DNA from: Candidatus Nomurabacteria bacterium
Lineage (GTDB): Bacteria; Patescibacteriota; Minisyncoccia; Phycocordibacterales; CALRBL01
Direction: 5' to 3'
DNA length: 24,173 bases
Assembly (NCBI GenBank): GCA_943354075.1
Contig: CALRBL010000001.1
Coordinates: forward strand, 1 to 24,173
Shown: positions 1 through 24,173 of the stretch, piece by piece
Layout of the letters: the number at the start of each line of letters is the position of its first letter
Position numbering within the stretch: position 1 is the first letter of the stretch
The notes under the pieces: generated by a model
What the model was told of the DNA's origin: nothing
What the model saw: only the letters and a program-made list of their open reading frames with translations
Database searches by the model: none
Made by a program: the position numbers and the translations under genes

Positions 1-102
1 GATCCCCGCAATAGAAGCGATGCTCTGGATAAGAAGGAAAAGAGTGAGCACTGCCAATACCGCGATAATCATATTTCTGATACGTACGTCTAATGTGTGC
101 AT
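1..102 (-). CDS. N-terminal fragment of a membrane-anchored protein (runs off window); possibly SIMPL/DUF541-like
   Basis: ATG at 102-100 opens MHTLDVRIRNMIIAVLAVLTLFLLIQSIASIAGI (hydrophobic anchor), 4 nt after the folD stop. The family is only a guess. Confidence 0.55.
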   Translation of the reverse strand, partial: MHTLDVRIRNMIIAVLAVLTLFLLIQSIASIAGI

Positions 103-106
103 ATAT

Positions 107-964
107 TTAAAAATTAGCTGTTAATATTCCAACAGTATACTTCCTTAAAAGATTTTGGAAAAGAGAAGCAATGGTGAGAGGTCCAATCCCCCCAGGAACC
201 GGTGAAATAGCACTCACAAAAGCAGAAAGTGCTTCGAATTCGGCATCTCCTACTATCTTTCCTTCATGACGAGAGATGCCCACATCTATGACAATCTGAC
301 CTTTCTTTGCATGCTTTTTGGTAAGGAGCTTGGGTACGCCTGTCGCTGACACAATGATATCTGCTTCCTTACAGAGTCCTTCAAGATCGAGACTAAGATG
401 GTGTGCAATAATCACCGTTGCATCACGATTGAGGAAAGCGAGGGCAGTTGGCTTCCCTACCAAATCAGATCGTCCAATCATGAGCACTCGTTTACCAGCA
501 ATCGAAATCTTGTTAAAATCCAAAAGTGTCAAAATGCCGCGTGTAGTCGCCGGCACAATCCCCGACGGATCATTTCTCAAAAGTTTTTTTACATTCAAAG
601 AATGCATACCATCGACATCTTTATCAGGATCGATAGTTTCAAGAATTCTCTCTTTATCCATATGAACCGGCAATGGCAACTGAACGATAATTCCCTGAAT
701 ACGAGAATCTCCATTTAAGCGAAGAATCAAATCAATAATTTCTTCATCGCGAGCAGTGCTTGAGAGAGGATAAAGAACCACAGGAACACCAATATCTTCG
801 CCGAATTTAATCTTTCCTTTTATATACGAAGACGAAGCATCATCTGAACCAACTTGAATAATAGCAAGAGCAGGCACAGACCCTTTAGAAATATGAGACA
901 CGACAACCGCAAGCTCCCCCTTTATCTTATCTCGAAGCGGAATGCCGCTTAGTATAGTTGCCAT
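107..964 (-). CDS. folD: Bifunctional methylenetetrahydrofolate dehydrogenase/cyclohydrolase
   Basis: Motifs GIIVQLPLP, IDPDKDVDG, PATTRGI, IGRSDLVGKP, VIDVGI, PVPGGIGPLT. Start 964 preferred over 970 because TATACT (972-977) lies 7 nt upstream. Confidence 0.95.
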   Translation of the reverse strand: MATILSGIPLRDKIKGELAVVVSHISKGSVPALAIIQVGSDDASSSYIKGKIKFGEDIGVPVVLYPLSSTARDEEIIDLILRLNGDSRIQGIIVQLPLPVHMDKERILETIDPDKDVDGMHSLNVKKLLRNDPSGIVPATTRGILTLLDFNKISIAGKRVLMIGRSDLVGKPTALAFLNRDATVIIAHHLSLDLEGLCKEADIIVSATGVPKLLTKKHAKKGQIVIDVGISRHEGKIVGDAEFEALSAFVSAISPVPGGIGPLTIASLFQNLLRKYTVGILTANF

Positions 965-985
965 ACTCATAAGTATATCTTGATG

Positions 986-1642
986 TTATTTCGACAACTC
1001 TTCTTCAATAGCCGCCTTGATCGCATTGTAATCAGCACGACGGATGATGGTGTTATTCACAAAAAAAGTAGGAGTAGAGTCGACACCGACAAGCTTTCCG
1101 TCAGCGACATCTTTGTTGATGCGATCCTGATAGATATCTGATGAAAGTTTTTCCTTAAGACCTGTTGTATCCATACCAAGAGCTGTAGCGTATGAGACAA
1201 ACACATCAGCTGGATCAGAAAGAGTTTCCCACTCCTTTTGTCCGGCATATATTTTGGAATGCATTTCCCAATACTTACCCTGTTCGTTGGCGATGTATGT
1301 CATTTGAGCAGCCTTCACCGCGTTCTTATGCATTGCGAGCGGGAAATCACGGAAGACAAAAGTAACACGATCCTTGTAATCCGCTTTAAGTTTTTCGACA
1401 TCGGGTTCGATATATGCACATGCCGGGCATTGGTAATCACCGAATTCAACGACGGTCACCTTGGTACTCGAGGCAGAAGGAGAAAGCTTCATACTACTGT
1501 CGCGGACAAGGGCTTCTTGGTTCTCCGTAAGGACGCTTGGTGCTACGGAAGGAGCGTTCCTTTGATAGAGCCACGCTCCCCCGAAGAGGATGGCGAGGGA
1601 TACGATGCTCACAATAATGATTGATTTGGTTTCGGTAGTCAT
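986..1642 (-). CDS. DsbA/BdbD-like thioredoxin-fold thiol-disulfide oxidoreductase with N-terminal anchor
   Basis: VVEFGDYQCPAC, FRDFPL, GVDSTPTFFVN (cis-Pro loop) and an N-terminal TM helix. Start 1642 has TATACT (1649-1654) 6 nt upstream. Confidence 0.9.
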   Translation of the reverse strand: MTTETKSIIIVSIVSLAILFGGAWLYQRNAPSVAPSVLTENQEALVRDSSMKLSPSASSTKVTVVEFGDYQCPACAYIEPDVEKLKADYKDRVTFVFRDFPLAMHKNAVKAAQMTYIANEQGKYWEMHSKIYAGQKEWETLSDPADVFVSYATALGMDTTGLKEKLSSDIYQDRINKDVADGKLVGVDSTPTFFVNNTIIRRADYNAIKAAIEEELSK

Positions 1643-1658
1643 GGAGTGAGTATACGCG

Positions 1659-2090
1659 TTACTGAACGTTTTTTGCAAACTGCTTGTTCGCAGCGTAAAG
1701 GCAAACCAAAATCAAGCTGAATGCCGCCAACGAAAGCAGCGGGATGGTGAGGAAACCGAACCACTCGATGAGACGGACGGTGCACGAGATACCCGCCTTG
1801 CACGGAGCCATGGCTTCGGGAAGGATGTTGTAATACAGAAGACAGTGATATGCCGCGATCACCCAGCCGATAACAGCGAGAGGAAAGGCGTAGAGCAAGC
1901 TCGTCTTGTCTTTCCGCATCAGGCCGAAGCCGAGGATGATGACGAGTGGGTACATTGCAATACGCTGGTACCAACACAGGTCGCAGGGCGGCAGCTGCAT
2001 AACGAGGCTAAAGAAGAGACTACCGAGCATAGCCACGAGCGCCTGCATCCAAGCGATCGTCAGCGCGTATTTTTGGAAAAGGTTATACAT
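1659..2090 (-). CDS. dsbB: Disulfide bond formation protein B (DsbB/BdbC family)
   Basis: PCDLCWYQRIAMYP, second Cys pair PCKAGISC, TIPLLSL, four TM segments. Confidence 0.92.
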   Translation of the reverse strand: MYNLFQKYALTIAWMQALVAMLGSLFFSLVMQLPPCDLCWYQRIAMYPLVIILGFGLMRKDKTSLLYAFPLAVIGWVIAAYHCLLYYNILPEAMAPCKAGISCTVRLIEWFGFLTIPLLSLAAFSLILVCLYAANKQFAKNVQ

Positions 2091-2106
2091 ACAGTATATT
2101 TATAGC

Positions 2107-2667
2107 ATGATTATCATCGGCATTACAGGACATATCGGCGCAGGAAAAGGCACGGTGGTAGATTATCTCACGAAGACAAAAGGGTTGAAGCATTACTCAG
2201 CGAGAACCTTCATCACCAAGGAAGTCGAGAAGCGGGGGTTGCCGGTGGATCGCGACAACATGACAAAAGTATCGAATGAGTTGCGAGAGGAACACTCTCC
2301 GAGTTACATTATCGAATCTTTATATCACTCAGCCAAAGCAAAAGGAGAAGATTGTATTATCGAATCCATTCGCACCGTCGGTGAAGTAGAAGCGCTTCGC
2401 GCGATTGGGCATTTCCATCTTTTTGCAATAACTGCCGACCTCCCTCTCCGCTATGACCGTATTGTCTTGCGCGGCAACGAGACCGACAAGATTTCTTTCG
2501 ATACCTTCGCCGAACAGAACAAACGTGAAGCAACATCAACAGATCTTCACAAACAAAATATCGATGCATGCATGACAAAAGCCGATGTCGTCTTCAACAA
2601 CAACGGCACAATCGAAGAGCTTCACGAGGAGATCGAAAATGCGATGAAGGAGTTGGTGTTGGTGTAA
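2107..2667 (+). CDS. P-loop NMP-kinase-like protein (dephospho-CoA/adenylate kinase-like fold)
   Basis: IIGITGHIGAGKGT Walker A, IIESIR, R-x3-RG lid, ADVVFNNNGT. Start 2107 has TATATT 6 nt upstream; the ORF-track extension from 1906 is antisense to dsbB. Confidence 0.8.
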   Translation: MIIIGITGHIGAGKGTVVDYLTKTKGLKHYSARTFITKEVEKRGLPVDRDNMTKVSNELREEHSPSYIIESLYHSAKAKGEDCIIESIRTVGEVEALRAIGHFHLFAITADLPLRYDRIVLRGNETDKISFDTFAEQNKREATSTDLHKQNIDACMTKADVVFNNNGTIEELHEEIENAMKELVLV

Positions 2668-2671
2668 AACT

Positions 2672-3079
2672 TTATATCGTAAAATACCTTTTTAAAGCTT
2701 CGAAAAAACTTGAACCGTCGTCTACTTCCTTATAATTATTCTTATTTACAAAGCGATATGAATCGTGTTCATCACTTAGTTTAATTTCTCCCGAAACATA
2801 GCTACATTTGTATCCGACAATAAATACTTTCTTTCCTTCATTCCTATGTCCTACTGGATAATCTGAGTACCACGTAAAAAAGGGAGCACCAACTTCTATC
2901 TCGATACTCGTCTCTTCTCTCACTTCGCGCTTTAACGCCTCTTCGAAATTGGTCTCTCCCATCTGCACCTTCCCTCCAGGAAAATCCAATCCCTCCATCG
3001 GATCGTTTAATATTAAAATGTTACCGTCTTTCTCAAGGAAGGCTTTCTGACAGACATAGAACAGTGCGTCTTCTTTCAT
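2672..3079 (-). CDS. NUDIX hydrolase
   Basis: FPGGKVQMGETNFEEALKREVREET Nudix box, plus LSDEH. Confidence 0.9.
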   Translation of the reverse strand: MKEDALFYVCQKAFLEKDGNILILNDPMEGLDFPGGKVQMGETNFEEALKREVREETSIEIEVGAPFFTWYSDYPVGHRNEGKKVFIVGYKCSYVSGEIKLSDEHDSYRFVNKNNYKEVDDGSSFFEALKRYFTI

Positions 3080-3108
3080 AGGGGGAGTATATCAGAATCC
3101 AAAATTTG

Positions 3109-3180
3109 GGCGACTAGAGAGAATCGAACTCTCGAATTTGGCACCACAAACCAATGTTTTACCACTAAACTATAGTCGCC
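3109..3180 (-). tRNA. tRNA-His(GUG) with genomic G-1; CCA not encoded
   Basis: Minus strand G-GCGACTA...TTGGT-TTGTGGT-GCCAA...GAGAG-TTCGATT-CTCTC-TAGTCGC-C folds as a cloverleaf. Confidence 0.95.
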
Positions 3181-3596
3181 ATACCCTGCAAAATCAGCAC
3201 CTTACTGAACTTTTGCTTGCTTACACTATCATGATGTACCAGATGATGGCAATTGTGGCAAAGCCAGGCTAGATTTTCTATACTCACATTGGTATGGTCT
3301 TGATCAACATGATGCACAGCTAAAACTCGCACATCTTTCTCTTTACACATTAAACAAACTTGTGAAATAGAGCTGCCGAGTAAGATCTTTCTGTATCTTG
3401 AATAACCATCTTTCCAATTTTTATGTCTATCTCCTGCATACTGTGTATTTCTCCATTTTGTCTGACATGACTTAGAGCAAAAATACTTTTTACTTTTAGA
3501 ACGTTTAATCTGGGTTAGTGTTTTATAGATTTCTTTTGAGCAGGAATAGCACTCTATGAAAACACCTGTTTTACAATATATTCTTTGTATGCTCAT
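3165..3596 (-). CDS. Zn-finger HNH endonuclease-like protein (stop inside tRNA-His)
   Basis: CYSC..FCSKSC, CLMC, HHVDQDHTNVSIENLAWLCHNCHHLVH; ATGA overlap with the upstream paralog. Confidence 0.85.
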   Translation of the reverse strand: MSIQRIYCKTGVFIECYSCSKEIYKTLTQIKRSKSKKYFCSKSCQTKWRNTQYAGDRHKNWKDGYSRYRKILLGSSISQVCLMCKEKDVRVLAVHHVDQDHTNVSIENLAWLCHNCHHLVHHDSVSKQKFSKVLILQGMATIV

Positions 3597-4084
3597 ATTT
3601 TTGATAATAATTCCCTATTAACTTCTTGGTAATGATGGACTAAAAAGTGGCAATTGTAGCAAAGCCACGTTAAATTACTAATTGAGTTATTCTTTCTATT
3701 CCAATCTACATGATGCGCAACTAAAATTTTAGTATTATCCTTCGTACACAGAAGACACGAAGGAACTCCACCCTTTCGTAATAAAATATTTTTATAGGCA
3801 AATTCTCCATTTTTCCAATTTCCATGACCAGCTTCTCTCTGCTGAGGATTAAGCCAATTTAGATTACAGGCATGTGAACAAAAATAATTCTTACTCTTGG
3901 ATCTATTAAGATCTCTTAGTGATTTATATATTTGCTTAGAACAGACAGTACACTTTACAAGGCTTCCTTTTCTTCTACCCACATCACTACATTTTCTTGA
4001 ACAACAAATACCAACTCCACGTTTCAACCACGATGGTTTAGCATAAAATTTATTTAGACAAGTTTTGCATAAAATCTGTGACAT
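3593..4084 (-). CDS. Zn-finger HNH endonuclease-like protein
   Basis: CKTC..CCSRKC, CTVC..FCSHAC, CLLC, HHVDWNRKNNSISNLTWLCYNCHFLVH; TAAAAT (4091-4096) 6 nt upstream. Confidence 0.87.
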   Translation of the reverse strand: MSQILCKTCLNKFYAKPSWLKRGVGICCSRKCSDVGRRKGSLVKCTVCSKQIYKSLRDLNRSKSKNYFCSHACNLNWLNPQQREAGHGNWKNGEFAYKNILLRKGGVPSCLLCTKDNTKILVAHHVDWNRKNNSISNLTWLCYNCHFLVHHYQEVNRELLSKI

Positions 4085-4121
4085 CTTCCAATTTTACCAA
4101 ATAAAATATCATCGAGACAAC

Positions 4122-4151
4122 AAAATAACCCAACATACACTGGGTTATTTT
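4122..4151. terminator. Intrinsic terminator downstream of tRNA-Leu (probably bidirectional)
   Basis: Perfect 11-bp inverted repeat AAAATAACCCA-8 nt-TGGGTTATTTT. Confidence 0.7.
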
Positions 4152-4167
4152 ATCTTTTCTTTATTTG

Positions 4168-4250
4168 TGCGCGAGAGAGGACTTGCACCTCCACGCCCTT
4201 ACGGGCACACCCACCTCAAGGGTGCTTGGCTACTGTTACAACACTCGCGC
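4168..4250 (-). tRNA. tRNA-Leu(GAG), long variable arm
   Basis: GCGCGAG/CTCGCGC acceptor, CACCC-TTGAGGT-GGGTG, variable arm GCCC-GTAA-GGGC, T arm GGAGG-TGCAAGT-CCTCT. Confidence 0.92.
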
Positions 4251-4280
4251 ATGACGGCCAGTATAGGCCAAACCTTTCTT

Positions 4281-4754
4281 TTATTCAATAACCTCCAAAA
4301 GGAGATCAAAACGATAATCAGTATCACCAATCTTTCCCGGAACCGCAGGATACGGACTCACCTTCTCGAGAGTGATCTTAGTGCTTCCTACATAAAAGGA
4401 AGTTCCCTCTTCAACATCTTTTGAAGTGACGTGTTCACCTTCGAGTGAATAAATACTCAAAGAGACTACCGCCCTTCCCGCTTGGATACATTGCACACTC
4501 TCGGGACATCGACTGTCTTCCTTGATAGCAGAAGGCTCAATCAAAATATCATTGTATGCGATACGTTCACGAAAAGATGCGGTCACCTTCTTGCTTCCCG
4601 GGGTCACCACAGCATCAGGAACCACACTGTCGGTAGACGTAGCGATGACAACAGGAACGTTTTCAGGTACCGCTTTCGGCGGATTAATGAGGATTGTCAG
4701 TAAAATGATGAGGAGTGCGATGAGTGCTACGAGAATGAAAAGATGTTTTTTCAT
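4281..4754 (-). CDS. Hypothetical exported/anchored protein with DSRCP-x3-QC motif
   Basis: N-terminal hydrophobic helix, Cys pair EDSRCPESVQCIQAG, TAATG overlap with rplS. Confidence 0.7.
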   Translation of the reverse strand: MKKHLFILVALIALLIILLTILINPPKAVPENVPVVIATSTDSVVPDAVVTPGSKKVTASFRERIAYNDILIEPSAIKEDSRCPESVQCIQAGRAVVSLSIYSLEGEHVTSKDVEEGTSFYVGSTKITLEKVSPYPAVPGKIGDTDYRFDLLLEVIE

Positions 4755-5188
4755 TATTCAACAGAAGCTTCGGCAGGAGCGGCGGCGACAGCAGCAACTG
4801 CTTTAACAGTCTTTGCATTTCGCATCTGACGGCTGATTTCTTTAGCAGCTTTGTCACGGATGTAGTAGAGCTTGGCTCGGCGAACCTTAGCGCTTCGTAC
4901 CACTTCGATCTTGTCGATCATTGGAGAGTAAAGTGGGAAAATTCGTTCTACTCCTACTCCTTCAGTAACTTTTCGTACAGTGAAAGTAGCTCCAGCTTCG
5001 GTGCCATGCTTTCGTGCAAGAATAAGACCTTCAAAGATCTGAAGTCGGATCTTTCCCTTTTCATTGATGATCTGGTGAACCTTTACTACATCTCCGGAAC
5101 GGAAAGTAAGCGCCTTTCGTTCTTCAGGGTTAATAACGTTCAATTTGACTGCCTTTACGTGTGCTTCTTTTTTAGGTTTTCCTGCCAT
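4754..5188 (-). CDS. rplS: 50S ribosomal protein L19
   Basis: FRSGDVVKVH, QIFEG, TFTVRK..GVGVERIFPLYSP, KVRRAKLYYIR. Confidence 0.98.
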   Translation of the reverse strand: MAGKPKKEAHVKAVKLNVINPEERKALTFRSGDVVKVHQIINEKGKIRLQIFEGLILARKHGTEAGATFTVRKVTEGVGVERIFPLYSPMIDKIEVVRSAKVRRAKLYYIRDKAAKEISRQMRNAKTVKAVAAVAAAPAEASVE

Positions 5189-5218
5189 ATATATGTAAAT
5201 TAAGTGACTTGGACTTTA

Positions 5219-5971
5219 TCACACGAGCTTGGAAAGAGCAAATGTGAAGTCATCAGGATAGGGGGCTTCTATAGTGACTTCGTTGTTTTCCATGTCGGTA
5301 AAGGTAATTTCCCTAGAATGAAGGGCGAGGCGCTTGAAACCAAGAAGAGGTTCCCGTTTTGGGGCATACAAAGGATCGGCGACCAAAGGATGGTTGATAG
5401 CCTTAAAATGGACACGGATCTGGTGGGTACGCCCGGTCAAAGGAGATACTTCGATGAGTGTCACGTCCGTTGCAAGATTCTCTGTATCGAGCCGGTTCAA
5501 CACCTTAAAATGCGTCACTGCGTCTCGAGTCTCTCCCCTGCCTCCACGCTGTGCCGACCACAGACGAAAATCTTTTCGAGAACGAGCGATAGGACGATCG
5601 ATAACACCATCGTCTTCTTTAATAATTCCATATACAAACGCATGATATTTCTTTTCGATTGATCGATCTTGAAACTGTCGCTTCAAATGATTGAACCCTT
5701 CCTGAGTAAGAGCAATAAGCATCACACCAGACGTGTCGCGGTCCAAACGATGCACAATACCAGGACGCTTGATGGGCATCTTAGCAGTATCAGCAAATAC
5801 GATAGGCTCCCCCACTTCTGCCGCCTGCGGAAAGTGTTCGGTAACCCAATCCGAAAGAGTCACTTCTTCGGTGCGACCATCACTATGCACAACCAAACCC
5901 GCCGGCTTGTTGATGGCGAGGATGTGGGAGTCTTGATGGAGGATGGTGATTTTATTCTTCTTTGAAGACAT
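5219..5971 (-). CDS. RluA-family pseudouridine synthase
   Basis: INKPAGLVVH, GIVHRLDRDTSG (catalytic Asp), TGRTHQIRVH, DPLY, LALH; no S4 domain. Confidence 0.95.
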   Translation of the reverse strand: MSSKKNKITILHQDSHILAINKPAGLVVHSDGRTEEVTLSDWVTEHFPQAAEVGEPIVFADTAKMPIKRPGIVHRLDRDTSGVMLIALTQEGFNHLKRQFQDRSIEKKYHAFVYGIIKEDDGVIDRPIARSRKDFRLWSAQRGGRGETRDAVTHFKVLNRLDTENLATDVTLIEVSPLTGRTHQIRVHFKAINHPLVADPLYAPKREPLLGFKRLALHSREITFTDMENNEVTIEAPYPDDFTFALSKLV

Positions 5972-5984
5972 ATGTTGCTACCAT

Positions 5985-6021
5985 AACAGAAAAGGGCCTG
6001 CACATCCATGTGCAGGCCCTT
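5985..6021 (-). terminator. Intrinsic terminator of the ClpP-like gene
   Basis: Perfect inverted repeat AAGGGCCTGCACAT/ATGTGCAGGCCCTT (5992-6021), followed on the minus strand by TTCTGTT. Confidence 0.75.
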
Positions 6022-6562
6022 ACAACACTTCATCCGCCAATTCCGCCGTAATCGCTTGTTCCCAAGTGAAGCTGGTATCCCCTTTGTCAGCGAGGATATG
6101 AGCAACCTGCTCATCAGTGAGTTTGGTTCGCAATTTCAGCAATGCAGCTTTTTTCTTATTAAGAACAAGTAACCGTCGATATGCCTTACGAGGAATCCTC
6201 CCTTCAGAATCGAGATGGGCCGAAGAAAGCGAGAGTTGAATCGGATGGATCTTTATCCTAAATCCTTCGGTCAAAGGAACTAATCTCTTCTTGCAAGAGA
6301 TAAAGACATAGGCGGCTGCAGAAGCAAGGAGTTCTCCCTTCGCTTTTGCAACCACTTGCTTCTTACTCGCAAGAATAAGATCGATGAGTTCGAACGCCTT
6401 TGAAGGATCCCCTCCGCGACAATATCCGAACTCAAAGATAACCTCATCACCTTTCGCATCTCGAAACCTTTCGATGATCTCTCGAAACTGATCAGCTGAA
6501 GTCAGTTCCGTCGTAGTATCAGCACTTTCGTCGTGCCGCCCTATCAGAATAGTCGTTTTCAT
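6020..6562 (-). CDS. Divergent ClpP-like serine peptidase
   Basis: CRGGD (cf. SPGG), LASAAA (Ser), IKIHP (His) and GDTSFTWEQAITAELADEVL (cf. DRFLSAPEAVEYGLVD) occur in ClpP order; purine-rich AGAAAGGGG upstream. Confidence 0.7.
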   Translation of the reverse strand: MKTTILIGRHDESADTTTELTSADQFREIIERFRDAKGDEVIFEFGYCRGGDPSKAFELIDLILASKKQVVAKAKGELLASAAAYVFISCKKRLVPLTEGFRIKIHPIQLSLSSAHLDSEGRIPRKAYRRLLVLNKKKAALLKLRTKLTDEQVAHILADKGDTSFTWEQAITAELADEVL

Positions 6563-6602
6563 CTTTACCCCTTTCTAAGGTTGATTGTTGATTTTTTACA
6601 GT

Positions 6603-6617
6603 AAGTGTGTCACACTT
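6603..6617. promoter_or_regulatory. Operator-like palindrome between divergent genes
   Basis: AAGTGTG-T-CACACTT, a perfect 7-1-7 dyad. Confidence 0.4.
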
Positions 6618-6688
6618 CCACACTGAACCTAGCATACATTGTGCTGGGGGACAACAACACAACAAAACAAAACAAAGAAGAAAGAAGT

Positions 6689-6886
6689 ATGCTAAAAAGT
6701 AACCTGACACCGATCCGTACCCAACGAGCCCTTGAAATAGCCATGGGAACTCGCCCCTGGGGAGCCCCGCCAAGTCTCATCGGGTGCGCACCACTGTTCA
6801 CCTCGGAAGACGACCTCGGCGTCAAGCTCACCTCCTCGGTGGAACCGAGGTCAGCAAAAAAGCGCAAATCGCGCAAAAAGAAGTAG
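6689..6886 (+). CDS. Small hypothetical protein (65 aa) with Lys/Arg-rich tail
   Basis: ATG follows a C/A-rich leader; ends SAKKRKSRKKK; a plus-strand terminator follows. No family recognised. Confidence 0.4.
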   Translation: MLKSNLTPIRTQRALEIAMGTRPWGAPPSLIGCAPLFTSEDDLGVKLTSSVEPRSAKKRKSRKKK

Positions 6887-6905
6887 CCTCGGCTACGACC
6901 CATCC

Positions 6906-6950
6906 AACCGCAGTCACCCGCCCCCGGCGAGCGACTGCGGTTTTTTTCTT
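6906..6950 (+). terminator. Intrinsic terminator
   Basis: AACCGCAGTC...GACTGCGGTT stem with inner CGCC/GGCG pairing, then TTTTTTTCTT. Confidence 0.7.
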
Positions 6951-6973
6951 TCCTTATTTTTACCGAAAATCTG

Positions 6974-7046
6974 TGCGCGATGCAGGACTCGAACCTGCGA
7001 CCTTCTCAGTGTAAATGAGTTGCTCTACCAACTGAGCTAATCGCGC
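6974..7046 (-). tRNA. tRNA-Val(UAC)
   Basis: GCGCGAT/ATCGCGC, GCTC-AGTTGGTA-GAGC, loop TTTACAC, GCAGG-TTCGAGT-CCTGC. Confidence 0.95.
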
Positions 7047-7084
7047 TTGAAACTCTTCGAACGTTTTTCTTTATATCATACTTA

Positions 7085-7159
7085 TGGTGCCCCCGCTAGG
7101 AATCGAACCTAGAATAACGGCTTAGAAGTCCGCAGTTATATCCATTTAACTACAGGGGC
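7085..7159 (-). tRNA. tRNA-Arg(UCU), CCA encoded
   Basis: GCCCCTG/CGGGGGC-A-CCA, loop CTTCTAA, CTAGG-TTCGATT-CCTAG. Confidence 0.95.
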
Positions 7160-7164
7160 ATTGG

Positions 7165-7194
7165 GTACAACATCGGTTGTACAAAGCGATCATA
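7165..7194 (-). promoter_or_regulatory. Putative -10 box and 5' leader hairpin of the tRNA-Arg/tRNA-Val transcript
   Basis: TATGAT (7189-7194), 6 nt, then GTACAAC-CGAT-GTTGTAC hairpin (7182-7165), 5 nt before the tRNA. Confidence 0.5.
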
Positions 7195-7199
7195 ACGGA

Positions 7200-7439
7200 T
7201 TACTGTCGATTCTCAAAGAAAGCAGAAATACGATCCACGCGCTTAATGGTGGATTCACCATCCTCCGAAGCATTTCCTCCAACCGATGAACTTTCTCCAC
7301 TTTTTCCTAAAGAGAAGAAGAGATGCGTGCTCACACCGATCACTGCAAGAACAAGTATAGTAAATACGATCATAAGACGCTTCCAATCACGATGAGGATG
7401 TATAGGATTCCATGAAAAGTGAATGTGTTTTTGATTCAT
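7200..7439 (-). CDS. Small single-TM protein at the end of the pilMNO operon
   Basis: Starts 1 nt after the pilO-like stop; PHRDW followed by a TM helix. Confidence 0.65.
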   Translation of the reverse strand: MNQKHIHFSWNPIHPHRDWKRLMIVFTILVLAVIGVSTHLFFSLGKSGESSSVGGNASEDGESTIKRVDRISAFFENRQ

Positions 7440-7440
7440 A

Positions 7441-7929
7441 TTATTCTGTGGTTAAAACAGGAACCGAAAGTGTGAATGATCCTTCCCATCCGGAAGTAAA
7501 CATCACTCGTGATAATACTAGAGGATATTTTGATCGTTCAAAGCGTGCCAAAAGTGTATTAAGATTTTCAAACGATCCATTAGCTTCGATAACCATACTG
7601 AGCATCTTGATGGGACTCGATCCATCAGAAACACTCTCACTCAAAGAAAGTGTATCGCATGAAAGTGAGAGCTCTGCGCAGGCAGATTCGATCGACGAAA
7701 CAAACTCTGCCTGTTCTCCATCTTTTATGAAATACGAAGAAAGCTTTCCTCGAGCTTCCCCTTCTTCTTTGATAAGATTATCAGCATTTTTAATTTCTCC
7801 GGCAAAGTTATGTCGCTTCTCCCCCATCTTGATAAGAGAATAGAAAAGATACGCATAGAGTGCACCGAGAAGTACCACACTACCCGCGAGAGTGATGAGA
7901 GTGATTGTAGTTGGTGATAATTTTTTCAT
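7441..7929 (-). CDS. Type IV pilus PilO-like protein
   Basis: N-terminal TM plus coiled region; FVSSIE..., EANGSFENLNTLLARFE (cf. GxYxxLxxFLxxLE); follows pilM and pilN. Confidence 0.7.
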   Translation of the reverse strand: MKKLSPTTITLITLAGSVVLLGALYAYLFYSLIKMGEKRHNFAGEIKNADNLIKEEGEARGKLSSYFIKDGEQAEFVSSIESACAELSLSCDTLSLSESVSDGSSPIKMLSMVIEANGSFENLNTLLARFERSKYPLVLSRVMFTSGWEGSFTLSVPVLTTE

Positions 7930-7933
7930 ATAG

Positions 7934-8467
7934 TTATGGTAGTGCTATCTGAATAGTAAACGGAGCATCGACACTCTTTGCAATATTATCGATGGGAAGC
8001 GAAGCATTCTTAAATTCTTTCTGTGTACGAAGAGTGGAATGGAATGAGATGAGACTCGCACGTGTCGCCGCTTTACCCCTGATCGTCACTTGCTTATCAA
8101 CAATTTCAATCGCTTCTATTACTATGCCGTCATTTTTTTTGGCAAAAATATCGCTGATGATCTTCCCTGCCGGATAGGTTGCTTTCATTTCGGAAACACG
8201 CACTTCGAGATAATCAACTAAGACTTTGTTCGATGCGGAAAGTCTGGCAGCTTCATCGATCGAAGCTTTCGAATTCTTCTGTTCAGCTTCTTGCTTCTTC
8301 TCTTCCAAATTGTTTATCTCCGAATTCTGACTTACATATGAAGGAAAGAGTCCGACCCCCGCGATAACAAGTAGAATACACAAGAAAGAAACAATGGTAA
8401 CAGAAAGTCGAAGATTGTATTCTTTGATCAAAATCTTTTTTTCTTCCTGTGGTAATAGATTAAGCAT
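7934..8467 (-). CDS. pilN: Type IV pilus PilN-like protein
   Basis: MLNLLP N-terminus, TM helix, VTIRGKA, F-x-N-A-x-L region; follows pilM. Confidence 0.8.
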   Translation of the reverse strand: MLNLLPQEEKKILIKEYNLRLSVTIVSFLCILLVIAGVGLFPSYVSQNSEINNLEEKKQEAEQKNSKASIDEAARLSASNKVLVDYLEVRVSEMKATYPAGKIISDIFAKKNDGIVIEAIEIVDKQVTIRGKAATRASLISFHSTLRTQKEFKNASLPIDNIAKSVDAPFTIQIALP

Positions 8468-8476
8468 AGTTTTGTA

Positions 8477-9547
8477 TTATTCGTTTTCAGGGAGTGCAAG
8501 TCCAATTGCAGTACCGAAATTAATTGCCATCGTAAGTGGAACAGGTGGCACATATTCCTCAACAGACGCAATATTCGCCCACACGTTACCCGCCTCAATC
8601 GGCACATGAAGCGACTGCGCAAGATATTCTTTGAATCCCAACGTAAGCGCTTCTTTACCAGCAAGAATAATTTTCTGAATGGATTCAGTTGCATCTACAC
8701 TGACACGATGTTTGTTCCAATATATGTATACTTTTTCCATCTCCTGACGGAAAGCAGATGCCGTACTAATGAGCGCAGATAATACTTCATTGTCATCGGT
8801 ACGAGTAAATCCTTTTGATTGCTTGAGCTTTTCAGCTTCTTCCACACTTAGAGAAAATTGTTTTTGAAGTGCTGTCACGAAATCAATTGACCCAATAGGA
8901 ACTGTTGAAGTGAATTGCACCGCACCCTTACTGATAATAAACACGGTCGTCTTGGTGGTATGAATATTAACAATCAGATACGTATTCTGATCACCACGAG
9001 TAACCAGTGCTCTCGATAATCCTTGTGCTTCGATGAGAAAAGAAACAGGAGTAAGACCACACTCATGAAAGAATGTGATGTACGCATTGATCACCTCAAG
9101 AGGAAGCACGGTCACGGCAACTTTTACAAAACCTTCTTTGGTACTATCACCGATGAGACGATAATCAAAAATAACATCTGCACCGGAAAGAGGTACATTT
9201 TCCTCCAGAGAAAATTCGATCGAGCTTCTCATACTTGTTTCCGTACCAAATTCGATCTCAGTATCAAAAAGATATGCCTTGTCTTCAGGTAAAGAAGCCT
9301 TGATGTATTCGAGTTTGTATTCCTTCTTCCACTTTTTAAGAATTTCTTTTGCCTCTTTGTGATCTCCTTCTGCGATAAGAAATGGCTCTGTGAGAGTGGC
9401 TTCAGCATACTTCCCTACTTCGAGGCGTGATCGATCGGTGATCTCTATCATACGAATAGCGAGAGGAGAAATATCTATACCAACCGACGCAAGGTCTAGG
9501 AATTTTGGTGCGGGAAAATATTTTGAGAAAAAGATATGCGCTGACAT
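8477..9547 (-). CDS. pilM: Type IV pilus assembly protein PilM (actin-like)
   Basis: VGIDIS, VPLS..DVIFDY, IEAQGLSR, PIGSIDF, ILAGKEA, AIGLAL. Confidence 0.9.
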   Translation of the reverse strand: MSAHIFFSKYFPAPKFLDLASVGIDISPLAIRMIEITDRSRLEVGKYAEATLTEPFLIAEGDHKEAKEILKKWKKEYKLEYIKASLPEDKAYLFDTEIEFGTETSMRSSIEFSLEENVPLSGADVIFDYRLIGDSTKEGFVKVAVTVLPLEVINAYITFFHECGLTPVSFLIEAQGLSRALVTRGDQNTYLIVNIHTTKTTVFIISKGAVQFTSTVPIGSIDFVTALQKQFSLSVEEAEKLKQSKGFTRTDDNEVLSALISTASAFRQEMEKVYIYWNKHRVSVDATESIQKIILAGKEALTLGFKEYLAQSLHVPIEAGNVWANIASVEEYVPPVPLTMAINFGTAIGLALPENE

Positions 9548-9572
9548 CTCTTAAATTATATCACAGAGCGTA

Positions 9573-9902
9573 CTAGGAAAGACGACTACCTGAAGCAATA
9601 GGAGAAGTAGGTTCGATGAGAGAAAAGTTTCCTTCAGTATCAGAAACAGCCATGATCATACCGTTGCTTTCAAAACCTCGAATGGTACGTGGCTCAAGAT
9701 TGGTAACAAAAGGAAATTTCTTTCCGACAAGTGTTTGAGGATCGGGAAAATGTATCGCGATACCAGAGAGGATCTGACGTGGAGCTTCTTCTTTGAAATC
9801 CACCGTGAATCTGATGAGCTTGTCTGCACCTTCTACTTTTTCAGCAGTGAGAATCTCTCCAATCTTTATTTCTACCTTTTTGAAATCGTCTATATTGATC
9901 AT
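9573..9902 (-). CDS. Stand-alone tRNA-binding OB-fold protein (MetG C-terminal/Trbp111/CsaA family)
   Basis: INIDDFKKVEIKIGEI, GADKL, RQILSGI, NLEPRTIRGFESNGMI. Confidence 0.9.
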   Translation of the reverse strand: MINIDDFKKVEIKIGEILTAEKVEGADKLIRFTVDFKEEAPRQILSGIAIHFPDPQTLVGKKFPFVTNLEPRTIRGFESNGMIMAVSDTEGNFSLIEPTSPIASGSRLS

Positions 9903-10297
9903 GCGACAAGTATATCGTTATTTTTTCTGTCTAAAAAGCTCTTGAGAATGAGTGCTGCTGCAGAAGCATGAGTCTTCTCTCCCCCGCCCTGAATATGGCG
10001 TGCTTCGACGGAAGTCATGAACTCGGGTTCAAAATGTACCGGCATCCCCGCTTTGTCTGCAAGCTCTTCTGCAAAAAGACGTGCTTTTTTCATGATGGGA
10101 TTATCTACTCCTTCAAAATTCTTTGATTCACCAATGACGATCTCGGACACCTTCTTTTCGGAGACAATCGACAATACGTCGTCGATAAGTCCCGCCCCGC
10201 CCATGAGAGTGGCCTGTGGGAACGCCATGGTGCCATCATCATTCGACACACTGATACCAACATGCTTTTCGCCAAAATCGATGCCGAGGTATTTCAT
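9899..10297 (-). CDS. ruvX: YqgF/RuvX family nuclease
   Basis: MKYLGIDFGEKHVGISVS, IVIG, EFMTSVEA, ASAAALILKSFLD. True start 10297 has TACTAT 6 nt upstream; the longer ORF-track start is antisense to the HNH gene. Confidence 0.92.
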   Translation of the reverse strand: MKYLGIDFGEKHVGISVSNDDGTMAFPQATLMGGAGLIDDVLSIVSEKKVSEIVIGESKNFEGVDNPIMKKARLFAEELADKAGMPVHFEPEFMTSVEARHIQGGGEKTHASAAALILKSFLDRKNNDILVA

Positions 10298-10339
10298 GCG
10301 TCCATAGTATGCGGAAACACAGATTGATACAATAGCAGA

Positions 10340-10828
10340 ATGTCTGAACAATATATCAGAAAACCTAATACACAATGTAGAATATGCAAAAAACCAATCT
10401 ACCGAAGACCTTGCCAAATAATGCAAGGTGGAGTATTTTGTGGAGTAGTCTGCTACGGTAATTCTAATAGAAAAGAAACTCCATGCCTCGTCTGTGGCAA
10501 ACCAATCATGGCTAGTTTTAATAAGAAGACCTGTAGCAGAAGCTGTGCAAACATTCATAGAGCCGGCATTACCTACAAAAACAACAGACCACACGATAAA
10601 GTAAAGTATCAAAGGGGCCTGAAAGTAAGGCTGTTGGATGATAGAGGAGAAAAATGTGCGCGCTGCGAATATGCAAAAATCGAGATATTGCAGATACATC
10701 ATAAGGATAGGGATAGGGAAAATAATGAGCTATCCAATCTGGAACTTATTTGCCCCAACTGTCATTATGAAGAACATTTTTTAGAAAAAAGTTGGTTAAA
10801 AAAACGGAGGAGTGGCTCGAGAGGTTGA
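10340..10828 (+). CDS. Zn-finger HNH endonuclease-like protein (stop inside tRNA-Ser)
   Basis: CRIC..FCGVVC, CLVC..TCSRSC, CARC, QIHHKDRDRENNELSNLELICPNCHYEEH; TACAAT 6 nt upstream. Confidence 0.88.
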   Translation: MSEQYIRKPNTQCRICKKPIYRRPCQIMQGGVFCGVVCYGNSNRKETPCLVCGKPIMASFNKKTCSRSCANIHRAGITYKNNRPHDKVKYQRGLKVRLLDDRGEKCARCEYAKIEILQIHHKDRDRENNELSNLELICPNCHYEEHFLEKSWLKKRRSGSRG

Positions 10829-10893
10829 TGGCACCGCACTTGAAATGCGGCATCCGGGAAACTGGATCGTGAGTTCGAATCTCACCTCCTCCG
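10806..10893 (+). tRNA. tRNA-Ser(UGA)
   Basis: GGAGGAG/CTCCTCC-G, CCGCA-CTTGAAA-TGCGG, long variable arm ATCCGG-GAAA-CTGGAT, GTGAG-TTCGAAT-CTCAC. Confidence 0.95.
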
Positions 10894-10937
10894 CACAGTA
10901 ATACTATCGGGTTGATTGAACATCAGATTGAATGGAG

Positions 10938-10964
10938 AACGCAAGGTAAAACCTAGCGTTTTTT
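10938..10964 (+). terminator. Probable terminator after tRNA-Ser
   Basis: AACGC-A-AGGT-AAA-ACCT-A-GCGTT followed by TTTT. Confidence 0.55.
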
Positions 10965-10976
10965 CATTTAGTGAGC

Positions 10977-11026
10977 AGTTCTGAAGTAGGAAACAAAGAA
11001 AATGCAGTTTTAAGCACTTCAGAACT
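10977..11026. repeat. 11-bp inverted repeat with 28-nt spacer
   Basis: AGTTCTGAAGT (10977-10987) and ACTTCAGAACT (11016-11026). Confidence 0.6.
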
Positions 11027-11050
11027 TGTTAAATCTACTTTCTTAAAAAG

Positions 11051-11112
11051 TGGACAGAGGTTGAAATTAGTGTAATCTACCCCTGAACCTCAACCCACCT
11101 GAAAGGAGGTGA
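11051..11112 (+). promoter_or_regulatory. Putative sigma70-like promoter and strong SD of the XRE gene
   Basis: TGGACA-16 nt-TAATCT (11051-11078); AAGGAGGTGA (11103-11112) just before ATG 11116. Confidence 0.55.
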
Positions 11113-11115
11113 AAA

Positions 11116-11496
11116 ATGAAAGAGTATCTTCTACATGACACATTGGGTCAGTACCTGTGCAATCTACGAACGTGTGCTGGCTTATCCCAAACCGAACTGG
11201 CAAGCAAAATCCGTCCGACTCACAAAAACGGAAACAAGTTTGTCTCTCGAATGGAAAAAGATGAGCAAACTCCAACCGCAGAAGAATTGGTCAAGATCGC
11301 CGAAGCAGTTGGATGCGACAAGGACATGCTACTGGAGGCAAGCCATTACTTTGCTCAAGGTAACAGTGCAGACGACAAGATCGACCTTCGCCCTCTCCTT
11401 ACCAAGCTTGGGCAGGCTGCAGACCTCGTCACTCCCCAGCACCTCGCAGTCGCGATTAAGCATTTCGTTGCCCTCAGTAAAGTCGGAGGGGTATGA
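11116..11496 (+). CDS. XRE/HTH_3-family transcriptional regulator
   Basis: LGQYLCNLRTCAGLSQTELA...VSRMEKDEQTPTAEELVKIAEAVG pattern, strong SD, downstream terminator. Confidence 0.85.
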   Translation: MKEYLLHDTLGQYLCNLRTCAGLSQTELASKIRPTHKNGNKFVSRMEKDEQTPTAEELVKIAEAVGCDKDMLLEASHYFAQGNSADDKIDLRPLLTKLGQAADLVTPQHLAVAIKHFVALSKVGGV

Positions 11497-11504
11497 TCCC
11501 TCAG

Positions 11505-11539
11505 AACGCTCCGGTTTCGGCTGGGGCGTTTTTTATTTT
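11505..11539 (+). terminator. Intrinsic terminator (UUCG loop)
   Basis: AACGCTCCGGT-TTCG-GCTGGGGCGTT (11 bp with G:U pairs), then TTTTATTTT. Confidence 0.8.
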
Positions 11540-11651
11540 ATTCAGATATTTACCAAGAGAAAGTAAGTTCTCCTTAATTATTTTCCAATCCACAGTTCTG
11601 AACGCATCTAACCACTCCCGCAAAATATGACTTTCCTTGTATAATATGACT

Positions 11652-12152
11652 ATGGAAATCCCCGAAGTAAAACTAAACAGAGCAAAAGAACTCATTCACA
11701 CAAGTAGGCATATTGCACTTGCTACCACAAACGCAGACGGTTCACCTCACAATAGTCCTGTTAGATTTTTCTATGATGAAAAACTTGAAAATATATATTG
11801 GGGTTCAAATACCGAAGCGTTGCATTCTCAAAACATATTAAGAGCGGGTCAGATATTTGCGGTTTTATTCGACAGAATAGAATTTGGTGGTGTGTATATA
11901 AAATGTGAAGATGGTCATATACTTGAAGGCTATGAATTAGAAGCAGGACTTCAGATTACTAACGCTTCTAGGACAAAGGAGGGACAACAAAAAATTACCC
12001 CAGATTATTATTCAGCAGGAAGTGTCCAAAAAATGTGGTCAGCAAAAATTACTAATTTGTGGATAAATATGCCCATGAGAGATGAAAATGGCTATATATT
12101 AAGAGATGAGAGAGTGGAATTGGAAAGAAGTATTTTACTAAAAAATATTTAA
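11652..12152 (+). CDS. Pyridoxamine 5'-phosphate oxidase-like (FMN-binding split barrel) protein
   Basis: HIALATTNADGSPHNSPVRF, YWGS...HSQNI. Start 11652 has TATAAT 6 nt upstream. Confidence 0.8.
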   Translation: MEIPEVKLNRAKELIHTSRHIALATTNADGSPHNSPVRFFYDEKLENIYWGSNTEALHSQNILRAGQIFAVLFDRIEFGGVYIKCEDGHILEGYELEAGLQITNASRTKEGQQKITPDYYSAGSVQKMWSAKITNLWINMPMRDENGYILRDERVELERSILLKNI

Positions 12153-12212
12153 ATATAAATAGACAGATACGTATATTTGACCACTAAAACGAGGAGGGGT
12201 ATTATATTACAT

Positions 12213-12485
12213 ATGTCTGATCTCCAATTTGAAGAAAATAATGTTTCAGCATTTCAATCAAGAATAATCCTTGGTAAGGCAGTAACACCCAAGATGATCA
12301 CCTTTCTCATCAATAGGGGTATTGTCAAAGATCAGAAAACTGCCGGAAAATTTCTACTTGGTATATGTATAATTTTTATACTTGCCTCTATTTTAATACT
12401 TGCCGTATTTGTTTTTGATGTAAATCTTACAAAAAAAGATACCCGCAACGGTCCAGGAATAGGACCCCTAAAAGAAAGAATATGA
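12213..12485 (+). CDS. Hypothetical single-TM protein
   Basis: Start MSDLQFEE has TATTAT 7 nt upstream; one TM helix; ATGA overlap with the pilin. Confidence 0.65.
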   Translation: MSDLQFEENNVSAFQSRIILGKAVTPKMITFLINRGIVKDQKTAGKFLLGICIIFILASILILAVFVFDVNLTKKDTRNGPGIGPLKERI

Positions 12486-12958
12486 GAAAAGGATTCACAT
12501 TAATAGAGCTGTTGGTTGTCATCTCCATTATCGGACTTTTATCAAGTATCGTATTAGCATCACTGAATACAGCAAGGCAAAAAGCTGAGATCGCAAAGGT
12601 AGCATCAGAAATGAAAAGTATCCAATTAGCGCTTGAATTGTATTATGACAGCAATAATGAATACCCTAATAATCCGCTATCAGATGTAAATCCATATAGC
12701 ACCGGAAATTTCACTTCTGGACTCGATCCTTTGGTCACTAGCGGATATCTTCCACTGGTTCCGACGTGGGACACAAATAAATATGAATACTTCTATTTTG
12801 TAGGTGACATACCTTTACTCGGTTATACTTGCGGAGGAGTGACCCCTACGTCTTACCTACTCGTCATAATAGATGTGGTAAACGCTTCAGTATTTCCTTT
12901 AGGTGTACTTGATGATGGTGTTGGTGGTCTTACAGGATACTACTGCATCTCTTCCTAG
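12482..12958 (+). CDS. Type IV pilin/pseudopilin (class III signal peptide)
   Basis: MRKG|FTLIELLVVISIIGLLSSIVLASL (G-1/F+1/E+5); C-terminal Cys pair. Confidence 0.93.
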   Translation: MRKGFTLIELLVVISIIGLLSSIVLASLNTARQKAEIAKVASEMKSIQLALELYYDSNNEYPNNPLSDVNPYSTGNFTSGLDPLVTSGYLPLVPTWDTNKYEYFYFVGDIPLLGYTCGGVTPTSYLLVIIDVVNASVFPLGVLDDGVGGLTGYYCISS

Positions 12959-12992
12959 TAGCTTACTCAGTAGCACGTGATATAATTCTTTT

Positions 12993-13466
12993 ATGGAATC
13001 AATGATCTCCTGGAAAGCATACGAGTACATTCACGAGCCTAAAAGTGCTGATTGGTATTGGGCACTTGGCATCATCGCACTTGCTGTCGCGGGAGCTGCG
13101 ATAATTTTCGGAAACTATATTTTCGCAATTCTCGTTCTCATCGTCGCGATTTCTCTTGCCATCCACGCACATCATCACTCCCCTCGTCTTGTCGACTTTC
13201 AACTGAATGAACGAGGAGTAAAGATCGATCATATTTTCTATCCCTACAAAACACTCGAATCATTTGATATCGAAACCCACGAGACCGAGATCGGAACTTT
13301 TGCTAAAATCTTCATCAAGTCCAAAAAAACCATGATGCCCCTCATCGTGATCCCTATAGCCGAGGTTCACCCTGAAGATGTGCGCGAATATCTTTCGATC
13401 TTTCTCGAAGAAGGTGAGCATACTGAAAGCGTGGGACATCGTCTGCTTGAATGGCTCGGATTTTAG
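12993..13466 (+). CDS. Conserved hypothetical 2-TM protein with C-terminal beta-rich (bPH-like) domain
   Basis: W-x-AYEY...DWYW, two TM helices, then FQLNERGVKID..YPY..F; TATAAT 6 nt upstream. Confidence 0.75.
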   Translation: MESMISWKAYEYIHEPKSADWYWALGIIALAVAGAAIIFGNYIFAILVLIVAISLAIHAHHHSPRLVDFQLNERGVKIDHIFYPYKTLESFDIETHETEIGTFAKIFIKSKKTMMPLIVIPIAEVHPEDVREYLSIFLEEGEHTESVGHRLLEWLGF

Positions 13467-13519
13467 TTTTATTTGATTTTTATATTGATACCCGTGCTCG
13501 CGGGTTATAAAATGAAGGG

Positions 13520-14194
13520 ATGGTGAGGAAGGAATTAAGAAGACAAGCCGAAAAATTGAGAGATGATGGGAAATCCTATCAAGATATCTCGCGTGAATTA
13601 GGTGTGGCAAAAAGTACGCTTTCGTATTGGTTTAATACTACCTCTCATTACTTGGACACATCAGAGAAACAACTGGAACATCTTAAAAGAGCTCGTATTT
13701 TGGCTCTAGAGGCAATACAAGATAAACAAACAAAGAAGAGGCTGGACTTGGAAAAAAGTGTTACTTTAGATTTTAGTGCTCGTGATATTAATTCACTCTT
13801 TACGAAGAAAATTGCTCTTTCTATGCTGTATTGGGCAGAAGGAACAAAGCACAAAAGAGCCGGAGGTCTAACCTTCACAAATACCGATCCCATGCTTATA
13901 AAAACATTTGTCTCACTTCTTAAAACCGTATTCGATATTGATCTATCAAAAATAAGATTGCGATTAGCCATACATAGTTACCACAATGAAAAAGAGTGTA
14001 AAATATTCTGGTCAAACCTTACAGGAATCGAGTTGGATCAATTCAATAAAACATACTTGAAACCAAGAAGTCTTACGAAGAAATTCCGGCAAAACTTCAT
14101 GGGAATCTGCTTTGTATATTATCCAAATGGTGGTATAAGAAAGGAGATATTAGAAATCGGCAGACAATATTGCAGCCACATATCGCTCCCGTAG
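13520..14194 (+). CDS. HTH + LAGLIDADG-like protein (stop inside tRNA-Arg)
   Basis: N-terminal HTH GKSYQDISRELGVAKSTLSYW; LAGLIDADG-like ALSMLYWAEG, then LTFTNTD..LIKTF; TAAAAT 6 nt upstream. Confidence 0.75.
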   Translation: MVRKELRRQAEKLRDDGKSYQDISRELGVAKSTLSYWFNTTSHYLDTSEKQLEHLKRARILALEAIQDKQTKKRLDLEKSVTLDFSARDINSLFTKKIALSMLYWAEGTKHKRAGGLTFTNTDPMLIKTFVSLLKTVFDIDLSKIRLRLAIHSYHNEKECKIFWSNLTGIELDQFNKTYLKPRSLTKKFRQNFMGICFVYYPNGGIRKEILEIGRQYCSHISLP

Positions 14195-14256
14195 TTAAAT
14201 GGATATAATAGTAGCTTGCGGAGTTACTGTTCCAAGTTCGATTCTTGGCGGGAGCA
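14185..14256 (+). tRNA. tRNA-Arg(GCG)
   Basis: GCTCCCG/CGGGAGC-A, D arm GTTA-AATGGATA-TAAT (like the Arg-UCU tRNA here), GTAGC-TTGCGGA-GTTAC, CCAAG-TTCGATT-CTTGG. Confidence 0.9.
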
Positions 14257-14302
14257 CATGATTACATTCAATAGGAGTATGTGGACTATATAAAATAGAC
14301 CA

Positions 14303-14340
14303 ACAAAAAAACCGCTCTACATTTGAGGCGGTTTTTTTGT
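14303..14340. terminator. Bidirectional terminator between tRNA-Arg and rpsT
   Basis: Perfect 13-bp inverted repeat ACAAAAAAACCGC/GCGGTTTTTTTGT. Confidence 0.85.
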
Positions 14341-14347
14341 TTCTTTC

Positions 14348-14611
14348 TTAGCTTAGCTTCTTAATCGCCTTCGCGAGACGTGATTTCTTTCTTGAAGCGG
14401 TGTTTTTCTTGATAATTCCGTTCTTGGCTGCCTTGTCGAGTGCTTTGTAAGCAAGAGTAAGAGCCTCTTTGGTTCCCTCTTTAGTCTTTGAAACAACGAG
14501 CTTCTTGACAACTTTTACGGTCTTCGCCATCTTCTCCTTTGCGGCGAGATTGACGACACGCTTTCGCTTTGATGAGCGGAGCGCTTTCTTTGCTGATGAT
14601 GTGATTGGCAT
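14348..14611 (-). CDS. rpsT: 30S ribosomal protein S20
   Basis: MPITSSAKKALR, AYKALDKAAKNGIIKKNTASRKKSRL. Confidence 0.97.
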   Translation of the reverse strand: MPITSSAKKALRSSKRKRVVNLAAKEKMAKTVKVVKKLVVSKTKEGTKEALTLAYKALDKAAKNGIIKKNTASRKKSRLAKAIKKLS

Positions 14612-14646
14612 AGGGGAAAATTAACACAATACTGTATAATACGCAA

Positions 14647-15231
14647 ATGATATCCCGTATTTCAGGCGCCCTCATACAGCTCGAGCTCAAGTTCGCCATC
14701 ATCGACGTGGGAGGAATTGGCTACAAAGTATACGTCGGAGGCGAGTCTTTGGAGGCACTTGCCGGAAATCTTGGTCAGAATGTCTCTCTTTTCACCTACC
14801 TCGCTGTTCGAGAGAACGCCCTCGACCTCTATGGTTTCAAAAATCAAGAAACCCTCTCGATGTTCGAGATGCTCATCACTGTCTCAGGTATTGGACCAAA
14901 ATCCGCTATGGGCATCTTAGCAGTCGCATCCGAACACACCATCCGTGAAGCCATCGTAAACGAAGACACTTCATACCTCACCAAAGTCTCAGGCATTGGA
15001 AAGAAAAATGCCGAAAAGATCGTCCTCGAACTCAAAGGTAAGTTCAAAGATGACGATTACACCATCGGTTCCGGAAAAGATGTTACCAAAGAAGCACTTG
15101 CTGTGGATGCTCTCAAGTCACTTGGTTTCGACGAACGCGAAGCTCGTGATGCGGTGAAAAAAATGGACAAAGAACTCTCTGCGGAAGAAATGATCAGAGT
15201 TGCTCTTCGGGAAATAGGTACGAAACGATAG
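14647..15231 (+). CDS. ruvA: Holliday junction branch migration protein RuvA
   Basis: MISRISG, DVGGIGY, LYGF, VSGIGPKSA, KVSGIGKKNAEKIVLELKGK, ALKSLGF. Confidence 0.97.
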   Translation: MISRISGALIQLELKFAIIDVGGIGYKVYVGGESLEALAGNLGQNVSLFTYLAVRENALDLYGFKNQETLSMFEMLITVSGIGPKSAMGILAVASEHTIREAIVNEDTSYLTKVSGIGKKNAEKIVLELKGKFKDDDYTIGSGKDVTKEALAVDALKSLGFDEREARDAVKKMDKELSAEEMIRVALREIGTKR

Positions 15232-16054
15232 CCTGATAGGTTTTCTCTGCCATGTTCGTAGAGGTCTCATCAAATTTTTCTTTGCCAAAAATCGGCTCAT
15301 AAATATATCCGTATTCGATAAGGATTGCAGGAACATCGAGCGTGCCGTAGCGTCCCATCGCAATAAGTTCCTGCGCCTCAAGAACAGTTCCCTCTTCCGC
15401 CTTCAAAGTGCTTGGTTTGTATGATTTTTCAAGACTCTTTTTTACTTCTTCTGCAAATCCACGAGACTCAACAGAATTTGAAAATTGTTTTTCGGGAATA
15501 TAAATCGCGAATCCGGAATATTTACCAGGGATCTTTCGATTCTTTCTTGTATCGTCATTTATATGAAGATGCACGATAAAGTCCACACCATTTTCGTCGG
15601 ACCATTTGTTGATACCATAAAGATAGGTAGCAGCTTCTTTGGAAGCACTATTATGCTCCACACCTTTTACCTCAACAAGTTCTCCGCTGTCGACTTTTGC
15701 AATAGCCTCAACCTTCTTTTGATACTGCCAATCCATAATCTTATCCGCGTTCTCAAAATACAAAGAGAAAAGTGGATCGAACCCGTTTGCATCACGAGTC
15801 ATGACTGCTTCAAAACGTGAATCGGCTACAAGAAGTTCTCCTAACCTACGACCAATCTCGACAACAAGATCTCTTTCCTTACGATCTAGATATACTGCAC
15901 CGCCTGTTTCTGGTTCGTGTCCGGGGACTATCAAAATTCTGAAAGGTTTGTGAGGTTCGGGTTTTTGTTCTGAAAAGAAAGGAGTTGGGCTGGTAAAGGG
16001 GGCCAAGAGAAGTATCGCCAGGAGTGCGATGGCGAGAATATACAGCTTATGCAT
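15194..16054 (-). CDS. N-acetylmuramoyl-L-alanine amidase (Amidase_3) with N-terminal signal/anchor
   Basis: ILIVPGH, E(RDL), TRD, VHLHIN, ILIEYGYI: Zn ligands and catalytic Glu are present. Confidence 0.88.
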   Translation of the reverse strand: MHKLYILAIALLAILLLAPFTSPTPFFSEQKPEPHKPFRILIVPGHEPETGGAVYLDRKERDLVVEIGRRLGELLVADSRFEAVMTRDANGFDPLFSLYFENADKIMDWQYQKKVEAIAKVDSGELVEVKGVEHNSASKEAATYLYGINKWSDENGVDFIVHLHINDDTRKNRKIPGKYSGFAIYIPEKQFSNSVESRGFAEEVKKSLEKSYKPSTLKAEEGTVLEAQELIAMGRYGTLDVPAILIEYGYIYEPIFGKEKFDETSTNMAEKTYQAIVSYLFPEEQL

Positions 16055-16065
16055 AATGTCAGTAT

Positions 16066-17007
16066 ATGCCGGAATTACCCGAAGTCGAAACTACCGTCAG
16101 AGGACTACAGAAATACGCTGTCGGCAAGACGGTGGTTGATTGCTGGACCGATTACAACAGTGCATTCCACAAAGACAAGGAAAATATCAAGGACCCTCGG
16201 TATTTTGTGAGTTTTAAAAAGAAGTTGGTGGGTGCAAAAATAATTGGAGCAGACCGACGCGCAAAAAATATTCTCATTCATCTTTCAAATGGCTACACCC
16301 TACTCATACATATGAAGATGACGGGGCATGTTTTGTATGGAAAATACACCTTCGACAAAAAGAAGAAAAAAGATCCATGGACTCCCGCAACAGACAGTGG
16401 ACCTCTCGCCGATCCATTTAATCGCTTCATCCATTTTGTCATCACACTTGATGGGCATCACCTCGTACTTTCTGATATGAGAAAGTTTGCTAAAGTAACG
16501 CTCGTCGAAACATCTCTTCTCGATTCTTCCCTCCACACCGCACATCTTGGACCTGAACCGCTCACAAAAAGTTTTGATCTTAAAAAGTTTATCGAGCGTC
16601 TTTCAAAAAATACTAAGATGTCGAAGATGCCAGAGGGCCCCATCAAGTCAGCACTCATGGATCAAGAACTTATCGCGGGTATTGGGAATATTTATTCCGA
16701 CGAAATCCTCTGGCGAGCAAGTGTACATCCTGAATCACGTTTCTCCGCCATTCCCACAAAGCAGATATCCCTCATGTTCACCGCGATGAAAGAAACTCTG
16801 AAAAAAGGAATCGACTTTGGCGGGGACTCGATGTCCGACTATCGCAATCTCGATGGTGAGCGTGGAAAGTTTCAAGAACATCACGAAGCATATAGACGAA
16901 CAGGAAAACCGTGTAGAAAAAAAGGATGTAAAGGAACCATCGTTCGGAAAGTTATCCGTGGAAGAAGTGGGCATTTTTGTGACACCCACCAGAAACTTTT
17001 TTCTTAA
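16066..17007 (+). CDS. mutM: Formamidopyrimidine-DNA glycosylase Fpg
   Basis: MPELPEVET, RRAKNILI, HMKMTG, DMRKFA, LGPEPL, IAGIGNIYSDEILW, C-terminal zinc finger. Confidence 0.96.
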   Translation: MPELPEVETTVRGLQKYAVGKTVVDCWTDYNSAFHKDKENIKDPRYFVSFKKKLVGAKIIGADRRAKNILIHLSNGYTLLIHMKMTGHVLYGKYTFDKKKKKDPWTPATDSGPLADPFNRFIHFVITLDGHHLVLSDMRKFAKVTLVETSLLDSSLHTAHLGPEPLTKSFDLKKFIERLSKNTKMSKMPEGPIKSALMDQELIAGIGNIYSDEILWRASVHPESRFSAIPTKQISLMFTAMKETLKKGIDFGGDSMSDYRNLDGERGKFQEHHEAYRRTGKPCRKKGCKGTIVRKVIRGRSGHFCDTHQKLFS

Positions 17008-17474
17008 ATATTTAACATTCGAAAGATTGCGACCGCCCCCGCAACCGAAACATTCAGAGATTCTTTTTCTCCCATCATTGGGATTTCAAGAACAGCGTCA
17101 CACCTATCAAGCACATTTTCAGAAATCCCCGAAACTTCCGTACCCAAAAGAAGAACTGTCTTCCCTTTCATTTTGAATTCCTTGTAATCAATAGACTTTT
17201 CACTTTGTTCAAGTGCAACAATTTCATATCCTTCTTCACGTAGTTTTTTAAAAAGAGTTTCTGTATCGGAAACATATTCATACGAAACATTGTTTTCTGC
17301 GCCAAGCGATATTTTGACAAAGTCTGCACGAGCTCTGTTAAAGCGATCGATAGGAGTCGGAGTGGTACCCACAAGGAATATCTTTGAAATCCCCGCGCAA
17401 TCTGCGGTACGGAAAAGACTGGCAGTATTTTGCACACTTCGTATATCAACAAGAGCGATTGAAATTTTCTCCAT
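17004..17474 (-). CDS. TrmH/SpoU-family RNA 2'-O-methyltransferase
   Basis: IRSVQNTASLFRTADCAG, LLLGTEVSGI, IPMMGEKESLNVSVA. Confidence 0.93.
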   Translation of the reverse strand: MEKISIALVDIRSVQNTASLFRTADCAGISKIFLVGTTPTPIDRFNRARADFVKISLGAENNVSYEYVSDTETLFKKLREEGYEIVALEQSEKSIDYKEFKMKGKTVLLLGTEVSGISENVLDRCDAVLEIPMMGEKESLNVSVAGAVAIFRMLNI

Positions 17475-17492
17475 ATGCCGTATACTAGCATC

Positions 17493-17882
17493 ATGTTATC
17501 GATTGTCACTCCATTTCCCTTTCTTCTCGATTTTTCTTTCTTTGCGCCACTTCTCTTGCGACTTACACTTGGTATTTATGTGCTTGCGATAGGGTTTTCG
17601 GCAAAACATAAAGCTGATGTAGAAATACCTGTCGAACTTTCTCCACTTCATGTCGCATACCGTGCCCTCTTTATCGCAGCCGGCATTTCTCTCATCATCG
17701 GTATCTACACACAAATCGGAGCCATTGTAGTAGTAGTACTTCTTATGATTGCAGGCATTTCTGACAAACGAGCGCGCATCACCACCGAGCTCAATCGAGC
17801 AGAACTTTCACTTCTTCTCGTCATCGCACTTTCTTTGATGATAACGGGGGCAGGAGCATTTGCCCTCGATCTTCCTCTCTAA
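17493..17882 (+). CDS. DoxX-family membrane protein
   Basis: LLLRLTLG, GISLIIGIYTQIGA, GAGAFALD. Start 17493 has TATACT 6 nt upstream. Confidence 0.8.
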   Translation: MLSIVTPFPFLLDFSFFAPLLLRLTLGIYVLAIGFSAKHKADVEIPVELSPLHVAYRALFIAAGISLIIGIYTQIGAIVVVVLLMIAGISDKRARITTELNRAELSLLLVIALSLMITGAGAFALDLPL

Positions 17883-17892
17883 TTTAGAATTG

Positions 17893-17920
17893 TTGAAATA
17901 AAGCACTGTTGTGATAAAGT
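17893..17920 (+). promoter_or_regulatory. Putative promoter of tRNA-Lys
   Basis: TTGAAA-16 nt-TAAAGT with TGn extended -10, 30 nt before the tRNA. Confidence 0.45.
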
Positions 17921-17950
17921 GTCAAAATAAACGTTTTTCAAAACGATTTT

Positions 17951-18023
17951 GCGCCCGTAGCTCAGTCGGTAGAGCAGCTCCCTTTTAAGGAGATGGTCGT
18001 AGGTTCGATTCCTACCGGGCGCA
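17951..18023 (+). tRNA. tRNA-Lys(UUU)
   Basis: GCGCCCG/CGGGCGC-A, GCTC-AGTCGGTA-GAGC, loop CTTTTAA, GTAGG-TTCGATT-CCTAC. Confidence 0.96.
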
Positions 18024-18035
18024 CCCTTTACAAAA

Positions 18036-18752
18036 TCAAAGTCCCAACCCCCATCTTTCCATCTCAACCCACAGATCCTTCTCTCCTCGATGCGCATCGT
18101 GATACATGGAAACCAAATCAGAAAGCATCACATCTACTTGTTCGTCTGAAAAGTTTCCGGAGGCCGCTTTTGCCTTACTAAAAACAAATGGAGATAGTTC
18201 CGCTTCTTTAGCATCTTTTGAAACACTCGCTACTTTCAAAGCTTTCATTTGCCACCATATAATACCGTGAATCTCTTCGGCGGCATTTCCTTTTTTCTTG
18301 GCCTCCATAAGAAGCATCCACAGTCGTTTCTTGTCACGAGAAAGAAGTGCGTCGGAAACTGCAAATGGATTGTATTCTTTTTTCTTGATTTTTTCTGCAC
18401 CAGAGAATTCTTGCACTTTCTCGGCATATTTTTCCATCTTGGTGAGAGTCTTCTTATCAATCTCCTTCTCGAGGAATATGAAAATATTTTCAGATTCTTT
18501 AATTTCTTGAAGTCCTTCAACTATTTCTTCTTTAATGTCTTTGGATTCAAAAATATTGTCATAGAACACAATATACTTTGAAGCAAAAAGTCCCTGCCCT
18601 GCAACAAGTGATGAAATAGGATTCTCAGAATAGTTTCCTGTGGTGATGCGATAGAAAAGCGCGTCAGGCTTTTTCTTTTGAAGAGCATCAGTAAGAGCGC
18701 GCGTCTTGTCGCGAGCTTTTTCGTAATCAGTGCCGTGCATTAGATAAATCAT
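18036..18752 (-). CDS. holA: DNA polymerase III delta subunit (HolA)-like, short form
   Basis: MIYLMHGTD start, AGQGLFASK (cf. SLF), C-terminal PFAVSDALL and LSPFVFSKA; ATGA overlap with polA. Confidence 0.75.
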   Translation of the reverse strand: MIYLMHGTDYEKARDKTRALTDALQKKKPDALFYRITTGNYSENPISSLVAGQGLFASKYIVFYDNIFESKDIKEEIVEGLQEIKESENIFIFLEKEIDKKTLTKMEKYAEKVQEFSGAEKIKKKEYNPFAVSDALLSRDKKRLWMLLMEAKKKGNAAEEIHGIIWWQMKALKVASVSKDAKEAELSPFVFSKAKAASGNFSDEQVDVMLSDLVSMYHDAHRGEKDLWVEMERWGLGL

Positions 18753-21202
18753 AGATGGGCATCTTCAAGGGCACTTGAAGATGCCCATCTCTCCAGCTCT
18801 CCCCAATTATTTCCCGTAGAACCATTCACCACAATTGGAACACCTTTCGATTCCTCGAGAGTGAGAACGTCTTCCATAATCTTTTTTATTTCTGGTACTA
18901 CTTTTTCTTTCACACTCTCGTGAATTTCGAGATCGAGCTCATCGTGAACTTGAATGAGCAAAAACACTTTGTCCTCGAGTTTGTTTTTACGAATATATGC
19001 ATCAATACGCACCATCGCCACTTTTATAAGATCTGCCTGAGTTCCTTGGATCGGTGCATTCACCGCCATACGTTCTGCAGATGCACGCATAAATGGCAAT
19101 TTTGATTTGATCTCAGGAAAATAGCGACGACGACCAAAAAGCGTCGTGGTGTAACCGATTTCTTTTGTAATCACTTTCACCTTCTCGATCCATTCTGCGA
19201 GCTTGGGGTAAGTATTAAAATAATCACAAATAAAATTTTCCGCTTCTTCTTTAGAGCTCCCAAGATTCGAACGAAGCGCGTTCACCCCCATTCCGTACAA
19301 AATACCGAAGTTGATCACTTTTGCTTTGCGACGCATATCACTCGTCACTTCATCCAGTGGAACCTTGAATACCTGAGATGAAACAGCGCTGTGCACATCG
19401 AGCCCTTCTTTGAAAATACTGATGAGTTTTTCATCATCTGCGAGAAAGGCCGCAATACGAAGTTCAAACTGTGAGTAGTCGAATGATGCAAAAGCAAACC
19501 CATCTTCCGCCACAAACGCATTGCGAATAGCCCGTCCAAGCTCGCTCTTGATCGGGATATTTTGAAGATTTGGATTGATAGATGCCATACGCCCTGTCGC
19601 TGCTCCCATTGCCAAAAAGCGTGTATGTAAGCGACCATTCTCATCAGCTAATTTAGGAATACTGTCTATATATGTAGAAAGAAGCTTGGCGAGTTCTCGA
19701 TACTCCAAGATGAGTGCAATGATGGGATGACTGTCCTTCAATTTCAAAAGTTCGGACTCTTTGGTACTCCGCGCACCACCTGAAGTTTTCTTCATACCTT
19801 TGACGGTCAGATTGAGTGTATCGAACAAAACTTCTCCGAGTTGTTTAGGAGATTTGATATTGAACTCGGTGCCCGCGTGTTTGTAGATATCTTTTTCGAG
19901 TTGATCGAGGGTGGTGTGATATTTTTTTGAAAGATTCTTCAGATATTTTTTATCAATCTTTACTCCGCGTTCTTCCATTCTTTCGAGAACAGGAATGAGC
20001 GAAAGTTCGAGATCATATATCTTTTTAAGACCATCTAGATCGATTCTTTTCTTGAGAGCTTCAACGGCTTTCTCTTCATCAGACTCATTCGCAACATCAA
20101 GAAGGTCGCTGTGTTTTGGATCAGCGACTGTCGAGTCTACCACCGACACAAGCACCGCAACTTCTTTTGAAATTGGAATTTCTTTTGCATCGTATCCCTT
20201 GTCACCACTTCCCTGTATCTCTTCTGCATCATACGAAAGCCCTACTACTTTTTTTCCTTTCTTCGAAGTTACCGTTTTTTCATCAAGTGATTCTTTCAAC
20301 TTGATACCGAGTGTTCTGAATTCAAACTTTTTAAATATTCCTTCTGCTTTTTCGATATCGATATTTTCTCGAAATGTTTTTTCTGGAAAAACAAAATCTA
20401 TAGGAGCATCGCGACGAATAGTTGCGAGCATTTTGGAAAACAACGCTTCTTCTTTACCTTCTTTTAATAATCCAAGAATTCGATCAGTGATTCCTGCTTT
20501 CTTGAAAGAGGCAAAATTATCTTTCTCATCCTTCGCGAGTGCTTCATATATACCTTCGATAGATCCAAACGTAGTGATCAAAATTGTCGCAGTCTTTTCT
20601 CCAATTCCTTTTATACCCGGAATGTTGTCGGAAGGATCTCCACGAAGCCCTTTGTAATCGGGAATCATTTCAGGACCAAAACCGAATCGTGCGAGCACGG
20701 CTTTTTCATCGTACAAAATAGTATCTTTGATTCCCTTCTTCAGAGTGAAGACTTTTACTTTTTCACCATCAACAAGCTGAAGTGTGTCCATGTCACCCGA
20801 TGCAATAATAATTTCTACATCTTTCCGGTCCTTCAAAAGTTCGACAATCGTTCCAAGCATGTCGTCCGCTTCAAAACCTGCTTTGTCATATATTGGAATA
20901 CTGAGAGCATCGAATATTTCACGAGAAGTGTTGAGTTGGGTGATGAGAGGGCTCTCAAGTTCTTTTCGTGTTCCTTTGTATTCTGCGTACACATCATGGC
21001 GATGAGTCTTCCCCGCCAAGTCATAGCAAGAAATGATGTAGTCCGGATTGAACTCCGAAACAATACGCAAAAGCATGGTAGAAAGCCCATACAAGGCTCC
21101 CGTTGGCTCACCTGAAGCCGTCGCAAAATCCGGCAAGGCATGATACGCACGGTGAATAAGAGCATGGCTGTCTATGAGGACTAGTTTTAGAGGTGTCTTC
21201 AT
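18749..21202 (-). CDS. polA: DNA polymerase I (5'-3' exonuclease + polymerase; 3'-5' exo region reduced)
   Basis: EADD, SGDMD, GDPSDNIPGIKGIGEKTA; TGRMASINPNLQNIP, DYSQFELR, RRKAKVINFGILYG, QVHDEL. Confidence 0.97.
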   Translation of the reverse strand: MKTPLKLVLIDSHALIHRAYHALPDFATASGEPTGALYGLSTMLLRIVSEFNPDYIISCYDLAGKTHRHDVYAEYKGTRKELESPLITQLNTSREIFDALSIPIYDKAGFEADDMLGTIVELLKDRKDVEIIIASGDMDTLQLVDGEKVKVFTLKKGIKDTILYDEKAVLARFGFGPEMIPDYKGLRGDPSDNIPGIKGIGEKTATILITTFGSIEGIYEALAKDEKDNFASFKKAGITDRILGLLKEGKEEALFSKMLATIRRDAPIDFVFPEKTFRENIDIEKAEGIFKKFEFRTLGIKLKESLDEKTVTSKKGKKVVGLSYDAEEIQGSGDKGYDAKEIPISKEVAVLVSVVDSTVADPKHSDLLDVANESDEEKAVEALKKRIDLDGLKKIYDLELSLIPVLERMEERGVKIDKKYLKNLSKKYHTTLDQLEKDIYKHAGTEFNIKSPKQLGEVLFDTLNLTVKGMKKTSGGARSTKESELLKLKDSHPIIALILEYRELAKLLSTYIDSIPKLADENGRLHTRFLAMGAATGRMASINPNLQNIPIKSELGRAIRNAFVAEDGFAFASFDYSQFELRIAAFLADDEKLISIFKEGLDVHSAVSSQVFKVPLDEVTSDMRRKAKVINFGILYGMGVNALRSNLGSSKEEAENFICDYFNTYPKLAEWIEKVKVITKEIGYTTTLFGRRRYFPEIKSKLPFMRASAERMAVNAPIQGTQADLIKVAMVRIDAYIRKNKLEDKVFLLIQVHDELDLEIHESVKEKVVPEIKKIMEDVLTLEESKGVPIVVNGSTGNNWGELERWASSSALEDAHL
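18753..18790. repeat. Perfect 17-bp palindromic hairpin at the polA 3' end
   Basis: AGATGGGCATCTTCAAG-GGCA-CTTGAAGATGCCCATCT. Confidence 0.9.
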
Positions 21203-21666
21203 TATATGCCCATCATATCAGGAAACTCGACAGTACGAATATGCTCGGAAACGAAAGAAAAACGAATGATTGGAGTAGTCGGTGGAAGTGCTTCAATGAC
21301 TCTTTCTGGCCATTCAACGAGAATGAGATGTGAAGGATCTTCAAGATCTCGCTCGAATCCAATAGCATTGAGTTCCTCTCCCGACTCGAGTCGATATGCG
21401 TCTATATGTATGAGCACTTTGAAAGGAAAATCTTCTCCTGCAACACGAGCGTCTATGGGATATCTTTTTTCTATAACAAAAGTGGGGCTGGTGACATGTT
21501 CAGATATACCAAGAAGCTCAGCAATACATTTTGTAAAAGCTGTTTTCCCAGAACCAAGATCTCCAGAAAAACCAAAGGTGTTTGAAGTAGGTTGTGCGCA
21601 AAGATATGCAACAAAAAGTTCTGCAACTTTTTTCGTATCAGAAAGAGAATGTGAAATATGAATCAT
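21202..21666 (-). CDS. tsaE: tRNA threonylcarbamoyladenosine biosynthesis ATPase
   Basis: GDLGSGKTAF, VTSPTFVI, HIDAYRL, LVEWPE. Confidence 0.95.
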   Translation of the reverse strand: MIHISHSLSDTKKVAELFVAYLCAQPTSNTFGFSGDLGSGKTAFTKCIAELLGISEHVTSPTFVIEKRYPIDARVAGEDFPFKVLIHIDAYRLESGEELNAIGFERDLEDPSHLILVEWPERVIEALPPTTPIIRFSFVSEHIRTVEFPDMMGI

Positions 21667-21680
21667 GTGGGGAGTATATA

Positions 21681-21716
21681 AAAAAACAGGCCGATGCGCG
21701 AACGCACCGGACTGTT
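21681..21716 (-). terminator. Probable terminator of the Gly-rich gene
   Basis: Imperfect AACAG-CCG-TGCG/CGCA-CGG-CTGTT hairpin with a T-run on the minus strand. Confidence 0.5.
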
Positions 21717-21749
21717 GTATTTTTTTGGGGGAATACCCCCGAATGAACT

Positions 21750-22907
21750 TTAGCGACCACCGCGGCTGTTGCGCATAGCAGAGAGAACTCCTCCTCCGCC
21801 ACCACCACTGCGCGATCCGCCGCCGGAACCAGAGGTGGTGGTAGTACGTTGCCCCCCACCACCGCGGCTGTTGCGCATAGCAGAGAGAACTCCTCCTCCG
21901 CCACCACTGGAACCGTTTCCTGTGGGGCGATATCCATTTGGATCGACCGCCGCGTTCCCCCCCTGCGGGAAGACGAGGCCAGACCCATTGCCGGGTGCGC
22001 GGATGCGCTCGGCAACAGAATTCGGGCCTAGCGGAGGAGGCACTCTTGGTGGACGACTCCCCGAAGGACCACTGGTGGTACCAGAGGTGCCACCAGTGCC
22101 ACCGCCGAAGTTGGCGTTGAGGCCGTTTGAACTGGAGGTCGTGTTCGTGTTCGTGGCATTGAGGTAGTTATCAATCTTGATGTTGATGTCTTGGTCCTGC
22201 CGTGACTGCTGATGCTGATTGCCCCCAGTATAACTGCTGTGATTTCCCCCCGAGTTACCCCAGGAGTAGCCGCCGCCACGTTGTGGTTCGCAATAAGGGC
22301 GAGGGCGGGGTACTGGCTCGCAGTAGGGTTCCGACTGCCGGTACACAACCCGCTGCGGGTAGTATTGCGGCGGCTCGATCCAGTTGCTGCGAGTCTCGCA
22401 GTGTTGCTGACGACCCGAATCCCAACCCCACCCTTGCTGACCGCTTTGGGAGAGGTTGACATCAACATGAAGGTTGATCAAGCTTCCGAGAAATGCCGTG
22501 GCTTGCTTGAAAAAACCCGGACGAGGAGGGTCAGGAGGAGACAACTTGCCCACATGGGGTTTCGGAGGCTCTTCACGATCATCGTCAGGAGGCACAGGGT
22601 TCTTGGTTTTCTTTCCGCCACCTTCCCAGATGGCGATGACGCCCGTGAACTCATCGGTGTCCATTTCTTTGGCGAAATCCTTCGCCTCTTTGTAGTCGAG
22701 CCGCGCACCGTCTTCCCCTTGTTTCCGGTCCAGCGAGTCTTTAATACTGGTCCCTTTGGGGGTGAAGATGTAGGTGACATCATCGATCTCTCGGGTGGCC
22801 TTAGCGGCCGCATCCCAAGTGTTGTATTTTTTGACCTCCGCGTTTGCGGGGCCGACGAACAGGGTGCTCATGATGAGCGCGAGGACGAGGGTGAGGTTGG
22901 TTTTCAT
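21750..22907 (-). CDS. Secreted low-complexity Gly/Ser/Pro/Gln-rich protein
   Basis: Start MKTNLTLVLALIMSTLFVGPANA|E (Sec signal, AxA site); GC-rich; GS-rich tail. No family recognised. Confidence 0.7.
   Translation of the reverse strand: MKTNLTLVLALIMSTLFVGPANAEVKKYNTWDAAAKATREIDDVTYIFTPKGTSIKDSLDRKQGEDGARLDYKEAKDFAKEMDTDEFTGVIAIWEGGGKKTKNPVPPDDDREEPPKPHVGKLSPPDPPRPGFFKQATAFLGSLINLHVDVNLSQSGQQGWGWDSGRQQHCETRSNWIEPPQYYPQRVVYRQSEPYCEPVPRPRPYCEPQRGGGYSWGNSGGNHSSYTGGNQHQQSRQDQDINIKIDNYLNATNTNTTSSSNGLNANFGGGTGGTSGTTSGPSGSRPPRVPPPLGPNSVAERIRAPGNGSGLVFPQGGNAAVDPNGYRPTGNGSSGGGGGVLSAMRNSRGGGGQRTTTTSGSGGGSRSGGGGGGVLSAMRNSRGGR
21756..21907. repeat. Two identical 50-bp in-frame direct repeats
   Basis: 21756-21805 is identical to 21858-21907 (offset 102); encodes GGGGVLSAMRNSRGG twice. 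Confidence 0.9.
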
Positions 22908-23103
22908 AGGACTGGAATCTTGTATCTTTCCAAGAGAAGTTTGTTGATGTATTACAGATCCCTCCACTAAAAATCGCACGAACTGCGGGTTTCAGAGGAG
23001 TGGAAAGGAAACTTTTTCGAGGTTGGATTTCGGGGACATCTTATCATATTTATGGCTAAAAGTCAATCCCTTCCCCGTTCCACACATAAGGTACAATGTT
23101 TAC

Positions 23104-24173
23104 ATGGTTCATTTCGATGAAGACGAGCAAAATAGAAAGATCCGAGAGCTTCGCCGCGTGGAAGAAGAGGAACTTGCCGAAATTCTCGCTAAAAAATATA
23201 ACGTTGGATATGTAAATTTGAACAAGATGCCCGTGAACACTGATTCCCTCCGTGTCATGGCTGAAGGTGATGCAAAGATGCATATGGTGGCGCCCTTCGC
23301 GCTCGTTGGAAAAAAAGTCAGCATTGCAGCGGTCGCTCCACAAGAACAAAGCACCAAAGAGCTTCTCGAACAACTCACAAAAGATGGTTACATCCCCACT
23401 GTCTTCATGGCGTCACACGACAGCCTCGAAAAGGCATGGTCGCGCTATGCAGATATTAGTTTTGCTTCAAAAAGTGAAAAGGGAGCACTTGATATTTCGA
23501 GTGAAGAGATCGAGGAGTTTATAAACAACACAGGAGCAATAGATGATATCAGCAAACACATCGGTGAGGCGATCACCATGAAGGCTGCCAACCGTACTTC
23601 ACGACTTCTTGTCATCATTCTCGCCGGTGCACTCTCTTTGAAATCTTCCGACGTACACATCGAACCTGAAGAAGAGATTATCAAGGTGCGATACCGACTC
23701 GATGGAGTACTTACTGAAGTGGCGTCTTTCGATCATGCGGTGTACAGCCTTTTACTTTCACGTATCAAATTGCTTTCGGGAATAAAATTAAATATCAAAG
23801 ACAATTCACAAGACGGACGTTTTAGTATCCACATCGAAGCTACTGATATTGAGATCCGAACCTCTACTCTTCCCGGCTCATATGGAGAATCGATTGTAAT
23901 GAGACTTTTGAATCCGCACTCTTTAGATGTACCTCTTGAAGGTATGGGAATTCCTGATGCACTCTTTAAGATATTTATGGAAGAAATTGAAAAGCCAAAC
24001 GGAATGATCTTGACCACAGGTCCAACAGGTTCTGGAAAAACAACCACCTTGTATTCTTTCATGAAAAAAGTGCAGAGTCCGGAAATAAAAATAATTACCA
24101 TTGAAGACCCTATCGAATATCATCTTCCTGGAATTACACAAACCCAAGTGGAACCAAAAAAGGGATATACCTT
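23104..24173 (+). CDS. GspE/PilB-family secretion ATPase (partial, runs off window)
   Basis: Manually translated from ATG 23104 (TACAAT 6 nt upstream): SDVHIEP, VRYRLDGVL, QDGRF, RTSTLP..GESIVMRLL, GPTGSGKTTTLY, ITIEDPIEY. Confidence 0.95.
   Translation, partial: MVHFDEDEQNRKIRELRRVEEEELAEILAKKYNVGYVNLNKMPVNTDSLRVMAEGDAKMHMVAPFALVGKKVSIAAVAPQEQSTKELLEQLTKDGYIPTVFMASHDSLEKAWSRYADISFASKSEKGALDISSEEIEEFINNTGAIDDISKHIGEAITMKAANRTSRLLVIILAGALSLKSSDVHIEPEEEIIKVRYRLDGVLTEVASFDHAVYSLLLSRIKLLSGIKLNIKDNSQDGRFSIHIEATDIEIRTSTLPGSYGESIVMRLLNPHSLDVPLEGMGIPDALFKIFMEEIEKPNGMILTTGPTGSGKTTTLYSFMKKVQSPEIKIITIEDPIEYHLPGITQTQVEPKKGYT

Follow-up and report, generated by a model that had tools for sequence, protein, structure and literature searches.

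Four open reading frames of an ultra-small Patescibacteria/CPR bacterium (G000 in our genome comparisons) are probably free-standing homing-type endonuclease genes lodged in the 5' leaders of single-copy tRNA genes, from which RNase P would release the tRNA. The same gene–tRNA pairings are found in hundreds of related genomes, yet they are absent from close relatives, and they therefore look like selfish "homing" genes. A sequence-only reading of this DNA had already proposed that selfish nuclease genes of two folds are tied to tRNA leaders, and this proposal agrees with the tRNA adjacency, the empty alleles and the patchy distribution described below.

Arrangement of the nuclease–tRNA cassettes

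The window, that is the whole analysed stretch of 24,173 nt, represents the core chromosome (L19, PilMN, RuvX, RuvA, PolA, and TsaE) and contains seven tRNAs according to ARAGORN; the Rfam search of the window returned tRNAs and nothing else, with no intron. The nuclease ORFs belong to two unrelated folds, lie directly 5' of tRNAs and run into them (Table 1).

Table 1. Positions of the features that form the His, Ser and Arg cassettes
Feature	Position	Strand	Details
tRNA-His(gtg)	3108..3180	-	ARAGORN, Rfam; encoded G-1 at 3180 included
P0001, proximal zinc-finger HNH nuclease gene	3165..3596	-	143 aa; 35.4% GC; stop TAG in D-loop of tRNA-His
P0002, distal zinc-finger HNH nuclease gene	3593..4084	-	163 aa; 32.5% GC; tandem, upstream of P0001
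Promoter-like site, His cassette	4091..4120	-	TTGTCT, 18 nt, TG-extended TAAAAT (4096-4091), 6 nt to ATG at 4084
Terminator-like hairpin between tRNA-Leu(gag) and His cassette	4122..4151	.	11-pair stem, then T run
Predicted leaderless-type promoter, Ser cassette	10328..10339	+	-10 box TACAAT (10328-10333) and 6-nt spacer before ATG
P0003, Ser-type zinc-finger HNH nuclease gene	10340..10828	+	162 aa; 38.7% GC; stop TGA in tRNA-Ser
tRNA-Ser(tga)	10806..10894	+	ARAGORN; unusual D-arm
Insert that genus-mates G004 and G001 lack	13467..14184	+	718 nt; comparison with empty Arg loci
Promoter-like site, Arg cassette	13485..13513	+	TTGATA, 17 nt, TAAAAT (13508-13513), 6 nt to ATG
P0004, HTH and single LAGLIDADG-like domain gene	13520..14194	+	224 aa; 36.7% GC; stop TAG in tRNA-Arg
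tRNA-Arg(gcg)	14185..14257	+	ARAGORN
Imperfect hairpin and T run after tRNA-Arg, likely terminator closing the cassette	14311..14339	+	direct reading; unlisted by consensus scan

The overlap of ORF and tRNA comprises 23 nt for tRNA-Ser(tga), 10 nt for tRNA-Arg(gcg), and 15 nt for tRNA-His as called by ARAGORN (16 nt with the encoded G-1). These stop codons inside the three tRNAs (16, 23, and 10 nt) and the TAnnnT boxes exactly 6 nt before ATG in the three cassettes had been reported in the sequence-only reading, and all their coordinates were reproduced, as were its hand GC counts in 60-nt segments (19, 18, 17, and 31 of 60). Its statement that the nuclease ORFs are AT-richer than core genes holds for the whole ORFs, with 32.5–38.7% GC versus 47% for ruvX and ruvA and 43.1% for the window.

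This layout is beyond chance. The overlap rate was compared with that of ordinary ORFs of at least 79 aa ending no more than 60 nt upstream of a tRNA in G000: running into the tRNA was found in 4/4 tRNA-adjacent nuclease ORFs, a gene on contig C46 included, versus 0/7 ordinary ones. At most about 6% of genes could sit directly 5' of one of 26 tRNAs, and essentially all family members examined elsewhere do so; tabulation of the homologues showed tRNA adjacency essentially without exception. Each subfamily has a single tRNA species as its same-strand partner, and the 3' end of the gene lies either inside the mature tRNA or no more than a few tens of nucleotides from its 5' end.

Two nuclease folds and their families

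The three zinc-finger HNH ORFs constitute one family (45% and 30% identity), and P0003 matches Pfam HNH above the cut-off (22.3 bits). Alignment indicates an invariant HH..N..N..H pattern with four Cys in this family, and the catalytic residues are conserved in both folds, the HNH and the LAGLIDADG acidic residues being invariant in the aligned proteins. In the His cassette, P0002 has orthologues in G025, G050, and G230 that form a "distal" clade. P0001 has orthologues of 165–173 aa, compared with which its N-terminus is shorter by about 25–30 residues and lacks the first zinc ribbon. Its +15 stop position occurs also in 13/23 class-level relatives. His-type HNH genes directly precede tRNA-His in 23/23 loci of the class sample and in 5/5 order relatives, and 23 of the 30 His-type relatives have TAnnnT 5–8 nt before an in-frame start. 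The hairpin at the upstream border of the cassette is predicted to insulate it from tRNA-Leu(gag).

Relatives of the Ser-type gene lie directly 5' of tRNA-Ser(UGA) in all 78 assessable loci, which represent many CPR lineages. Most of their stops fall in a range that begins 100 nt ahead of the tRNA and reaches 38 nt into it; one lies 64 nt inside. The promoter motif of the Ser family (TGGTATACT, 6 nt, start codon) is strongly conserved: an extended -10 box, 6 nt, and a start codon are present in 86/87 copies from very different lineages, the spacer being exactly 6 nt in 83/87 and an upstream TG occurring in 76/87. At about 20 empty tRNA-Ser loci, the -10 boxes are dissimilar and their distances are variable. 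Therefore, the promoter travels with the Ser-family element, and the HNH cassettes are predicted to bring their own leaderless-type promoter. The suggested insertion between a tRNA promoter and its tRNA thus needs to be corrected, as the promoter in the Ser family is part of the element and not of the resident tRNA.

The assignment of P0004 to the LAGLIDADG fold is likely, though it is based on a structural Z score of about 7 and a sub-threshold Pfam match (LAGLIDADG_3, 16 bits), and WhiA domains of this fold can be non-catalytic. In the AlphaFold model (pLDDT 87.8), residues 91–223 searched against the whole PDB gave LAGLIDADG domains as all of the top five matches (including I-DmoI with Z 7.5, E-DreI, the Tli VMA intein, and WhiA), and E107-G108 in "LYWAEG" is invariant across the family. 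This family is present in 170/401 class genomes with up to seven copies per genome. In the 29 best loci, 32/32 copies abut a same-strand tRNA, and the partners (Arg-gcg, Trp, Lys-ctt, Gly-gcc, Arg-tct, Ala-ggc, and Gln) differ between subfamilies. Among 20 weaker members, 13 have a tRNA no more than 60 nt away, and two precede a group I intron. The -10 box with a 6-nt spacer, thought earlier to be common to both folds, is not a trait of this family: it was detected in 10/32 genes versus 42% of ordinary long ORFs. A fifth nuclease gene of G000, located on contig C46 before tRNA-Ser(cga), matches LAGLIDADG_3 with E 6.5e-8, and in G025 a LAGLIDADG-like ORF with a double motif, read by eye, precedes tRNA-Leu.

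Empty alleles and the origin of the genes

The search of syntenic loci for empty alleles revealed them both within the genus and in environmental contigs. Genus-mates G004 and G001 have empty Ser and Arg alleles; in the latter, tRNA-Arg(gcg) follows the upstream gene after only 29 nt. In contigs from lake-water DNA, position 10299 is joined to 10804, so that the Ser gene is skipped, and the tRNA is 100% identical over 92 nt. Since clean empty alleles are common, the expectation that the cassettes would be "hard to delete cleanly" was not borne out. Because filled and empty environmental alleles do not differ in their tRNA, the gene can evidently move without it. Nuclease-linked tRNAs are 63–83% identical to the empty alleles of genus-mates versus 82–99% for four other tRNAs, a difference that favours the homing reading. 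For tRNA-Ser(tga), the identity is 94% to the HNH-linked copy of G003 and 72% (G004) and 63% (G001) to the empty alleles, and for tRNA-Arg(gcg) it is 74% to its counterparts at the empty loci of G004 and G001, these two sharing 88% identity. Across distant genomes, the nuclease-linked tRNAs are not alike, and this, as well as the unchanged tRNA of the environmental allele, counts against the homing reading.

The phyletic pattern of the nuclease genes departs from that of the flanking genes. G004 is nearest to G000 in 8/8 flanking proteins compared; the Ser gene is present only in G000 and the more distant G003 and not in the closer G004, and therefore at least two events are needed. A search at the inserts found no target-site duplications or flanking direct repeats. 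When distances were correlated to look for horizontal transfer, the two host genes serving as the control pair showed no correlation with each other (rho 0.08), which left this test without power. The closest host pairs have the most similar HNH genes; therefore, much of the inheritance is vertical.

This vertical component suits another explanation, according to which the ORFs are old resident genes, perhaps once mobile, which were repeatedly lost but are kept where deletion would endanger an essential tRNA and its only promoter. It is also in line with the star-like Ser-type tree having weak clustering of taxon labels (12 changes versus 14.9 after shuffling), with the semi-conserved neighbourhood of tRNA-Ser (tRNA_bind in 51/80 loci and PilM in 35/80), with the N-terminal shortening of P0001, and with the HNH promoter being the sole evident one for the downstream tRNA. 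We consider this explanation unlikely, because both the closest relative and the environmental contigs have clean empty alleles, each with a short-leader promoter of its own, and because the upstream context of the His-type loci varies (Leu-gag, Arg-tct, or none) while the tRNA partner never does. The AT-richness of the ORFs relative to the host, their invariant catalytic residues, and the convergence of at least three unrelated nuclease families on one niche also speak against it.

The strict pairing of one protein subfamily with one tRNA may alternatively indicate domesticated proteins serving the host at its own tRNA gene, either as WhiA-like transcription regulators or as factors of tRNA maturation or quality control. 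WhiA, a LAGLIDADG-derived factor, is among the best structural matches, the N-terminal HTH and the zinc ribbons suggest that particular DNA sequences are bound, and the Ser-type proteins are highly conserved (55–92% identity) and seldom broken. However, most genomes, including the nearest relative, lack these genes (HNH matches were found in 12/60 relatives and in 31/401 class genomes, G000 counted among the 31, and the P0004 family in the fraction given above). Invariant nuclease residues, broken copies in other genomes, and the tandem stacking typical of selfish genes make domestication quite improbable.

Nucleases used in conflict or defence, for example against invading DNA with the same tRNA gene, might ride tRNA operons for expression: defence systems often include HNH nucleases, and tRNA genes are frequent battlegrounds of phages and hosts, with papers on SegB/Septu and on PARIS in the literature. 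This is hardly credible here, as there are no partner genes and no defence-island context in this core-chromosome window, the need for expression does not explain why the genes join the 5' end of the tRNA so exactly, and the phage matches amount to a weak one for P0003 and none for P0004.

Proposed mechanism and related systems

Under the homing reading that we prefer, an empty allele would be cut or nicked by the enzyme, which would find its target in the conserved tRNA gene or at the promoter/tRNA junction. The filled allele, taken up as foreign DNA, would then serve as a template for recombinational repair, and the gene would be copied in. RNase P would excise the tRNA from the joint nuclease–tRNA transcript, rendering the insertion harmless and playing a role similar to that of splicing for intron-borne homing genes. 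In cassettes whose stop codon is part of the tRNA, cleavage by RNase P would deprive the mRNA of its stop; such an mRNA would be handled by tmRNA, so that nuclease levels would be kept low. Genus-mates have both tmRNA and RNase P RNA. The single matching RNA run covers just part of the tRNA.

Our literature search found no published description of nuclease genes lodged in tRNA leaders. Among known systems, SegB of phage T4 comes closest. This free-standing GIY-YIG homing endonuclease from the T4 tRNA gene cluster recognises 27 bp that include a conserved tRNA motif (the T-psi-C stem-loop); its gene is absent from related genomes and inherited preferentially with neighbouring tRNA markers (PMC2330249). 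Both cases represent free-standing nuclease genes among tRNA genes with no intron or intein. However, SegB belongs to a phage genome and spreads in co-infections, while HNH and LAGLIDADG-like genes are found here in bacterial chromosomes, each joined to the 5' end of one single-copy cellular tRNA, often reading into it, and whole families are diversified by tRNA partner. Homing was demonstrated for SegB, whereas for the present genes we infer it.

The HNH-type nucleases of phage T5 are nicking enzymes encoded in its tRNA gene region. They resemble the present genes in being HNH-type, site-specific, and encoded among tRNA genes, but they are phage-borne, and we know of none that is joined at a constant position to the 5' end of a tRNA or has its stop codon within one. 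The 2004 work on these site-specific nucleases (pmid 15456135) is cited in PMC2330249.

In CPR bacteria, LAGLIDADG homing endonucleases occur in rRNA insertions and rRNA spacers (PMC8172020; PMC11809585, the latter citing Tsurumaki et al. 2024). The organism group, the stable-RNA targets, and RNA processing that makes the insertion harmless are shared features; nevertheless, those genes occupy the spacers between rRNA genes or the rRNA genes themselves, in the latter case mostly as introns or as insertion sequences, while ours lie in the tRNA leader, beyond the mature RNA, without an intron. Bacterial tRNA genes can also harbour group I introns that encode homing endonucleases (review: PMC3984707); there, too, a tRNA gene is the target and the insert is removed by RNA processing. 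In our case there is no ribozyme, the gene precedes a tRNA that is itself uninterrupted, and removal would fall to RNase P in place of self-splicing. Elsewhere, two P0004-family members do precede a group I intron. If our reading is true, the disposable tRNA leader represents a safe landing site for such genes.

Nuclease genes at three tRNAs of the window

ARAGORN places seven tRNA genes in the window, and three of them lie directly 3′ of same-strand ORFs that end inside them. The sequence-only reading had put the stop codons of nuclease-like ORFs within these tRNA-His, tRNA-Ser and tRNA-Arg genes; the overlaps were reproduced with the ARAGORN calls (table). Its other local claims also agree with recounting: all three TAnnnT boxes stand exactly 6 nt 5′ of ATG, the four GC counts made by hand are each exact, and the nuclease ORFs are AT-richer (32.5–38.7% GC versus 43.1% for the window and 47% for ruvX and ruvA).

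Coordinates of the nuclease ORFs and of the other features discussed (window positions unless a locus or contig is named)
Feature	Location	Strand	Adjoining tRNA or remark
P0001, proximal His-type HNH ORF	3165-3596	-	tRNA-His(gtg), overlap 15 nt (16 nt counting the encoded G-1 at 3180)
P0002, distal His-type HNH ORF	3593-4084	-	fourth nuclease ORF, in tandem, upstream of P0001
P0003, Ser-type HNH ORF	10340-10828	+	tRNA-Ser(tga), overlap 23 nt
P0004, HTH and LAGLIDADG-like ORF	13520-14194	+	tRNA-Arg(gcg), overlap 10 nt
tRNA-Leu(gag)	4167-4250		ARAGORN call
Low-GC region	11637-12600		31-37% GC
PNPOx-like ORF	11637-12152		within the low-GC region
High-GC block	21600-22980		55-62% GC within the 43% GC window
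Long ORF of the block	21750-22979	-
Long ORF of the block	22212-22970	+
Fifth homing-type gene of the source genome	C46:2545-3624 (L219)	-	tRNA-Ser(cga), stop 56 nt inside
Leu module of an order relative	L014 (G025:C2:60991-64371)		tRNA-Leu(gag)
388-aa ORF	L183:69-1235	-	tRNA-His called within the frame
Group I intron	L266:1382-1680		immediately 3′ of a P0004-family ORF
Group I intron	L267:1412-1678		immediately 3′ of a P0004-family ORF
Pseudo-tRNA fragment	L143 (G180:C19), ~1414-1444		just 5′ of a P0004-family gene preceding tRNA-Trp

P0001, P0002 and P0003 are clear mutual homologs (45% and 30% identity) and form one family with a zinc ribbon and an HNH domain. In Pfam, P0003 scores 22.3 bits with HNH (cut-off 21.4) and 24.7 bits with HNH_3 (cut-off 24.8), while P0001 (16.4 and 17.7 bits) and P0002 (17.7 bits) remain under the cut-offs of the HNH-type profiles. 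In an alignment of 18 family members, all three window copies included, C106, C109, H120, H121, N133, C138, N140, C141, H142 and H146 are invariant; the catalytic His/Asn/His and both CxxC zinc pairs of the beta-beta-alpha-metal motif are kept. P0001 is devoid of the first zinc ribbon, which is present in its orthologs of 165–173 aa.

In a tree of the His-type copies, the distal genes of the source genome and of the order relatives G025, G050 and G230 make up one clade, and the proximal partners cluster with single-copy genes. The His pair is therefore a two-gene arrangement that is inherited within this order; it may have arisen by the stacking of a second element, or the two genes may encode the subunits of one (two-nickase) enzyme. 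A separate observation concerns a 388-aa ORF of loci L183 and L184 (genomes G414 and G253): its first ~80 residues are similar to the zinc ribbon of the HNH proteins, it matches the Pfam “homing endonuclease associated repeat” (HNH_repeat, E 3.6e-14), and the ARAGORN call for tRNA-His falls within its open frame.

The P0004 family is named “hypothetical protein” in all annotations. The AlphaFold model of P0004 is confident (pLDDT 87.8) and has a Tc3/resolvase-type HTH at residues 1–48. For residues 91–223, the top five of 48,161 PDB chains in VIA-align are all LAGLIDADG domains (I-DmoI, Z 7.5; E-DreI, 7.2; the Tli VMA intein nuclease domain, 7.0; WhiA, 6.9 and 6.5), each below the Z of 8 under which the tool's grey zone lies. 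Foldseek gave no meaningful match to P0004 in the PDB, and Pfam LAGLIDADG_3 scores 16 bits, under its cut-off of 22.5. In the motif LYWAEG, E107 and G108 are invariant among 35 family members; E107 is the predicted catalytic acid where the motif helix ends. Because of the sub-threshold Pfam score, the VIA-align ranking, the empty Foldseek search and the invariant Glu-Gly, we call the C-terminal domain LAGLIDADG-like rather than a firm member of the LAGLIDADG family.

Some features of the window are recorded for their own sake. The Rfam tRNA model does not report tRNA-Leu(gag) at its gathering threshold, and among the six window tRNAs that it does report, tRNA-Ser(tga) has the lowest score (47 bits). 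The long ORFs on both strands of the high-GC block have no Pfam match, and the block has no Rfam RNA. One lake-water contig skips 300 nt (11689-11988) of the PNPOx-like ORF, an indel polymorphism in a relative.

Association with tRNA genes across relatives

The expectation that relatives of these genes adjoin tRNAs was borne out by the positions of the homologs. Among order-level relatives, every P0001-like match lies 5′ of tRNA-His(gtg) and every P0003-like match 5′ of tRNA-Ser(tga). In the protein collection, the Ser-type family spans at least 957 clusters, and it has 336 relatives among 185,579 species genomes. In the best 80 Ser-type loci, drawn from many CPR lineages, a same-strand tRNA-Ser(tga) is found in 78, the other two being truncated by contig ends; most stops reach no more than 38 nt into the tRNA and lie no more than 100 nt short of it (64 nt inside in locus L052). 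tRNA-His is downstream in 23/23 His-type loci of the class sample, regardless of the upstream neighbour.

The P0004 family occurs in 170/401 class genomes (~40%), with up to seven copies per genome; in the best 29 loci, each of the 32 copies directly adjoins a tRNA. Copies closest to P0004 are paired with Arg(gcg) and others with Trp, Lys(ctt), Gly(gcc), Arg(tct), Ala(ggc) or Gln, and tandem pairs stand at some tRNAs. When 20 lower-ranked members were sampled, 13 had a tRNA no more than 60 nt away (Ile-tat, Gly, Gln, Met, Arg-tcg or Ala), one had it at 84 nt, one copy was broken, and in two a group I intron then follows. No tRNA was called downstream of the remaining three, among them L269, where a group I intron lies upstream and on the other strand. 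At L266 and L267, the introns (Rfam RF00028, 59–67 bits) immediately follow the P0004-family ORFs with no ARAGORN tRNA; these loci probably represent tRNA genes split by an intron, the nuclease gene lying at their 5′ edge. The pseudo-tRNA fragment called by ARAGORN in L143 may be the remnant of a disrupted target.

The source genome also carries a fifth homing-type gene outside the window, on contig C46. Its 359-aa product has HTH_3 and LAGLIDADG_3 domains (the latter at 33.2 bits, E 6.5e-8, passing the cut-off) and is unrelated to P0004. With this gene included, 4 of the 26 tRNAs found in the 70%-complete assembly are nuclease-linked. The overlap was also compared with ordinary ORFs of this genome, as the sequence-only reading had proposed: 4/4 nuclease ORFs next to a tRNA, the C46 gene among them, overlap it, versus 0/7 ordinary ORFs ending upstream of one. 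In the order relative G025, a 204-aa LAGLIDADG-like ORF with a double motif (recognised by eye) ends 1 nt 5′ of tRNA-Leu(gag), and an HNH-HNH-tRNA-His cassette comes next, making two nuclease–tRNA modules in series.

We regard as improbable the view that the proteins are domesticated tRNA-locus factors, their catalytic residues being conserved; that the genes are defence nucleases appears very improbable indeed.

The nuclease-linked tRNAs are themselves divergent within the genus. tRNA-Arg(gcg) is 74% and 74% and tRNA-His(gtg) 74–83% identical to those of genus-mates, and tRNA-Ser(tga) is 72% and 63% identical to the empty alleles and 94% to the filled one of G003. The values for tRNAs not linked to nucleases are 88–97% (Val), 82–95% (Arg(tct)), 94–99% (Lys) and 82–90% (Leu(gag)); a one-sided Mann–Whitney comparison gives p = 4e-4 for values that are not independent. 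This low identity hints at co-conversion or escape of the target site, although an environmental empty allele with an identical tRNA-Ser and the dissimilarity of linked tRNAs across distant genomes count against it. The notion that nuclease gene and tRNA invariably move together was rejected, since the identities of tRNA and HNH gene are uncorrelated (rho about 0), linked tRNA-Arg and tRNA-His are dissimilar across genomes, and the empty allele has the identical tRNA-Ser. Only the divergence within the genus is retained, as a hint.

Empty sites and promoters

The search for empty alleles, suggested by the sequence-only reading, was successful at the Ser and Arg sites. In the genus-mates G004 and G001, ruvX is separated from tRNA-Ser by 72 and 56 nt without a nuclease gene, and the upstream gene ends 29 nt from tRNA-Arg(gcg), where the window has a 718-nt insert. 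In two lake-water DNA runs, contigs join position 10299 to 10804, skipping the Ser-type gene; the tRNA of this empty allele is 100% identical over 92 nt, and together with the downstream flank 98% over 191 nt. Another run has a filled allele at 91%. No DNA run contains more than 16% of the sampled words, and the single RNA run covers part of the tRNA only.

HNH genes are patchy, occurring in 12/60 relatives and 31/401 class genomes (the source genome counted), and broken nuclease copies are present in other genomes. Close relatives differ in whether a given site is filled or empty, and this pattern is discordant with the similarity of the flanking genes. G004 is nearest to the source genome in 8/8 flanking proteins (RuvX 73%, tRNA_bind 77%, RuvA 83%; 59–76% for the flanking proteins of G003 and G001), yet within the compared genus the Ser-type gene is found in the source genome and G003 only, so at least two gains or losses have occurred. 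That the cassettes are vertical relics is unlikely. A test of horizontal transfer by distance correlation (HNH identity versus PilM and tRNA_bind identity, rho 0.03 and 0.09) was dropped as evidence because the control, PilM versus tRNA_bind, also gave rho 0.08, the distances being saturated.

Other classes of element were considered and rejected. No flanking direct repeats or target-site duplications were found at the inserts, and there is no transposase domain beyond the short HTH, which speaks against a transposon or insertion sequence. The tRNAs are uninterrupted and Rfam reports no Intron_gpI in the window, which does not fit an intron-encoded homing endonuclease; the genes are free-standing, with a fixed position relative to the tRNA. 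A phage origin was dismissed, P0003 having one weak HNH match (a Vibrio phage) and P0004 none.

The proposal that the genes insert between a resident tRNA promoter and its tRNA did not survive for the Ser family. Of its 87 copies, 86 have an extended -10 box (consensus TGGTATACT), a 6-nt spacer and GTG or ATG, the spacer being exactly 6 nt in 83 and TG present in 76, with no Shine–Dalgarno-like sequence in any of the 87. In about 20 relatives whose tRNA-Ser locus is empty, the -10 boxes are unlike one another and stand ~5–17 nt or more from the tRNA. The promoter is therefore part of the element rather than that of the resident tRNA. The layout of a -10 box and 6 nt, which had been ascribed to all the cassettes, holds for the Ser (86/87) and His (23/30) types but fails for the P0004 type, where its frequency (10/32) is no greater than in ordinary ORFs. 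Among ordinary ORFs of at least 200 aa in the source genome, TAnnnT occurs 5–8 nt before a candidate start in 42% and a Shine–Dalgarno-like sequence in 18%, a crude count that allows several starts per ORF; leaderless mRNAs may be common in this organism. A promoter scan gave 29 sites versus a shuffled expectation of 24.3, no excess, so single sites count only by their conservation. A terminator-like hairpin separates the His cassette from tRNA-Leu.

Probable homing genes in tRNA leaders

We consider it probable that the cassettes are free-standing homing-type endonuclease genes occupying tRNA leaders. The predicted nuclease would cleave the allele without the gene, and repair would copy the gene into the cut allele with co-conversion of its flanks. 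RNase P would then release the tRNA from the nuclease–tRNA transcript, and the stop codon inside the tRNA would leave a stop-less mRNA, acting as a brake on the nuclease. RNase P RNA and tmRNA were found in genus-mates and were not found in the 70%-complete assembly of the source genome.

A wider proposal, that the tRNA 5′ leader of Patescibacteria is a general and undescribed niche of homing genes, is put forward tentatively, being somewhat doubtful when its five corollaries are taken jointly. RNase P cleavage would replace splicing, making a ribozyme or intein unnecessary; entire nuclease families would have radiated through switches of tRNA partner; HNH elements would swap the tRNA's own promoter for a leaderless one, so that an essential tRNA would come to depend on a parasite; with the stop codon inside the tRNA, nuclease output would be set by whether translation or RNase P comes first, and transcripts already processed would lack a stop and receive the tmRNA tag; and nuclease attack would accelerate the evolution of targeted tRNA genes.

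Homing endonucleases are thought to persist in self-splicing introns, in inteins, or between phage genes. The site-specific nucleases of phage T5 are HNH enzymes located in its tRNA gene region. Among documented cases, T4 SegB comes nearest to the tRNA-leader genes: this free-standing GIY-YIG homing enzyme is encoded in a phage tRNA cluster and recognises a tRNA motif (PMC2330249); the further nucleases of T5 are mentioned there through a cited reference. In CPR bacteria, LAGLIDADG genes are described in rRNA insertions and spacers (PMC8172020, PMC11809585). A full-text literature search, which was not exhaustive, gave no account of nuclease genes situated in the tRNA leaders of bacteria.

If the homing interpretation is true, a tRNA leader together with ordinary RNase P processing would add a third means by which homing genes avoid doing harm, one used by a large set of genes on bacterial chromosomes, and it would explain recurrent “hypothetical proteins” of CPR genomes, such as the P0004 family. 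For annotation, nuclease ORFs that overlap tRNAs are easily mis-called or dropped. The families offer compact natural nucleases whose targets can be guessed from the tRNA partner, which is of use for enzyme discovery. In the smallest bacteria, selfish nucleases may shape both the expression and the evolutionary rate of tRNA genes.

Follow-up and report, generated by a model that had tools for sequence, protein, structure and literature searches.

Three reading frames in a 24,173-nt stretch of the genome of a Candidatus Nomurabacteria bacterium (the window) end on nucleotides of the tRNA genes that follow them. Does such a borrowed stop codon act as a control device, or is it a by-product of the place in which these genes reside? 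According to the reading we prefer, to which we assign a probability of about 0.72, the frames belong to cassettes for free-standing homing endonucleases that have settled in the 5′ leaders of tRNAs, and the stop codon within the tRNA serves as a passive back-up.

Nuclease Genes Ending on tRNA Nucleotides

The original prediction stated that the stop codons at the His, Ser, and Arg loci are tRNA nucleotides, and on this point the raw sequence, the ORF list, and ARAGORN agree (Table 1); its C-termini (MATIV, GSRG, and ISLP) and predicted RNase P cut positions (3181, 10805, and 14184) are also correct. The ORF proximal to tRNA-His ends in ...ATG GCG ACT ATA GTT TAG, where TAG corresponds to tRNA nucleotides 13–15, the acceptor stem encodes the last four residues (A-T-I-V), and position 3180 is at once the G of the last Met codon and G-1 of the tRNA. 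The Ser-linked ORF ends in ...CGG AGG AGT GGC TCG AGA GGT TGA, with the TGA at nucleotides 21–23 in the D-loop of the tRNA, and the Arg-linked ORF in ...TCG CTC CCG TAG, with the TAG formed by U8-A9-G10.

The label of nuclease, likewise taken from the original prediction, holds for all three proteins. The Ser-linked protein matches Pfam HNH with 22.3 bits (cut-off 21.4). The proximal His-linked protein scores below the cut-off for Pfam HNH_3 and is assigned by its homology to the Ser-linked HNH (E 1.2e-9) and by the motif HHVDQDH...N..NL.WLCHNCH. In the Arg-linked protein Pfam detects only the N-terminal HTH, and the assignment comes from fold and motif: residues 88–222 of its AlphaFold model (pLDDT 92) resemble the folds of WhiA, E-DreI, and I-DmoI (Z 6.9–7.4), and in the family alignment LYWxEGxK and NSDP are near-invariant, as is, nearly, the metal-binding acidic residue E107 of the LAGLIDADG motif. 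A distal HNH paralog is stacked on the proximal His-linked ORF, and an identical tandem arrangement precedes tRNA-His in G324, a genome of the same order. All four belong to large families found throughout the Patescibacteria and would be free-standing homing-endonuclease genes.

Table 1. Nuclease ORFs, tRNA genes, and promoter-like sites in the window.
Feature	Position	Strand	Basis or remark
tRNA-His(GTG)	3108..3179	−	ARAGORN; G-1 at 3180
Proximal zinc-finger HNH endonuclease ORF, 143 aa	3165..3596	−	ORF list and raw sequence
Distal HNH paralog, 163 aa	3593..4084	−	Stacked on proximal HNH ORF via ATGA overlap
−10 box TACAAT, TG upstream	10328..10333	+	6 nt 5′ of Ser-linked HNH ATG; sequence
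Zinc-finger HNH endonuclease ORF, 162 aa	10340..10828	+	ORF list and raw sequence
tRNA-Ser(UGA)	10806..10894	+	ARAGORN, anticodon TGA
Promoter-like site TTGATA-17-TAAAAT	13485..13513	+	Ends 6 nt 5′ of LAGLIDADG ORF ATG
HTH and single-motif LAGLIDADG protein, 224 aa	13520..14194	+	ORF list and raw sequence
tRNA-Arg(GCG)	14185..14257	+	ARAGORN

Docking on tRNAs in the Genome and the Phylum

The source genome is a 448-kb patescibacterial MAG, 70% complete, with 26 tRNAs. Nuclease-domain ORFs of 143–359 aa run into five of these tRNAs; outside the window it is two LAGLIDADG ORFs that stop on tRNA nucleotides in this way. Among 58 non-redundant homologous ORFs from 401 genomes of the phylum, 50 have a same-strand tRNA −37 to +40 nt away. 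Because both the tRNAs of this genome and the homologs are so often paired in this manner, the pattern is not due to chance. LAGLIDADG homologs occur in 91 and HNH homologs in 23 of the 401 genomes, with up to seven copies per genome on different tRNAs, and four unrelated nuclease architectures are found at tRNA 5′ ends: zinc-finger HNH, HTH-LAGLIDADG, double-motif LAGLIDADG_3, and GIY-YIG. Docking, rather than overlap, is the conserved feature.

In the LAGLIDADG tree each of the nine tRNA identities forms one clade; the tRNA label changes nine times, which is the minimum possible and was matched in 0 of 200 shuffles. Judging from this tree, each protein lineage is tied to one tRNA species. 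Consistently, every one of the closest database relatives, which come from MAGs of Nomura-, Yanofsky-, Kaiser-, and Saccharibacteria, adjoins tRNA-Arg(GCG). In one relative (L080) the tRNA is convergent to the ORF, so residence in a tRNA leader is not obligatory.

Proposed Transcription and Release of the tRNA

Boxes of the −10 type lie 6–7 nt ahead of the nuclease start codons: besides those in Table 1, TATTAT ends 7 nt 5′ of the proximal His-linked ATG, and the distal paralog has TTGTCT-18-TAAAAT, ending 6 nt ahead of its ATG; promoter-like matches in the region are not in excess over shuffles (29 versus 24.3 ± 5.7). The position of the box implies a leaderless mRNA for the Ser-linked HNH ORF, and the same would apply to the nuclease mRNAs in general. 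Within the 50 nt upstream of tRNA-Ser(UGA) and of tRNA-Arg(GCG) no TAnnnT hexamer was found, so both tRNAs most likely depend on the promoter ahead of the nuclease ORF. Among the unoccupied tRNAs of the source genome, 10 of 21 carry TAnnnT at −13 to −19, and in G143 and G324, whose tRNA-Ser sites are empty, the tRNA itself has a −10-like box 7 nt upstream. For tRNA-His, promoter-like hexamers within the ORF (TAAGGT at −25, and TTGCCA-16-GATAGT ending at 3225) indicate that it may be transcribed independently.

In this picture the cassette sits in the tRNA 5′ leader, with the ORF filling the space up to tRNA nucleotide +1, and the tRNA would derive from the same transcript, from which RNase P would free it. 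As the stops are tRNA nucleotides, this cleavage would yield a stop-less mRNA. The source genome has genes for tmRNA and SmpB, which makes non-stop mRNAs a plausible consequence. If RNase P cut the transcripts of the three window genes before the last ribosome terminated, the resulting messages would be handled by tmRNA-SmpB, which would probably lower nuclease yield somewhat, as a consequence and not as a conserved control device. Of the genes that the original prediction listed for confirmation, ssrA and smpB are thus present, but the 70% complete MAG yielded neither the RNA nor the protein of RNase P; within the class, RNase P RNA was detected in 38 of 41 genomes. Its proposal that each transcript gives either protein or a mature tRNA plus a non-stop mRNA is plausible as far as the stop-less message is concerned, but not in its exclusivity: the alternative is a kinetic one, because translation of a transcript may precede its processing.

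Position of the Stop Codon

Of the 50 homolog-tRNA pairs, 26 have a stop codon within the tRNA, whereas in 24 the ORF stops ahead of the tRNA or flush with it; seven of eight tRNA-specific clades contain both states. The tRNA-encoded tails (ATIV, EALV, ETLV, VAFV, and others) track each acceptor stem and are not conserved. Overlapping ORFs are always in frame with an early tRNA stop (median 15 tRNA nucleotides to the stop), whereas the remaining two frames of the same tRNAs run for a median of 65 nt (Mann–Whitney p = 5e-6, without correction for phylogeny). Running into the tRNA is thus tolerated solely in frames that soon meet a stop there. A frame that meets such a stop at U8-A9-G10, N13-A14-R15, or in the D-loop would need none of its own, and one lacking it would retain a stop just ahead of the tRNA, so that the stop within the tRNA would be a by-product of a flush ORF/tRNA junction. 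The borrowed stop appears incidental to docking, not a control switch, and the caveat already attached to the original prediction, namely passive termination at conserved tRNA triplets, fits these data best.

Alternatively, keeping the stop in the tRNA might serve to set RNase P cleavage against translation termination, a competition that would either throttle a toxic nuclease by non-stop decay and tmRNA tagging or allow ribosomes to gate the tRNA supply. We regard this as unlikely. The required components are in place, with stops made of tRNA nucleotides, tmRNA and SmpB in the genome, RNase P RNA usual in the class, and a proximal −10 box absent from two of the three tRNAs; moreover, a terminating ribosome would cover the RNase P site in the 43 of 50 pairs whose stop is inside the tRNA or at most 8 nt from it. 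However, the trait that would have to be maintained flips in nearly all clades, even if six of seven same-strand members of the Arg(GCG) clade stop inside the tRNA, and the peptide tails it adds are unconserved. The bias toward early-stop frames is equally explained by selection against long junk tails, and the two outcomes said to compete are not exclusive. Homologs do not mostly terminate before the tRNA, the division being about half and half. The original prediction is thus partly supported: a stop in the tRNA as an evolved regulator is neither refuted nor supported, and the design is not conserved.

Mobile Genes or Domesticated Factors

Presence and absence of the genes vary between syntenic sites. 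In G324, tRNA-Arg(GCG) lies between a 157-aa and a 194-aa gene with 52 nt on its 5′ side and the site is empty; the window has the same flanks plus a 675-nt ORF. Similarly, tRNA-Ser(UGA) is unoccupied in four genomes of the same order and preceded by a GIY-YIG ORF in a fifth. Three genomes from other families or classes carry, 5′ of tRNA-Ser(UGA), orthologs of the Ser-linked HNH with 60–65% identity, yet their PolA is only 42–50% identical; L19 shares 45–51% identity in two of them and was not found in the third (G241). This higher conservation of the HNH across families and classes than of PolA or L19 suggests transfer. The branches of the protein tree are long, and old vertical descent with loss could account for much of the pattern.

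These observations bear on the possibility, which we consider quite improbable, that the proteins are domesticated DNA-binding factors that regulate the promoter or gene of their own tRNA and are no longer mobile. In structure, the Arg-linked protein is indeed closest to WhiA, a domesticated transcription factor that matches its residues 89–220 (Z 7.4, rmsd 3.2 over 91 residues) and with which it shares the combination of LAGLIDADG and HTH. WhiA, however, is a single-copy, vertically inherited protein with two LAGLIDADG domains, degenerate catalytic residues, and a C-terminal HTH, whereas the Arg-linked family has one motif with the acidic residue retained and its HTH at the N-terminus, occurs in many copies, and is patchily distributed. 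Given the long branches, the pairing of each lineage with one tRNA would be very old, and tRNA-Arg alleles with and without the nuclease gene show no consistent difference that could account for self-immunity, both of which would suit a resident regulator; empty sites in same-order genomes, multiple copies on different tRNAs, four unrelated architectures in the same position, intact catalytic residues in the HNH proteins, and a conservation of HNH between classes that exceeds that of PolA or L19 would not. An annotation artefact, with frames that end or start elsewhere or follow another genetic code and a coincidental tRNA adjacency, is hardly credible: two other long frames that cross tRNAs, on contigs C7 and C28 of the genome, are plainly spurious and TGA is a sense codon in some Patescibacteria, but each frame is open from a start codon with a preceding −10 box to the tRNA stop without an earlier in-frame stop, table 11 leaves long genes intact, among them that of the 817-aa PolA, and the adjacency recurs among the homologs.

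Relation to Known Systems

The homing-endonuclease cassettes proposed here resemble SegB of phage T4, a free-standing endonuclease gene among tRNA genes, which recognizes a conserved T-psi-C stem-loop motif and drives the preferential inheritance of itself and the neighboring tRNA region (PMC2330249). Presence/absence polymorphism and tRNA linkage are shared with this “intron-less homing” of T-even phages. SegB, however, is one of the GIY-YIG enzymes and lies in a tRNA cluster of a phage, where it has a stop and spacing of its own, whereas the putative homing genes described here reside on the chromosome of a cellular organism. Each of their lineages is fixed to one specific tRNA at its 5′ end, the niche is used by at least four nuclease architectures, and in many cases the ORF stops only within the tRNA. 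The RNase P step proposed for the nuclease-tRNA transcripts has a precedent in Escherichia coli secG-leuU, where ORF and tRNA share one transcript that is separated at the tRNA 5′ end (PMC2241853). Yet secG is a housekeeping gene and not a mobile nuclease; its stop codon is its own and a spacer separates it from leuU, so that cleavage leaves the stop in place.

In animal mitochondria, reading frames directly adjoin tRNAs or overlap them, and the cut leaves some stop codons incomplete; Ojala, Montoya, and Attardi reportedly found in 1981 that tRNA excision sets the mRNA 3′ ends (tRNA punctuation). There, polyadenylation completes the stop, whereas cleavage would delete the stop of the patescibacterial ORFs and trans-translation would have to deal with the product.

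LAGLIDADG genes are documented in 16S and 23S rRNA introns and between rRNA genes of CPR bacteria (PMC8172020; PMC10714607). The papers we found make no mention of a tRNA-leader location, and we came across no published description of the docking of nuclease ORFs on tRNAs. Like intron- and intein-borne homing endonucleases, the cassettes would be selfish nuclease genes placed where processing removes them from the host product, but no intron or intein is involved, and the neutralizing step would be the ordinary removal of the 5′ leader by RNase P. Across the phylum, several classes of nuclease dock on the 5′ ends of tRNAs, a larger pattern that was absent from the original prediction; release by RNase P would render such insertions harmless, as splicing does for intron-borne endonuclease genes.

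Stop Codons Formed by tRNA Nucleotides

Seven tRNAs were identified by ARAGORN in the window, which is contig C1 of a 448-kb metagenome-assembled genome (MAG) comprising 62 contigs and estimated to be 70% complete. Three of the seven are entered by an ORF on the same strand, and in each case the stop codon consists of tRNA nucleotides (see table). This arrangement is as described in the original prediction; for the three ORFs, referred to here as His-, Ser- and Arg-linked, its coordinates, its C-termini and its predicted sites of RNase P cleavage were all right. In the His-linked ORF, the G of the ATG preceding the stop is also G-1 of the tRNA. A genetic code with TGA as a sense codon was set aside because long genes are intact under translation table 11.

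Across the whole MAG, nuclease ORFs run into 5 of the 26 tRNAs. The two additional cases, on contigs C25 and C46, encode proteins scoring above the LAGLIDADG_3 cut-off. The C25 ORF crosses its tRNA completely and stops 17 nt beyond it; the C46 ORF terminates approximately 54–56 nt into the tRNA, which among the stops located within a tRNA is the longest overlap found in this analysis. On contigs C7 and C28, two further long frames that cross tRNAs were judged spurious.

Nuclease ORFs adjoining tRNAs in the window, in two other contigs of its MAG and in a same-order genome (G337)
Feature	Length (aa)	Contig or locus	Position	Strand	Relation to tRNA or neighboring ORF
His-linked ORF (proximal)	143	C1 (window)	3165-3596	-	stop TAG = nt 13-15 of tRNA-His
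Second HNH ORF (distal)		C1 (window)	3593-4084	-	upstream of 3165-3596, ATGA overlap
Ser-linked ORF	162	C1 (window)	10340-10828	+	stop TGA = nt 21-23 of tRNA-Ser(UGA)
Arg-linked ORF	224	C1 (window)	13520-14194	+	stop TAG = U8-A9-G10 of tRNA-Arg(GCG)
LAGLIDADG_3 double-motif ORF	244	C25 (L074)	3020-3754	+	tRNA-Leu(UAG) at 3654-3737
HTH + LAGLIDADG_3 ORF	359	C46 (L075)	2545-3624	-	tRNA-Ser(CGA) at 2508-2600
GIY-YIG ORF	111	L067 (G337)	1599-1934	-	ends 10 nt before tRNA-Ser(UGA)

Identity of the Nucleases

Membership in the HNH endonucleases was assessed with the Pfam families PF01844 and PF13392, requiring a score above the curated cut-off. The Ser-linked ORF passes PF01844 (22.3 bits, cut-off 21.4), and both His-linked ORFs remain below the cut-off of HNH_3 (17.7 versus 24.8 bits). 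The Ser-linked protein is matched by the proximal (E 1.2e-9) as well as by the distal His-linked ORF (E 3.3e-11). The His-Asn-His catalytic residues and flanking Cys pairs of a beta-beta-alpha-metal finger can be read from the sequences, as HHVDQDH...N.SIENLAWLCHNCHHLVHH in the His-linked and HHKDRDREN...SNLELICPNCHYEEH in the Ser-linked ORF; in both His-linked ORFs the HNH motifs are intact and accompanied by additional Cys4 modules. By Pfam, the Ser-linked ORF is a predicted HNH endonuclease, and the His-linked pair are its homologs. A tandem of two diverged HNH paralogs 5' of tRNA-His also occurs in a genome of the same order (G324; 170 and 163 aa), the proximal member overlapping the tRNA by 15 nt.

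For the Arg-linked ORF, Pfam detected an N-terminal helix-turn-helix (HTH) and, at E <= 0.01, HTH families only, with no LAGLIDADG family among them. A profile search of the PDB with the family alignment likewise returned HTH proteins and no LAGLIDADG match, and Foldseek against the PDB gave nothing meaningful (YfiB/OmpA-like matches, TM 0.27). The AlphaFold model has a pLDDT of 92, and a candidate LAGLIDADG core fold (alpha-beta-beta-alpha-beta-beta-alpha), missed by Foldseek and sequence profiles, was indicated by VIA-align wide only: for residues 88–222, the top matches were WhiA (Z 7.4), E-DreI (6.9), I-DmoI (6.9), TliVMA and I-Tsp061I (6.0), a range of Z 6.0–7.4 that is middling for this tool. 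In an alignment of 30 family members the motif LYWxEGxK is near-invariant, E107, G108 and K110 are conserved at >=90%, and the motif helix ends in a conserved acidic residue as in the LAGLIDADG metal-binding site. As modeled, the C-terminal domain resembles LAGLIDADG proteins most closely.

Association with tRNAs Across the Phylum

A search for homologs covered 401 genomes from across the phylum. Members of the HNH family occur in 23 of them and members of the HTH-LAGLIDADG family in 91, single genomes carrying as many as seven copies. Among 58 non-redundant homologous ORFs, 50 lie at -37 to +40 nt relative to nucleotide 1 of a tRNA on the same strand; of the eight that do not, two are distal members of tandem pairs. 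In a maximum-likelihood tree of 30 LAGLIDADG proteins, sorting by tRNA is perfect, with one clade each for Trp, Ala(GGC), Gly(GCC), Arg(GCG), Lys(CUU), Ile(UAU), Val(GAC) and Gln(UUG). The nine label changes on this tree equal the possible minimum, which none of 200 shuffles attained. The HNH relatives are grouped by tRNA, too, namely Ser(UGA), His, Thr and Leu(UAA). A scan with the Arg-linked protein alone yielded eight loci. Its closest database relatives come from Patescibacteria/CPR MAGs (Nomura-, Yanofsky-, Kaiser- and Saccharibacteria), and the Arg(GCG) relatives, from five candidate phyla, are every one located at tRNA-Arg(GCG). Each lineage is found at a single locus, the site specificity expected of a free-standing homing endonuclease gene. 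The observation in the window is one case of a phylum-wide layout.

In G337, the tRNA-Ser(UGA) site occupied by an HNH gene in the window is preceded by a GIY-YIG ORF, a third nuclease class at this position; four nuclease architectures are therefore found docked on tRNAs. In a Kaiserbacteria MAG (JACRFI010000006.1, 1501-2243), an ORF with 43% identity to the Arg-linked protein converges with a tRNA-Arg(GCG) and stops 2 nt short of the tRNA's 3' end. That the pairing is kept despite the flipped orientation points to a link at the level of DNA rather than of the transcript.

Empty Sites and Proposed Mobility

At syntenic sites, presence/absence polymorphism was found for tRNA-Arg(GCG) and tRNA-Ser(UGA). 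Contig C3 of G324 is syntenic with the window, carrying the HNH pair and tRNA-His followed by L19, tRNA-Ser, tRNA-Arg and PolA. Its tRNA-Arg(GCG) lies 52 nt past the ortholog of window gene 12993-13466 and ahead of the ortholog of 14647-15231, and no nuclease ORF is present; between the same flanks the window has an additional ORF of 675 nt. The tRNA-Ser(UGA) site is empty in four genomes of the same order (G143, G211, G178 and G324).

The Ser-linked HNH protein shares 60–65% identity with copies in other families and classes. PolA identity to the HNH-sharing genomes is 42–50%, and L19 identity is 45–51% in the two of these genomes where L19 was found. A similarity exceeding that of PolA and L19 would be unexpected in a selfish gene that had not moved, and the closer likeness of the HNH proteins between classes gives the only indirect hint of a putative cleavage of cassette-less alleles followed by gene conversion. 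Transfer of the cassette together with its own tRNA is unsupported for the window: its tRNA-Ser is 72–81% identical to cassette-less tRNAs of the same order versus 52–73% to those of cassette-bearing genomes, and comparison of tRNA-Arg alleles with and without the endonuclease gene revealed no diagnostic difference.

In tRNA-Ser(UGA) alleles preceded by an HNH gene (comparison of window 10806-10894 with L007-L009 and L065-L069), the D-arm departs from the GGCAGAGTGGTCGATTGC that is uniform among most cassette-free relatives, and a 1-nt insertion is present in the allele of the window. These unusual D-arms suggested that the 5' half of the tRNA might bear a signature of immunity, but four to five sequences are too few for a reading as target-site immunity.

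Position of the Stop Codon

According to the original prediction, RNase P would remove the stop codon from the nuclease mRNAs, which might limit a toxic nuclease or modulate tRNA supply. That the in-tRNA stop is such a selected governor is physically plausible, but its position is evolutionarily labile: 26 of 50 adjacent pairs have the stop within the tRNA, while in 24 it comes before the tRNA or is flush with it (gap of 0 in seven of these), and both states occur in seven of the eight tRNA-specific clades with at least two members. We therefore regard the in-tRNA stop as a side effect, and selection for regulation as improbable.

Overlaps are mostly 10 and 15 nt, corresponding to U8-A9-G10 and nt 13–15. 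In the wider Arg(GCG) clade, six of seven same-strand members overlap the tRNA, by 10 or by 22–23 nt according to the identity of position 9 (A or C). The tRNA-encoded residues track each acceptor stem. The choice of frame is non-random: overlapping ORFs traverse a median of 15 tRNA nucleotides before their stop, whereas in the two alternative frames these tRNAs would be read for a median of 65 nt, often to their end (Mann–Whitney p = 5e-6, not corrected for relatedness). The simplest reading is that the tRNA serves as a back-up stop: the ORF's own stop appears dispensable only where the tRNA provides an early one, and long tRNA-encoded tails would be selected against.

Predicted Transcription and tRNA Release

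In a consensus scan, promoter-like sites end 6–7 nt before the ATG of the Arg-linked and both His-linked ORFs, and the ATG of the Ser-linked ORF is preceded at 6 nt by a TACAAT box, a spacing that would fit leaderless messages. No TAnnnT was found within 50 nt upstream of tRNA-Ser or tRNA-Arg; at the empty sites of G143 and G324, a -10-like box precedes tRNA-Ser itself by 7 nt. Among the 21 unoccupied tRNAs of the window's MAG, 10 have TAnnnT at -13 to -19, so near that many leaders would comprise only a few nucleotides. Boxes upstream of unoccupied tRNAs form two distance classes, at about -13 to -19 (10 tRNAs) and -34 to -38 (about six), and on contig C25 a TACAAT hexamer adjoins nt +1 of tRNA-Leu(UAG). 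For tRNA-His, an internal promoter may lie inside the ORF. Sigma-70-like matches were not above shuffles, so that what counts in the promoter arguments is where the sites lie and not any enrichment. A scan for terminator-like sites detected none between any ORF and its tRNA.

A tmRNA (contig C32, 3780-4191; 79 bits, Rfam cut-off 47), not called by ARAGORN despite this match, and SmpB (C32, 5017-5436; 146 bits) are encoded, in keeping with the proposed governor, whereas RNase P RNA (RF00010) and protein (PF00825) were not found in the 70%-complete MAG. RF00010 is present in 38 of 41 genomes of the class, and RNase P RNAs of CPR are known to be divergent (PMC8172020). Given this distribution, the promoter layout and the missing terminators, co-transcription followed by RNase P release is likely for the Ser and Arg units. 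The joint transcript would be translatable before the RNase P cut, and release of the tRNA would leave a stop-less message.

Proposed Colonization of tRNA Leaders by Homing Endonuclease Genes

We propose, as the best-supported explanation, that free-standing homing-endonuclease cassettes colonize the 5' leaders of tRNAs, which supply them with a back-up stop, a reading to which we assign a probability of roughly 0.7; cleavage and homing are predicted activities. A more far-reaching version, in which the tRNA 5' leaders of Patescibacteria are a general refuge of selfish nuclease genes (at least four architectures), RNase P stands in for splicing, and, for stops located in the tRNA, competition between RNase P and terminating ribosomes together with tmRNA clearance governs nuclease dose and tRNA release, seems to us a long shot.

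Among the closest known systems are SegB of phage T4 (PMC2330249), mitochondrial tRNA punctuation, the rRNA-intron endonucleases of CPR, and secG-leuU of E. coli (PMC2241853), which is co-transcribed and then released by RNase P as proposed here for the Ser and Arg units. Our literature search found homing endonuclease genes in CPR rRNA introns and spacers (PMC8172020; PMC10714607), nothing on cassettes in tRNA leaders and nothing on removal of a stop codon by RNase P.

For genome annotation, such ORF-tRNA overlaps should be treated as genuine and not be trimmed. The nucleases constitute a natural set, each with apparent specificity for a different tRNA gene, and the ORF-tRNA unit offers a natural test bed in which RNase P, terminating ribosomes and trans-translation meet on one RNA. 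If the proposed colonization of tRNA leaders is true, tRNA 5' processing would be a second cost-free route into essential RNA genes, beside introns and inteins, and would explain how up to seven such genes persist in the tiny, streamlined genomes of Patescibacteria.

Follow-up and report, generated by a model that had tools for sequence, protein, structure and literature searches.

The ORF P0001 runs into the tRNA-Arg(GCG) gene within a 24,173-nt stretch of DNA from a Candidatus Nomurabacteria bacterium (referred to as the window in the following). It is probably a free-standing selfish gene of the homing-endonuclease type that lives in the 5' leader of this essential tRNA gene, and on the evidence of sequence comparisons a probability of roughly two in three is assigned to this reading. 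Cleavage and homing by the P0001 protein are inferred. The linkage of the P0001 family to tRNA genes far exceeds chance and is the strongest result of the analysis.

Organization of the tRNA-Arg(GCG) locus

The locus consists of the following elements, given with their positions in the window:

13485-13513, + strand: putative sigma-70-like promoter TTGATA-17 nt-TAAAAT (10 of 12 matches)
13490-13505, unstranded: dyad ACCCG-6 nt-CGGGT in the promoter spacer, with the inner CCCG-6 nt-CGGG at 13491-13504 (read from the sequence)
13520-14194, + strand: ORF P0001, 224 amino acids, encoding an HTH, a linker helix and a LAGLIDADG-like domain (ORF translation)
13520-13642, + strand: N-terminal three-helix HTH, residues 1-41 (Pfam and structure model)
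13661-13780, + strand: long single helix joining the two domains, residues 48-87 (structure model, pLDDT 84-94)
13781-14191, + strand: LAGLIDADG-like alpha/beta domain, residues 88-224 (C-domain model, pLDDT 91)
13814-13843, + strand: end of the motif helix, ALSMLYWAEG, residues 99-108, with E107 at the catalytic acidic position
14185-14257, + strand: tRNA-Arg(GCG) (ARAGORN; Rfam, 60.1 bits)
14192-14194, + strand: TAG stop codon of the ORF, identical with T8-A9-G10 of tRNA-Arg(GCG) (read from the sequence)
14297-14344, unstranded: terminator-like A-run/hairpin/T-run at the end of the ORF-tRNA unit, shared with the convergent gene rpsT (folding)

The ORF overlaps the first 10 nt of the tRNA. 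Since the tRNA gene extends from 14185 to 14257, its positions 1-10 supply the TAG together with the three sense codons that precede it. A first-pass annotation of the same DNA had already recognized that the stop codon is formed by positions 8 to 10 of the tRNA, and this assignment is confirmed. The ORF start that it had placed at 13508 has to be corrected, as the -10-like box begins at this position and the start codon lies at 13520.

The TTGATA-17 nt-TAAAAT element is the sole promoter-like site found on the + strand in a promoter scan of positions 13200-14450, and the syntenic relative L101 has kept both the -35 and the -10 hexamer. A gap of 6 nt separates the -10 box from the ATG of the ORF, which implies a leaderless or near-leaderless mRNA. 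Among 118 family loci, a TANNNT box is found exactly 6 nt 5' of the start in 33 cases, forming a clear peak, and SD-like motifs are found in 3. The recurrence of the -10 box at this distance and the near-lack of SD-like motifs support a self-contained leaderless cassette. Given the position of the promoter and the lack of a terminator or second promoter before the tRNA, the cassette's own promoter would give rise to a single ORF-tRNA transcript.

The A-run/hairpin/T-run begins 40 nt 3' of the tRNA and has a folding energy of -19.4 kcal/mol (z -6.0), with none of 200 shuffled sequences being equally stable. Promoter, leaderless ORF, tRNA and terminator would accordingly be read as one unit. This terminator-like structure was missed by a simple terminator scan.

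The dyad had been suggested as a possible binding site in the first-pass annotation. It is present at the position given there, between the -35-like TTGATA and the -10-like TAAAAT, but the suggested function is not supported. Dyad arms of at least 5 bp occur in 55% of real 60-nt upstream regions versus 42% of shuffled ones, which is not above chance, and the closest syntenic relative, L101, has unrelated sequence at this position. A role of the dyad as an operator was rejected for these two reasons.

An intron-borne ORF was also ruled out, since Rfam recovers the tRNA as the sole structured RNA in positions 13300-14420 at E values up to 1; no group I intron was found in the whole window. Duplication of a tRNA fragment was rejected by comparison of tRNA 18-mers with the surrounding sequence. 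No displaced or duplicated piece was found at 14 or more matches out of 18 in positions 13200-14184, and downstream matches to tRNA-Arg(GCG) comprise 7-8 nt, which is chance level.

Domain structure of the P0001 protein

The N-terminal HTH proposed in the first-pass annotation is borne out by Pfam, in which HTH_38 (E 7.5e-6) and HTH_23 (E 4.8e-5) match slightly under their gathering scores, and by the structure model, in which the HTH superposes on the HTH domains of resolvase, Tc3 and TrpR with a Z of about 6.5. The motif KSTLSxW of the recognition helix is kept in all tRNA-specific clades of the family (see below). Searches of the PDB with the protein sequence and with the family profile returned weak HTH matches and nothing else, matches in NCBIfam and PHROGs were likewise confined to the HTH, and a feature search of the ESM Atlas gave no usable match.

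The full-length model was obtained with AlphaFold2 from an alignment with 40 relatives (pLDDT 88), and the C-terminal domain was folded separately with 50 diverse relatives (pLDDT 91). According to the first-pass annotation, the motif ALSMLYWAEG has retained an acidic residue at the metal-binding position. This is corroborated by the conservation of E107 and G108, which are invariant among 40 close relatives and among 50 broader relatives covering all tRNA clades, with E107-G108-x-K110 being common to all clades. It is also corroborated by hhalign, which places YWAEG on WATDG and thereby E107 on the catalytic Asp of a canonical LAGLIDADG_3 profile built from domains in the relatives' genomes. 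In this alignment, 52 columns are in register at an E value of 5.6e-4 and a probability of 30%. Residues that differ between the clades map to the predicted beta-sheet and to the loop formed by residues 181-195.

Structural comparison with VIA-align, an aligner independent of Foldseek, matched the model of the C-terminal domain to I-DmoI with a Z of 7.1 (rmsd 2.6 A, 83 aligned residues; range 7.1-7.4), where a Z of about 7, being below 8, is middling by the calibration of the program itself. Further matches were WhiA (7.0 and 6.3), E-DreI (6.9), an intein endonuclease domain (6.5) and I-Tsp061I (5.7), and LAGLIDADG proteins made up 8 of the 11 top rows. A structure search of the ESM Atlas found the same domain in HTH proteins of Actinomycetota and in a cluster of 154-aa proteins for which Uroviricota (tailed phages) is the commonest labelled phylum.

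Other comparisons do not recover the LAGLIDADG fold. The Pfam model LAGLIDADG_3 (PF14528) matches with an E value of 0.014 and 16 bits, which falls short of the cut-off of 22.5 bits for a significant match to the curated model, and it is seen in only 6 of 40 family members at E values up to 0.1. Foldseek against the PDB ranked OmpA-like domains first for the C-terminal domain (E 5e-4, TM 0.40). The OmpA-like/YfiB and IspF rows that Foldseek returned for the whole model and the C-terminal domain have TM values of 0.2-0.4 and were dismissed as not meaningful. In the model, the secondary structure elements follow the order alpha-beta-alpha-beta-alpha-beta-beta-alpha, in which the first strand is short and an additional helix lies between strands; the order in the LAGLIDADG reference core is alpha-beta-beta-alpha-beta-beta-alpha.

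The C-terminal domain was also predicted to form a homodimer, with a score of 0.74 versus 0.00 for the best of three controls. In the benchmark for this score, 20 of 30 proteins whose structures had been solved as pairs attained the mark, compared with 1 of 23 solved as single chains. Contact agreement between the dimer runs was at least 87% with a pLDDT of at least 83, and the predicted contacts are symmetric along the motif helix (95:95, 99:99, 102:102 and 106:106). The dimer prediction may echo the likeness of the model to solved LAGLIDADG dimers or a memory of them. Natural tandem fusions of two complete repeats occur in the family.

The first-pass annotation had described a single-motif LAGLIDADG-like protein that acts as a homodimer and had proposed structure prediction against LAGLIDADG families as a check. 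This check gave a divided answer, as VIA-align favours I-DmoI, WhiA and E-DreI whereas Foldseek favours OmpA-like domains. What stands of the description is a remote homology and a predicted dimer; the sub-threshold Pfam match and the Foldseek result do not bear out a closer assignment. Judging from the models, the C-terminal domain is a remote LAGLIDADG-like domain that has retained the metal-binding position. The label is kept at this level because the Pfam match is sub-threshold, the Foldseek result is contrary, the Z values are middling and the core contains an extra helix.

Linkage to tRNA genes and tRNA-specific clades

When prokaryotes were scanned with one genome per species, 80 loci were recovered. 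In 78 of the 79 loci with a determinable stop, a tRNA gene, mostly tRNA-Arg(GCG), lies within -117 to +50 nt of the stop codon, and in 46 of these 78 the stop coincides with the tRNA start or lies beyond it; the offsets -10, -15 and -22 recur. As a chance level, at most about 6% of genes in a genome of this kind could abut the 5' end of a tRNA (26 tRNAs in the 448-kb assembly to which the window belongs). In the whole family set, a tRNA is found at the 3' end of the ORF in 111 of 115 rows. Among the four exceptions, one is due to a contig end, and in two the matching tRNA is located on the other side of the gene. The first-pass annotation had proposed a neighbourhood census and had named missing tRNA linkage of the homologs as an outcome that would speak against it; the outcome of the census was the opposite, with near-universal linkage.

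More distant relatives, identified in whole-genome searches, abut genes for Trp-CCA, Val-GAC, Ile-TAT, Ala-GGC, Gly, Ser, Gln and Asn tRNAs. In a high-GC genome, forms in which two repeats are fused (532-576 aa) adjoin tRNA-Gln. The family comprises at least 2,864 clusters at 50% identity.

On the protein tree, the clades track the tRNA species, among them Arg-GCG, Trp, Val, Ile and Ala, with an Arg-CCG clade nested within the Arg-GCG clade. The tree requires 15 changes of the tRNA label, compared with a minimum of 13 and a mean of 44.1 after shuffling, and none of 200 shuffles was as low. It was calculated with an IQ-TREE quick search with SH-aLRT support only and omits five rows with stops or fewer than 170 aa (L023, L050, L065, L071 and L073). 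The branching inside the Arg-GCG clade for the most part mirrors host groups, so that vertical descent combined with many losses explains much of the distribution without recent mobility.

HNH nucleases at tRNA genes

Just three sizeable ORFs terminate within a tRNA in the genome of the window, and all of them are nuclease-like. In addition to P0001, the window contains the following HNH-type ORFs at tRNA genes:

3165-3596: HNH-type ORF overlapping tRNA-His
3593-4084: second copy of the HNH ORF at the tRNA-His locus
10340-10828: HNH-type ORF overlapping tRNA-Ser(TGA)

These ORFs are AT-rich, as is P0001 (see below). In 11 of 41 relatives, relatives of the ORF at tRNA-Ser(TGA) abut tRNA-Ser, tRNA-His, tRNA-Thr or tRNA-Leu. 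A regulatory function hardly explains why two nuclease folds that are unrelated show the same geometry, whereas a niche of homing endonuclease genes (HEGs) in tRNA leaders does so easily.

The HNH ORFs also bear on the reading that P0001 is an RNA-binding helper resembling LAGLIDADG maturases, which would bind its own precursor and aid folding or RNase P processing of its tRNA. For group I introns, LAGLIDADG proteins are established maturases, and the strict one-to-one link between subfamily and tRNA species, together with clade-specific surface residues, would agree with such a role. It is nevertheless highly improbable, as most relatives process the same tRNA without the protein, no intron or structured RNA was found besides the tRNA, and HNH nucleases hold the same position. 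Moreover, the tRNA lies on the opposite strand in 7 of the 80 loci of the species-wide scan and is thereby part of a different transcript.

Distribution, empty sites and decay

P0001-like genes are carried by 21 of 41 relatives and by 103 of 401 sampled genomes of Patescibacteria (about a quarter), with 0-7 copies per genome. Several copies have internal stops or truncations and are still located beside a tRNA. The tRNA-Arg(GCG) itself is core, being matched in 39 of 41 relatives, and 27 of the 28 tRNA-Arg(GCG) loci recovered from relatives are free of the ORF. The gene block consisting of the gene for a 157-aa membrane protein, tRNA-Arg(GCG), rpsT and ruvA is widely conserved, with or without the ORF between membrane-protein gene and tRNA. 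In the same-genus genomes G004, G003 and G001, the distance from the membrane-protein gene to the tRNA is 32-85 nt, and no ORF remnant was found at the orthologous site. Syntenic carriers of the ORF encode proteins with 75% (P0002) and 60% (P0007) identity. The GC content of the ORF is 36.7% (GC3 35%) versus 43.5% for the genome and 45-47% for the flanking genes (GC3 47-50%). Presence/absence polymorphism at the orthologous site is characteristic of free-standing HEGs, as are site-specific lineages, sporadic distribution and in-place decay.

These observations separate the two alternatives named in the first-pass annotation, an active homing enzyme or a domesticated regulator of the adjacent tRNA. 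A homing enzyme fits the patchiness, the empty sites, the decay, the clades, the AT-richness and the shared niche with HNH nucleases, and a domesticated tRNA regulator fits poorly. Such a regulator would be a WhiA-like DNA-binding protein, in which an inactive scaffold and the HTH regulate the ORF-tRNA unit, possibly by autoregulation. In favour of this role, WhiA ranks high in the structural comparison, conservation of the HTH is strong, one promoter appears to serve both ORF and tRNA, and the Arg-GCG clade broadly tracks host taxonomy. Yet most close relatives have the same tRNA at the same locus without the gene, copy numbers vary between 0 and 7 with some copies being broken, the Glu at the catalytic position is invariant, and the dyad is neither conserved nor above chance. 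The base composition foreign to the genome and the identical geometry of the unrelated HNH family also make the regulatory role unlikely.

The vertical component of the distribution would agree with a relic, i.e. a family that was once homing and of which this copy or lineage no longer cleaves but is kept by linkage to a tRNA that depends on the cassette promoter. Syntenic relatives with 60-75% identity suggest vertical inheritance, decayed copies elsewhere show that the family degenerates in place, and the sole promoter-like site on the + strand is located 5' of the ORF, so that a deletion could silence the tRNA. The copy in the window has an intact reading frame and all family-invariant residues, including E107, G108, N121 and W164, and its congeners show that clean loss of the cassette is possible, which renders the relic improbable as an explanation for P0001.

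Proposed mechanism of homing

If P0001 is a homing-endonuclease-type gene, RNase P would cut the common transcript at the 5' end of the tRNA and, given this established function of RNase P, the 700-nt insertion would be harmless to the tRNA, with processing taking the place of splicing. The protein would dimerize via its LAGLIDADG-type helices, as predicted, and two copies of E107 would form the metal site. The beta-sheet face and the HTH would recognize the same tRNA locus in the DNA of an allele that lacks the ORF. Repair of the resulting double-strand break from the occupied allele would then transfer a copy of the ORF to the empty site, probably together with the neighbouring tRNA. The tRNA-specific subfamilies would have arisen when the gene was occasionally retargeted to other tRNA genes.

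The linked tRNA of the window is 67-68% identical to ORF-free tRNAs of the same genus, which are 88-100% identical among themselves. When the linked tRNA of L101 is included, identities of linked to free tRNAs range from 67 to 79%, a comparison that comprises only two linked and three free tRNAs. The flanking genes of ORF-free G004 are as near to those of the window as are the flanking genes of ORF-bearing L101. From these two linked and three free tRNAs, the divergence of the linked tRNA would be consistent with co-conversion or with escape. Immunity of the occupied allele through variation of the tRNA sequence was rejected, as no tRNA column separates 70 linked from 27 free tRNA-Arg(GCG), A9 is found in free tRNAs too, and G013 carries a linked tRNA of the free type. 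On its leader side, the junction shows no conservation among ORF-free alleles, which is awkward for a homodimer because a homodimer would favour a near-palindromic target. The location of the tRNA on the opposite strand in 7 of the 80 loci of the species-wide scan likewise speaks against the homing reading.

Tentatively, and at clearly less than even odds, the homing reading can be extended to the proposal that free-standing HEGs of cellular genomes have in tRNA 5' leaders a safe harbour that is general and has gone undescribed. In such leaders, RNase P would replace splicing, and the cassette promoter would take over transcription of the tRNA. As the tRNA often contains the stop codon, cleavage by RNase P would turn the message into a non-stop mRNA, and nuclease output would be throttled by tRNA processing and trans-translation. 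Gene conversion would shape tRNA evolution across Patescibacteria and, via the fused forms, in high-GC bacteria.

HEGs are thought to require an intron, an intein or a phage lifestyle to persist harmlessly. The P0001 family and the unrelated HNH family appear to persist in cellular chromosomes within the part of the pre-tRNA that is discarded by RNase P. If the proteins cleave, the rapid turnover in the surroundings of tRNA genes of these reduced genomes would be explained, a set of natural nucleases for one tRNA gene each would be provided, and there would be a testable tie between tRNA processing and the control of a selfish gene. If they do not cleave, they would form a family of tRNA-gene-specific DNA-binding proteins. 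In the literature searched, which covers a minority of the subscription journals, no account was found of nuclease genes located in the leaders of bacterial tRNAs.

Comparison with known systems

According to the structure models, the nearest fold relatives of P0001 would be archaeal and intein LAGLIDADG enzymes and WhiA. P0001 shares with the homodimeric enzymes I-CreI, I-MsoI and I-CeuI a single LAGLIDADG-type helix with an acidic residue followed by Gly, a two-fold helix dimer, which is predicted for P0001, and an alpha/beta core with a beta-sheet face that bears lineage-specific residues. In contrast to these enzymes, P0001 is encoded outside any intron or intein, its LAGLIDADG-like domain is preceded by an HTH and a linker helix of 40 residues, and the core contains one helix more. 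Its similarity is under the Pfam threshold, and its Z values to these enzymes are 4.0-4.3 versus 7.1 to I-DmoI. The canonical LAGLIDADG_3 genes of the relatives show a weak profile match to the P0001 family.

WhiA consists of two LAGLIDADG domains without catalytic acids and a C-terminal HTH, and it has a near-universal vertical distribution in its phyla. The combination of a LAGLIDADG fold with an HTH is common to WhiA and P0001, and WhiA is a top structural match (Z 6.3-7.0). With a single LAGLIDADG-like domain, its HTH at the N-terminus, an invariant Glu and a patchy distribution, P0001 differs from WhiA and does not show the features that define it. I-TevI is a monomeric, intron-encoded GIY-YIG enzyme with a C-terminal HTH. 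A nuclease-like domain, an extended linker and a small HTH are found in enzymes of this type as in P0001, whereas P0001 is LAGLIDADG-like, is predicted to be a dimer, carries its HTH at the N-terminus and is not intron-encoded. By analogy, the layout of linker and HTH in P0001 suggests a division of labour between binding and cutting.

In CPR bacteria, LAGLIDADG endonucleases have been described in insertion sequences of 16S and 23S rRNA genes, in a study that does not mention tRNA (PMC11270868). These endonucleases share the phylum and the broad superfamily with P0001, and they are, as P0001 would be, selfish elements that are located in essential RNA genes and removed by RNA processing; in contrast to P0001, they reside within 16S and 23S genes and not in tRNA leaders. 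Group I introns residing in patescibacterial tRNA genes are the subject of a preprint cited in PMC12641178.

By analogy, the closest mechanism would be the intronless homing of free-standing phage endonucleases, above all of SegB from phage T4. SegB is a free-standing GIY-YIG homing endonuclease encoded in a tRNA gene cluster; it cleaves the tRNA gene region of a relative that lacks it, and its gene is preferentially inherited together with the flanking tRNA genes (PMC2330249). SegB differs from P0001 in its nuclease fold, in belonging to a phage and not to a cellular chromosome, and in that neither a position in the leader of a tRNA that contains its stop codon nor one lineage per tRNA species is reported for it. 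Both lie, as free-standing genes for a nuclease or a nuclease-like protein, among or beside tRNA genes, and the mechanism proposed for P0001 is the same as that of SegB.

Surroundings of tRNA-Arg(GCG)

The CGY decoder is a tRNA-Arg with a genomic GCG anticodon rather than ACG, both in the window (14185-14257) and at the related loci L136-L165, and a tRNA-Arg with this anticodon was found in 39 of the 41 relatives. No tRNA-Arg(ACG) was seen in the window's own genome, which is incomplete. The use of GCG in place of ACG suggests that the lineage decodes CGY codons without A-to-I editing (TadA). The interval between tRNA-Arg(GCG) and rpsT also varies among loci. In the window it is just some 90 nt long, whereas ORFs occupy it in the congeneric genome G004 and in the genome encoding P0002, the 75% identical relative of the studied protein P0001:

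L099, 1856-2461: 201-aa ORF (G004)
L101, 3805-4683: 292-aa ORF (P0002 genome)

Other ORFs of the window

HNH-type ORFs lie in the leaders of two other tRNAs, and 11 of 41 related genomes carry relatives of the Ser-linked ORF next to tRNA-Ser, His, Thr or Leu. The N-terminus of a further ORF (KGFTLIELLVV) resembles that of type IV prepilins. This ORF may have a bearing on DNA uptake, which would be required for homing between cells.

3165-4084, - strand: two stacked HNH-type copies in the leader of tRNA-His, stop 15 nt into the tRNA
10340-10828, + strand: HNH-type ORF in the leader of tRNA-Ser(TGA), stop 23 nt into the tRNA
12482-12958, + strand: prepilin-like ORF

Fused and other LAGLIDADG-like proteins

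Three loci encode single-chain proteins of 532-576 aa with two complete HTH + LAGLIDADG-like repeats, both of which keep the YWCEGAK motif. These proteins adjoin tRNA-Gln(TTG) in a high-GC genome, with glmU and prs as neighbours; at L134 and L135, the tRNA gene lies antisense to the fused ORF and overlaps its end.

L133, 2501-4099: fused protein
L134, 1497-3227: fused protein
L135, 483-2213: fused protein
L188 (G000:C46:2659-2898), - strand: canonical LAGLIDADG_3 match

Two members of the family appear to share locus L077: one that ends at tRNA-Arg(CCT), and one that groups with the Ala-GGC clade and adjoins tRNA-Ala(GGC). The LAGLIDADG_3 match, on another contig of the window's own genome, exceeds the Pfam cut-off (E 4.7e-7) and lies in an open frame of 359 aa. 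In an ESM Atlas structure search, the C-domain fold of P0001 was found without the HTH (TM 0.89) in a cluster of 154-aa proteins with 160 members; among the phylum labels of this cluster, Uroviricota (tailed phages) is the most frequent.
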